64,000 bases of DNA, taken from contig NC_045138.2 of assembly GCF_008831285.2 (NCBI RefSeq), positions 8,246,001 through 8,310,000 on the forward strand. Direction: 5' to 3'. Shown here one piece after another: positions 1 through 64,000 of the stretch. Within the stretch, counting starts at the first letter, position 1. Every line of letters starts with the position of its first letter. The notes beneath the pieces were generated by a model. The model was not told the DNA's origin. It did no database searches and worked only from the letters and a program-made list of their open reading frames with translations. Both the position numbers and the translations under genes were made by a program. The stretch comes from Nymphaea colorata (taxonomy: Eukaryota).

Positions 1-189
1 CCACGATATGAATAAGTCGACCAATCTTCACCAAGAAAGGACGTTGCAGTTTTAACACTACAGATCGCTACACCTTGCTTTTTTCTTAGTAAAATACTTT
101 ACGCATATGTAAGAGTTCAGGAGACGGAGAATAACACTAAAGGATTCACTTTCACTTACACAAGAACATATCCATCAGAGATGTTTTGT

Positions 190-660
190 TTTTCTCCGCC
201 GCAGACCAGCTACGTGTCAATGACACATCCATGCTCTTGGCTTTCACTGACGCTATTTAGCTGCACCATAAATAGTCTCAACATTTTTTTTCTGAAAGGC
301 ATCAAGATAGTCTTAAGAATAGTTGGTTTATGTTTGCCAGAAGCATCACAGACGGTCTCAACAATGTCTGGGCTTTAATCGATGCTTTCTGAGCATGGCT
401 GTAGATAGTTTTCCCTAGTATTTGAATTCATTGACATTTTTTTTAGAAAGCGCCACAAATTGTCCCAATAGTGCTGTAGCTTCACTGATACTATTGTGAG
501 CTGCATTGCATATAGTCTCAATTAGTATTGAGTTTCACTGATGTTCTTCCATAAAGCATCACAGACGATCCCAATTGTATTAGCTCTCACTGATGCTATT
601 GTAAGCCGTGTCCCAAAAGTCACAACAGTGTTGGATTTTCATCAGTCTCAACCATAGCTA
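190..660. repeat. Degenerate ~52-54 bp tandem minisatellite (~8 units)
   Basis: Recurrent TCACTGA(T/C)GCT...(GC)ATCACAGA..GTCTCAA motifs at ~52-54 nt spacing. Unit length is mostly not a multiple of 3. Boundaries approximate. Confidence 0.7.
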
Positions 661-1974
661 CCATTAGCACTCCAGTGCTTGTTTGCGCTCAAATGAGGAT
701 AGTAATGACGGCTTGAAAGTTACTAGAGTTTTGCATGTGCTTATGAAAACCTTGAGGAACCTACCCGAAAGAGGATGTTATTGTAGTCTCTTCCGCTAAC
801 AAGTTTCTTATATTATCACTGTGACTTGTATCAAATTCCTCCTTACTTCTTAGATCAGCTTTCATAATGAAGCTGCTCTTATACAGTTTAAGATGTCTGT
901 TATTATGTCCTTTTTGACGTGTAAATGTAGGATGTAAGTATAAGAGGCTGGCTTTTTTCCTGATCTGGTTTGGGGAGTATGTAATTATGACGTAGCTTTT
1001 GTGTCGTTAATATTCAAATCAAAGAAACGTTACTAAGAAGACTATTCAACCTTCATTGCACAGGCAGTTGAGTAGAGTTTGCATCATTGGTGACAAGTGT
1101 GCTATTTATTTATTTTTTATTGTAGGGTTTTCAAGTGAAAATGAGGAAACCCACCACCCAGTTGAAGGCTAAAGCCGCCACTCAACCCTTCACATGGTAT
1201 GCTTTTAATGTCACAAAGTGTTACCTTACCACGCTTCAACTTGCATGTTTCATCTTGCATGTCAATGGCCTCTCTTTCGTAGCATAGAGAGTTGATTGCA
1301 TAGAGTGACCACCTACCAGCTCATGTCCAGTCCATTGTGCCAACCACTTTGGGGACTATTGTAAAGTTACATTATTATGTTGTCAGGTGCACGCTTGCCC
1401 CAGCAATTCTATCTCAACAATAAGGATGAAACGGCCTCTCAAGAAAAGGATTAATCTAGATTAATTAAATGTCTATTTCATTGTAGAAAATTAATGGGTT
1501 TTTTGTTATAATATCCCAACATTTTTTGTTTATATTTAAATATTTGCCGTAGATAAAGTCCAAAGGAATATGGATCTAGAAGGACGAATCTAGCTAATAG
1601 GATGAGGATGATATGAAACACCCCTTTCAAAAATGCAGCGGGATCAAATTGCTAACCGACTTCCACTATGGAGATCGTCAACTCCATGCTAATTAAAAAA
1701 AAAAAAAATAGAAAGAGGATAGAAAATAACGTGACCATGCTTATTTAGAATGACGATCCAATTACATAGACTCAATAAGAGCATGCTTATCCTAGGAGTC
1801 AATTATATGAAGAAAGTCACAGAAAAAGTAGAAATCACGCAATCAACTCTACTTTCCAAATCACGATCACGAACGGAGAAGATGGGAGAATGAAGAAGAT
1901 GATGCTAGAAAAGCTTAAAGTATTTAGGCCGTAATCTCCATCTAACCACTCACAGATAAAGCCATGGTTTCCGC

Positions 1975-2077
1975 TAGAGCTGGGCATTGCCCCCCCTGAG
2001 CCAGGCTGCCAGCCCATACCCATAATTCAGGTCACATCGAACATCTCACAGCACGGGTTCGAGCCCAATACAGCCTG

Positions 2078-2113
<36 letters not shown>

Positions 2114-2214
2114 TATATATATATATATATATATATGTTGTTAAATAAAATCATTGAAATAAGATATCGGCCAAGTGAGTACCTGGCCCCGTGAGTTGCC
2201 GTTTCCAACCACTA
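1975..2214. mobile_element. Probable hAT-type MITE containing a (TA)n tract (~2082-2135)
   Basis: Starts TAGAGCTGGGCA, ends CCAACCACTA; GGCCC-rich ends with an AT-rich core, same layout as 2878-3144. No TSD seen. Confidence 0.45.
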
Positions 2215-2693
2215 TTTTTTTTCATAGATCTAAGTTCTACGCATGAAATCCGGTCCTCCTATAAATTCAAAAATGTGATTTTAAAATCGGAAATTGTAAA
2301 ACCCTGGATCTCTCAGCAGATCCAACCATTAGATTTGAAATCCAGGTCTATCAAATGTAGCCTAAAGGCATGTGTGATAGCTTCATGTCTTACTTCTGAG
2401 GCTGCTTGGCAATGTACAATTCATGTAACTCACTGTTTAATTAAACAAACAGTACGTTTCCTAATTGTCTATTTAATATCGACGTTATATACGTGAGGTC
2501 TGATGAGAGAGATCGGACCTTATATCTTTGTATTTCACTTGGGATCTCAGATATGATGTAAACAAAGTACATCCTATGGCCGACCTGATTCCAAATCAAA
2601 TCCACTCAGGAGAGAGAAGCTGAAATCCGCTGTTTGTTTAAACAGGGCATTTCAGAGTTGACAGTTGAGTTCCCCTTGGGATAAGCAAATTTG

Positions 2694-3391
2694 TAGGATG
2701 TCATTATATGAGTTTTGGATCAAATATTTGATGAACCATTTCGAAAAAAAAAAAGATATAAAAAAAAATATCTGATTAAAAATATAATCAGATTTGGAGT
2801 TCATTTGATCAGATTCCATTAAAATTCAGATATACATAAATAACCAATCTTATTAGGGTTCAGTTTTGGATTGGATGTAGGCTTGGGCATCGGGCCAACC
2901 GGCCCGATACTCAAAACCCAAGCCTGGGTTCAGTCTGATTATAATAAAAAATCTTTTTTTAGATGTAAAATAAATTTTTTGAATATAAAATACATTTTTA
3001 ATAATAAAATATATATTATTAATAAAATAAAAATAATATTTAAAATTTATCAGGCTGAATCTGGCCCCGTCAGGTCGACCCGGGGTGACCCGCTAGATTA
3101 TCGGGCTTGGTACCCGTGGGTACCCAGTCGGATAACCACCTCTAATTGGATGTAGTTTAAATAAATATTTTATATCCAATACTTGTATATTTTGAACATC
3201 GGCCAGATTCAGTTCAAAATTCAGATTGGATATGAATGTGAAAATAGTATCCGAATTGTGAAATCAGATTCCAGGATCGGATATGACTTTTTCATATGTA
3301 TTCAAATCCAAATGTATGAATATCCGAACAGGTAGATACGGTTAAGAGTTAAGAGTACATCCAATTTCAATCCTATCTGTTGACATCCCTA
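2694..3391. mobile_element. hAT-like MITE (outer element of a nested pair)
   Basis: Ends TAGGATGTCA ... TGACATCCCTA are inverted repeats; interior rich in GGAT/ATCC(G)A motifs. No clear TSD. Confidence 0.55.
2878..3144. mobile_element. hAT-type MITE nested in 2694-3391
   Basis: Perfect 8-bp TSD ATTGGATG at 2870-2877 and 3145-3152; degenerate TIRs TAGGCTTGGGCATCGG / CGGATAACCACCTCTA. Confidence 0.75.
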
Positions 3392-5139
3392 CTAACCTAA
3401 CCTAAAGACATAGATCATGGCTCACGTTTTGAGTAGATTTAAGGTTCGATGAACCCCCACTCCTTCCTTAAAAACGATAAAAAATTCCATGCCTTTTAAC
3501 AAGCAGCCTGAACAATGGATGGATTTCAGCCGTCCTGAATTTGAATTTTTCTTGGATCAACGTAGTTAAAAAACTTAAATTAGCTTCTAAATGTATGAAA
3601 CTAAAAAAAGGCAATTTGAGCCGATATATAGCAATAAGTATCAGCCAACGCAGTATACCGGTGATCAAAACGATCCCACGCTGATGCCCTTTTTTTACAA
3701 CATTATTTGGTTAAAATTGATGTCCTTTAGTGGCAAAGTAATGTTAAAAAAAAGTTTGCAGTTAATGTTGAATGCAGACGTTCTAGCAGTACCATCGACT
3801 GCTAGACCTTTCTTTTGATTTCTTTTAATCCTTAAGATTAATTTTCTTATCAACAATTTTGCAATATAAAAGCATATATTAAAAGAGAAATAAACTATTT
3901 GAATAGAATGGCGCACGCGTACGATTCAAGTAAAAAATAAAAATAAAAAATATATAAAACTGATTAAAAATTATGAAAATATATTAAGAAAAGTTAGTAT
4001 ATTTGGACTTGGTGTTCTTGAAGCGGCCGATTTGGGCAGATTCTCATAAAGCTAGTGTGGAAAAGTCCTTTCCCACATAAACTATTTCTTGATTTCTTGA
4101 CCCATATAAAGGGCCTTCGCTTTCATGATGTGGAAAACAGGGTTTATGGATTCTGCATTCTTCATCTGTTCATACCACATCTGATCATTAAAACTTGGAA
4201 TTGAAGACTATTTCAAAGTTCGAGCTCTCAAGAGCCGGCTACAAATATGATAAGTTAAGCCAGCACACCTAAGTACTGTTGAAGCAGTGGTCAAGCCATT
4301 TGAAAATAATATTCTGAGGGTCGTTCGATAGTTGAAACATTTTATGTAAGTATTTTATGAATCTATTTCAAAGTACCCACCAATCTCTAACAATGTTTTA
4401 TGAATTCACCTTACTTTTTAAGATAGATTCCTGAAATAGTAACAACCTTTTATTACTGCCAAACAACTTGTTCTAGAAAAAAAAAAACAAGAACAAAAAG
4501 AAAACAGGAAGATGCAAGTTTGAATATGGTTCAGCTAAAGCCAGCCAACGTAGGAGAATATTAATCTTTCTTCACTCATGTTTTATCTTGCTTTCGAGAA
4601 TTTCCGTTCCACGGAGAGGAGCCAATAACGAGAAAAGACACTTCAAATTAGATTGTGTCACAGACACTCAATCACGTGTTTGAAAGGAGCGTTCTAGCAG
4701 GAGACTGTGTTCCTCTCTCTCTCCAAAGTTGCACTTTGAGACAGTCCATCCAACCTTTCACACGTGCCACCGTTTGAAGAAATTTGATATACAGGTGTGA
4801 AAACTTTTTCAGTTGGACTTGGGTGGAAAGAAATTTATTAATTTTCACCATACATCTTAAAAATAAAGATTGATTTTTTTTTTTCAAGAACCTTTGTCCT
4901 TGATTTGACAAAGAGAATGTACAGTTTCTCTCATTTTCGTCCTCCGACAGTTTGACTTGGAAATTTTTTCACTGTACCTGCCGTGCATGACGCGTATAAA
5001 AAGTTGCTTGGGTTGGGTCCTAGGAGCACTCCTATCCCGAGGAAGGTGAGGGCTCTCGTTATATTTGGACTTGGCACTCCTTCATTTGCATGCTAAAAAT
5101 ATGCAATCCCACACTAATTGAAAAATAGGAGTTGACCTC

Positions 5140-8100
5140 TATGATGGATTGGAGAACCGTCCATCCCCTCCAAGGGTATGTCTTCGCCTCTGCGTCGGGC
5201 CGGCCCGGGCTTGGGCCAGGGAAAACCTGGCCAGGGCCGGGCCCGGGCCCGATAACCCAACCGGGCCGAGCCCGGGCCCGATAGGGCGGCCCGGCGGCGA
5301 CCCGGCCCGGCCCGACTCCCGCCCTCGGTCGGTCAGGCGGCCGGGCGGCCTCCGCCCTTCGCCCTCGCTCCCTCTGCCTCTCTGCTCCCTCACCCTTTTC
5401 CCTCTCCCTCTCCACCTGACCCGCTCGCTCTCCTCCCTCTCTGCTCCCCCTCTCCCTCTCTTCTCCCGTCTCCCTCTCCCTCTCTGCTCCCTCTCCCTTT
5501 TCCCTCTCCCTCGTTTCATATTACGCCCTTTCTCTCTCCTCACGGCCGTTCCTTCCTCTTGTTCGACCGACGGTGGCTTCCACCGTTCTTCCTCAATCAA
5601 AAACAAAGAGAGGGGAAGCTCTCGGTCTCGGGCGAAGACTCCTTCCTCGCCTGGTTCGCCCGGCGGTGAGGCTTTCGTTGTTTTCAAAAGAGAAACGAAG
5701 CAAAGAGGAGGAGATTGTCTTCCTCCCACGCTCGGACACTAGGGTTCTTCCGACACGGCTCCAATCGACCGTCCGACCCTCTTAGCCGCCGCCTCCACCT
5801 CTGCTGCTCCTTTTTTCAGCCTCGCCTCGCTGCGACAGGGATGAATCGACAGGGCGTCTCCCTCTCCGCTCTCCCTCCTCCTCTGAGTCCCCCTCTCCCC
5901 TTCCCGTCTCCTTGATACGAGCCTTCCTAGAACTCGAGCTACCCATGTTGGCACCTCTGTAGAAGGCGCTCGTATTGGTAGGGAGGCTAACTTTTCTTGT
6001 CTTGAGTTTGGTGGAAAACAGGTGGAGCCAAGCCGGCTGCACATGGAAGACCTAGGTGGGTTCGACCTAGGAGACCTAGACCCGCCCGGTCTAGGTGTGG
6101 AAGGCCCAGGCGCACCTAGCCTGGATGAAGAAGACCCGGACCCACTTAGTCCGGAAGAGGATGACCTAGGAACGTCTGGCCTAGATGATGGTGGGCTCAG
6201 CTTGGAGAGGAGCATGCATGATCCGGGCATGGATAAAGAGCAGTGGGCTCGGGCCCACTTGGAGAATCAAGTTGACGAAGCTCGGGCGGACCTGGGTGAG
6301 GTGGGGCCTTTGGCCCAATTCAGATTTGAACTTTTTATTTGAGTTAATTTGCTTATGTATCGTTTTCTTTATTAGACTCGATTTGCTTTTCGTCTCATCT
6401 TGAGACACAACTTGAAACCGGTTCGGGCACTTGTATTCAAGCCCAAAACCGAGACACTTATTCATTATCGTTTAATCAAATTGAAGTTTTTTCTCTCCGT
6501 GTGAGGAGTCTCGTGGACCTTAGGTCGTGGCTTCCATGGAAGCACTACATTGCAATGCTCACCAAGCCGTGAGATTAGTGGAGATTCAAGCTCCGTTAAT
6601 GGCCGCCGGCAGCCATTGACAACTTGGATTTACATCGTTCCGAACCAAGAGATCCTTGGATAGGCAGCCGTGCCTTCTCCTTGATCACGAAGGAGTTGAG
6701 AGGTGGCTGCACTAGAGGAAGTTGAAGGAGGCGCCGCCCGTGGTTCTGGCTCGTCTTCTTCAACATCGACATCCGGCGAGTTTCTCATCGTGAGCTAAGT
6801 ATTCCGATCTTCCTAGTACTTGGTAGATGGGATCTCGGTTCTCCCTTAACCACAACATCAACGCAGACCCAAGCCTTGCATTCGGGGGATAAACTCCTCG
6901 TCTAAGTAGGTCTGGACCAGCGGCATCGCGTGGAGAAGAAGACCTACCTTGGAGACGACTTGAGGACGATCGGGAGCATCCGACTGGAGTTCTTCCAGCA
7001 GCATAAATCTTGGTAATATTCTGTTGAATCTGAGATAGGTGAGGCGTCCCTAACCTCTATACGAATTCTGGACCAAAAAGAGAAGGCTAGGGTGAGGAAG
7101 GAGAAAGTCCGCGGAAGGAAAGAGCGCCATCGCGGAGGGAAAGAAGGAGAAGCACGGAAGAGGCGACTCTCGGATTTCTGAAGGGCGCGTCAGAAACCAC
7201 TTCTGCTAAAACAGCTGTATCTGGAGATTTACTGGGAGTTTTGAGGCGATCTATAGCTTGTTGGAAAGCTCTCATCTTCAGGTACAACATACTAAAATTT
7301 CAGCCTGATCGGACCAGGGCGCACTGGTCACATCCGCCGCTGACGTTCACTGTTTCCGCCACCGCCGCTCAGGCGCAGTCCGCCGCAGAACCGCCACTTG
7401 CAGAGGCTGTTTCCGGCGATTTCGGTGGAGTTTTCAGGCGATCCATATACTGTTGGATTCGTAATTAAAAGTTCTACAACATATCCAAAAATCAAGATAT
7501 TTGGACTTCATTTGGCTGGTGAATCATCTACTGCAAGTTCTGGACGTTGAAGGACTGCTTGCCGGTTTTCATGGAGTAGGTTCGAATTCCGGATAATTTT
7601 CCGGCCAGATCCGACCATTGGGTAATTAGTTCCAAGTCTGCCCTTGCTATATCTTGATTTTACTTGAATTAATTCACATTTAGCATGAGCAATTTGGTCA
7701 TGAGATGCGAGCTCAACCCTAGCGCATAAGTACATCAAAAAGGCAACATTTGGGCGCCGTCCAGCCTTTCCTTATCCTCTTGCGACGCTTTTGGCAAGAG
7801 ATCCACAGTTGATTGATGAGGAGGACAGGTGGCAGCTCGGGAAGGAAGGCGCCATCCATCTGGCCCACCAAATCAGCGACGAAAAAAGGGAAGGCGATCT
7901 CCTTCTAGATCCGTCCCTATAACTTTGGAAAGGAGATTCCCACGCCTTAGGTACGTTGAATCTGGACCCTTCTCAAATAAGGCAGGTGCTAGGTGGCGCC
8001 ACAAGGTGAGGACACGTGGCAAGAGGCAGCTCGCGTCATCCCCGTAAGATCCTCCTTCCCGATTTGATCTCCAACAATCAAGGAAAGAGATCGGTCAGCC

Positions 8101-9830
8101 GATTAGGTGCATTGCACCTGGTCATTATCCAAATAAGACAAGATCTTGGCGCCATCCTTGGAGATTCTCAACGCACGATTGGAGGAGATTCTTCCACGAT
8201 CCTAGGAGGGAGCCTCACGTCAATCTTGGGGGAGGTCTCTTAGCCCTAGCTCGTGTGAGGGAAAGAACGACCACTCTTTGAGAACTCGAGGAGCCGTGGA
8301 GAGCAAGGAGGGAGACACCGCGCCGGAGTCCGACCAGCATTCATCGCCAGAGCTCTCCACTTCACCGGAGAAGAAGGAAGTCACGCGTGTGTTGGCGCTT
8401 CCAACACTTGTTTCCCCTATCTACGACACTTCCTAGGGGTTATTCGATTATCCGGTGAAGTGCATCCACGAACCCTCTTTCATTTTTTTTATCATTTGGA
8501 TCGTGATTACTTGTGTTCGTGTGGTTCATTTGGGAGTCTTGCCCGTGAGTTCGTGGGAGATAGTAGGGGTCGGAAACGAAGGAGTAGGAGCGTAACTTGA
8601 GGATTGCCTCAACGTCCGCCGGCGCACCGGCGATTGCTTCCCCTCTAATTACAAAGGACCGGGGTTAAATTGGTCTTACGGGTGAAGGCTCTCCTCATCT
8701 AGAAGTTGATTTCTCTTTCACTTCTATACTTGATACTTGCTGGTGTTGTTTCTCAAATCCTCATTCCATCAAAGAAACATGTGGCTCAACCTCTTCCCGT
8801 GGGAGATTGGAACCCGAGAGGGAGAAGGAACCGCATCCGTCGGGCGAAATCGACGATAGCATCCCCAAATCGACATTCTGTTCACTCTTGGGGTTGATTG
8901 GGAATCCGGTGACGATACTCCCCCTCTCTCTATCGTTTCTTCCTAGATAGAACTTGATTTCCTTCTCATTATTGTGATTCTATCTAAGGACTATTGCTGC
9001 CCGGAGTTGAAGGGGAGCTGAATACCGAAGGGCAATCTTGCGTTGTTGGCCTTTACCTTCGGTGAGCAAGAGGAGTCCCTAAGCGAGGCCTTGGGAGGTA
9101 ACATCGGATCATCTTATAGATCCGGGGAAAGGGTGTATTTGCTTTCCAAACCGCTTACGACATTGACAACCGGCTGGAATCCCTCCAAAGCACCTTGCCA
9201 AGGACACGATTTCTGGGTTGTGGACCACCTAGGGATAAGGGTGTGGTTTGTCCCGACTAGGGATTGAATGACAGGATGGTTTGCATGGTTTAGTGGATGT
9301 TGAGTGAGATGAGTGCTTGATGTATCGCTACGCTTTGTATTAAGCCTTACACCTATTCTAGACCATTGTAGTAGGCTCAAGCCGGGATTGGGGAAGCCCT
9401 TCTTGTACTATCTTGACCTATTATTAAGCCGAGGTGACTGTCTGGCGGGAACCATTAATTGTATTGAAATTTTAAACCCTAAATCGGTGACATCCTCTTA
9501 GATCTTGGAGAGGGTCTCGACGGCCCCTTGGTGACTTTCTTATCCGCATTCGGGCAGACCCTACCACTCGCTCTCCCTTTTCCCTCTCTGCTCGTCTCCC
9601 TCTTCGCGACGGGCCAGGCCCGACCGCTCGTCTCCCTCTTCGCAGCGGGCTGGGCCGGGCCTGACTTTTGGTGGCCAGGCTCGGTACCCGGCCTGGCCCG
9701 GCAAGTTCATCGGGGGCCTGGCCCAGCAAGTTCATCGGGCCGGGCCCGGGGCTTCAGGCCTATTGGGCCACCCGGGCCGGGTCTTAGGGGGCCGGGCCGA
9801 GGCAGCCCGGCCTGATGCCCAGGCCTATTC
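5140..9830. mobile_element. GC-rich non-coding block, probably LTR-retrotransposon-derived; boundaries unresolved
   Basis: Sharp GC rise over the flanks; GGCCC arrays at both ends, CT-rich tracts, internal duplications; no recognisable protein domain in any ORF. Confidence 0.45.
7814..8700 (+). mobile_element. Candidate solo LTR (TGATG...CATC termini, CRM-like)
   Basis: Begins TGATGAGGAG, ends CTCCTCATCT (9-bp inverted repeat); CTATAA near 7917; no PBS or PPT adjacent; TSD not clean. Confidence 0.45.
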
Positions 9831-11454
9831 GCCATTGTTGAAAAATAGAGACCGGACAAGGGATTGTCTCTTTCTTTGTTCTCCTTCTTTCAAGTCTTTG
9901 CACCATTTAAAACTGCAAGCTTTGCGAAAATCCAAAAAGTGGTAGAAGTCTTGGCCACTTCCCTAAGAACACATTTGGCAACAACTACAATTGTTTCGGT
10001 CTCATGAATCTATCCTAAAGATTGGGATGAATTAATAAACTATGGTAACATAATGACTTGTAAATCTACCTCAATCTTTTCAATCTTTGGAACAAATTCA
10101 TAGGACAATAACAACGTGTTACTATTACCAAACTGACCCTACATGTCAACCTTTCATGTTTCAATGAAACGTGCCTTTGAGTTTGAAAATTTTACATTCT
10201 TATATAGTTTAATGCATATGGAAAATGATTCATGTGTTTCATGCATTTGAGTGTTAATCCTGTATATTTTAGGAGTTAAATATGAACACATCTGCACTAA
10301 GTTAACATTCTATACCTGGTTTTAAGTTAGAAAGAATGTAAATTTAATAAATATCTTATATTCAATACCCATGCGTTTTGAAAATAAGTTTTTAATATAG
10401 AAAAATTGTGTATTTAAAAGTCAAACTTTTGCATCCAGTTCTAAATTTTAAAGTTGGATTTAGATGGGATTGGGATTTTGAATTTAGAATTCAGACAACT
10501 CCATATGACATGGACTTTTTTTTTATTGGCATTTGAATCTGAATCCAAACCCAATCATCTGAACATTCAATAAATCAAATATGGTGAAGGGTGCACCTCA
10601 GTCGAGTATGATCTCATTAGCTACTACGCATCACATCAACTCTCTTTTGCTGTGTTGAGAGAAATTTTCAAAAAATCACCACAAGAGCTATTGAGGCCAT
10701 TTAAGTCAATAAAAATAATTTTAAGAAACATTTAAAAAAAGGTGGCCAACTTAAGTCATTCAAGGTGTATAATGGTGTGTAGTGAATAAATTGCTTTTCA
10801 TTTGAAAGGCGTAATATAACTGGTTGGATAGGTGGGTGTATAAAAAAACACATTGTCTTTGGATCATAAATAACCGTTAAAAGTCCCTCATGTAGCTCAA
10901 AATTTTAAACGCAAAGAGAATTGGAGGTCTTTGGGTTTATTTCGAATGGTGCGGTGCCCATCGAAAAATAAACTGCTTTTGACCGAGAAGAGAGAAGCCT
11001 ATATTTTCATTTACAGCATCTGTTTTAAAAAGGACAAAATGGGAAACTAAATGAGTTTGTGGGTGGCACCAAACTGACCCCAAGGTCACATGGGGGAGAG
11101 CAGACTTCACAGTCTCCCTTTTCATGTTCACACTCGGGCCCTCCACAAGTCCTCCACCATTTAAGAAACAAAGTTTGTAGACTGCACACAATCAAAGCAA
11201 CACAGAATCGTGTTTAAAAGTTCTTGCAAAAAAAAAAAAAGCAAGCTTAAGCTCTAAACACTTTTCATTTAGCTATTGCTTTTACTTATTTCCGGCGTCT
11301 AAATATAAAGAATATATACTTAAATGAGTTTTCTGTGATTCATTTAAGAGCTAAGCACGTAAGTTAGTAAAACGATCCACAACAAGGATCAAAGATCTTT
11401 AAATTGAAAAAAGCAAATTGAAGTAGAGAATGGTTCTGCCTGTAAGTAGGCTTA

Positions 11455-11966
11455 AAATCACTGTAAAAAAGTCGGCCGTTCAATGCCTTTCAATGGAGAC
11501 GCGAGAGCAGAGAGAGGCAGGCGGCAGGCACGCGGAGAAGTGGTAGGTAGCCGAGAGGGAGCTCCTCCTTCCCCCTTAGTCTCTACACTTACTTACCTTC
11601 AAAGAACAACGGAAATCTCTCTCTCTCTCTCTCCAGATCTTTCTCTCTCCCTCTGTCAACTCCCCAAGTCGCTCACCCCGTCAAGAGGAAAGAGACGAAG
11701 TGACCTGCGTCCCCCATCTTCCTTTTGTTTCGGCGACGCGTTTTCTTGGCCGCGGTAAAACAAAGTCTCCTTTGAAATTTCTTTTGCTGTTTCCTTTGAC
11801 AGAAAGGAAAAGACAGTACCTTATTTTCCCACCGTGATCAAGTCCTATATATGGGGACAGTACATGCAACACCATTGAAGCGCAGAGGGAAAGGAACAGA
11901 GAGCGAGAAGCAGCGCAACGGGGGTGGCCTGCAAGCAGGAACACGAATTTTCCTTTTTTTTGGAAG
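11455..11966 (+). promoter_or_regulatory. Proximal promoter/5' UTR of phytocyanin gene 1, homologous to 43788-44260
   Basis: Collinear blocks shared with the gene 2 upstream region (e.g. TTTTGTTTCGG(C/A)GACGCGTTT, CAAAGTCTCCTTTGAAA); TATA-like CCTATATAT at ~11844; CGCG-box and GTAC motifs. Confidence 0.7.
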
Positions 11967-12620
11967 ATGGCATCTTCGAAAACCATCGTCACCATTCTGT
12001 TGGCGATGGCCATGGCCGCCGCTGCGTCTGCTGCCACATACACAGTCGGTGACAGCGCCGGTTGGATGATTCCGGGCACACCCACCTTCTACGACAAATG
12101 GGCCGCTTCCAAAACTTTTCGCGTTAACGACAAGCTGGGTGCGCAGCTCGATTCCTTCCCCCCCTCCCACCATTTCTTCTTCTTCTTCATGAAATTGAGA
12201 TTGATGTTTCTTCTTTTTTCTCCATTTGGTTTTTCTTCAGTTTTCAACTTCCCGGCGGGAGCGCACACAGCGGTCAGGGTATCCGAGAATGAGTACAAAG
12301 CTTGCACCTTCGCCAACCCCATGGAGAGGTATACAACAAGCCCAGCGACCGTCACGCTCAACGACACTGGAGCTCACTACTACCTCTGCGACGTCACCGG
12401 GCATTGCAGCGCCGGGCAGAAGGTCTCCATCAATGTCGTCTCTGCCGCTGCCTCTCCTTTACCATCGCAGCCAACTCCTGCTCCTCCTGTTGCCGGATCA
12501 GCACCAAGCACGTTGCCTACTCCATCCAGCCAACCGACTCCCTCTGCAGCTTCCTTCAGCAGAGGATTCAAATGCACCACCTTTCTGGCATTGGTGCTTG
12601 CCTTTACCTTTATGTGGTAG
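11967..12620 (+). CDS. Stellacyanin-type phytocyanin (blue copper protein), signal peptide, short AGP-like tail and GPI-type C-terminus; exons 11967-12138 and 12241-12620, 183 aa
   Basis: Plastocyanin-like domain (YTVGDSAGW...W...F.V.D.L.F.F); ligands H(AHTAV), C(YYLC), H(GHC), Q(GQKV); disulfide Cys pair; GT-AG intron 12139-12240 restores DKL-VFNF; hydrophobic N- and C-termini. Confidence 0.93.
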   Translation: MASSKTIVTILLAMAMAAAASAATYTVGDSAGWMIPGTPTFYDKWAASKTFRVNDKLGAQLDSFPPSHHFFFFFMKLRLMFLLFSPFGFSSVFNFPAGAHTAVRVSENEYKACTFANPMERYTTSPATVTLNDTGAHYYLCDVTGHCSAGQKVSINVVSAAASPLPSQPTPAPPVAGSAPSTLPTPSSQPTPSAASFSRGFKCTTFLALVLAFTFMW

Positions 12621-14141
12621 ATGGAACTACACTTATAACTTTTGTTAGGCTCTTGTAGCGTTCCTTTTCACCATTCTCTTTAGTGATCGGAGGAGTTGAG
12701 TCCATTGCGTGATTTCTACCTTTTCTGTTGTTTTGTTTTGTAATAATGGAGTCTTTTATGACTTGTCAGAGAAGGGAGACCCCATTTTTTATCAATACAA
12801 ACATATTCTTGTTTCAGTAGTTTCCTGCCTTCGTTGTGTTAGTTGTTCACTTAGGATAAATTGTATTGGGCTTAAAACTACTTATACCATAATACATCCA
12901 ACGTTTTGGTTTGCTTCAGGTGGACTTGTAGTTATAGTATAACCTTTTAATAGTGTCATACTTAAATTGTTTACCTCTTAAGAGAATAGCACACCAAAAC
13001 GTGATAGCGACCATGGGATTCATTTTGCAGCCCCGTTGTGTTGTTTCCGTTGAGGCGTCCTACTTTCTTTTAAGTTACTTTTTTTTTCCCCCAAAATTAT
13101 TAGTTTCAAGCTTTTAAGGGTGGGCTTTCACGATCTTCATAGTGGAGCTAGCCGATCAGCACTTGGATCCCGTGGAAGTAAAGGGATACTCATAATCATC
13201 CTCACTGGTTAGATTCATCCTTCGACATCCATATTCTTTATCATTAATCTAAGGGCAACATTCAATATAAATAAAATTGAAAATGATTGGGATATGACAA
13301 AAAAAAAATCACCTGCTATATGACATATGTAATAAATAAGTGTTAAAATATATTTTTTTTCTATTAACTAGTCCAAATTAATCTTTTTCTTTAGTGTCTG
13401 ACGTTTGACTTGTGTTTTCAAGAATGGTGGGAATAACCTTGTAGAGTTCCTCTGCTTAGATCGCTTTTGGTACTTTGTCCCTAACATGCGAAGGCACGTT
13501 TCCACATTTTACAAGAAGGGTGTTTTTTGTATTTTTTAAGGATAAAATTTTACTTGTTCCACTTTTGCCCTTATAGAAAAGGGTTTGCAGTTTAACTAAT
13601 GGTAGTATTTTGGTCATTTTATCTTATAACACATTGTCCCTTCCGATGCTAACTTGCTAGAGAGAAGCGGCTCCCCAAACCTTTTTATTAAAAAAGAATA
13701 AAAAAATAAACTACAAAATACAATAGGTACAATATATACAGAAGGAGGACGCCAGTCCTCACTGTATTAAAATCAAGCCCACTTCAGAATTTAAGGGTAT
13801 CGGTCTCCCAAGGAGATCGCAGACATCCCAAGATGAGTTAAAATTCAACAACAACAAAAACTTTCCCTAGTCTATCCCTCCCAAAAAAGGCAGAAACCTA
13901 TTACTAAACTGTAGTAGCAGCAACAGGTAAAAAAGTTATATCTACATAAAACAGGACATAAGAAAGATTTTTTAGGAATTGTTGTGCCGGCCATGCCCAT
14001 ATGATGCCTGCAAAAACTCTTGAACGAGCCATAATATATAACTTGCTATGCTGCATCTTGCATCCCAAAAATGGTTCTAAAATCGCAAGCTTCATGTGAT
14101 GCATGGAGTCTTTTGTTTGCCATGTGAGGATTCACCGAATT

Positions 14142-17100
14142 TATTAAAATACGATGCAAACAATTTTAGTAAATGTGTGGAATAAATATTACAGTTTTTG
14201 TTTTAATGTTAGAGAGTCATGACATAGTGAATTAAGGGTTTAATGTCAAGAGTTATGGCATAATAAATCAAAGTGGTAATGAGGAGCTTTTTTATTTTTA
14301 ATGTCTTCTAATATTAGGTTTGTAATGGTCATTAGTGTGAAGGTTTATGAGTCATAAGTTGAGTGTCTTGTGGTAACCTATAAATAGTTTTCTTGGTTTG
14401 TGTCATTTGTATCAAGTGTAAGGTCTGCTAAGATGACCTTGTAGGAGTTGTGAGTTGTATCTCTAATTCAGAAGTTGTTTTACAAAGTTCATTGTGTCCA
14501 ACATAAGGTATAGTGTTTATTGCCAACATTTGGGTATCAGAGTCCAGGTTTGATCAAACTAGGTGCATTCATCGAGGTAAATTAGTACATAAAGAAGATT
14601 GTTTTGAGGCTGAGGTTGTTCGTAAACGCCTGATTGAAAAATGTCACCGAATGATATCAATTTGAATACTATTCACAACCTCACACACACTTTGGTTCCT
14701 ATTTTTAATTGGAAAAATTATGAATTTTGGAGCACTAAAATGAAGACATTTTTTACTTCACAAGATCTTTAGGATCTAGTTGAAAATGATGTGGCAATGT
14801 CTTCAAATGAAGCAAAAGAGACATGCAAGAAGGATGCAAAGGTTCTTCTTGTTTTGCAGCAAGTTGTGATTGAAAATATTTTTCCTTGCATTGCAGCAGC
14901 GACCAAGTCAAGTGAATCTTGGAATATTTTGAAGAAAGCTTATCATAGAGATAACAAGGTAGCGATAGTAAAACTTCAAACTCTACATAGAGAATTTGAG
15001 ACCTTGCAAATGAAAGAAAATGGATGCATCCAAAATTTTTTCTTTAGAATATCTACTACCTTAAATCAAATGAAAACCTTTAGAGGAATAATGAAAGACA
15101 AAAAGGTAGTAGAAAAGATTTTACAAAGTTTTCCATTCAAATTTGATCATGTCGTAATTGCTATAAAAGAATTTATACACATGAGTAATTATTCTATTAA
15201 CGAATTGGTGGGTTTACTTTTAGCACATGAAGTGAGATTGAAAAGGTCAATAGAAAAATGTATTGACATGCATTTTGAGCTAAGATAGAAATTTCTAACA
15301 AGCAAAAGGATGGCAAAGGTATGTCAAATAGTAAAATATGCAGGTAGAGGAGTGGCGGAAGTAGCTATCGTGGTCATGGCTATGGTCATGGCTATGGCCA
15401 TGGGAGATTTGGTGTGGGTCGTTAGAACGCTGACTATGGTAGTAATCAAAGACCAAATTACAGAGACAAGCAATCCTATTTTTGTGTAAAATATGGCACC
15501 TTGAGACAAGGTGTTGGGAGAAGGCAAGAAAGCAGGCCATTCGAAAGAAAGTAATCAAGGTAACCTTTTCATTGCCCATTCGAAATCTAAGGTCGATCAT
15601 GTGTGGTTTTTAGATAGTGGCCGCAGTAACCATATGACAGGTGGAAAGAATTTTTTCCACCATATTGATGAGTTTGTGAAGGTATGTGTACGACTCGGAA
15701 ATAACAAGCAAGTACAAAGTGAAGGCAAATGAACTATTGAAGTTAAAAGTAAATCAAATAGTAAAAAGTGAATCCATGATATTATTACATACCTGGTTTA
15801 ACTTATAACTTATTATGTATTGGACAATTGCTTGAAAATGGTTATGTACTTAATTTTAATGGTGAAACCAATAAAATCAAGAAAAAGCGGTCAGATAGTA
15901 AGTCTTTCATTATAGTGAAGATGACTCCACATAGGATGTTTCCACTTGAATTTTCACATATAAATGAAGTTGCATTAGTCAGTGATGTTGATAAAATCTC
16001 TCAGCTTTGGCATTTAAGGTATGGTCATTTGCATTATAATGGTCTAAAATTATTAAACAATAAAACCATGGTTTTGGGTTTACCACATATCACATGTAGT
16101 GATGAAATTTGTGAACAATGTTTATATGAAAAGCAACATCGTATGTCTTTCCCAATTAAAAAAGCATGGAAGGCCAATAAGCCTCTTGAATTAGTCCATC
16201 TAGACATTTGTGGGCCTATGAATACTCCTTCCTTGAACAACAATAGATATTTTCTATTGTTTATCGATGATTTTACTCGTATGTTTACCCAAAAATCTGA
16301 AGATTTTGAAATATTTGAAGAATTCAAAGCTTTAGTAGAAAAGAGCAGCAATCGTGCCATAAAATGTTTGCGCAAAAATAGAAGAGGAGAATTTTTATAT
16401 ATTGATTTTATGATTTTTTGCAAAAAAATGGAATTCATAGGCAGTTGACAGTAAGGAAGACACCCCAGCATAATGGTGTTGAGTGAAAGAATAGAACTGT
16501 GCTAGAAATGGCTAAAAGTATGCTGAGTGAAAGTCAACTTTCAAATGATTTTTGGACAGAAGCAATCTACTATGGTTCATATTTTAAATATTTTGCCAAC
16601 TAAAGAGTACACAATCAAACACTCTGGTGGAAACACATACCCAATGTAAGTGATTTACGAGTTTTTGGACAAGAAAAGTGAAAAATGTGTTTTTGTTGGA
16701 TATTCAGACGTTACGAAAAGGTATTGGTTGCATGATTCTGATACCAAAAAACTTATTATTCGGTGAGATGTTACGAAAAGGTATTGGTTGCATAATTCTG
16801 ATACCAAAAAACTTATTATTCGGTGAGATGTTGTTTTTTATGAAAGCAGTTTTTGAAAGTGAGATAACAAAGATGAACATTGGGTTATTGAAAATGACAA
16901 AAAAGAACCAAATGAATTTGAAAAAGATGAATCCCAGCCTCTACCAACAACATCATTTTCATGGAGAGCTTAAAGAAACCAAGACATTGAACCTATTATG
17001 GACAGAGATAGTCCTCCCCAAAAGGTAATGAGAGTTGATGATCTTTATAATTGTGCACTTGCTTTGATGGTTACAGAACCAAGATGTTATGAAGATGCTT

Positions 17101-19006
17101 GCAGAAATCAAGAATGGGAGAAATCCATGGAAAAAGAAATAGCGGTCATTAAAAGGAATGACACTTGAGAACTTGTAGATATACCAAATGACCAAAATGC
17201 CATTGGTGTTAAATGAGTCTACAAAATAAAATATAATGTTGATGGAAGGGTACAAAAATACAAAGCAAGACTTGTCACAAAAGGGTATGCTCAAGAATAT
17301 GGGGTAGATTTTTTTTAAAAAAAAATCTCATGTTGCATGTTTTGAAAATATTATAATCATTTTGGCATTAGCTGCTCATATAAAATGATCAACTTTTCAG
17401 TTTGATGTAAAGTCTATATTTTCAAATGGCTTCTAGGAAGAAGAAGTCTATATTTGCCAACCACAAGGATCTGTTATTAATGGACAAGAAGAGAAGGTAT
17501 AGAGATTGAAAAAGCTCTTTATGATCTTAAGAAAGCACCATGAGCTTGGTATGAGAGATTAGGCATATGCTTAATTTATAATTGTTTTCACAAAAGCGAA
17601 AGTGAACCCATTTTATATGTGAAGGGAATAGGCAATGATGTTCTCATAGTGTGTTTATGTAGATGACATCACTTATACATGCTTCTCTAATAGTCTCATT
17701 GAAAGATTTAAGACAAATATGTTGTGTGAATTTGATATGTCAAATCATGAATTGTTACATTATTTTGTTGGACCTTATGTTTAACAGACTAACATTGGTA
17801 TTTTTATTTTTCAAGAAAAATATGTTTTGAACATCTTTGAGAAATTTAATATATTATCATGCAAGTCATCTTCCACTCCCATGAATACTAATGAGAAGTT
17901 AATTATAAATGATGGTATTGTGAGAGCCGATGAGAAATTATACAAAAGTTTCGTTGGAAAATTAATGTACCTCACACAAACACGCCCAGATATTGTGTAC
18001 CCAGTTGGTCTAGTGTCAAGATTTATGCATTGTCCATCAATATATCATTTAGAAGTAGCAAAACATATTCTTTGTTACATCCAATCAACAATCAACTACG
18101 AGATTTGATACCAATCTAATTCTAATTTTAAGTTAATTAGCTTTCCTGACAGTGTCTGGGTTGATTTTGTTGATGATAAGTGGATGTGCTTTTACTCTTT
18201 GATCGGCGGCTATGTCATGGATGTCCAAAAAACAAACAACTATGGCTCCATCATATTCTGAAACAAAATATGTTGCAGCCATTACATCTGCATGTCAAGC
18301 TATTTGGATACGAAGAACTTTGAGCGACTTGCACCAAAAGAAAGATGATTGAACTTTTTGTGATGATCAAGCAACAATCGCCATGACAAAATATCTAGTT
18401 GCATGAAAGAACTAAACACATTGAGTTATGTCACCACTTTATATGTGAATTTGTTGTTGACAAAATGATAATAATGAAATATTGTTCCACAAATAATCCA
18501 GTTGCAAACGGACTTACGAAAGCACTTGACCGTTCAAAGTTTGTAAAATTTAGGTAATCTTTTGGAGTATCGAGTTTTACATCAAAAGGAGTATTAAATT
18601 ATGATGCAAACAATTTTAGTAAATGTGTGGAATAAATATTGTAGTTTTTGTTTTAATGTCATAGAGTTATAGCATAGTGAATTATGGGTTTAATGCCAAG
18701 AGTTATGGCATAATAAATTAAGGTGGTAATGAGAAGGTTTTTTTTTTATTTTTAATGTCTTTTAATATCATGTTTGCAATGGCCATTAGTGGTGGAGGTT
18801 TATGAGTCATAAGTTGAGTGTCTTGAGGTAAATTATAAATAGGTGCATTGGTTTGTATCATTTGTATCAAGTGTAAGGTGTGCCAAGGTAGCCTTGTGGG
18901 AGTTCTGAGTTGTAGGAGTGCTCTCTTCCTCTAATTCAGAAGTTGTTTTCCAAAGTTCATTGTGTGCATAATAACATACAATGTTCTACTATTGTTTCTT
19001 ACCAAA
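14142..19006 (+). mobile_element. Old full-length Ty1/copia LTR retrotransposon, inactivated; LTRs ~14142-14528 and ~18592-19006
   Basis: Two homologous LTRs; Met-i PBS-like TGGGTATCAGAGTCC at 14531; purine tract before 18592; gag, protease (WFLDSG), integrase (WHLRYGH, LVHLDICGP), RT and RNase H remnants with many stops and frameshifts; flanks GAATT/TAATT. Confidence 0.92.
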
Positions 19007-19317
19007 TAATTATTATCCGGTAGGACATGAGAACACTTGCAGATCAAATTCTATCCATCATGTGCTTGCATCGACAACAACCATCAGAGGCCCTCTTAGC
19101 TATGTTACCTAGAAATTGAGGGAGGTGGATGAATTTATATAGAGCAAATATCTTCAATGAGTGAAATAAGGCCAATAAAGATAATTCCCATATAACTAGC
19201 AAACTTCTAAAAGCAGGACTTCTGCATGTTTTCATATTGGAGAACATGCTTTTCAATATAAAATTCTTCAATGTCCACATTGTTTTCTCATCATTGAAGT
19301 TCTTTACTAGTTACAAT

Positions 19318-19775
19318 TAGGGATGTTCAATAAGTCAAGCCAGCTCAAGCTCGAGACAAACTCGATCATTTAAACTTGATTTGTTTAATAAACGAGTCAT
19401 GTTAAAGTTGAAAAATGAACTCGATTAACTTAACAAGTTGAGCTCGAGCAAAGGAGGTTCAACTCAACTAAACTCAATTAAGCTCGTAGAAAGAATATAT
19501 ATAAAATGCCTTGCACCATATTGTCATATGTACAAAAATATCCCGATTCGCTTCCTTGTGGTTGACAACCTTGATGTTCAAGGTTCAAACATGAGTGTCC
19601 TCAGACATATTAAAATAATTTTTAATGAATGGCTTAGCTAAGTGCAAACCCAGGTTAATGAATAAGCTTGGCTAAGGTTGAGCTTAATTGAGTCAAGTTC
19701 GAGCACCTATGCTCAAGTCGAGCCGAGCTCGAGCTCGAGTTCAGTTCTATGATACTCGAGCTGAGTTTGACTCTG
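19318..19775. mobile_element. hAT-type MITE with CTCGAG/GAGCTC subterminal repeats
   Basis: Starts TAGGGATGTTCAATAAGTCAAGCC; both ends rich in GCTCGAG; same family end at 24827 (reverse) and 58806. Confidence 0.6.
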
Positions 19776-20446
19776 TCCTCCACAATTTCAAGTGCGGATC
19801 TATTAGTATAACTGCACTTAATGGCAAACTTCATGACAATGATGCTTAGTCGAAATCTCTTCTCAAGTTGGGTTAAGCCATTGGGGTACACTTCAGCATA
19901 ATATTATGTTCCATGATAGAAATACCAGAAATAGAGGACAGCCAAGTTCACTATCAATCTATGGATTATGAATGTTAGAAAAATGATCAAATTTTACATG
20001 AAAAATGTCATGTAAACAAGCACCTAATAGATGATTGATGATGAGACATCTGGCTTCATTCTGCCAGCCCTATTCCTAAGGTTAAAAGGAGGTCAAAATT
20101 TTGAGAAAGTATTTCAAATGCAGCAAATAGAAAGCCATATGCCAAAGAAAGCTCTAGTAGATCTCTTCTTGAATTAGATTGACAAATTTGAGGCTCTATA
20201 AAATATCGATCAGCAAGAGGTGGATGACCAGGAACACTCAGCTCCTATTCTTGTAACCAAGTATGTATTCTATTGATTTGGCATGTAATATGGATCAATA
20301 TGAAGACTGGAGAAAGGATAAGGTTCACAAGTAAAAAAAGAAAGATATATCCAAATGTGACAAGTAGAATCACCGTATAGGAAAAGAAATAATATTGAAT
20401 CCTTTGTAAAATAGAAAGCCTTTAAAAACAGCTTATTTGTCCATCA

Positions 20447-23400
20447 TGTTAGAGTAGATCCAGATAATGGACAGTCTCTTATGCGTGCATGTTTATGTGC
20501 ATATGTGTATCATGCATTTTATCAATAAAGTATATGTGAGAGAGTATTTGGCCATGGATGCAAGTTCACGTTGAACCAAACCACATAAAATTGTTTATCG
20601 GTTCTTTCCTTTCTTTATGGTATCAAAGCAATAGTTCTTCCATTGCGTGATACTTGGTTCTTTTTCTTATTTGTTTGTTGTGGCTTCCTCCTCTACTGCT
20701 GCTCCCCTGACCCAAATTTATCTTTTTCTAAAGGTTTCTCAATGTAATTTTCTTCTTTGAAAAACTCTACAACTCGCCCTGCTTGAAAGCCAAGATCTTC
20801 AAGGGACCATCACGTCTTAGACTAAACTGTGTTTCTCAAGTTCATAATAGAAGTGGCAACAAAAAACCTGACTTGCACGACATGGAAGCAAACAAATCAT
20901 TTAATAAAAGGTTGTGTTACTAGTGGCCTTTTTGAAAATATGCTTTTCTAGGGCTTGTTGTTGGATATGATTCATCCAAAGAAATTTGTGATGCTCTTAG
21001 TAACTCTTTACTCCTTTGCTAACGAGACCAAAGGAAAGGGAATGCAACCTCTCACCACTTTGAAAAAAGAACGATGATCCTCTTGCTTCCCACAGCTCTA
21101 TGCGTGATAGGCTTGCTATGATCGGGAAGACCTTTCATGATGACACACATGTTTTTTGGCCCCTTATAGGGACTTGGTGACGGATATGAGTCATTTGTTG
21201 CAGCCATGCTTAAGCCTCCAAAACTCTGCTTATTACCTTGCTTCAAAGTTTTGATGATAGGCTAAAACTTTTATCACTACCCACTACATATATTGCAATG
21301 TTTAATCAATGAGGTAGTGGTTGACATGGTAAGGAGGCAGATGTTTTAATGGACATCGTTATGGTAATTATGAAGGCAAGAACATTCGAAACGATTAGTT
21401 GTCCAAGTCTAATTCAAAGAAGGGTAAGCAGCTCATAGTTTATGAAAATAATTACAATTCAGCCATCAAGTGTCTTGAGCATTTTAACCATGTATATCAA
21501 AGTGAAGACACCCAGCATGCCTTATTTTTCATGATTATTGCTAATGGGCGGTTGAGTGGTTTGCTGAAATCGGGGCCTCTATGCACATGATGGATAACAA
21601 AGGCAAGTTAAAATATCTTTACTCATATTCTAGTTGAGATTATATTGTGGTAGAAAATGAGGATGTTTTATCAATCACTCATATTTGTGAAGGTATTACT
21701 TTTTGCAAAGATTATGAGATTAATTTATCAAAAGTTCTATACTTATGGGTCGAGTTTAAGTAAAAATGCATTATTTTTTGGGTTACTAACTCATGATTTT
21801 TCATATACGGTTGAATTTACTTTTGGATATTGCTTCATAAATGACAGAAAAAACAGCTCGGCTAATAACACATGAGAATAAGAAGGATGGGCTCTATGAC
21901 ATCGACAATGATAGAGGCACCACGGTTGATGGCAAAGGTGGTGAAATTGCTGCTTTATATTCAAAGATGCCTCTTCAGAAAACAATAAAGGGATGGCATC
22001 AGCATCTAAGCCATCTGCTTGAAGGAGCTGTTTGTTTTTGAATATTTATATCTTGCATTATGACAATAAAAACTTCATTTGTAATAGTTGGGCAAATCAT
22101 ATTGGCTTTCTTTCATTATTTCCGAGTATTATAACTTTGGCATGTTGAAACGATTCACTCTGATTTTAGGGGACTAGTCCCTTTATTTGTCATAAAAAGT
22201 ATTAGTATTGTGTTACTTTCTCATATGATTTTAGTTGGTTCACATGGTTCTACTCATTGAGACAAAATTAGAATTTTGTTTACTACTTATCCATTTGTAC
22301 ATATTTATTGAGAGACAATTTGATTAAAAAATAAAGGGTTTTCAATCGAATGGAGGAACTTAGTACACCAGTCGCAAATTTGTTATAACTCTCTCTAATC
22401 TAAGGATCAAGCAACATTTTTCTTGTTCTTATAATAACAAATAGAACATCTTGCATGCTTCAGAGTAAAACATAAAAACATTACTAAATTATGATTGATT
22501 ATATTATTTCATGGATTAGTTCCTAACAAATTTTGGTTATGAGCTTTTAACACTAAAGACTTTTTGATAAATTGTCTACCATTATCATTGATTACTATGA
22601 AATCACCTTATTTCAGATTATATGGAAAAGATCCAGACTAATCCATTATTCATGTGTTTGGGTGTCACTGCTACCTCTATTTGCTTGACTAACAAAAATA
22701 GATTTGATCCTAAAAGTTTACTATGTGTATTTTTAAGCTATAATCCCTAACATGAAGGGTATTTTTGTTTGAATCCTAGTAATAACTGATTTAATATATC
22801 ATGATATGTCATCCATATTTGAAGAAACTCAGTTGCCCAACAAAAAGTCATCTGAACTTTATGCGCCTAATCCTTTATTTAGACTTGTACACTTGAAGAA
22901 TGGGATGCTAGTAATGTTTTATCACAACAAAAGGATTTCGATCATAATGTTATTTCTCGAAGAGCTGATGAAGTTAATAGTCTCCATGAGGTTTGCTTAA
23001 GGAAAGATGATGAGGATCAATCTAACCAGCATGACAATAATGTTGAAGAGACTTAAGATAGGGACACACTGGTTTGGATGGTAATTTCTAACTTGGATTA
23101 AATGAAGATCATGTGCTCCATGTTAATGATAGAGACTATAATGTTGAACCGGTGTTATAAGAACTTTACTTTTTTGCAACTTTCTTTGCCTACAAGTGAA
23201 ATTGGAAGGGATATGGTGACTTGGTCCAAGTTAGGTATGTTTAAAACGAACCTCAAATATGTGTCATGGTCCTTCATTGTACAACGAAATTTTCACTAAA
23301 CCAACATCTATTAAGAGGCTTTTGCTCATCTTAGATGGAAAAATGCCATGGACAAAGAAATAGAAGTGTTTTGAAAAAATGAGGCATAGGGAATTAATCC

Positions 23401-23800
23401 CTTATGTACATGAAGTGAAGGTTGTCGGTTCAAAATTAGTTTTTAAAACTAACATGAAATCTGATGGATCTCTTGATAGTCTGAAAGTATATTTTTTGTT
23501 ACAAGTAAATTTATTCAAGTTGAGTGAATACATTTCTAAAAAACATGTTTTCTAGTTATAAAACCAGCTAGCATGCGAGTGGTGCTTTCACCTGCCAAGT
23601 GCCAATGTGAAAGGATGGGAAATTGAGTAGCTCGACATTTAGAATTATTTCCTTCATGGAAAATTTTATGAAAATATTTGTACGAGATATCCATCTGGTC
23701 AGGAAGAGACTCTTAAACCCATTTATTTTTTGCAAATTAAGTCGTACTTCATATAGTCTAAAACAGGCTTCAAGAGTCTGGTATGCACTTCTTGCATCTT
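20447..23800 (+). mobile_element. Highly degenerate, 3'-truncated Ty1/copia relic
   Basis: PBS-like TGGTATCAAAGC at 20618; remnants WHQHLSH (~21990), IHSD (~22155), VFGCHCY (~22655), RT motif CKLSRTSYSLKQASRVWY (~23730). Ends approximate. Confidence 0.75.
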
Positions 23801-24599
23801 CATGTTTCACTACGGTTTTACCAAGATTATTGCTGATAGACATACGCATTTACATTACATATGTTGGAAAGAGTAGTAAACAAGCTGATCAGGAAGTAGT
23901 GTTTACCCGATTCTTTCTCCCATTTTTTTTTTCAAATTATGTAATTTCCTAAATTATTTCTCGTTTCCCAAATTGGATTTTTTTTTTCTTAACCACAATA
24001 GTGAAGTGCTGGACCATTAGGTTGATTAACAGAAACCCTCATATTTGAGTACCAACAAAATCGCCTTAGTTGATAAATTTGGAAAGTGGATTTCAAAAGT
24101 ATCTAAGAAAGTGTGGGAATTATTATGGAAAATGCTTTTTCTCAAACCTGATTTTTTATTTTATTTTATTTTATTAGCACTCGTTTTGTTTTAAAGAGGC
24201 ACTTTCATCATTTATACATTTACTTTAGTCTTATCTTTTGAGAGCGCAAAAATGGGAATTTTTCTTTTTATGATATTTTTTCGGCTGAAACTTCAATTTT
24301 TCTATGTACACAGACTAAGTTAAAGAGAAATAAAGGAGCAAAATCATTGCCTTTTCTCTTCAAATTAAAATGAAAAAAGAAATTCAACTTAACTCTTTTA
24401 ACTTGTTTTAATCTGCCTCGTTTATTTTAACTTGTTAACTTGTTTAACTCGTTAACTTATTTAACTGGTTTCTTTTCATTAATTTAATTTTGAACTACCA
24501 TCTAACAGAAAATCAAAAGAATGAGTGCACATATTTTGCATCTAAATATTCCTTAAGAAACACTTAGCAACAAAAAAATCTCTCATGCATGACACATTT

Positions 24600-24827
24600 A
24601 TGTAGTCAAGCCAAGGTAAGTTTAAACGACTTCAGTACTTACAACTCAAACTCCATTTGTTTAGCATTTCCAGCATAAATTTGAATTCGAGCTTAACTTG
24701 GTTATTTGAGTTGAGCACTGAGCAGTAATTGAGTTTTTACGAGTGAGTTCGGATCGAGCCGGAGTTGGCTTGACTCATTGTGAGTTCGGATCGAGCCGGA
24801 GTTGGCTCGACTCATTGTGCAGCCCTA
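24600..24827. mobile_element. hAT-type MITE (family of 19318) with an internal 37-bp tandem duplication (24743-24816)
   Basis: Right end ...CTCGACTCATTGTGCAGCCCTA is the reverse-complement homolog of the 19318 start. Confidence 0.6.
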
Positions 24828-25834
24828 CATGAAAGTCTCCTTTTGAGCAATTGAGCGGCAACTAAGCAGGGTGTTAGGCATGTGTGTTTTATAAGAATTT
24901 TACCTTTCTTTTTTCACCATTATAGGCATCCTTGTCTTTTATTTAAAGGGGTATTTCAGTCTTTGCAAGCTTCAACCATGCATTCCCATTTAAGGCTCCA
25001 AGTAAAAGTTTGATCCTCCTTTTTTTATGAGTACTATTCCTCTAAACTAAATGTCACATCCAAATTCCAACACATCCTAAGATTTTAGGGACATGAGGAA
25101 GGCGAATGGGCTTATGCTCCATATAATTCTCAAAATCAAACCTCAAGGCCATCTTTGAGATATTGGTAAGAAGTTGGCATCATCTTACCCTTCTATAATT
25201 TTGCTCTTATTCAAACTAAAGTTAATAAAAAAAGAAAAAGTAGTTTACCATCGATTGATTTTAATCTGAGTAAGCGGCAAACTAGATTTGATTTGATGGG
25301 TGATTTATAATTGCTATGCAACATTTTGCAATTATTTTCTAAACATTTTATTGCACTTTTGTGAAGAGACATTTTCGAAATCCTGTTTCTGCCTTTATGG
25401 CAAGGCATCTTTCATTTTACCATCAATGGCATTTTGATCATTTTCATCACCGAACACACGGCTAAGGAGTCAGAAGCCATAACATATAAACTTCTGCAGC
25501 AATTTACAGTGCCAATTTATGTGTTATGGCCTTAACAGCAACCTTGTTGATACGCAAGCTTGCCACGTGTCAATAGGGGACAGCTTCTACGCCGGTCCTT
25601 ATGAAGGTTGACATTTCACGTTCTTGAGAGTTTACAGAACCCCTAAAAAATCTGGGACATGAGGCTCCTTTTTGGCATTATGGACAAATTACTGGGCCTT
25701 AATCACAATTACTTTTTTGTAACTTAAAGGGGGAACTGGTTACTTTCCACGGCCTTGTTTCACATGGCATCCACTGAGAAGTAAGAGCCGACAAGCCGGC
25801 CCTTTCCTGCCGTGCTAAAATCCGGCGTTCTGCC

Positions 25835-26539
25835 TGTTGGGTTGGGTCCAGCTTCAAAAGAGGACCCGACCCGGCCCATCACTTAAGTGACGGGCGGGTG
25901 AAGGGGAGGGCACCCGATGGTGCCCCTTCCTCTTACGACGCCTCTCACATCTCTCTCTCTCTCTCTCGTTGTTCTCTTTTGGGGAAAAAGAGAAGGGGAC
26001 CTCTTGTGGCTGCATAGGGCAAGAAGAGAAGGAGAAGGAGAAGAAGAAGAGGAAGGCAAGGAAGAGAAGAAGGAGAAATCGCAGCAAGGTGTGTGGGTCC
26101 ATCGACACGCCAAGAAGAGAGAGAAAAGACAAAGAAGAAAGAGAAAATGAAGGGAGTCTTCATTGGGTGATTTCTTTTTTGAATATTTGGGGCTCTTTCT
26201 TTCATTCGCATAAGAGATTGTTATTGCTCTCTTGAGTTCACTGTTTTTCTTAAAACAGTAGGGATATTGTTGCTCGTGTATTTGGCTCCCTTTCTTGATA
26301 TATAGAAAGTCTCTCTTGCCCGTGGTTTTTTACCTTATTATTGGGGGTTTTTCCACGTAAATTTGTGTCTCCTATTTTTCTGCATCTCTAGCATATATTT
26401 TGATATATATTGCTGCAACATTGGTGTTGGAAATTCAATCTTATGCTCGTTGCCCTGTGATTCCATTTTTAGCAGTTTTGTGGTGGTTTGCTCTCTTTTA
26501 TTGTTATTGAGCATTCTTTTGGGGGACACGACTATAACA
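25835..26539 (+). repeat. 5' LTR
   Basis: Direct repeat of 30530-31234; about 22 substitutions by manual count, same length. Confidence 0.96.
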
Positions 26540-26599
26540 AAGTGGTATCAGAGCCAGGTTAGCGCCAGGTTGGTTGTGTGCATTCTTACCCATTGAGAA

Positions 26600-29500
26600 C
26601 CAGAAGCCAGCGAATATAACAGATAAAAAATGAAAGTTATTGGATAGGAAAACCATTGGCACCATCAGACAATGGTTAGATGACTGTGTTTTTCATTTGG
26701 TATCCGCAGAGACGAGCGCGAAGTCGTTATGGCAGAAGTTGCATGACCTTTACGAGAGGAAAACAGCTGGGAACAAGGCTTTCTTGATTAGGCAATTGGT
26801 AAATCTGAAACTTAGAGAGGGAAAACCAGTGTCAGAGCATTTGAATGAAGTGCAGAGCATAATCAATCAGTTGTCAGCCATGAAAATGATATTAGATGAT
26901 GAGTTACAGGCACTCTTGTTGCTTAGTTCTCTTCCCGACAGTTGGAAGACTTTAGTTGTTTCTTTGAGCAACTCTGCTCCAGATGGTGTGCTTACGATGA
27001 AGCATGTAACCAGCAGCATTCTAAATGAAGAAACAAGGAGAAAGTCTCTTGGTACTGGTAGCTCGCAAGTGCTAGTGATGGGAGACAGGGGCAGACACAA
27101 GAACCGTAACAAATGGCATGACAGGTCAAACTCTAGGTCCAAAACCCAAGATGACAGGTAAATGCTTTCACTGTGGTATTCTAGGGCACAAGAAGATTGA
27201 TTGCAGAAAATAGAAAGAAGAAAAAGAACAGAAAAAGAAGAGTCAAGAGAATGTGAATCCAAAAGAGTACACTGCAGTTGCTTCAGATGATGAGGTAGTG
27301 TTATTTTTATCTGAAGAAAATGATTGTCTTGCAGTTCAGAATGGTGATTCTACATGGATTTTAGATACAGAGGCATCATATCATGTCACACCATATAGAG
27401 AGTTATTCTTATCCTACAGAGCAGGTGATTTTGGAGTAGTTCACATGGGCAACAGTGATACTTCGAAGATTGTTGGGATAGGAGATGTTTGTATTCAGAC
27501 GAGCACAGGATGCAAATTGACTTTGGGAGATGTGAGACATGTTCCAGACTTGAGAATGAATTTGATTTCTGTAGGAAGACTAAGTGAAGATGGATATTGT
27601 ACTTCGTTTTGTCAGACAGGTTGGAAACTTACCAAAGGGGCACTAGTGTTGGCTAGAGGTGACAGATTTGGCTCTTTGTATGGGATGAAGTCTCGAATCA
27701 GTAGTGTGGATGTCAATGCAGTTACTGGTGGTACTTCGTCAGATTTGTGGCATAAGAGGTTAGGTCACATGAGTCAAAGAGGAATCGACTTACTCACCAA
27801 GAAGAATTTGTTACCAAAGACAGATGGTGCACAGATATCTCCATGTGATCATTGTTTGGTTGGTAAGTTGCATCGAGTTTCCTTTCATAAAAAGCGCTCT
27901 TCAAAAACTAAATATATTTTAGATTTAGTTTATTCAAATGTATGTGGACCTATAAATGTGACATCTAAAGGTGGAGCATCCTATTTTGTTACATTTATTG
28001 ATGATGCATCTAGGAAGGTGTGAGCCTTTACAATGAAAAGCAAAAGTGAAGTAAGTAGTATCTTCATGACTTTTCATGCAGCGGTTGAGCGCGAGACTGG
28101 TAAGAAGATGAAGAGACTACGTACAGATAATGGTGGTGAGTACGTAGCATCTTCTTTACGAGATTATTGTCTAAAGCATGGTATTAGACATGAAAAGACA
28201 GTTCCTTATACTCCACAACATAATAGAGTTGCAGAAAGGATGAATAGAACAATAATTGAGAGAGTTAGAAGTTTGTTATCTAGCTCTAAGCTGCCTAAGT
28301 ATTTTTGGGCAGAGGCAATGCGTACTGCAGTTTATTTAGTAAACAGGTCTCCTTCAGTGCCTCTAGATGGAGACATTCCACAGAGAGTTTGGTCAGATGA
28401 AGAGGTTAGGTATGATCACCTCAGAGTTTCTTGTTGCAAAGCGTTTATGCATGTACCTAAAGAACGTAGGACCAAATTAGATGATAAAGCTATTCCTCTA
28501 ATATTTCTTGGTTATGCAGATGATGAATTTGGTTACAGGTTATGGGATCCAAAGAATGACAAAATCTACAGGAGTCGTGATGTTATCTTCAGAGATGATC
28601 AGACTATTGAAGATGTCATGGGAGGTACGAAGTCAGGTGTGAATGCTAGTGGTATTCATGAGTCAACTTATGCAGAACCTGAAGAACTTTCATCTGAGCA
28701 TGGTGAGACTGATGAAGATGTAGAGGAAGAGGAAAGAGAGGTAGATGAGCAGTATACAGACGGCAGCCCTATGGAGACTCAAACTGATCATGAGCATGAG
28801 TTGGAGGGGGAGCTTCCTCCGCATTTAGAACCAATTGAGAAGCAATTTGGAAGAGGTAAAAGAATACGTATACCATCTACTAGATATTCTACTGATGAAT
28901 ATATTATATTTACAGATAGTGGAGAGCCAGAATGCTATGCAGAGGTGCTAGATGATGTGCATAAAGATGAATGGATTAAAGCTATGAAGGATGAGATGAA
29001 TTCTTTATAGAAGAATCACACTTTTGATTTGGTAGAGTCACCAAAGTGTTGCAGAACAAGTGGGTCTATAAGCTTAAAAATGAAGGTCAAGGCAAGTTGA
29101 AATACAAAGCTCGGTTAGTGGTGAAAGGTTTCAAGCATGAAAGAGGTATTGATTTTGATGAAATTTTTTCTCCTGTGGTTAAAATATCATCTATCAGGGT
29201 AATACTTGGTTTGGTGGCATGTCTAGATTTGGAGTTGGAGCAGTTAGATGTAAAAACTGCTTTTCTTCATGGAGATCTAGAGGAAGAAATCTACACGACA
29301 CAACCAGAAGGTTTTGTGGTTGCCAGGAAGAAACACATGGTTTTTAAGTTGAAGAAGAGCTTGTATGGACTTAAACAAGCACCTAGACAGTGATACAAGA
29401 AATTTGATGCATTTATGATAAATCAAAAGTATCGCAGGTCAGCCATAGATTATTGTGTCTACATCAGAGAGTTCTCATCAGGTAGCTTCATTATCTTGTT

Positions 29501-30479
29501 ATTATATGTAGATGTCATGCTTATTGTTGGACATGATTGTCAATTGATTAGCCAATTGAAGATCGATATGGACAAGTTCTTTGATATGAAAGACTTGGGG
29601 CTAGCACAACAATTGTTAGGCATGAGAATTGTTCGTGACAGGAAGGCCAAGAAGCTGTGGTTATCACAAGAGAAATACATTGAGAGGGTGCTTAGCAAGT
29701 TCAGCATGAAAGATGCCAAAACAGTAAGTACACCTTTAGCAGCACATTTTAAATTGGGAAATGAGCAATGTCCATCCTCAGCAGATGAGAAAGAAAGAAT
29801 GGAGAATGTTCCCTATGCCTCCGCAGTAGGGAGTCTTATGTATGCTATGGTTTGCACCCGTCCAGACTTGGCTTATGCAGTTGGTGTAGTTAGCAGGTTC
29901 TTGTCAGATCCAGGCAAGGAGCATTGGGCAGCAGTGAAGTGGATCCTAAGGTATCTGAAAAGTATTTCTAATTACTGTTTATGTTTTGGTGAATCTAACC
30001 CAGAGATACAAGGATTTGTTGATGCAGACATGGCAGGTGACTTGAACTCTAGGAAGTCTCTTTCTGGTTATGTTTTTACTTTTGCAGGGGGAGCTGTATC
30101 ATGACAGTCCATGCAGAAGTGTGTTGCTCTTTCCACTACAGAGGCAGAATATATTGCAGCAACTGAAGCTTGTAAAGAGTTGTTGTGGATGAAGAGTTTT
30201 CTTCATGATATATGCCTTAGTCAGAAGACCTATGTGTTGCATTGTGATAGCCAAAGCGCTATACATTTGGCGAAGAATTCAGCGTTCCACTCAAGGACTA
30301 AGCACATTGATGTCAGATATCATTGGATACGTGATGTGCTTGAGCAGAAACTGATTCAGTTAGAGAAGATACAGACAAAAAAGAATCCTGCAGATATGAT
30401 GACAAAGTCTTTACTTAAGGAAAAGCATAACATGTGTAGAGACTTAGTTGAGGTGACTGCCTTTAAGGCAGTGTATTAA
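26600..30479 (+). pseudogene. Copia gag-pol polyprotein, disrupted
   Basis: gag, CCHC knuckle (CFHCGILGHKKIDC), protease (WILDTEAS), integrase (WHKRLGH, LRTDNGGEY), RT (QLDVKTAFLHG, LLLYVDV), RNase H (ALSTTEAEY, CDSQSAI); in-frame stops at 28021, 29008, 29391, 30102 plus frameshifts. Confidence 0.95.
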
Positions 30480-30529
30480 TTTGTTCATTTTGCAGGTATG
30501 ATCCCTCTCTTGAGGCTGGAGGGGGAATT

Positions 30530-31234
30530 TGTTGGGTTGGGTCCAGTCTCAAAAGAGGACCCGACCCAGCCCGTCACTTAAGTGACGGGTGGGTGAAGGG
30601 GAGGGCACCCAATGGTGCCCCTCCCTCTTACGACGCCTCTCACATCTCTCTCTCTCTCTCTCGTTGTTCTCTTTTGGGGAAAAAGAGAAGGGGACCTCTT
30701 GTGGCTGCATAGGGCAAGAGGAGAAGGAGAAGAAGAAGAAGAAGAGGAAGGCAAGGAAGAGAAGAAGGAGAAATCGCAGCAAGGTGCGTGGGTCCATCGA
30801 CACGCCAAGAAGAGAGAGGAAAGACAAAGAAGAAAGAGAAAATGAAGGGAGTCTTCATTGGGTGATTTCTTTCTTGAATCTTTGGGGCTCTTTCTTTCAT
30901 TCGCATAAGAGATTGTTATTGCTCTCTTGAGTTCACTGTTTTTCTTAAACCAGTAGGGATATTGTTGCTCGTGTATTTGGCTCCCTTTCTTGATATATAG
31001 AAAGTCTCTCTTGCCCGTGGTTTTTTACCTTATTATTGGGGGTTTTTCCATGTAAATTGGTGTCTCCTATTTTTCTGCATCTCTAGCATATATTTTGATA
31101 TATATTGCTGCAACATTGGTGTTAGAAATTCAATCTTATGCTCGCTGCCCTGTGATTCCGTTTTTAGCAGTTTTGTGGTGGTTTGCCCTCTTTTATTGTT
31201 GTTGAGCATTCTTTTGGGGGACACTACTATAACA
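30530..31234 (+). repeat. 3' LTR
   Basis: Direct repeat of 25835-26539, preceded by the PPT and followed by TSD CTGCC. Confidence 0.96.
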
Positions 31235-31319
31235 CTGCCCACTATCGACTCCTACAATTTTTTCTTTTGAATTTTGTAAGTCCTTAAAATTATTTTTTTG
31301 TCAAATAAATGCACGCTTC

Positions 31320-31322
<3 letters not shown>

Positions 31323-31360
<38 letters not shown>
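31323..31360. repeat. (AG)n microsatellite
   Basis: Pure dinucleotide run. Confidence 0.95.
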
Positions 31361-31364
<4 letters not shown>

Positions 31365-31532
31365 GACTAGAACATTCAAATAACATAAACTCATCCACTA
31401 ACTCTGTGATTGCTGTCATTTGCTAGCTTTGTTTAAAATAACAAAACAAGCAATTTACCTTAACAGGGCAAGGTCAAAGATGAATCCGTTATTAATATGA
31501 AAAAGAAATTAAGAATGGAAAAGACCTTTCAT

Positions 31533-31845
31533 TAAGCTTGGCCACGGGGCCCGACCTGATACTTTACATCTGAATTCGGATTTGGCCTAGTTTGACCCAA
31601 TTAAAATAAAAAAACGTTTTCTAAAATTAAAAAAAAAATGTAAAATATATTTTTGATAATAAATATATTATTATTAAATAAAAATAATACCAAAAAAATA
31701 ATCGAGTTGAATCGGGCTTTATCCAGCCGGTCCCAATTCATTTTTTCAGGTCCGAATTGGAGCCCGATGTTCGTTCAAGAAACGTGCACCCATATGCTGA
31801 ACTTCTTTTGCCGGTGGGTGGAGCTCAACGAAGGTGTCCCAACTA
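31533..31845. mobile_element. Probable MITE (GGCCC-rich ends, AT-rich core)
   Basis: Same layout as 2878-3144; not alignable with the corresponding part of duplicate copy B. Ends approximate. Confidence 0.5.
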
Positions 31846-32720
31846 TTGGCATCTGACGGTCATAAGCGGCCGTGTGGCCCTCCATCCAAGTGGATGGAGC
31901 TCTTGTTAGCACATCATTATTATATAAGTTTTGTCCATCTCCATGTGTCACATAAAAAGTTGGGAAGGTGGTGAGCTTACGTATCTCGTGCACAGCCTTT
32001 CACTTTCATGACATGGAAAATTCCAGGCACTTTTTAGGCGAGTGGGAGTAAATATCAGCGCTTCACCTCTCCCAACCCAACCGTGGAGCATGCCAGAAAA
32101 TTTAAGACGAGGTATAAAAATATGGAATTTTTATGGGGTTGGTGTAGGCAACCATCCACATGTCCACACGTTTCTACATGCATGTGCAGAGATTGAATTT
32201 TGTATTTCATTTTAAACAAGAATTGCATTTGATTGAGAATATCTCTGTATTTCATTATAGATTGGGAAATTGTATAAGATCCTTGAATTAATCTGAGATG
32301 GTATTAATAATTGATCTTTGATTTGGTTCAAAAATTGGAGTTTCAAAAATTAAGAGTTTTGATAGGAAATTGAATTTTTCAATGGATTTACGATTTGAAA
32401 TTAGATTTTTAGATAGAATTTAAAGATTGATATTAGATTTTTGAATTGAACTGGGGATCAAAATAGGATTTTTGAAATTGAAAGCTTGTATTGGTAATTG
32501 AAACGGTCTAGATCTTAGAAATTCCTGGAACTGAAACTTGTTTTTTAAACCAAATTTTGGTTGTAGACAATTAGATTTAGCTCTTAAAGATTGAAATTTT
32601 GAAGTTTGGGAATAGCTGGAAACAGACCAATATTTTGGGATTTTGAACTCGGTTTTTGAAAGTATTTAGAAAAACTTGATTTTATTTAGTTGATGAGTTT
32701 AAAAAATTGGATAGACTTGA

Positions 32721-34000
32721 AGGGGACCGGCTTCTACGTCGGTCCCCATGAAGGTTGACATATAACGTTGTGGGCAGTTTACAGAACCCCGGAAAATCTT
32801 AGTACATGACGCTCCTTTTTGGCATTAGGGATAAACTATTGGCCCTTAATCACAATTTCTTTTTCATAAACTAAAATGAGATTTGGTTACTTTCCACAGC
32901 CTTGTTTCACGCGGCTTCCACTGAGAAGTGCCGACCAGCCGACTCTCTGCCGCTATGGACTCCTATAATTTTTCCTTTTGAATTTTTTAGGTTTTGAAAT
33001 TACTTTTTTTATCAAACAAATGCACGCTTCAAAACAAGAAGAGAAAGAGAGAGGGGAGTGACTTTGAAGATCAAGGCATACGGAATATTTTTCAGGTAGT
33101 GTAAACTCATGCACCGACTCTAAGATGGCTTTGATTTGCTATTCTTTTTTAAAATGATAAAAAACGAAAAATTTATCTTAAAAGCACAAGGTCAAAGATG
33201 ACTTTACTACTAATCTGAAAAGTTAAAACATTTTCATTAGTCATTCCATGCCGAGGAGCGCATTCTCTTATACATTAGGACTGGAGACATCTACACCTAA
33301 ACGTTCAACTCCAAGCTCCAGCTTCTTTTAGCCTGGTGGATGAACCAATCGCGAGACATGCTTAGGTGTAGGCGTCAGAATGTTTAGCATCTCTTGGCCA
33401 TAAGTGGCTCTTTAGCAAGTGGATGGATTTCTGGTTGACTATTATATTATACAATTTTTACTTTTTTTCAGAGGAAAGTTAGAAATTTTTTTCATGGGCT
33501 TTAAATATATAATTAACCAATTTTCAATTGACCATGAAATAATGACCCCAGTATCATAGACAGTCTTATATAACTATATAAGTCTTATATAACTATATAT
33601 AAATCCAAATTCACCCATAATCAACCACTAATTTAATTTTCCATATAATAAGCACATGGGGCATACGCCCCATGAAGCCCTTGTCGATTTTGTTCTGCAG
33701 ATTTTTACCTTTGTGAAGTTACATATCTAGCGCATAGTTTTCGCTTTCATGACAAGAAAAATTGACCTTTAAGAGCTCTCAAAGACATTTTCCCAAAGAG
33801 TAATATTCTACTACTCGAGTGAGGGCCAAAACTTTTCAACTTTCTCAACAGAGGTAGAAAATTTAAGTTGAGGAGTACTAATTTAAAATCACTTGTATCT
33901 TTAGGAGAATTATTGTACATAAATGAGCAAAAAGTTAAACGTATTAATATAAAAATAAAGAATTTTTATAGGATTGGTGTAGGCAACTGCTTACAACTAC
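32721..34000 (+). repeat. Copy B of the local non-coding duplication (empty site for the copia)
   Basis: GGGGAC.GGCTTCTACG.CGGTCC.(T/C)ATGAAGGTTGACAT ... CTCTGCCGCTATGGACTCCTA reads straight through the position where copy A holds the copia. Confidence 0.8.
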
Positions 34001-37000
34001 CTACATATGACTCCATCAATGCATCCGCTTGCTGGCGGTAGACCCTTTTCCATTATTGAACAAAATTAAGTGTACTTCAAGATAAGGGTTAGCCCAAATA
34101 CAAAACTACCAGAAGATAGGCTAACCTTCACGGTAGCATAACCCAAGAGCTGACTTAGCTTTTCAAGAACAAAAATAGAGAACCTATAACATGATACTAC
34201 GGACACAAAAAAAATCCCCACTATTTTGAACATTAGATTAGCCTGTATAAACAAACCAAGATCCACCATGGGTGCCCAAGCTCCACAGTGAGCCTACTCT
34301 CATTTCTAAGAAGGAATTCACCACCATTCCTGTAAGGCTCGACATTTTTGCAAGTGGGCCGGATTGGGTCCAGACCCAGACCCGAACCCACTTGCGTTAG
34401 GAGCCCGACGCGGGGACTCTTCTCCCTTGCCTCCCTCTTCGTCTCTTCCTCCGCTACGACCATGAAACAGGAGGCAGAGGTGTGGCAGCTGCATCGGAGG
34501 TGAAGGGCGGCGGCGCTCAGGTGAGTCTGTCGGTCTTCCTTGGCCTCTTCCTTCTTCCTTCTTCTTCCTTCTCCTTCTCCCTCCTTCGCAGCACTCTCGC
34601 CCCTCTGCCCACGCCCTTTCCTTCTCGCACGGCCTCCCTCCTGCGCAACCCTCTTCCTTCTCCATAAGCGCCCTCATTCTGCCCGCGCGCTCTCTCTGTT
34701 TCTCTACTCGAGCTCTCTCTCTCCCCGCCTCTTCTATCTCCTCCTTTCCATCTCCCCCATTTCCCTGCTCGATTCCCCCTCTTTGCTTGTCTCTCCCCTC
34801 TGTCAAAACTCTCTTCACCAGACTTCCCTCTCTGAACGCCCTCTTTCTCACGCACCCGCTCTCTCTCCCTCGCCACTCTCCTTCTCCTTCCCACCAGTTC
34901 ACTCCTGCACGGTCCCTTTTGCTCTGCTACCCTCTCGTCTCCAGTCTCCTGCATCCTTTCCCCCCCTACCCAAACTCTGGTGGTCAGTCTTCCTCTCCTC
35001 ATTTTCTATTTGTTTTCCCCTCTCACCTTCAACCGAACCTCATTCTCACGGCCGGATGCCTTTTTCTAACGACAGATTCCTCTTTTGACCTCTCTTTCGC
35101 TAAATCTCACCCTATTTATGGGTGTTTGGTCGGTTTGCAGCTTGAAAACGCATCTTTCCCCTCGTACTAGTGAAATGAAGGCATTGGTGGTGAAGGCAAT
35201 GAGCAATCACTGGCTTTGGTGCTCAATCAAACATTTGAGGTGGCTGCCGAGAACATTGCAGCAGTTTGGACACTAAGATTGGGGTGAGCAATGCTAATCG
35301 AACTTAAATTATTAAAAATTTATTGTTAGTGCATGTATAATTATTATTTGAGCATGTTAGACTCATGATTCGATGATTTAGAATGCATATTAGCAATGTT
35401 GCTATTTTGAGGAAAGTTTATCACTATTTTGAGAATGGCGAAGATCTACGTGTGTCCATCTAGCATGTTGGGTTAATTTTTGAAGCGATTAAGAAACATG
35501 GTAGAGATTTGATGTGGTTGAGAAGATTTAGAACCCTTTTTGGGAACATGTGGCGCATGCTATTGTGAATGTGTGCATCATGGCGTTAGTTGAGAAAGAA
35601 TATGTAAGTTGGGTGTAACTATTGGGTAGACGTCTCAACTATGAAAGCAAGGGAGAAACGTATTATGGATTGGTTAAATCGAAAGCTCGAAACATAAGTC
35701 ATTTAGTCAAAGGAAGAGACCTATTGGAGGGCTTTGTGGGTCGATACTATCCGTCGACACCCTTTTCAGGCGTTGACCCATGCCTCAATTATTTATTTTA
35801 TACTTGTCTAGATTGTAAAGCGAAGTGAGTAGAGAACTTATCACTTGTTTATGTTTGTAGGTACACCGGACACATTCAGTATGGGCAATAACTCACGAAG
35901 TGAACCAACTTGCATATGCACTTCGCGAGTGCACCTATACCTCAAATTGCCTCCCAATGAGGGCTACACATATAGTTACCCGTATGGGCAATAACTTGCG
36001 AAGTGAACCAACTTCATGAGTTAGCCGGTCATTTTGTGAATGTGCTTTCATAATGATAAGTAAGAAAGAATAAGATATGAGAGGCCAGTGGGTTGTGGCA
36101 ATGTATTTGGTAGTTACCATAATTGTGAATGCTAAGCCTTCTATTGTTTTTCTTTTTCAGTTTTTTGTGGATCTGAGGCAGCAAGTTGATCAGGTGGCTT
36201 TACTCACAGCCTACTGGGAAGGTTTTGGGTCTATTGTAGTGTCGACACGTCTTGTTTTGATCTTATTGATGTCTTATTTTTGTTAGGCATCAATATTGTG
36301 GTTTTGGGACATTTTTGTCATATGGGTTATCAAGAAATGTGAAGTGATTTTGTATGAACAGGAATTATTTATATAATGAAAAGTTTGCCCCCATTGTCTT
36401 TGAATTGGATAGCTTCTTTTCTTTTGAATTGTTGTGTTGTCTCACCTCAATGTTTTATATTTTAACAAAAAACAAAATTATTTGAGGGTCAAAGGGTTGG
36501 AGGGTGACAATTGCCCCTGTACTCAAAATCTAAAGTTGTATCGGGATGTAGATGACAAACTATACCATCAATTCAACATCAGCATCATGTTGAAGCTGGT
36601 TATGGGCATGAAATTTCATGCGAGCATGGTTACTGATGAAAACGCCCCTATTTAAATAGAAAAAAGCACAGAAAATAAAAAAAAAAGTAAAAAAAACGAC
36701 ATTTTTTTTCAAGCAGTTCAAAAATGTCTCATTTTTTCCTTTGGGGTATATATTTTAATTATGAGAATGTTCTCATTTATGTGATGATGTGAAGACCATG
36801 ACACATGCATATAGAAGGGTTCAATTTGTCACTTGTTGCAACATACTTCAAGAGTTGGTTGACTGGACAAGTATAATGTGATACACACGTGAAGAGTATT
36901 GACATGTTAGTAGATGACACCAACTCCATGATTTTTGTCAACCTTCCACCTTCAAAGCGGGTGTCATGATTGACACATAAAGTTGCTGATCTATAGGTAA

Positions 37001-37220
37001 TAGTTGATTGTTAATTATATGTTGAATGGTTCATTATTTGATGTTTCAACATTTCTTGTGTGTTTATTGTTCTTTGATGATGTTTGCAATGGATGTTTTT
37101 CATATATGTTGGTGATGTTAATTCTGTCAAGCAAGTTCAGTAGCTTTTTCAACATGCTTGTACACTTTTTGGATGAAAAGTTTTTCAACATTTTTTATTA
37201 TTTTGGTTCATGCAGTTTAG

Positions 37221-38550
37221 TTGAAATGGTTGATATCGACATGTGCAATGATGGCGAAGAATAACAGTGTTATTTGTTTTGGGTGTTTGTCTTCATCTTT
37301 TTTTTTGTTAAGACGATTACCTCAAACTAAGAGGACTGTTCATTCTTTTAGAGAACTTGGTCTTCTATTTGTTCAACTCATGCTTCAAGGTCATCATAGA
37401 AATTGTCTGGACTTGCTTTGTATGGATTGGCGCACATATATCACATTATGTAATACTCTAAGAACTAGGAATTTATTGGAGGATGCTCATGACATTAGTA
37501 TAGAAGAACAAACAGCTATATTTTTATTGACCATTAGACATAATGAACGCAATCGTGTCACTTACAATACGTTTCAACATTCTGGACAAACAATAGGTAA
37601 ATATGTTAGTCTTGTCCTACTAGCAATATGTGTATTGAGTAAGGACTACATCTGGCAGCCCAACAATGAGATGCCAACTAATATTCGACTATCTGAACGG
37701 TTCTTTCCATATTTTCAGGTAATTTCATAACCATAAATTCACCATGTCACATGCAAGATATCTAATTTGCATATGTGCATATATGATTGTTTATGAGAAA
37801 TTGATGGCATCTATATACCTATATGGATCTCAACATCAGATCAAGCAAGATTTTCCAATAGAAAAGGAGTCATCTCTCAAAATGTCACGGCTGTAGTTGG
37901 ATTCGACACTCAAATCCACTACGTCTTGGCAGATGGGAAGGAAGTACAACAAACTCAAGAGTATTATATAATGCACTTGATCATCCGACTGACCCATTTG
38001 TTGTGCCACAAGGTACGTACTTCCACCAAACATTGCATACATTTTTATTGACATACAGCAAGGTTTGAAGAATTTGTGTTCACTTGTAGAAAAATATTAT
38101 CTTATCAATAGAGGTTATCCAAACATTGTTGGTTTGCTAACACCTTATCAGAGGTATCATTATCATATGTCTGAGTTTAATGCACTTTGGCACGTACACC
38201 TAGAACTCCAGAAGAATTATTCAACCATAGGCATTCAACACTCTGAAATGTAGCAGAAAGCACTTTCGGTAAGTTGAAAGGACAATTTCTAATATTGAAA
38301 ATGCAAGTGCAATATCCATTCCAAAAACAAATTCAAATTATTTTTACTACATGTGTATTATACTACTTCATAATTGAACACAATCCAAATGCCGAGCAAT
38401 TTTTTGATGAAGATGCTCCTTCGAATGATAATGGTTTTGTAAGCGAACCCAAAATTGCAAGACAAACACATCAACGAGGAAGCAACAATTCTATGGGAAC
38501 AACTATAACAACTCAAATGTTTACAGACTATCAATTGAATAGTAAGTTTA
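37221..38550 (+). pseudogene. PIF/Harbinger DDE transposase relic (HARBI1/ALP1-like)
   Basis: Motifs ISIEEQTAIFLLTI..NERNR...FQHSGQTI, RFFPYF, IDGIYIP, QNVTAVVGFD..IHYVLA, KYYLINRGY, LFNHRHS, ESTFGKLKGQFLIL; frameshifts and stops; element termini not found. Confidence 0.85.
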
Positions 38551-40841
38551 TTTATCAATTGATTATATTTGCTTATGTATGTTTGACATCTATTTTGTTT
38601 TGAATAGGATAACAAAGATGAAGTCTTGCCAGAAGTATTATATGATATTCGAAGGTAGGTAACGAGACATATATAATAGTTGGGAGTGGTGCCAACCTTT
38701 AGTATATCGATAGAGGGGTGTCATCTTTAGATTGTTTGATACCTTTGAAGCAACATACTGTCACATGAATGAGTATCTCAACATGAAGTATGACATGCAC
38801 ATAGATAGACCTACAGACATTGACACAATGGCATTGCAAAGCAAGAACTAAAAGATATGAAGTTTGTTGAACATAAGTGCAGCCGCAAATGTTGGATTAC
38901 TTGTTTTGTGATTAACTATTTTCTTTGTTAGATCTGTACTCGTTAGACTCATATCCTAGATGGGCATGGTCTATCGTACTTGAACTAACAATATTGACAC
39001 TAACTCCTATGTTGAACATTGCTAAGTTTTGGTTGTGATTACATGGTTTGTTGGTCTTCAAACATATTGTATAACTTTGGTACATGTTTATGTATGTTAT
39101 GCCTATAAACTATGATGTGCATGGTAATTGGTTATGTATTTTGTTTTGTGGATATGTATTGTTAATTTGCATTTAGTTATATTGAATGACAGAACTTTTA
39201 GAAATTGGTGAAAATTGTTAGGTTGATTCTTCTCTACTTTTGGTTATTGTCTCACTATTGATTCTAAATTGACGTGGCATGTATGCTTGAAGCAATGTTG
39301 GCTTTTGCCCTCTAATGAATGCATGAAAAAATAGGACTTCCTTTATTTTGGTTTAATATGCCAATGTTGGCTTTGCTCTTTTGATTAATGCATCAAACCA
39401 ATTTGTGCATAATGCTATTTTGCAACTTTACTATCTTTGGTGGTAATGGTGATGATGGTGGTGAAACATTTTGTCACAACATCTAGTCATTTACATGTGA
39501 AGGCCTTTTTTCACTGCCATCTGAATGGACTCCATTAATTATAGAGCTCTAGCTGCAGTTCTAATGCCTAGATTCTGCAGATGCTTGCTTGTAGTCATGG
39601 ACAGGGAATGATTTTTTTTATCATCAGTGGACTTTGCATATACATTAATTTGACACTTTGCACAACAATCACCCGTGGCAGCTTTTTGTATGAACAGAGA
39701 CATGATGAAAAGCTTAAACAGTTGTGAACTTGTGATCTATTGGAACTTGTCTCACATCAGCATTTTTGACTTGATAATTGGTTGTTTCAGCTGAATGCCA
39801 ATGCGTGGTCAATTATCCTAGTCTCAAAGCTCCAAATTTGGTTTTTCTCAATAAACGTAGCCTTTTGTCTTGTGAACGTCCCTGCAATTATTGTGAACAT
39901 GGTTGCAATTATGGTGTCCTTTTGTGAACATCGTTACAATTATGTTCACCCAAATCTTGATGGTTTCGTGGGAATGCTCAAAATATTGGCGAAACAGTCA
40001 TTACCTGATTGTGTGGAAGTTCATATGAGAAAGAACCATAAGGAATCCTCACCATGCTGGATCTTTTTCCCATCGGTGTCAATTTTTCTGGCCTTCAATA
40101 GTAAACTCAATCTCTTTGTTTATATTTTTCTTGCCCTTTTTAATTGTTGTCTCTTTTTTTATAAGAGATTCTCTTTTATAAGTAATGCCGATGATCAGAC
40201 AAAAATATGCTTTGTTTTTTTTTTTTATATATCCGATTTTTTTGTTTACATGTTTTTCAGAGTTCATATATGCTTTGCGGATTTATAATTAAGGCATATG
40301 GTTGATGACATGAACAATGCAGCAAAAAAGAGCATTATCCGTGAAAAGTTCAATGCAACAGTCAAATATTTTATCCACGAAAATTTTTTCGCGTCCAACA
40401 GTCACCATCTTGGAACATCCATTCTCTTTTAAGGCTTCGTGATATTACCTACAGGCGTGTTTGACAGGGGAACACGCTGTCACGACACCTTGTCCACCGC
40501 AATTTTTTTTTTTTTGTCACATCCCCATGGATGCGGTGCTACAATGGTGAAAAGACGTCGATTAAACCAGCCGAGTCGCTCTGCCGCAAACAAGCAAAAG
40601 CCTTCTTACGCGACATGTCACCCTCCGGGACACCCTGCAGTGGCATTGCCGTAAATCGTTAGCTGGAAAAACGCTTGGAAACCTGCATATATTATATTCA
40701 AATGATCTAGGGATAAGAGTGGGTATATATATATGATAGTTTTTTTTATAATAAATTTATATATTTTAAATATTTTTATTAAACTAAGTCAGGCTGAATG
40801 CAAACATTTTGGTTGATGGGACATTAATTTAATTAAAGGGC

Positions 40842-40845
<4 letters not shown>

Positions 40846-40911
<66 letters not shown>
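40846..40911. repeat. (TA)n microsatellite
   Basis: Pure dinucleotide run. Confidence 0.95.
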
Positions 40912-40914
<3 letters not shown>

Positions 40915-41654
40915 AACCAAATATATGAAATTAATTAGATAAAATAAATAAAGTTTGTGAGGGTGGTGCGGTAACTGTCTACACTAACTACCATGTAACT
41001 CTGCCAACTGGTTGAAACTTAGGTTCAAGCTTGACCCACAACCACAAGCCACCGATCAGCACAATGCCCACCCTTAATTGAAAATCATATATAAATAAAT
41101 AAATTATTAGATTAAGCATTGTATGATACATAAGTTTTGTAGGACGGTACAGATAACTGTCAATGTAAATTGGGTATCTTTCATTTTAAATGCTGCTTCT
41201 AATTATAAAGTAGCAGGAATCCATTCATATGATGTAATTTTGTAAAATAAATAGGTTGTACATTGCAAAAAAATGTAAATCTAAAACTTATGACGTAAAA
41301 ATGGAACCAAGACGTTCCGGCCTAGGTTCGGGTGCCTTGACCCAGTCTAGTAAGAGGATAACGTCCAAGTTCAGGCCACATGATCGTCGCTGCATGCTTG
41401 GACAATAAGAAAGCAAGTAGATCAGGTCGTGTAACTGACACTTCCTCCAAATGAATGAACATGGAAGTCGAAACTCACTCTCTAATTAAAATGTTCATCC
41501 GTAACAAGCCATACACATTTATGGGGCCGAACATAATAGGTATAAGCATAAAGGCTATTACGTCTTGCCGAACAGCACACGCACATGACACCGTCGTCGA
41601 TAGCATCGACAAACCATATTGAATGTGTTCACCTCAAACATTATTTTAATTCAC

Positions 41655-41866
41655 GTTCGTCGAGTCAAAAATTTGTTTTGAGTAGGTTCCATTAAAATTT
41701 CTAAATTTTAATTCATGAATAGGTTGAAATTAAAATTTGTAAATGTTAACAAGAGTCAAAATAATATTTTTATTTTTATATAAAACAAGTAAATTTTTTA
41801 AAATTTATATTTGATTTTTTTAAAAAAAATAAGATAGTGTCAAGGCCCCCTTGGCTCTGCTCCTCT
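41655..41866 (+). mobile_element. MITE copy (family of 52274-52466)
   Basis: Shares ATATAAAACAAGT.AAATTTTT core and CTTGGCTC right end. Ends approximate. Confidence 0.55.
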
Positions 41867-42621
41867 GTGTGTAAGGGTCTCCAATATGCATCAAAGCTAT
41901 TCCTCTTAGCAGATTGAGTTGGGTGTGCCCTTAGGTGAGTAATAAGAGCAAGAAGATATTTAAGTAATTTTTTAAATATGATTTTTTTTATTTTTAGTTT
42001 TTAATTTTTATTTTTTATTTTTTATTTTTGTCTTCACAAATTTTTTTTATGTGTGAATTGAGGGTATTTTTGTCATAACCTGCACAATTTCATGCACTAG
42101 TATGATGCATATAGCTAGGTTTGGCCATCTAGTGCCAGTGCATGTTTATGTTAGGAGTGTTGTGCGCAGTTGATTGAATTAGTGGATTGGTGAAAATTTG
42201 ATCATCATTTTGATTTATGCATGTGATACTTTTTTTTTTCATCATCAATTTGATTTATGCAGGTGATACTTTTTTGAATTGCAAATGATAAATGCATAGA
42301 CTTATGAGTGTCCTACTCCTGCTCAAGTTTCAAAGCAACCGTGATGACCCCGTAGACAATAAAAAGAGGAAAAAACTTCAGTGTCTTTGGGATATCACTT
42401 GGTCATGAACTCTATAAATATTGGTGTGTATCCACCTCAAACTCATTTTAGGAGAAATCAAAATGTTTGGAAAGTTTATGCATGAGAGACCACGGATCCA
42501 ACTAGTGCCTTTGGCTCTGTATTACTTTTTTTTTTTTTTTGCAACAAAGCACGAGCAATGTGAAGAGTTGAAGTCCCTACTTGTCTTTAATGTCTACAAT
42601 TGTGGTGAAACATGATATGGA

Positions 42622-42748
42622 TAGGGGCAGAGGGCTAAAAATTTTTCATGAGAACAGCCGAATTAAAGTTACTAAATAAATTCTAACATTAATTTTTTTT
42701 TTAGGTAGAGCTAGGGTCCTGGAGCGTCCAACCTTGATTCCGCCCTTG
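42622..42748 (+). mobile_element. Internally deleted MITE copy (family of 52274-52466)
   Basis: TAGGGGCAGA...AAAATTTTTCATGAG...GCCGAATTAAAGTT ... TTCCGCCCTTG. Confidence 0.55.
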
Positions 42749-43787
42749 AACATGGGAACAATTCAATTTAAAGCAGATCGTGGTGTAGCCATAATGCCTA
42801 GGCCTAGGGGGCATGGGCATTCAAGCTTGTATGGAATCGAGCTAGCCATGCGTGCCTTTTTACACCACTAGCCTTTGCTTTGTCACAAGAGGAAAGCAAA
42901 ATTGATTCCATAAAATTAATAAAAATAATTTACAAATTATCGATTTTTCAGTAACAAAATCATGTACTTGCAACGCCTGTTATGACGTTAATATATGTTC
43001 TAAAAACATCATAATCTTATTTTCAAAAAATATGCGACAGATATCAATATCATTTTTACGTCCAAGAATCATATTTTAGATGACATCATGTTTCCGATTT
43101 TACATTATGGAGCGCCCACCGTTTTTCAACATCTAATACTTATAGATGCCCATTATTTTTCAAGGTCGTCTACCAGAGAGTGGAAAAGTACTACAAGTTG
43201 GAGCGTTGGCCGATCTATTAAGGGAGCCAAATAAAATATGCAATATAGAATCATGTCTAAGGCGCCTGTAAAATGGTATGTTTAAGCTCTAAATTTTAAG
43301 TATTCAAATACTGTTCAAGCATCTAAATACAAAGAACCTAAACAAGAATGAATTTTTTGTTGTTCATTTACAAGTCAAGCACTTTTCTGGGAGAAAATTA
43401 AATTAGTGACAAACAAAAGGGCGAAGAAAAAAATCAATGTTATACTTGTATCAAAATTCTTAGAGGTTGTTTGTCTATAAGAATTAAGAATCTGATCTAA
43501 AAATTGTGACATATTCATCGAATAGAGTTTCATAAAATCTTTAAAGTAGATCCTCCGCAGTTTTCTTTTATCATAAAACATAAAAACACAAGAGGTACAT
43601 GCAAATGGATATCTAATCTATACATCAATTGAAAACATTGAGAAAAATAATAAAAATTTACTAAAATACATCAAGTTTTGTGATATAATAAAAGCGTGCC
43701 TAAGATTGCATTTCTTCAACTACCTGTTTGTTTTCCATATAGTTGAAGTATACTAATAAGAAGATCCAAAACTTACATGCATATTTG

Positions 43788-44260
43788 AAATCGGTCAATA
43801 AAAAGGTCGGTCATTCAATGCACCGCAATGGAGACGAAAGACCAGCGCGATAGGTGGCAACCACGCGTTGTGGTAGGTGGCCGAGAGGTGCCGCCTCCTT
43901 CTCCACCCAGTCTGCACGCTCTCGCACTTCTCTCCACTCAAACAGGAAGACTCTCTCTCGCCCTCGCCCTCGCTCTCGCCCAGTCAAAAGAAAAGTGACG
44001 AAGTGGACCTTCATCTACCCTTTCTTCCTTTTGTTTCGGAGACGCGTTTCTCTGGCCACGGTTAGGCAAAGTCTCCTTTGAAAGTTCGTCGTCACCGTTG
44101 CCTGTGATAGAAAGGTAAAGGCAAAGACCTTTTCTCCCTACCATCAGCCCTTCCTGTCTATAAGGAGAGAGTACCACAACATCGAAGCACAGACAGGAAG
44201 AAAGGAGGAGAGAGCAAGAAGCTGCAACAGGGGTCGGCCTGACCTTGGGAACACAGGAAG
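43788..44260 (+). promoter_or_regulatory. Proximal promoter/5' UTR of phytocyanin gene 2
   Basis: Homologous to 11455-11966; TATA-like CTATAA at ~44158; ACGCG motifs at ~43863 and ~44042; GTAC at ~44172. Confidence 0.7.
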
Positions 44261-45173
44261 ATGGCATCTTCAAAAACCATCACCAACGTTCTGTTAGTGA
44301 TTGTCATGGCTACCGCTGCGTCGGCTGCCACATACACAGTCGGTGACAGCAGCGGTTGGATCATTCCGCCCACACCCAACTTCTACGACACATGGGTCGC
44401 TTCCAAAACCTTCCGTGTTAACGACAAGCTCGGTGAGCAGCTCGATTCCTTTCCCCCCTCCCACCATTTCTTCTTCTTCTTCTTCTTCTTCTTGGAATCG
44501 ACTTATTAACGGTAATCTTTCTCCGTTTGGTTTTTGTTCAGTTTTCAACTTTCCGACAGGAGCGCACACAGCGGTCAGGGTGTCGGAGAAGGAGTACAAA
44601 GCTTGCACCTTCGCCAACCCCATCGAGACCTACAACACAGGCCCTGCGACCGTCACGCTCAAGGAAACCGGAGCTCACTACTACCTCTGCAGCATCCCTG
44701 GACATTGCTCCGGCGGGCAGAAGGTCTCCATCAACGTCGTCTCTGCCGCTTCATCGCCTCCACCATCAAAGGCGCCCTCTGCTCCGTCTCCGTCTCCAGT
44801 CGCCAGGCCGCCAACTCGTGTCGCAAACCCTCCCGCTTCCTCTTCTCCACCACCCATGGCCCCTTCTGCTCCATCACCATCTCCGCTCGCCAAGCCGCCG
44901 GCTTCCATCGCAACCCCTCCCGCTTCCTTCTCCATCCCACCTACCAAGTCTCTCCCTCCGTCCTTCCCACCTTCTTCTCTAGCATCTCCTCCTCCTCCTC
45001 CTGGATCACCTTCTCCCTCTGCTGGGACGCCTCCTTCTACTCCTGCTGCCGGAGCACCAGGCACGTCGTCTACTCCTCCCAGCCAGCCGACTGCCTCTGC
45101 CGCTTCCTTCAGCAGAGGATTCAAATGGACCACCGTCCTGGCGTTGGTGCTTGCCTTTACCTTTGTATGGTAG
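44261..45173 (+). CDS. Stellacyanin-type phytocyanin with long Pro/Ser/Ala (AGP/extensin-like) region and GPI-type C-terminus; exons 44261-44432 and 44542-45173, 267 aa
   Basis: Paralog of 11967-12620; GT-AG intron 44433-44541 at the identical codon position; H-C-H-Q ligand set (AHTAV, YYLC, GHC, GQKV); SPPP and SPPPPP motifs; hydrophobic tail. Confidence 0.93.
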
Positions 45174-47662
45174 ATGGAATTAGACTGAAACTTTTGTTAG
45201 GCTCTTCGGGCATTTTTCTTGTTTTTGGTGATTTGGGGAGTTGAGTCCAATGCGTGGTTTCCAGTTTACTTGTAATTTTTCCTTGTAACAATGGAGTCCC
45301 TTATGGCAGTGACACCATTAATTTTTTTTAGTAATACAGTTATACAGAGATATTCTTGTTTGAGTGCTTTAGGTTAAGGATGTACCTTGTAGAGTGTATG
45401 TGTTACAAAGTTTGATCGCATTGTTCCTGTCTTTGTTTTATTGTATCTTTTTAAAAAGTCAGCTTGTTTATATGAGAAGCTGTATCAATAAATATTTTTA
45501 TTATTTCATAAACATTACTTAATATTTATATGTTTAACATCATTTCACACATATGTCGTCTGATTATCTCATAATTTTTTTGTTATTTCATAAACATTAT
45601 TTCATACTTATGTTTTGTGTAGATCTGTGTGTCTTTTTATCTCATAAATCTTTTGTTATGTGATAAACATTATGTTATGATCTCATAAACTTTTTTTTAT
45701 CTCATAAACATTATCTCACAATATCTTACACATATATGCATTGGGCATAAAAATGTCAATCTCAAAAAGTATACAACTCAATCTAAAAAAATGAGACTTT
45801 TTGGTGGGAAGTTGACTATCTTCACAGTGGAATAAAAGGATAGGGATATTTCACAGACACACTCATTTTGTTGGCTAGATTTAAGGTTCAATTCCATATT
45901 CGTTTGTCTTGAAAGTGGCCAAGGTAAAGTTGAAATGAACACCCGACTTCTAGGCAAAAAGGTGAAAGCAAAATTCTTTAACCGAAACATAAACTTTTTT
46001 TTCCAAAACAATACCAAATCTATTCCTCCAGAAAAGTGATGTAAGCCGGCCCATCTCGGTCTCAGGTCAATTTGCATGTTGGGTGGTGAATGTTGTCCCT
46101 TTTTTTTAATAATAATTTGAGTTTGAGGGGTGTCAATAAAGAACCTTAAATTAGGTTTTTGGATTACTTTTTGGAGGATTAAATATGGAGATCAAGGGCA
46201 GAGCGAAGATTTTCAGATGAAGGTTAAACAGTTCAACGAACTTATTCGGGTAGGATGAAACTAAACCTTAATCCAAAAAATAATTACTCAAACAAAATTT
46301 TTAAATTTTTTTTTATAATTTTTTTTTTCAAGTAGTTAGGGTGTAGCCATGGCCTACCCCCCCTCCCTCAGCCCTACTGAAAATGTTTAGATGGCACCTT
46401 AAAACTAGGCTTTTAAATCCTGGTTCTACAAAAGAGAATGAAATACTTAACCCTCCCGCTTTAAAGGACTTAGTATAATTGGTCGAGCCTGCGTGCAAGT
46501 GGTTGTCGTGGCGTAGAAGAACATGCCTTGAACCATTGATGCACCGAACCTTAGGGGAAAAAAGAGGGGCTTCGGGTTCTCTTGTATCACCTCCCTCACC
46601 TTGTTATTCTAGAACAAGGATTTCGGTATATAATAAAAAAAAAGTTTTTGAGTATATCAGACAAAAAAAGGGTTTTAAAACTCCTTAACAAAAGTTTTTA
46701 AAACTCATTAAAAGACTTGGTTTGCAGGATTTCATAATACTTTGAATGTTAAATTAGGGTGTCATCAATACCCTTTAGTTTTTGTCATCTATCAAAAAGA
46801 AATAAGACATTTCAACGACTTTAACATTTCTCAATTTGGTCCATTTTTTAGATAATGAAATCATTTATAAAATCATTCAAGGACAACATTAACTACAAAC
46901 CAAAATATGCGAGTGACATTGAAAATAAAAATAAAACGTTATATGTGAATGCTCTCGGCAAGATAGAGTAATCTGGATCACTACGTTAGACAATCTAATA
47001 ATCAGTTTGAAAACGATCTCGCGTGAATTTAAAAATTAATAGTTTAATTTTTTGGCATATAAATGCTATTTACACATTTATAAAAAAAAAATAATTTTGA
47101 TGTTCTCTACTAAGTTCTTCGTGTTCTCCAGAAAACCTCCGGTATATTGAGAAAGGAATTTCATGGTCATACAATATGGCATATAAAAGTGAAAGAATTG
47201 AAATCATCCAGCTGCTGTTAGATATCACCGGATGATAAAAGATTTGAAAACCATCATTAAATATACCATGCAGTTGAAGCACTAGATATAGTGACAGTTT
47301 ATGTTATTTTTAGACATTGTTTATGGTACATTTAGCGACAATTTTTAAACATTTAATCATTGGTAACATCTCCAGTTGCAGATTTCAATCTTTTTATAAA
47401 AATAAAAAAATTGTTGTTTTACTCAATTAACATATCCTATAACGACCATCTATCCTAAGACTAAATATTACTGCAGAAAAAGATAAACATGCCATTGCTT
47501 TCAAACATGAAAGTCAATTTGAAACATAAATCATGAAAAGACTTTGTATAAAACATAGTTGAGAAGGTCATGACTAATGAAAAATCACATTATCAAAATG
47601 GAGCACTGGCCTATCCTCTTCTTTATTTCAAGTACAAAAGTTGGCTCTTTCATGGTTCTTTC

Positions 47663-47845
47663 AGGCATGGACGAAGCCAAAAATCTTTTATGAGGGAGGC
47701 CAAATTAAAGTTTTTAAATTTTGACTAAAGCTGAAAATCATTTTTCAAAATTTTTATATAAAACAAGTGAAATTTTCTAAAATTTATATGTAAATTTTTT
47801 TAAAAAAAATTGAAGTGAATCCAGGGCCCATGCGACCCCTACATT
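47663..47845 (+). mobile_element. MITE copy (family of 52274-52466)
   Basis: Near-collinear with 52274-52466, including CATTTTTCAAAATTTTTATATAAAACAAGTGAAATTTT and CCAGGGCCCATGCG. Confidence 0.7.
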
Positions 47846-48220
47846 GATGTGGAAAGAGCACTGAAATAGTAAGCTGTCGTGAGGTTCACATTTTTCAAAT
47901 AACCAAAAGTTTTTCCATCTTAAGAGAAGACTATGTCAGGCATAAAGGTTCATGCAGTTTCACCGCTCATTTTCAAAATGACCAAAATACCCTTGTTATT
48001 AAAAACTTGAGAAAATGGAAAGCAACTTTCTTAAGGCCCCGTTTGATAGCCGGGGTAAAATGAAAAGGGAGGGAAAATGCATCAAACGGGGTGAAATTCA
48101 CCCCGTTTAACATATAAGCGAGCGGGTGAAATTTCCGAGCTGACCGCTTTCGATTTTTCACTCTCACGCCCCGAGCATGTGGCCGAGACAGGGGAGGGGT
48201 TTCTGCAGCAAAGCACAAAG

Positions 48221-48342
48221 AAATGGAGGGTGAAGCAGGTGGTGCGGGAATAGCACGAAGGAATGGAGGGTGAAGAGCAGGTGGTGCGGGAAGAGCACGA
48301 AGGAATGGAGGGTGAAGCAGGTGGTGCGGGCAGAGCACGAAG
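48221..48342 (+). repeat. Three-copy 40-42 bp tandem repeat
   Basis: Units (G/A)AATGGAGGGTGAAGCAGGTGGTGCGGGAA(T/G)AGCACGAAG at 48221, 48261, 48303. Confidence 0.92.
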
Positions 48343-48980
48343 GAAGTGACGCCGATTTCATATCCATCTCAAAAATCGGGGCTTTACTCTTCTCCGTGGC
48401 GCTGGATTCTTCCCATTGACACTGCCGATGGCCTACCATAATGAAGGCTTCTCAAATTTCCCCCAATTCAAAAACCCTAATCACCCTCAAATAGAAATTG
48501 CAAAGACTGCTGGAAAAAGCTCGACTCTATGTAGCCGACTCAGAAAACCCCCAAAATCTATGGTGGATTGAATGCTCCTGGCTTCACTTGATGTGGAGGA
48601 TCCATGCAAAATCCCCTTACAGGACACAGTGGTGGGGCGAGAATTCGAGACCTTCATATCAAAAGATTAGAACACGCTGTGCAACGAAGAAGCAGCAGTG
48701 GGGCAAGGGCAATGACGGTGGGACGAGGCAGCGGTGGGGTGAAGCAGCAGATGATGAAAATGAGAAGGGGGAGACGAAGGGAGCCAGCAGAGGATGAAGA
48801 TGACAAGAGGAAGACGAAGGGAGCTCTAACGGGCAGAAAAGTGTTCCAAGGATTTCGATCACACCCCTCTTGGGTGATTTGATGAAATGCGATTATTGTC
48901 CCCAGATACTCCACCATCTGTTATTGTCCACAGAATGAGATGTGGGTGATTCAATACTCCACCATCTGCACAGGATAACT

Positions 48981-49225
48981 GGTAACGAACAGCTTGCTCG
49001 CAAGGTGTTCGATAAAATGCGCAAAAGAAGCATCGTCTCATGGAATGCCATGATTAATGGTTACTGCAAAGTTGGTGAGTTCAATGCGTTACTTGGGATT
49101 TTTAATAGTCTGTTGATGGGTGATTTGAAGCCCAATTTGAGCAGCTTAGTGAGCATTACAGCTGGTCAGTGTGGGTTTCCTGACATTGGCAGGTTGATTC
49201 ATTGCCAGGCTTGTAGATTGTGCTC
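48981..49225 (+). pseudogene. Captured pentatricopeptide-repeat (PLS-class PPR) gene fragment
   Basis: Translates GNEQLARKVFDKMRKRSIVSWNAMINGYCKVGEF...LKPNLSSLVSI...GRLIH, i.e. roughly two PPR motifs, with no rest of the gene. Confidence 0.85.
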
Positions 49226-50492
49226 ACCTCCTATTCAATTAGAAATATCAGTCGTTTCATGGATACTTTCATTGGAGGGTACACAAAGTTTTCTTGCTTT
49301 TTACCAGGTTAAATTTTTCCTGTGCGTCAAACAGGGTTAAATTTACCACGTTAAATTCTTCGTGTGCATCAAACAAAGCCTCATGTTGGAACAAAGAGAA
49401 ATTTCATCCTGTAAATTTTTCCAGAAAAATTTACCATGGTAAATTTACCATGTTAAATTTCACCCGACGATCAAACGGGCCCTAAAGGATGAAAAAGACC
49501 TAGCGAGGACTATACGTGGTGCCTTGTAAGTCATCAACCATTTAACATAGTGGTCGCACCTACGTTTCTCTATTCTTTATATTATTATAAGATATACAAA
49601 GTTATAGTATAAATCTTGCATCTTTGAAGGAAAGCGATTCAAGTCATCATTGGAAATGAAAAATTTCATCAGAATGCCGCGTAAGGAATTGATATGATGA
49701 GAGTGAGTTTTCTCGAGCCTTTCAAACAAAAAAGAACCAACGTTTCCATGGCAATTTCATGGTACCGTAAGTGAAACTTTATCGATGAGAAAAAAATGTG
49801 CTCATGTTTTTCTATAATAATTTCTATTTTATTCATTTTTCTTTAATTTATTCTTTTTAAGGTTTTCTATGTAAAGGCATAGGCTCTCATCGAGGTGGTA
49901 GTGGTATGATGAAAAACTCGTATTTTTCACAATAATTTCCATTTTATTTGTTTTTGCCAACACATTCCATTCCTGGACGAACAAAATTAGATGTCAAATT
50001 GTTTGGGTTCTTTGATTCTGCTTTGTGCAAACACCTCTCCAGACCTTTAAAACAAGAAACTTAAATGAATGTGAAAGATTCAAAATGAAAAGAATGTCAG
50101 TATATAATAAAAAGGAAAATAGTTGAGAAGGTCAAGACTGATGAAAGGAATCTCACTAATATCATCATCAAAATGGACTGCATTGCCGTGTTTTCTTTTT
50201 TATTGCAAGTGGAATGACTGGCCCTCCAGGATTTAAAGGCCACCGATATATTCGGAGCGGACATGGAGGTGACGGCCGCCGGGGTGTTTACTTTTCTATC
50301 TATCAGCAATGAAACTGCAGTCATCAAAACTGCGCTTTTCCCTTTCACGGGTCAGGGAACGGTTTCTTGTTTGAAAAACTCGTTTCTATCATATAAAAAG
50401 AAATAGGAACTTTGATTCTCTTGTTCCACTGGTTCCAACCGAATCAAACGCCTTCATGTTCCAAATATGCTCCTCTCTGTCAGGTTTCTATG

Positions 50493-50810
50493 TAGGGAAT
50501 GGGTATGGGGGGTTGCCCGACCTCACCTAGTAATCTTTTGGGGTCGGGTCAGGCCATAGCTTGTGGTAAATAAAAAAAGCCTGAGCCCAGTCTCAATTAT
50601 AATAAAATTAATATATATATATATATATTTCAAAATAATTAAAAATTAAACTTATATTTTATTATGTAACATTTAAAAAAACCATACCTAAATATAATAA
50701 AAAATTAAAAACAAGTTACGAGGTCAAGTTGGACCAACCCGAAAAATTACGAGGCTGGTTGCGGTGGCTGATTTCACTGGCCCTAATCCTATTCCGATGC
50801 CCACCCTTTT
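50493..50810. mobile_element. Probable MITE (GGCC/CCGA-rich ends, AT-rich core)
   Basis: TAGGGAATGGGTAT ... ATGCCCACCCT imperfect inverted ends; layout like 2878-3144. Confidence 0.5.
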
Positions 50811-52273
50811 TGTATGGGGTATTCAAATCATTTACAAAAAAAAGAAAGGATATTCCTAGCTTTTTATAAAAAGTTATTTTTGGATTTTCTTTTTGCACAC
50901 GTCTTGTCATTTATGCCACAACCATGTTAGGTGCGAAAAGGATCAAAATGGTCTTAACATAAAAAGTTAAGGGGGCCGATAATGTCTTCCTCTAATTCAG
51001 TTTTGCAAAAACTAGGTTTTAAAAATATCAAGTTTTTTAGGGATTTTTAATTTTTTTTTTTTTGTGACACATCCAAAACCTGAATAACTTAAAAGAAACC
51101 AGCGTTTTCACTCGCTTATATAAAACTAGATTTTGTAAAAACCCAAATGACATCCAATCACTCCAAAAACCTGTTTTTAAAGTGTAACCCAAATACAAAA
51201 AAAAAAAAGTGATAAAAGGAAAATTTTAAAGAACAAAATGACCCTTCTGAGGCCCGCTTGGTGTGCGCCTTATGAAGCATTATAACTGAATACAGTTGTT
51301 GACTTGTAACCTCTGAAGTATTGCAAAATTTTCTTGAAGTCCTGAATTTCCCAATTAATTTTATGCGAAATTACCTCAGAAGAGCCACAATTTTTGGGAA
51401 CTTTCAGCGATTTCGAATCGTGCGGGCCCTGGGAGCCTTGCAAGTGTCAACGACTGAGGTCAGTGGTCGACCCGAACATGCACAGTGCTCTAATCTATTT
51501 TTCATTAGTCTTCACATATTTAGGGTTTGAGTTGTTTCGTGAATTTAAGCTTACATACTTCCATAAATCATTTCAAATCTTGCTCGATTTTATCAAATCC
51601 TATGATCTAATTTGTAGATCAACTTCTAAAATATGAATTGATGCATTGAAGTTAAATTCTTCTTAAGGCTTTCGAAAAACGAACGAGCTTTTTTATTATG
51701 ATTTTTTCCTTAGTTGGTTTTTGCCAAATGTATTCCCATTAAGGTTTTCTCCTAACTAGAGAAAGAACTATGGTTTCTTCAAAGGGGCCGAAATATTTTT
51801 AAATAAACTTTAAAACATTTCACAAAGACGATTTTTTTAAAATTTTTACATAGATCAATTTTTTAAAATGGTGATTGATCAAGCATGTATTTGTGAATTG
51901 TTTTATTGGCTTAAGTGGCTAGTTAAAATATCTGAATGTTAGCTAGTTATTTATAAATTTACCAAAAGCAGAATGGATATTAATAAGCTTCTCTTCTCTC
52001 TCTCTCTCTCTCTCTCTCTTTTTAACATAAGAAAGGTAAACGCCTTAAGATTACAACCAAAAAGTCCCTACGTTTAAGATATAAGGTTAAAAGGGGTTTG
52101 TCGAATGAAAATATCCCCAAAAGAAGCTGTTCAAATTTGAAAAAATTACAACTCGAGGCTTAACATTCAGGCAAATAACAATTCGCACCAAACTGTTGCA
52201 TCTTCACAAATCACTACCCAATTTTCATCAAAACTCTCAAAATATCACCTTCATCCAACACTGTTGGTGTAGG

Positions 52274-52466
52274 TAGGGCGGAGCCAGAAATTTTTTATGA
52301 GACGGCTGAATTAAAGTTTTTAATTTTTGAGTAGGGTCGAAATATCATTTTTCAAAATTTTTATATAAAACAAGTGAAATTTTTTAAAATTTACATGTAA
52401 ATTTTTCTTTTAAAAAAATTGAGATGGGGCCAGGGCCCATGCGGGCCTACCTTGGCTCTACCCCTG
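52274..52466 (+). mobile_element. hAT-like MITE, best-preserved copy of a family present several times in the window
   Basis: Ends TAGGGCGGAGCCA / TGGCTCTACCCCTG; related copies at 41655, 42622, 47663 and an inverted partial at ~52780-52867. Confidence 0.7.
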
Positions 52467-54901
52467 GTTAAACTTGTGTTACCACAATGCTTTGAGTCTT
52501 TTTGACTATTATACTCTTGCAAATTTTTTCCCCAAATAACTGCACAATCGTTTATCTCTCTCGCCAATCTGAGCAAACCAACCAGCAAGATAAGGCGGGA
52601 TACAAACACCGCCTCTGACCTAAAATCCTTCTCTCCACTATCAGCATATTACAATTAATCTTTGTCTCCACAATCTCTTGACCAACAGTGACATTCATCG
52701 ACCAGCTTCGTTTTGCCTCTGAAGTTATTAGACTAGAGCATCAATTTGGATCTCAATCTAAATCTACCGACTATAATGCTGAATTTTGAAAATTGATATT
52801 TCGGCTCGTGTCAAAATTTAGAAACTTTAATTCGGCCCCTTATAAAAAATTTCTGGTTCCACCCCTGGTGGTCAAGGATTAGGATGAGGAAGGTATCGTG
52901 GCTGAAGATAAGATTTAAGAAATTAAGACAGCTGACAATAAAGTTGATAAAGCTAAGATTAATGGAAGATTGGATAAAGATCTTGTACAGAACTGTTCCA
53001 CAAAATAAGATAAACAAATACAAAACCCAAAACATGAGGAAAAGATCATGACATGTAACTGTAATTTTAGTTTATAAAGGTACCTTTGATATTGCTGAAC
53101 TATCACTAGATTGAGAGAGCTTAGAGGTCATGGTCGTAGAGTCTCACTGATTCAAACCACATTTATTAACCATTGTTCCTTTTCTTCCTTCATACATTTG
53201 TATGGTATCAGATCATCCAGTCTATACTCTCTCAAGGTCTTTGTGGTTACGTTACAATGGCCGGAAGGGCGACTAATGGAGACAACAACAATGAGATAAA
53301 CAACACATGGAATCATGGTGATAAAAACATTCATAGTACATCTATATATAATTCCTTTCCCATTTCATCAACACTCACAAATTCTGGTTGTTAAATTAGA
53401 TACAAAAATTTTCTTCTCTGGGAGTCACAATTTATGCCTTTGTTAAAACTTACGATCTCATGGGTTGTACTGATGGTTCTAATGCCTATCCAATTGAATA
53501 TCTTATACCTAGAGACAATACTAAAGTTAAGGATCCGGTATAATGATAATTGGCATTGAGTGGACCAACTTCTATTGAGTTGGATCATGTCTTCTCTTGC
53601 TGATAATGTACACTGTCAGGTGGTCAGATTAATTCCTCATTTGTTGTTTGGACAACATTGAAAAGATGTATGTTTATGTCTCCCAAGCTAGGGCTAAGAT
53701 ACAACAAATGAAAGAACAACTTCAAAAATCTTAAGAAGGGAACCAAGTCCATAAATGAATATTTGCGTAGGGCTACGAATATTGCACACCATCTGCCTTA
53801 GTGACAAAGCCGGTTGCTAAAGAAGATTTGATTTCGTATATAGCTGCTGGTTTGCCTAATACCGAGTATACATCTTCACGAAATGCATTAAATGTTCATG
53901 TGTATCCAATTAGTCTTGAGGATCTACTTGAAATGCTTTTGTTGCATGAAATGAAAATTCAAGAAGTTGAAGCTGACATTAACCAAGCATCCAACTCTAT
54001 GGCAAACCTAATGTTTAAACCACAATAGTACAATCAATGGAAGCGATTCAACAATAATAGGAATATGAACAATAGTGAAGGAAATCATAACATGGGCAAT
54101 TAGAAGTAATAGTTCTAATGGTTCTCTTACTTGTTTTGCTCGTGGAAATAACAGACATAAGGTAGCAAATTGTAGGACTGTTTGTCAAGCATGCAGGGAC
54201 TGTTTGTTAAGCATGCAAAGGCCTATGGGTTTCAAATGGGACATGGCGCTTTCAAATGCAAGGCCTATTGGTTTTAGAAAGAAGAACAGGTTGGACCTAA
54301 AGTTCATACTTCCATGGTAATGTGGACAACTGAGAGTGTGAGGTAGTACCCTGACTGAGGAGCCACATAACATTGTACAACATATTTCAACAATTATCAT
54401 CATTACAGACATTGCCATGGTGAGAAACTCAAAGTTGGAAATGGTGTAGGACTAGAAATAAAAAATGTTGATAATATTATTTTTCCCTTCCAACACTTTA
54501 GATTCTTTTATGAAGGATATATTACATGTTCAATATATCACAAAAAACTCACTTTTGATTCATCAATTCACTAATGACAACAATGTTCTCTTTGAATTTC
54601 ACAAGGATATCAAGACCAATTGGCTACTTCTAACTGGCAAGATGATCAAGGTCTCTATAAATTAGACTTGGGATAGATCAAACATCATAAAACTGAAGCA
54701 CTCATTGGAGAGTGAACCACACTTCATCAGTGGCATCATCACCTCGGGCATCCTTCTCTTAGAATAGCTAGACATGTCATTAATAAACATTGATTGCATG
54801 CCTTCCATGAAAAGGCTTTTTTAAGTTTGTAAATCTTGTTAGATGGGAAAAAGTTGTGAACTTCCCTTCTCATCTATGTCAAGTAATTGGGTGAACCATT
54901 A

Positions 54902-57324
54902 GGGCCCGTTTTATTGTCGGGTGAAATTTAACGTGGTAAATTATCATGGTAAATTTTTCTGGAAAAATTTACGGGATGAATTTTCTCCCTCTTCCAATCT
55001 GAGGCCCTGTTTGATGCACAGAAAAAATTTAATATAGTAAATTTAACCATGTTTGATGCATAGAAAGAATTTAACATGGTAAATGTTGTTTTTTTTTCTT
55101 CTCGTCCGCAATGATTTTACTGCAACCACTAAGGCAGCTGCAGAGCTCCATTTGATCCAACCCAGCGAAGATTCTTAATCCATAAAATAGGATTTCATTT
55201 CCTTGTCTTCACATCGAAGCGAGCATGCAAAGATTTATGTAGCAGGAACACGAGGCTGATGTAAATTAGGATTTCATTTCCTTGTCTTCACATCGAAGAG
55301 AGGGCTGATTTTGTAAAGTTGATTGTATTTTTAATTGTCAATTTGTCATAGTTGGAGAACAAATAGGAATTGCGTTTTATTTAACCTAAAACCACAAAAT
55401 TTTCATAACAGTGTCACCAAGACACTGAAAAGAACCTCCTTTTCTGGATATGTCATCAAATTTCAAAATAAGCAGACATGAAAATGCAGTACAAACTGTA
55501 ACATTTTCATACATGCTCTGCCTATGCCATAACAGGCATGTCCTTGAGCCATGGATCCAGCTGCTTGCCAATTGAGTAAACTATGAAACCAATGTTCCTC
55601 AGGTGCTCAGTGTCAACAACATTTCGGCCATCAAACACAAATGCAAGCTTCTGCATGTTATCATAGATCCTTTGGTAATCTAGGTTCTTGAACTCATCCC
55701 ACTCAGTTAAGATGCAGATGGCATGTGCATCCTTTGTTGCTTCATATGCATCCCACACAACACTCACCTGCTTGACGGCAGTGGGGCTTCTTGGCTGCAG
55801 ATGAATTGGATGGTCCCAGTCAAATTTCTTCATGGAAAGGTCCCTTTGGATCTGATCCTCAGTCACTTGAGGATCATAGATGCTGACGTTTGCCTTGTCA
55901 CCAAGAAGGCCACTGCAGAGGTGTCTCCCTGGTGTTTCCTGTGTTTTTCTTGAATGCAAAGCCGAGGACCGCAATTTTTTTACCAGCAACAGTGTTGAAC
56001 ATGGACGAAACTACCCGGTTAACGAACCGGCTCTTCTGGTATTCATTGATCTTGATGACCTGCTTCCAATAATTAGCAACCTCAGGCAAGCCGTTGCACT
56101 GACAGATGTATACCAGGTTCAGGATGTCCTTCTTGAAGCATGATCCACCAAACCCAACACTAGCATTCAAGAACTTCGGACCAATTCTTGAATCCTTCCC
56201 CACAGCATGGGAAACTTCTGTAATATCTGCTCCTGTGGCTTCACAAAGTGCAGACATTACATTCGTAGAGGAGATCCTCTGTGCCAAGAAGGGAAAAAAC
56301 GAATTAGCCTGGGTCGAAATGCATTCAACTTGACTCTCGTTTTTCAGCTCCAAATCTGTGAAAGACGTCGTGAGAACACTAGATCTGGCTACATATTATG
56401 AAACTAGTTGATGAATCAGTCAAAATCTTCAGATCTCCCAACATGGTTGCCAGGAAAATCTCATAGCAACACCAAAAAGACTATATAAAAGAACAACCAG
56501 ATGGTAAAATCAGCAAATTTCTAAAAAAAATATGCACGCTTAAGGAAAAAAACAGGACATCAAAGAATCGCAGGGATTCAACAAAGAACCTGTAATAGAT
56601 AATTTTCATATTGTTCTACAAATTCTCAGCGTTGAAGATAGGCACTTCATGTTACCATTCTTCAATTTCTTCTCGGAAGCACCCAATTCATCTCCAATCG
56701 CCATATTTCTTCCAAACTAAAAACTGAAACGTAATAAAAGAAAAGGCACTTGAGTAAGACAGGAAAGAAGAAGAAAACCATGAAACTTCGGATACCAAAA
56801 TAATTAAGTTACTGAATTACACAAAATTCCTGCTAATTGATCCAGAAAACGAAGATCCCCAAAAACAAAAACTCATCACCATCAGCGTCTGTCCAAAACG
56901 AAGCAGATTCTCGGGAAGTTTCCGAGTTGGACTGAACATCCATTAACTACTCAAGAGTCTTGACACTCACATCTCCAAGAGAGAAGACGAACCCATGAAT
57001 TGATCCATTGACAAAACCAGTCAGTGTGAAAAAGGAACCCGAGGGGAGCGGCGAGGGTTGAGCAGCGACGGTGAGAGCGGCGACGGCGGAGCGGCGACGA
57101 TGAGCAGGCACCTATTCTCCAATGCGAGGGAGCTCGTCGATTGCAGAGGAAGACGCATGGGTGAATGCCTTCGAAAGGAAAATATCTTTCACCCGCTCAC
57201 TTTATCGTAAACGGGGTGAAATTTCACGCCGTTTGATGGTTTTTCTGTCGGGCGGGTGAAATTTCACCCGCCCGTATGTATTTCAACCGCTCCACCTATT
57301 TTTTCTGGGCAATCAAACGGGCCC
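54902..57324 (-). mobile_element. Non-autonomous PIF/Harbinger element carrying captured gene sequence (pack element 2, 2423 bp), same family as 48035-49482, opposite orientation
   Basis: TIRs GGGCCCGTTTTAT / ATCAAACGGGCCC; TSD TTA at 54899-54901 and 57325-57327; first ~180 bp are the reverse complement homolog of 49300-49482 and last ~150 bp match 48035-48135. Confidence 0.94.
55522..56290 (-). pseudogene. UGD: Captured 3' half of UDP-glucose 6-dehydrogenase, frameshifted
   Basis: [85 protein letters not shown]-stop; N-terminal NAD-binding domain absent; frameshift after RETP (~55919). Confidence 0.93.
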
Positions 57325-58805
57325 TTAGATTTATGTTTTTATGAGGTGTGGAAGGTACCCCAATTTCATTGTTGCATGGATATTATTATTACGTTTGTTT
57401 TATTGATGGATGTTTTTGTTTTACATGGATATTTGTTATTACATTTAAGTTTGAAGTGCTATCGAGGCAGGCAAGAGAATGAGGCAAGTCAAGCGACATG
57501 GGAAATCACTTCTAGAAAGACAACCTCCAAAGCCCAAAGATAAAACAATGAAGATGGAAGAGGTACAAAGGCCTTCAAAAGCTTAAGAATCCAACCTCCC
57601 AATTCATGGCAGTTCCGTTTCTCAGTTCGAAAAGTGTATTGTTGGCACCAGCTTGGAGCACTAAGCAGCTCTTGATTCAAGGGTTCGGCTATAGCCGAAT
57701 GTGAGGGAAAGATCATTTATACCGATGCTGAAAAGATCATTTTATCAGGTAATAGGTAAGTTAACGCATTACAAAGTGAGTGGGGAGGGGAATACATGTT
57801 AGTCTCTCAATATCATGATATCCTTAATTTACAGCATCACAATGCTCATTAATTTTAGTTTATAAGTTGAAAGTGCTTATTTTTGGGTTATAATAATCAG
57901 CATAAGGGTCATTTATCTCTCAACCAAGGTCGAATAGGTTATCTATATATCACAATGTTGTATTTGATGAACATGTTTTTCCCTTTTAAGGAAAGTAGTC
58001 TAAAACTAATCTCAGAACAATACACCATCACCGGTTTCTGTTCCTTTTCCTACATCACCAACATTTGAACCCCTTCTGTCCACCACATTGTCCCTTCTCT
58101 ATTTAACCCTAAAACACAATTACTACCAACTGCTACATTTGATGAATAATTAATCATGAAGCTGTGACACCTTCCTCTGCCCTTGAACCCAAGCCAATTC
58201 TTTTTGTCCCACCTATGTGAAATCAGGCTATGACCACTCATGTCTTGATTGGATCTCATAAAGCTAAGCCTTGCCACACCTAATGACATTCTCCCTCCAC
58301 AGTCTTACTGAATTATTTAGCAACAAAAAACTAATGTCCTTAGCTCAAGACTCCAAATTCTCGTCATGGAATCAAACTATGGAGGCTGAGTACTGAGCCT
58401 TAATAAGAAATCACATTTGGACTTTTGTTTCCCCTGCCTCTCATTACAATGTTATTGATAAAAAAATGAGTTTATAAAATTAAACAAGCTAATGGGACTA
58501 ATGAGAGATACAAGTTTCGTTGGGTTTTATTGGTTCTAAAGTTTGACACGTCTTTGTTTTTGTGGATTACAAATACTCACACTATTTACTTTTTCATATA
58601 TGTATATGATATTTTAATTTTTGAAAGCTCTTCCTCTGTTATTGATTCTTGCATTCGGTAAATAAGTGCATAGTTTGTTATTAAAGACCTTGGGTCTTTT
58701 TCTCACACAACACAAATACATGCTTGATCATCTCACATAGTTTGGTCATTAGGACGTCAAAGGTGTTGATATGCCTCTTTCTCATGGAGTGGCTCTATCT
58801 TGTTA

Positions 58806-61800
58806 TAGGGTGTTCAACAAGCAAGTCAAGCTCAAGCTTGTCCAGCTCGAGCTTGAGTTGAGTCACAACTTGCTTGACTCGAGTACTTTATGTGCTGGTT
58901 CAAGCTTGATCTTGACTCATATAAGCTTGTCTCCCCAGTCATTTTCAAATAGATTATAGATAGCTTATTAAGTGTTAACTGTTAACCAGGCTTTTAAGGG
59001 GCAGTAGCTACAATGGCACAATCATGTGAACTGCATATTAAGCGAAGGAAAAGTATATACAGTGTGCATACACAAAAGCTGCTTAATATGTCTCAAGATA
59101 TACCTCAAATTCCATTAGTTTTTCAAAACAAGGTAGAACATAGTACCATTAGTTGCAATGACAAATTTGTTTTACATGAAATAAACCATGTTATGTCTTG
59201 CTTTTCTTAATGGAAAGAAAATTCTATCTTCTATTGGAACTCTTAGATGCCACAATTGTGTTCTTTTTAACCAACCATGTATCCATCATAATCACACTCT
59301 CATGTGCCCATCAATTTGATAAGGGAAGTCTCAATTCAGAACTTAACGTGCTACCTACCAACAACAACCATTAGAGGAGCAATTCAGAACTTCGCACACT
59401 ACCTGTAATGCTATAAGCTACTTCAACATAATTAACAAGCATATACTTTCTGCAAGTTTCAAGTTTATTATATGAAACATCAAAGTGTCTAAACAAATGT
59501 TAGATCACAACAATCTCTCATTCAGCTATTCATATCTTTTGGTCAAGCAGATCTAGTGAATGTTATCACATATTAAATAGCAAATGATGTATATACAATG
59601 ATGAGTGCTCCCAGAGATTTGGAAAAAAGTCTGATCACACTTGTATATTTCAAAAATTACAACTAGAGACATGTATAGGTGCTGTAGTTTAAGAACCCTG
59701 TACAACTTGTATATTTCTTGTGGCATAATGCTTCACACACACTCTGTACAAAATGAAGGTGCTGTTATTTATGAAGCTTGTGCAGTAAATGTACGTGGAG
59801 TTAGACGTTGAACATAGAACCTTCAATAGTCTCTCTCTCTTCTATATCATTTCAAGTACAATGTCAACCTTTTACATGGTAGCAATTCTTATGCACATGC
59901 ATACAACAACTACTTATGTAACTCCAACAATAGCTTCACATGCACTTTCAGAGTCCCATAGTTTGATGATTTTATTTTAAATATTATATAATGTAATATG
60001 AAATACATACTAACCAGACCCATTGTAGAAAAAATCTCAACTCATTGATTTCCCACCAATCTCTATAGTCAAACCAGCAACCTGTAAATAAGATAAAAAA
60101 TCTTTTCTATGCTTAAAAAATCATCTTCATTTGTATCTGCATCTAAACAAATGAGATTCAATAAAAAATTTGAAGTAAACTCACGGCAGCAAGATAAAAA
60201 GATAACATGATACAAAACTATCAAGTAAAATGCACATTTTGCATCTTCACTACCAAATGAGATCAATGAACGAAGAACTTACGTAATAGAATTGAACTTG
60301 AACTATTTCAAAGAAATAAATCCAGTTGTGTCTTCATTAGCATCCTAAAAGCAAGTCAATAATAGTTTATTAATAAGGAAATATAATAATACAATATATA
60401 AAGACAAATTAACATCATAAACTTGGTTAATGATAGACTTACCATTAGCAAGACAAAGTTCATAGAACAGGGCCACTATAGTGTTTTATCCAATCATCTA
60501 CACAAGCTAAAGCTTCCACTATCATGGATGCCAATGCACTATGACTGTTATCCAGAATTCGACCTTCAGTATTAGACGCTGATTTAGAAGCAACTATAGT
60601 AATATGAATAGACAATATGTCACGTGCCATCTATGCTAAGATGGGGTATTTGGTTTTTTTTTTTATCTTTCCATCAATTCAAAATATCAAGTGAATCTGA
60701 AGTATCAACATTGTTTTTTATCAACCCATTTTTTAAATACATGTCAAGATCAGACTTATGAACTTGAAAAGGAACATTATCTGCCTTATTTAAAAAAGTA
60801 AAGAGGTCTACAATGCAACTAGTATATGTGCCAAGATTAGAGTTACTATAGGAGACATTACCAAAGTCAGAAATATTGACATCGTCATCCATACTTGTAC
60901 CAAACCTTCACTTTCGCAACATAACTATCACAAGATCTTGCAAAGTACTTCTCACAAATGTTATTCGTCTTTTTTTTTTCGGTTCTAAATCTTTGAAAAA
61001 CAAACTCTGATAATGTAACTTTGTCCTTGGGTCAAATATAGATGCAATGCCCATTAATAAATTACAGGTGCTCCAATATTTGCCAAACCTCTCTTTTATT
61101 TTGGTGGTCATTATCTTCAAAAATCCATAATCATTGTCAACTTTGTCTTGCAATATTTCTTAGACCTTTCAAAATCTCAAGAAAAAACAGTTTTGTAGTT
61201 GGATAATCGGATCTTGAAAAACCACATGAATATTATGAAATACTTCAAGAAAGACACTTTTTTTTTTGCTTTCTCCTACTCATATGGTTCCAACAACCAT
61301 CTAAAATCTTGATCTTCCAATCTACAACTAGCAAAAGCATTCTTATATAGAAGTGCTATCTCTAACATCAAGAAAGAAAAATTCAACCAAGTTGCAACAT
61401 TTAGTATCAATTTTTCTTTAGTAGAAATTTATAATTCTTTTGTTGCAGCTCCATATAGATGGAGTGTTGATGGTGAGCATTGAGATATTTGACTGCTTAT
61501 CTTCTTACTGGTTTCATCTTAAATAGCATGTAAACCATCAAATTAATTCAGAAAATGTGTACAATAATGCACATGAAAGAACTTGCCCCTTGATATGAAC
61601 TCGTGTCACTTTTTTTCATATGTTATTTTAATGTTCTCAAAAGAACATCATTTGAATAAGCACTGCCAATTGTAATTGATATAATCTTCTTATTTTTCAA
61701 TCTAAAAAACTTTTAACAATTACATTTGTCAAAACTTTACCGTTGTGAGGTGGTTCTACTTCACCAAAACTGTTGTACGTTTTTGAAGTGCCCATGCATG

Positions 61801-62800
61801 ATCAATGAAGTGAGGTCATAGATATATATCAAACTTGTTGATTTAATGTCCACATATTTATCATCAATTTAATAGATACAATAATTCAAAAATTCTCTTT
61901 TGACTTTTTTTTTTCCTATGTCATATAATTTCATAACATCTCTACTCATTGTTACTCTTGAAATGGGTGTCTAATTTGGAAAATCAAGATGAGTCAAAAA
62001 CTTAAACCACCCATGTTTAACCATATTAAATGTATACTTGTGACATACTATCATCTTTGCCAAAATTTTTCTTATTTTCTCTATTTTTAGGTTAGCACCT
62101 TTAACCATCAAATAGTTTGGTAGCCCTGAAGATTCACTAATGCCAAAACTCACGTTTGTTTTTTCATATTGTAGCGTACAACTACAATACACGTATGTCT
62201 TCTCATTGACAATGTGCTTCCCCCGACACCTATTACAAAAGTTAGTTTGCAATATTTACATGTGCCCTTCTTCACACCAGCCACAATTATTTCTTCAAAA
62301 AATCCAAACTGATGAAGTTTTTTGTTCTTTGACTGTTTGCATTGTGCATACTGTCTTCAATTTTACCATTGGAAACATCCTCATTTTCAGGTGATGCAAT
62401 ATAAGTTGGATCTATGCTATCACTCACCATATATTGTTGTGTTGAATATTTCAATACAATAAGTCAGTTCAATGAACTTGTGCTTGAATCATATAGTGAC
62501 TGTTTTCATCTGTTTTGCATTTTCTCTTGACGTTAACATTATTCTACTTCACAAAAACAAAAGTAAATACTAAAGATAAATGTTAACATCAATAAACATA
62601 TATGCTAATATCACTAAAGGTTCACATTCAGTTGTTCGAATTGAATCCATAAGATGCAAAGTCCAACATTTACTAAGAAAAACGAGTGGTGGAACATTGT
62701 GATGAAGGACTACAATCAAGTCTCTGCATCCTATATGAAGTTTGAGGCATTTAAAATGGTAGGTAGCCTAAGTGATCAACCAAGCTTAGCAGCCTAGGTG
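58806..62800 (-). mobile_element. hAT (Ac/SLEEPER-like) element with a degenerate transposase (~60480-62400, minus)
   Basis: End TAGGGTGTTCAA with GCTCGAG repeats; minus-strand KYPILA*MARDILSI..VASKSA..GRILD..S.L...VEAL (dimerisation domain), FGKYWS..LLMGIASIFDPRTKL, LAKMIVCHKYTFNMVKH. Other end not seen. Confidence 0.85.
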
Positions 62801-62803
62801 AGT

Positions 62804-62806
<3 letters not shown>

Positions 62807-62850
<44 letters not shown>
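62807..62850. repeat. (TA)n microsatellite
   Basis: Pure dinucleotide run directly before the putative LTR. Confidence 0.95.
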
Positions 62851-62851
<1 letters not shown>

Positions 62852-62855
<4 letters not shown>

Positions 62856-64000
62856 AACACCCCAAATTTTTCCACATCAAAATTGAAGCAATGTCAAAAT
62901 TTCACAAAAGAATTGTGAAAAATTACAATTTCAAAGCCAATTCCGAATCTAAAGAGCAATTTAGATTCAAATTATAAATTTGACTCATGACATGAATCCC
63001 AAAGCAGGATTACGAGTCCAAAATAGATCCAAATTAGGATTTGAAATCCAAATCCAATTACAAATGTCATTTGGAATCCAAATCCAATTACAAATGTCAT
63101 TTGGAATCCAAATCCAATTACAAATGTCACTTGAAATCCATATCTGATTGTAAAATTCAAATTTTGATTTAAATCAAGAATTGGATCTAATTCGGTTTAG
63201 AATGCTATGTGGGACCCACGTGTGGCCCCACCTTACTCGTGTGGTCAGAAGCCCACCCAAGAGGTCACACAAAATATCTTCTCTCAATTAAATAAAAAAA
63301 TCATTTTCAAAAGGAAATGAATAGGGGTTCATAAGAAAAGAGAGACATTAATCTCTCTCTCTCCCTTAGTTAAAGAAAAATCAAATTCCAAAGAAGAAGC
63401 AAGTATTAGACTTGACCTGGGTGCATCCAAATGTGGCGCCAATTTCAGCTACTCGGTCAACATGATCAACTCATTCAAAAGGGTAGGACTGTCCCGCGAC
63501 CCAATTATTGGACAAAAATAGACCCTGACTGGATCTTCACTTTGATTAACTCAATCAAAGTACAATTTAGCTCAATTAAGAGCTTTCTTAACTTAAATTT
63601 ATAGAATTACCTCAAACAAATTAAAACTACTCGCAAATGAGCTTTGATGTTGGTCAATTGGTCAAATTTCACCAATCTGGATAATTTTGCCATTCTATGA
63701 TCAAATTGGCGTTACAAAACCTAATTTAAGATTTTATGAAAGGAAAATATGCATTTGGATTTGTCAAATGCATAAATCAAATCCAAATTAAAATTCAATA
63801 TTTCAAACCAAAGTTTGATTCAATTGAAATCCACCTTCAATTAAGTTATGGATGAAAATACCCTTTTCAAACCAAATTTGACAGAATTTTCAAATTTTAT
63901 TCAAATTTTAATTGAATTGTCATAATAAAATAACATTTAGAGCTTAAAAACTAGGTTTTAACCTAACAATCTCAATTTCAAACAAAGAAAAAATAAATAG
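62852..64000 (+). mobile_element. Probable start of a Ty3/gypsy LTR running off the window
   Basis: Starts TGTTAACACCCC (resembles Del/Tekay TGT.ACACCC termini); abrupt compositional change; GTGGGACCCAC motif; no coding domain in the window. Confidence 0.55.
63039..63140 (+). repeat. 30-bp tandem repeat, ~3.4 copies
   Basis: ATTTG(G/A)AATCCAAATCCAATTACAAATGTC at 63039, 63069, 63099, partial at 63129. Confidence 0.92.

Follow-up and report, generated by a model that had tools for sequence, protein, structure and literature searches.

Two elements in the window (the whole 64,000-nucleotide stretch of Nymphaea colorata DNA analysed here), E1 and E2, very probably belong to one high-copy, non-autonomous PIF/Harbinger family, whose mosaics of host-gene pieces were likely copied from DNA, likely multiplied by a transposase from outside, and are now decaying. 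The TIRs, the TSDs, the common ends, cargo that comes from several donors and is present in several copies, retained introns, a frameshift and deletions were all observed directly (Table 1). E1 and E2 form a new family within the known class of Pack-PIF elements, of which they are an ordinary example.

Table 1. Features of E1 and E2 (positions in the window)
Feature	Position	Strand or direction	Evidence
E1 left TSD, TAA	48032..48034	.	
E1, non-autonomous PIF/Harbinger (Pack-PIF), 1448 bp	48035..49482	+, A-to-B	TIRs, TSD, interior depth
E1 end A: TIR, inward TIR-like motif at 48081, imperfect palindrome	48035..48135	+	Core depth 5657 (run X1)
51-bp piece of expressed host gene	48436..48486	-, likely B-to-A	RNA peak
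PPR gene piece	48993..49262	+	Pfam; donor residues ~89-163 and 203-207
E1 end B: TIR and 42-bp subterminal units	49300..49482	+	Match to E2 end B
E1 right TSD, TAA	49483..49485	.	
E2 left TSD, TTA	54899..54901	.	
E2, non-autonomous PIF/Harbinger (Pack-PIF), 2423 bp	54902..57324	-, A-to-B	TIRs, TSD, 0-difference junction contigs
E2 end B	54902..55083	-	Match to E1 end B; depth 8274 at 54981
UDP-glucose dehydrogenase (UGD) piece, residues ~222-480 to stop codon	55522..56292	-	Pfam, tblastn vs 480-aa UGDs
Third captured piece, apparently non-coding, expressed locus	56293..56518	.	RNA
Spliced exon with ATG, both flanking introns retained	56590..56723	-	RNA loose ends
E2 end A: TIR and perfect palindrome at 57254-57269	57187..57324	-	
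E2 right TSD, TTA	57325..57327	.	

Element ends, sequencing depth and proposed origin

The first 11 bases of the TIR are those of the maize PIFa reference TIR, and the 13-bp TIR pair of each element has one mismatch. A scan of the window with the 12-mer TIR, allowing up to two mismatches, gave 7 matches (shuffle mean 2.63; 0 of 100 shuffles reached 7); the four with 0-1 mismatch are the E1 and E2 ends, and these same four are the only ones flanked by TAA or TTA. An earlier reading, made from the sequence alone, had the coordinates, TIRs and TSDs of both elements exactly right (48035-49482, TAA/TAA; 54902-57324, TTA/TTA), and its assignment of both to one PIF/Harbinger family is borne out by the TIRs, the TAA/TTA TSDs and the PIFa match. 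It had also described two conserved ends, which holds for end B (86% identity over 183 bp between E1 and E2), but end A is less alike than was implied, its top local match being 87% over 60 bp with a large indel. Similarly, the palindrome attributed to end A is perfect, at 16 bp, in E2 only, and the E1 version is one base shorter. The interiors were said to be unrelated, and blastn indeed finds no match between them. Contigs from run X1 with 0 differences span both E2 junctions and the E1 right junction; the E1 left junction is not counted as bridged because only 25 letters fall inside. Positions 48035-57324 were rejected as a single composite element because the outer flanks, TAA and TTA, do not form a TSD.

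Sequencing reads from 6 of 24 listed runs were compared (run X22 contributed only 25 reads). The ends are at ~160-2,300x single-locus depth and the cargo at 10-39x (E1) and 4-28x (UGD). These ratios are approximate: read depth does not translate directly into copies, X1 offers three different values for a single locus (8.9, 13.5 or 34.5), and contigs collapse variants. In X1 the depth steps from 13.5 and 8.9 in the E1 flanks to 343-351 in its interior, with up to 20,843 at its end B, and from 34.5 in the E2 flanks and 0-difference junction contigs to 105-247 per contig in its interior. The E1 interior is multi-copy in another organism as well (run X5, 22 vs 4.9). Interior depth and two sister-copy proteins, P0155 and P0280, indicate that the cargo-bearing element itself is repeated. 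Because end depth greatly exceeds cargo depth, most family members would differ in their interiors, and a large share of them may be short MITEs. At 49483 and 49485, respectively, 13 and 14 X1 contigs leave end B for dissimilar flanks (agreement 0.45). One X5 contig follows the E1 right flank to 49484 and then continues for 443 letters that do not align to end B, which on this side is the pattern expected of an empty site.

Do these depths reflect transposition of the element or multiplication of the region that holds it? Transposition after capture is the better account of the multi-copy cargo; that the host region was instead duplicated, in segments or in tandem, or multiplied through polyploidy is improbable. 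The two X1 flank depths that are ~four-fold apart (8.9 vs 34.5) and the two phytocyanin paralogues in the window are what local duplication or polyploidy could give, but the depth steps fall at the element edges, and segmental duplication is disfavoured because flank depth would then climb along with the cargo. We consider it very improbable that the ends arose as four independent MITE insertions around resident gene remnants, an outcome that the sequence-only reading had itself named as fatal to its view. End depth far above cargo depth would fit such MITEs; however, every end carries a single outward-facing TIR, the TSDs match within each pair, and the cargo is multi-copy where the flanks are not. 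The X5 contig that departs from the E1 right flank may also speak against them. A hint in the same direction is that the two E2 flanks weakly resemble neighbouring stretches of a single decayed copia pol (8 and 11 of 300 shuffles for the best of three frames in each case; tblastn and Pfam rve gave no support for copia in the right flank).

For one transposing family, the favoured reading, capture would have been stepwise, by template switching in gap repair after excision; an autonomous PIF would have mobilised the elements in trans, and the captured pieces would then decay neutrally. No cargo junction of E1 or E2 carries a TIR-like motif; had a compound-transposition event taken place, its internal TIRs might since have been lost by deletion. 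At 37.2-38.6 kb the window contains a PIF-like transposase remnant (PF13359, E 2.4e-6), which has no inverted ends matching E1 or E2. Scans of metagenome contigs with the end-B motif pattern gave 0 matches.

Captured host-gene pieces

E1 is a mosaic of part of a PPR gene and 51 bp from a second gene that is expressed, and E2 is a mosaic of frameshifted UGD residues 222-480, a spliced exon with both its introns and a third piece. The PPR fragment and the UGD 3' half had been recognised previously, and Pfam confirms both (PF13041, E 1e-9; PF00984 and PF03720), each reading A-to-B; a six-frame Pfam scan of both interiors gave only these and one chance match at E 0.85, with no transposase or ORF1 match. 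Local donors were rejected and the donors placed outside the window because neither interior has a blastn match in the rest of it. The claim of repeated gene capture is supported. The PPR donor is identified, and donor RNA breaks at the cargo edges, which points to cargo copied from donors elsewhere. The further claim that cargo sits nearer end B is correct for the PPR piece (275 bp from end B, 959 bp from end A) and the UGD piece (620 and 1032 bp), but two of the three pieces that had been overlooked are nearer end A.

The PPR donor is P0271, a Nymphaea protein of 596 aa with 85% identity to the E1 piece. The piece has lost 6 bp at 49161 and an internal stretch at 49207/49208. P0155 and P0280 are proteins of sister copies that are annotated as PPR in two Nymphaea species. 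P0280 (N. thermarum) consists of donor residues 28-207, then E1's junction, then an 11-residue tail; among 127,930 window frames the top two matches to this tail are both end-B copies (scoring 44 and 32, against 21 for the third), and the stop codon comes from end B. The RNA peak on the 51-bp piece has loose ends left and right, with 20 and 25 reads in X21, and also in one X18 contig; the direction of the piece is deduced, the RNA library being unstranded. We take the piece to be, likely, the 5' UTR and start codon of a gene that may be Di19-like; a literature search on the short motif behind this reading returned nothing relevant.

An 11-bp deletion at 55918 throws the UGD piece out of frame. 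Among the matches listed, 120 plant UGDs have 85-90% identity to it and no single donor stands out. Donor UGD RNA has loose ends at both piece edges, 55522 (287 reads) and 56292 (133 reads), and runs on in frame upstream of 56292. Of the eight UGD differences from RNA that are listed, six change a residue, a partial count as regards neutral decay. The third piece has ~30-fold RNA, every read of which carries the letters of a DNA contig of depth 32.7, and no open frame of note was found in it. The exon is delimited by loose RNA ends, with 63 reads breaking off at 56590 and 40 at 56725, where the minus strand has GT and AG; both adjoining introns are kept, and therefore capture was at the DNA level. 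The exon may be EMC6-like; a homology search with its frame gave no candidate.

Cargo direction and transcription

Three of the five captured pieces read A-to-B and one likely reads B-to-A, so that four are orientable. Three of four gives a two-sided p of 0.625, and even three of three would give 0.25, for pieces that are not independent within one element; P0155 and P0280 add no independent count because they repeat the same capture event. The directional capture bias that had been proposed is not sustained by these counts, and the pieces most likely face either way at random, or with only a weak bias. The GC-rich, leader-like blocks reported near end A are mutually unrelated and of opposite composition: read A-to-B, one is 29% and the other 66% pyrimidine. 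Pyrimidine skew was dropped as a marker of their direction because the window's own phytocyanin leaders are purine-rich.

RNA over the cargo stems almost wholly from other loci: that over UGD lacks the letters of the E2 copy, and at almost every diagnostic site listed the RNA does not show the letters of the window itself. The suggestion of chimeric transcripts is not supported at those sites, and what was found is low-level RNA of an E1 sister (a 661-nt X18 contig and 2 X21 reads with a common skip of 48703-48785). RNA on the A side of E2 is only ~2-fold.

A true A-to-B bias, with a promoter in end A, a stop and terminator in end B, and sense cargo that is favoured and yields chimeric transcripts, is possible but unlikely. 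All three coding pieces (PPR, UGD and exon) read A-to-B, P0280 terminates at the end-B stop, the E1 sister is transcribed, and maize Helitrons show 78.6% sense capture in the portion of Muyle et al. (10.1101/777037) used here. The same portion describes Pack-MULEs as lacking orientation bias, and the 51-bp piece that likely reads B-to-A, the p values above, the single capture event behind P0155 and P0280 and the slight E2 A-side RNA all weigh against it. Equally doubtful is a one-way expression cassette that captures or keeps A-to-B coding cargo, receives its stop and C-terminus from end B, is transcribed as a chimera in some sisters and persists across Nymphaea. If true, a cut-and-paste superfamily would show an orientation bias of the Helitron kind. 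The difference between ends A and B does give a TIR element a direction in this family, and such unlike ends make a clean test system for orientation bias in gene capture.

Relation to known elements

Gene capture had been regarded as less well known for Harbinger than for Pack-MULEs, CACTA and Helitrons, but maize and rice have Pack-PIF elements (Gisby and Catoni 2022, PMC8903248), and transduplication by PIF elements has been described for grapevine (Benjak et al. 2008, PMC2528002); the comparisons below refer to portions of these papers. Like the maize and rice elements, E1 and E2 are non-autonomous, have TTA/TAA TSDs, gene pieces inside and a TIR matching the PIFa query, and lie close to another family member. 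Zm-Pack-PIF cluster 18 has stepwise cargo, as E1 and E2 probably do, there from two genes, but is ~0.5 kb long, whereas E1 and E2 are 1.4-2.4 kb with 2-3 donors per element, and local PIF pairs in maize have the same orientation in 12 of 13 cases, whereas E1 and E2 are inverted (PMC8903248). Grapevine Pifvine-3 also holds host exons and introns common to several copies, but as an extra 5' region beside canonical ORFs, unlike E1 and E2 with no transposase or ORF1 match (PMC2528002). As with the maize Pack-MULEs and Helitrons of Muyle et al. (10.1101/777037, in part), the decaying fragments could feed siRNAs against their donors.

The family extends Pack-PIF gene capture to the water lilies, an early-diverging lineage of flowering plants, with multi-donor cargo that is amplified and common to more than one species. 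It is also an annotation hazard: the sister copies P0155 and P0280 are named PPR proteins in public databases.

Structure of the elements and size of the family

Both elements, E1 and E2, are real and lie exactly where the sequence-only reading had placed them. The 12-mer terminal inverted repeat (TIR) has seven matches in the window at two or fewer mismatches, a number reached by none of 100 shuffles; the top four of the seven are the ends of E1 and E2, and only those four are flanked by TAA or TTA. Bases 1-11 of this TIR are the maize PIFa reference TIR as given in the accessible part of the PMC8903248 supplement. The interiors had been called unrelated, and they indeed give no alignment with one another. 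Of the two conserved ends proposed, end B stands (183 bp aligned, 86% identity), but end A is alignable across only 60 bp (87%). Because contigs of sequencing run X1, possibly the sample from which the window came, span both E2 junctions and the right E1 junction with no differences, the elements are not assembly artefacts.

Features of the window
Feature	Position	Strand	Remarks
E1	48035-49482	+	1448 bp; TAA target-site duplication on both sides
51-bp second piece of E1	48436-48486	- (likely)	RNA peak, loose ends on both sides
E2	54902-57324	-	2423 bp; TTA target-site duplication on both sides
Spliced exon in E2	56723-56590	-	RNA ~60-fold; loose ends on AG and GT
Third piece of E2	56293 to ~56518		RNA ~30-fold; letters as in a contig of depth 32.7
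UGD piece of E2	56292-55522	-	residues ~222-480; Pfam and protein-to-DNA alignment
Decayed copia-type retroelement around E2	53600-54901, 57325-57450		gag and GAG-pre-integrase matches
Decayed PIF/Harbinger-like transposase	37221-38600		with introns; PF13359, PF04827
Short repeat family	47698-47830, 52276-52465, 52782-52864		probably MITEs
Copia-type LTR retrotransposon coding region	26634-30479		near-identical repeats on either side (~25,850-26,330 and 30,550-31,020)
Copia-type LTR retrotransposon coding region	14773-18108
Phytocyanin paralogues (plastocyanin-like, PF02298)	11838-12620, 44261-45173		Pro/Ser-rich tails

Depth and junction data come from reads or contigs of six of 24 sequencing runs aligned to the window. 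In X1, where single-locus depth is 8.9-13.5 near E1 and 34.5 near E2, the core of end A is covered at 5657 and end B at 8274-20,843. These values exceed single-locus depth by a factor of ~160-2,300; all such fold values are rough, since depth does not equal copy number. The E1 interior has a depth of 343-351 (10-39 times single-locus) and UGD (UDP-glucose dehydrogenase) contigs 134-247 (4-28 times, donor counted in). Thirteen and 14 X1 contigs exit end B at 49483 and 49485, respectively, into unlike flanks (agreement 0.45). In X5, from another organism, the E1 interior has a depth of 22 versus 4.9 for its flank, and 14 contigs exit end B at its inner edge (49300; agreement 0.58). Since end depth greatly exceeds cargo depth and contigs leave end B at its inner edge, the majority of family members have interiors other than the E1 and E2 cargo, genic or not.

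Sister copies of E2 carry differing internal deletions (56417-56523, 56066-56223 and 56701-57118; depths 132-160), so this subfamily either is still diversifying or comprises several lineages. X1 contig depth is ~9 over 49439-51985 versus 34.5 over 52812-54970, a difference that points to polyploidy, hemizygosity or local duplication. In X2, one haplotype or copy is identical and another is diverged.

Elements of this class are already described: maize and rice have Pack-PIFs (PMC8903248), grapevine shows PIF transduplication (PMC2528002), and the SirenScan study, as far as accessible, ties Nymphaea siren loci to hAT elements. A literature search, with most subscription journals and Repbase outside it, found no description of the E1/E2 family.

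Captured gene pieces and their transcripts

A Pfam search places the PPR piece on the plus strand of E1. It derives from P0271 (596 aa; 85% identity), which bears the name Nymphaea colorata PPR At4g19191-like and of which residues ~89-163 and 203-207 are present, with deletions at 49161 and 49207. This donor puts the window within Nymphaea or close to it. The 51-bp piece has loose ends in 20 and 25 reads of RNA run X21, plus one contig of X18, a presumed RNA run. Its minus-strand reading ends with an ATG, and the donor letters past it resemble what we take to be the N-terminus of a Di19 protein; a literature search on the donor's short motif gave no confirmation of this name. This piece likely reads from end B to end A (B-to-A), and only likely so because one hand-derived plus-strand frame is also open, with a stop just past the piece, and the X21 library is unstranded.

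Two database proteins derive from sister copies of E1. P0155 (120 aa; UniRef, N. colorata) shows 91% identity across 93 residues, including the non-donor upstream part of E1, and P0280 (N. thermarum, 197 aa) runs from donor residues 28-207 (93%) through the junction of E1 into an 11-residue tail. Out of 127,930 window frames, the two end-B copies rank first and second as matches to this tail. Judged from the make-up of these proteins, the PPR capture is common to the two species. It gives predicted chimeric proteins; both are gene predictions and do not imply translation.

Coverage of UGD at the listed sites is ~170- to 360-fold in X21, of which about 6% was used. The RNA letter differs from that of E2 in 359/360 reads at 55562, 313/313 at 55913 and 306/307 at 56101; 225 of 309 reads contain 11 bases that E2 lacks (others are clipped there), and six of the eight differences listed change a residue. 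Reads exit at 56292 (133 reads), with UGD going on in frame, and at the stop codon at 55522 (287 reads). The match stops exactly on that codon in DNA (an X1 contig start) as well as in RNA. The break may have occurred at the stop codon itself, or else the true donor may be a near-identical paralogue whose 3' UTR differs. Loose RNA ends on minus-strand AG and GT show that the direction of the spliced exon is A-to-B and that both introns were taken up along with it, hence capture as DNA. The exon presumably resembles EMC6; a homology search with its frame gave no candidate. The third E2 piece lacks a notable open frame and an assignable direction.

At listed E1 sites the window letter is missing from all X21 reads (10/10 at 48372, 27/27 at 48443, 6/6 at 48972, 9/9 at 49021 and 17/17 at 49385) or is retained in some (4/11 at 49056, 1/5 at 49091). 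An E1 sister copy is present in RNA at ~3-4-fold, with a skip that recurs in two reads of X21 and in an X18 contig of 661 nt. RNA depth is 0 across 53044-54713, a modest argument against contamination by DNA. In X22, three reads have the E2 letter at 56310 and span the UGD junction, but on one side they extend for only ~25 letters, too little to count. Chimeric transcription had been proposed for these elements; there is low-level RNA of the E1 sister, but the window's own letters are mostly absent from X21 at the listed E1 and UGD sites. A related end-B variant (49335-49459) lies inside long X18 contigs (records of 2526 and 934 letters; presumed RNA), which suggests family ends inside host transcripts.

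Cargo direction and mode of capture

The cargo had been thought to read A-to-B and to sit nearer end B. PPR, UGD and the exon do read A-to-B, but two pieces, the exon and the 51-bp one, are closer to end A. With the latter counted as likely B-to-A, three of four orientable pieces read A-to-B (two-sided p 0.625), and 3/3 would give p 0.25; the proposed directional bias is thus neither demonstrated nor excluded. The GC-rich leader-like blocks near end A are unrelated between E1 and E2 and opposite in skew. In maize, the accessible portion of 10.1101/777037 reports an orientation bias for Helitrons and not for Pack-MULEs; those of PMC13317346, PMC3288121 and PMC5861414 have nothing further on PIF cargo direction.

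Repeated gene capture, also claimed earlier, is borne out: cargo from several donors was taken up as DNA and is present in multiple copies, in elements whose structure and decay are directly observed. Capture may have been stepwise, by template switching during gap repair, which is favoured by the shortness of the pieces, their several donors and the absence of TIR-like motifs at the cargo junctions of E1 and E2. The neighbouring-insertion model (PMC8903248) is a possible alternative. Mobilisation would require a transposase in trans. The window's decayed PIF/Harbinger-like transposase (37.2-38.6 kb) revealed no ends matching those of E1 and E2; its own ends, which were not found, seem to be of another type.

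The two E2 flanks resemble neighbouring parts of pol (the statistics are weak). The short repeat family is of very high copy, with X1 depth >13,000 near 52,300.
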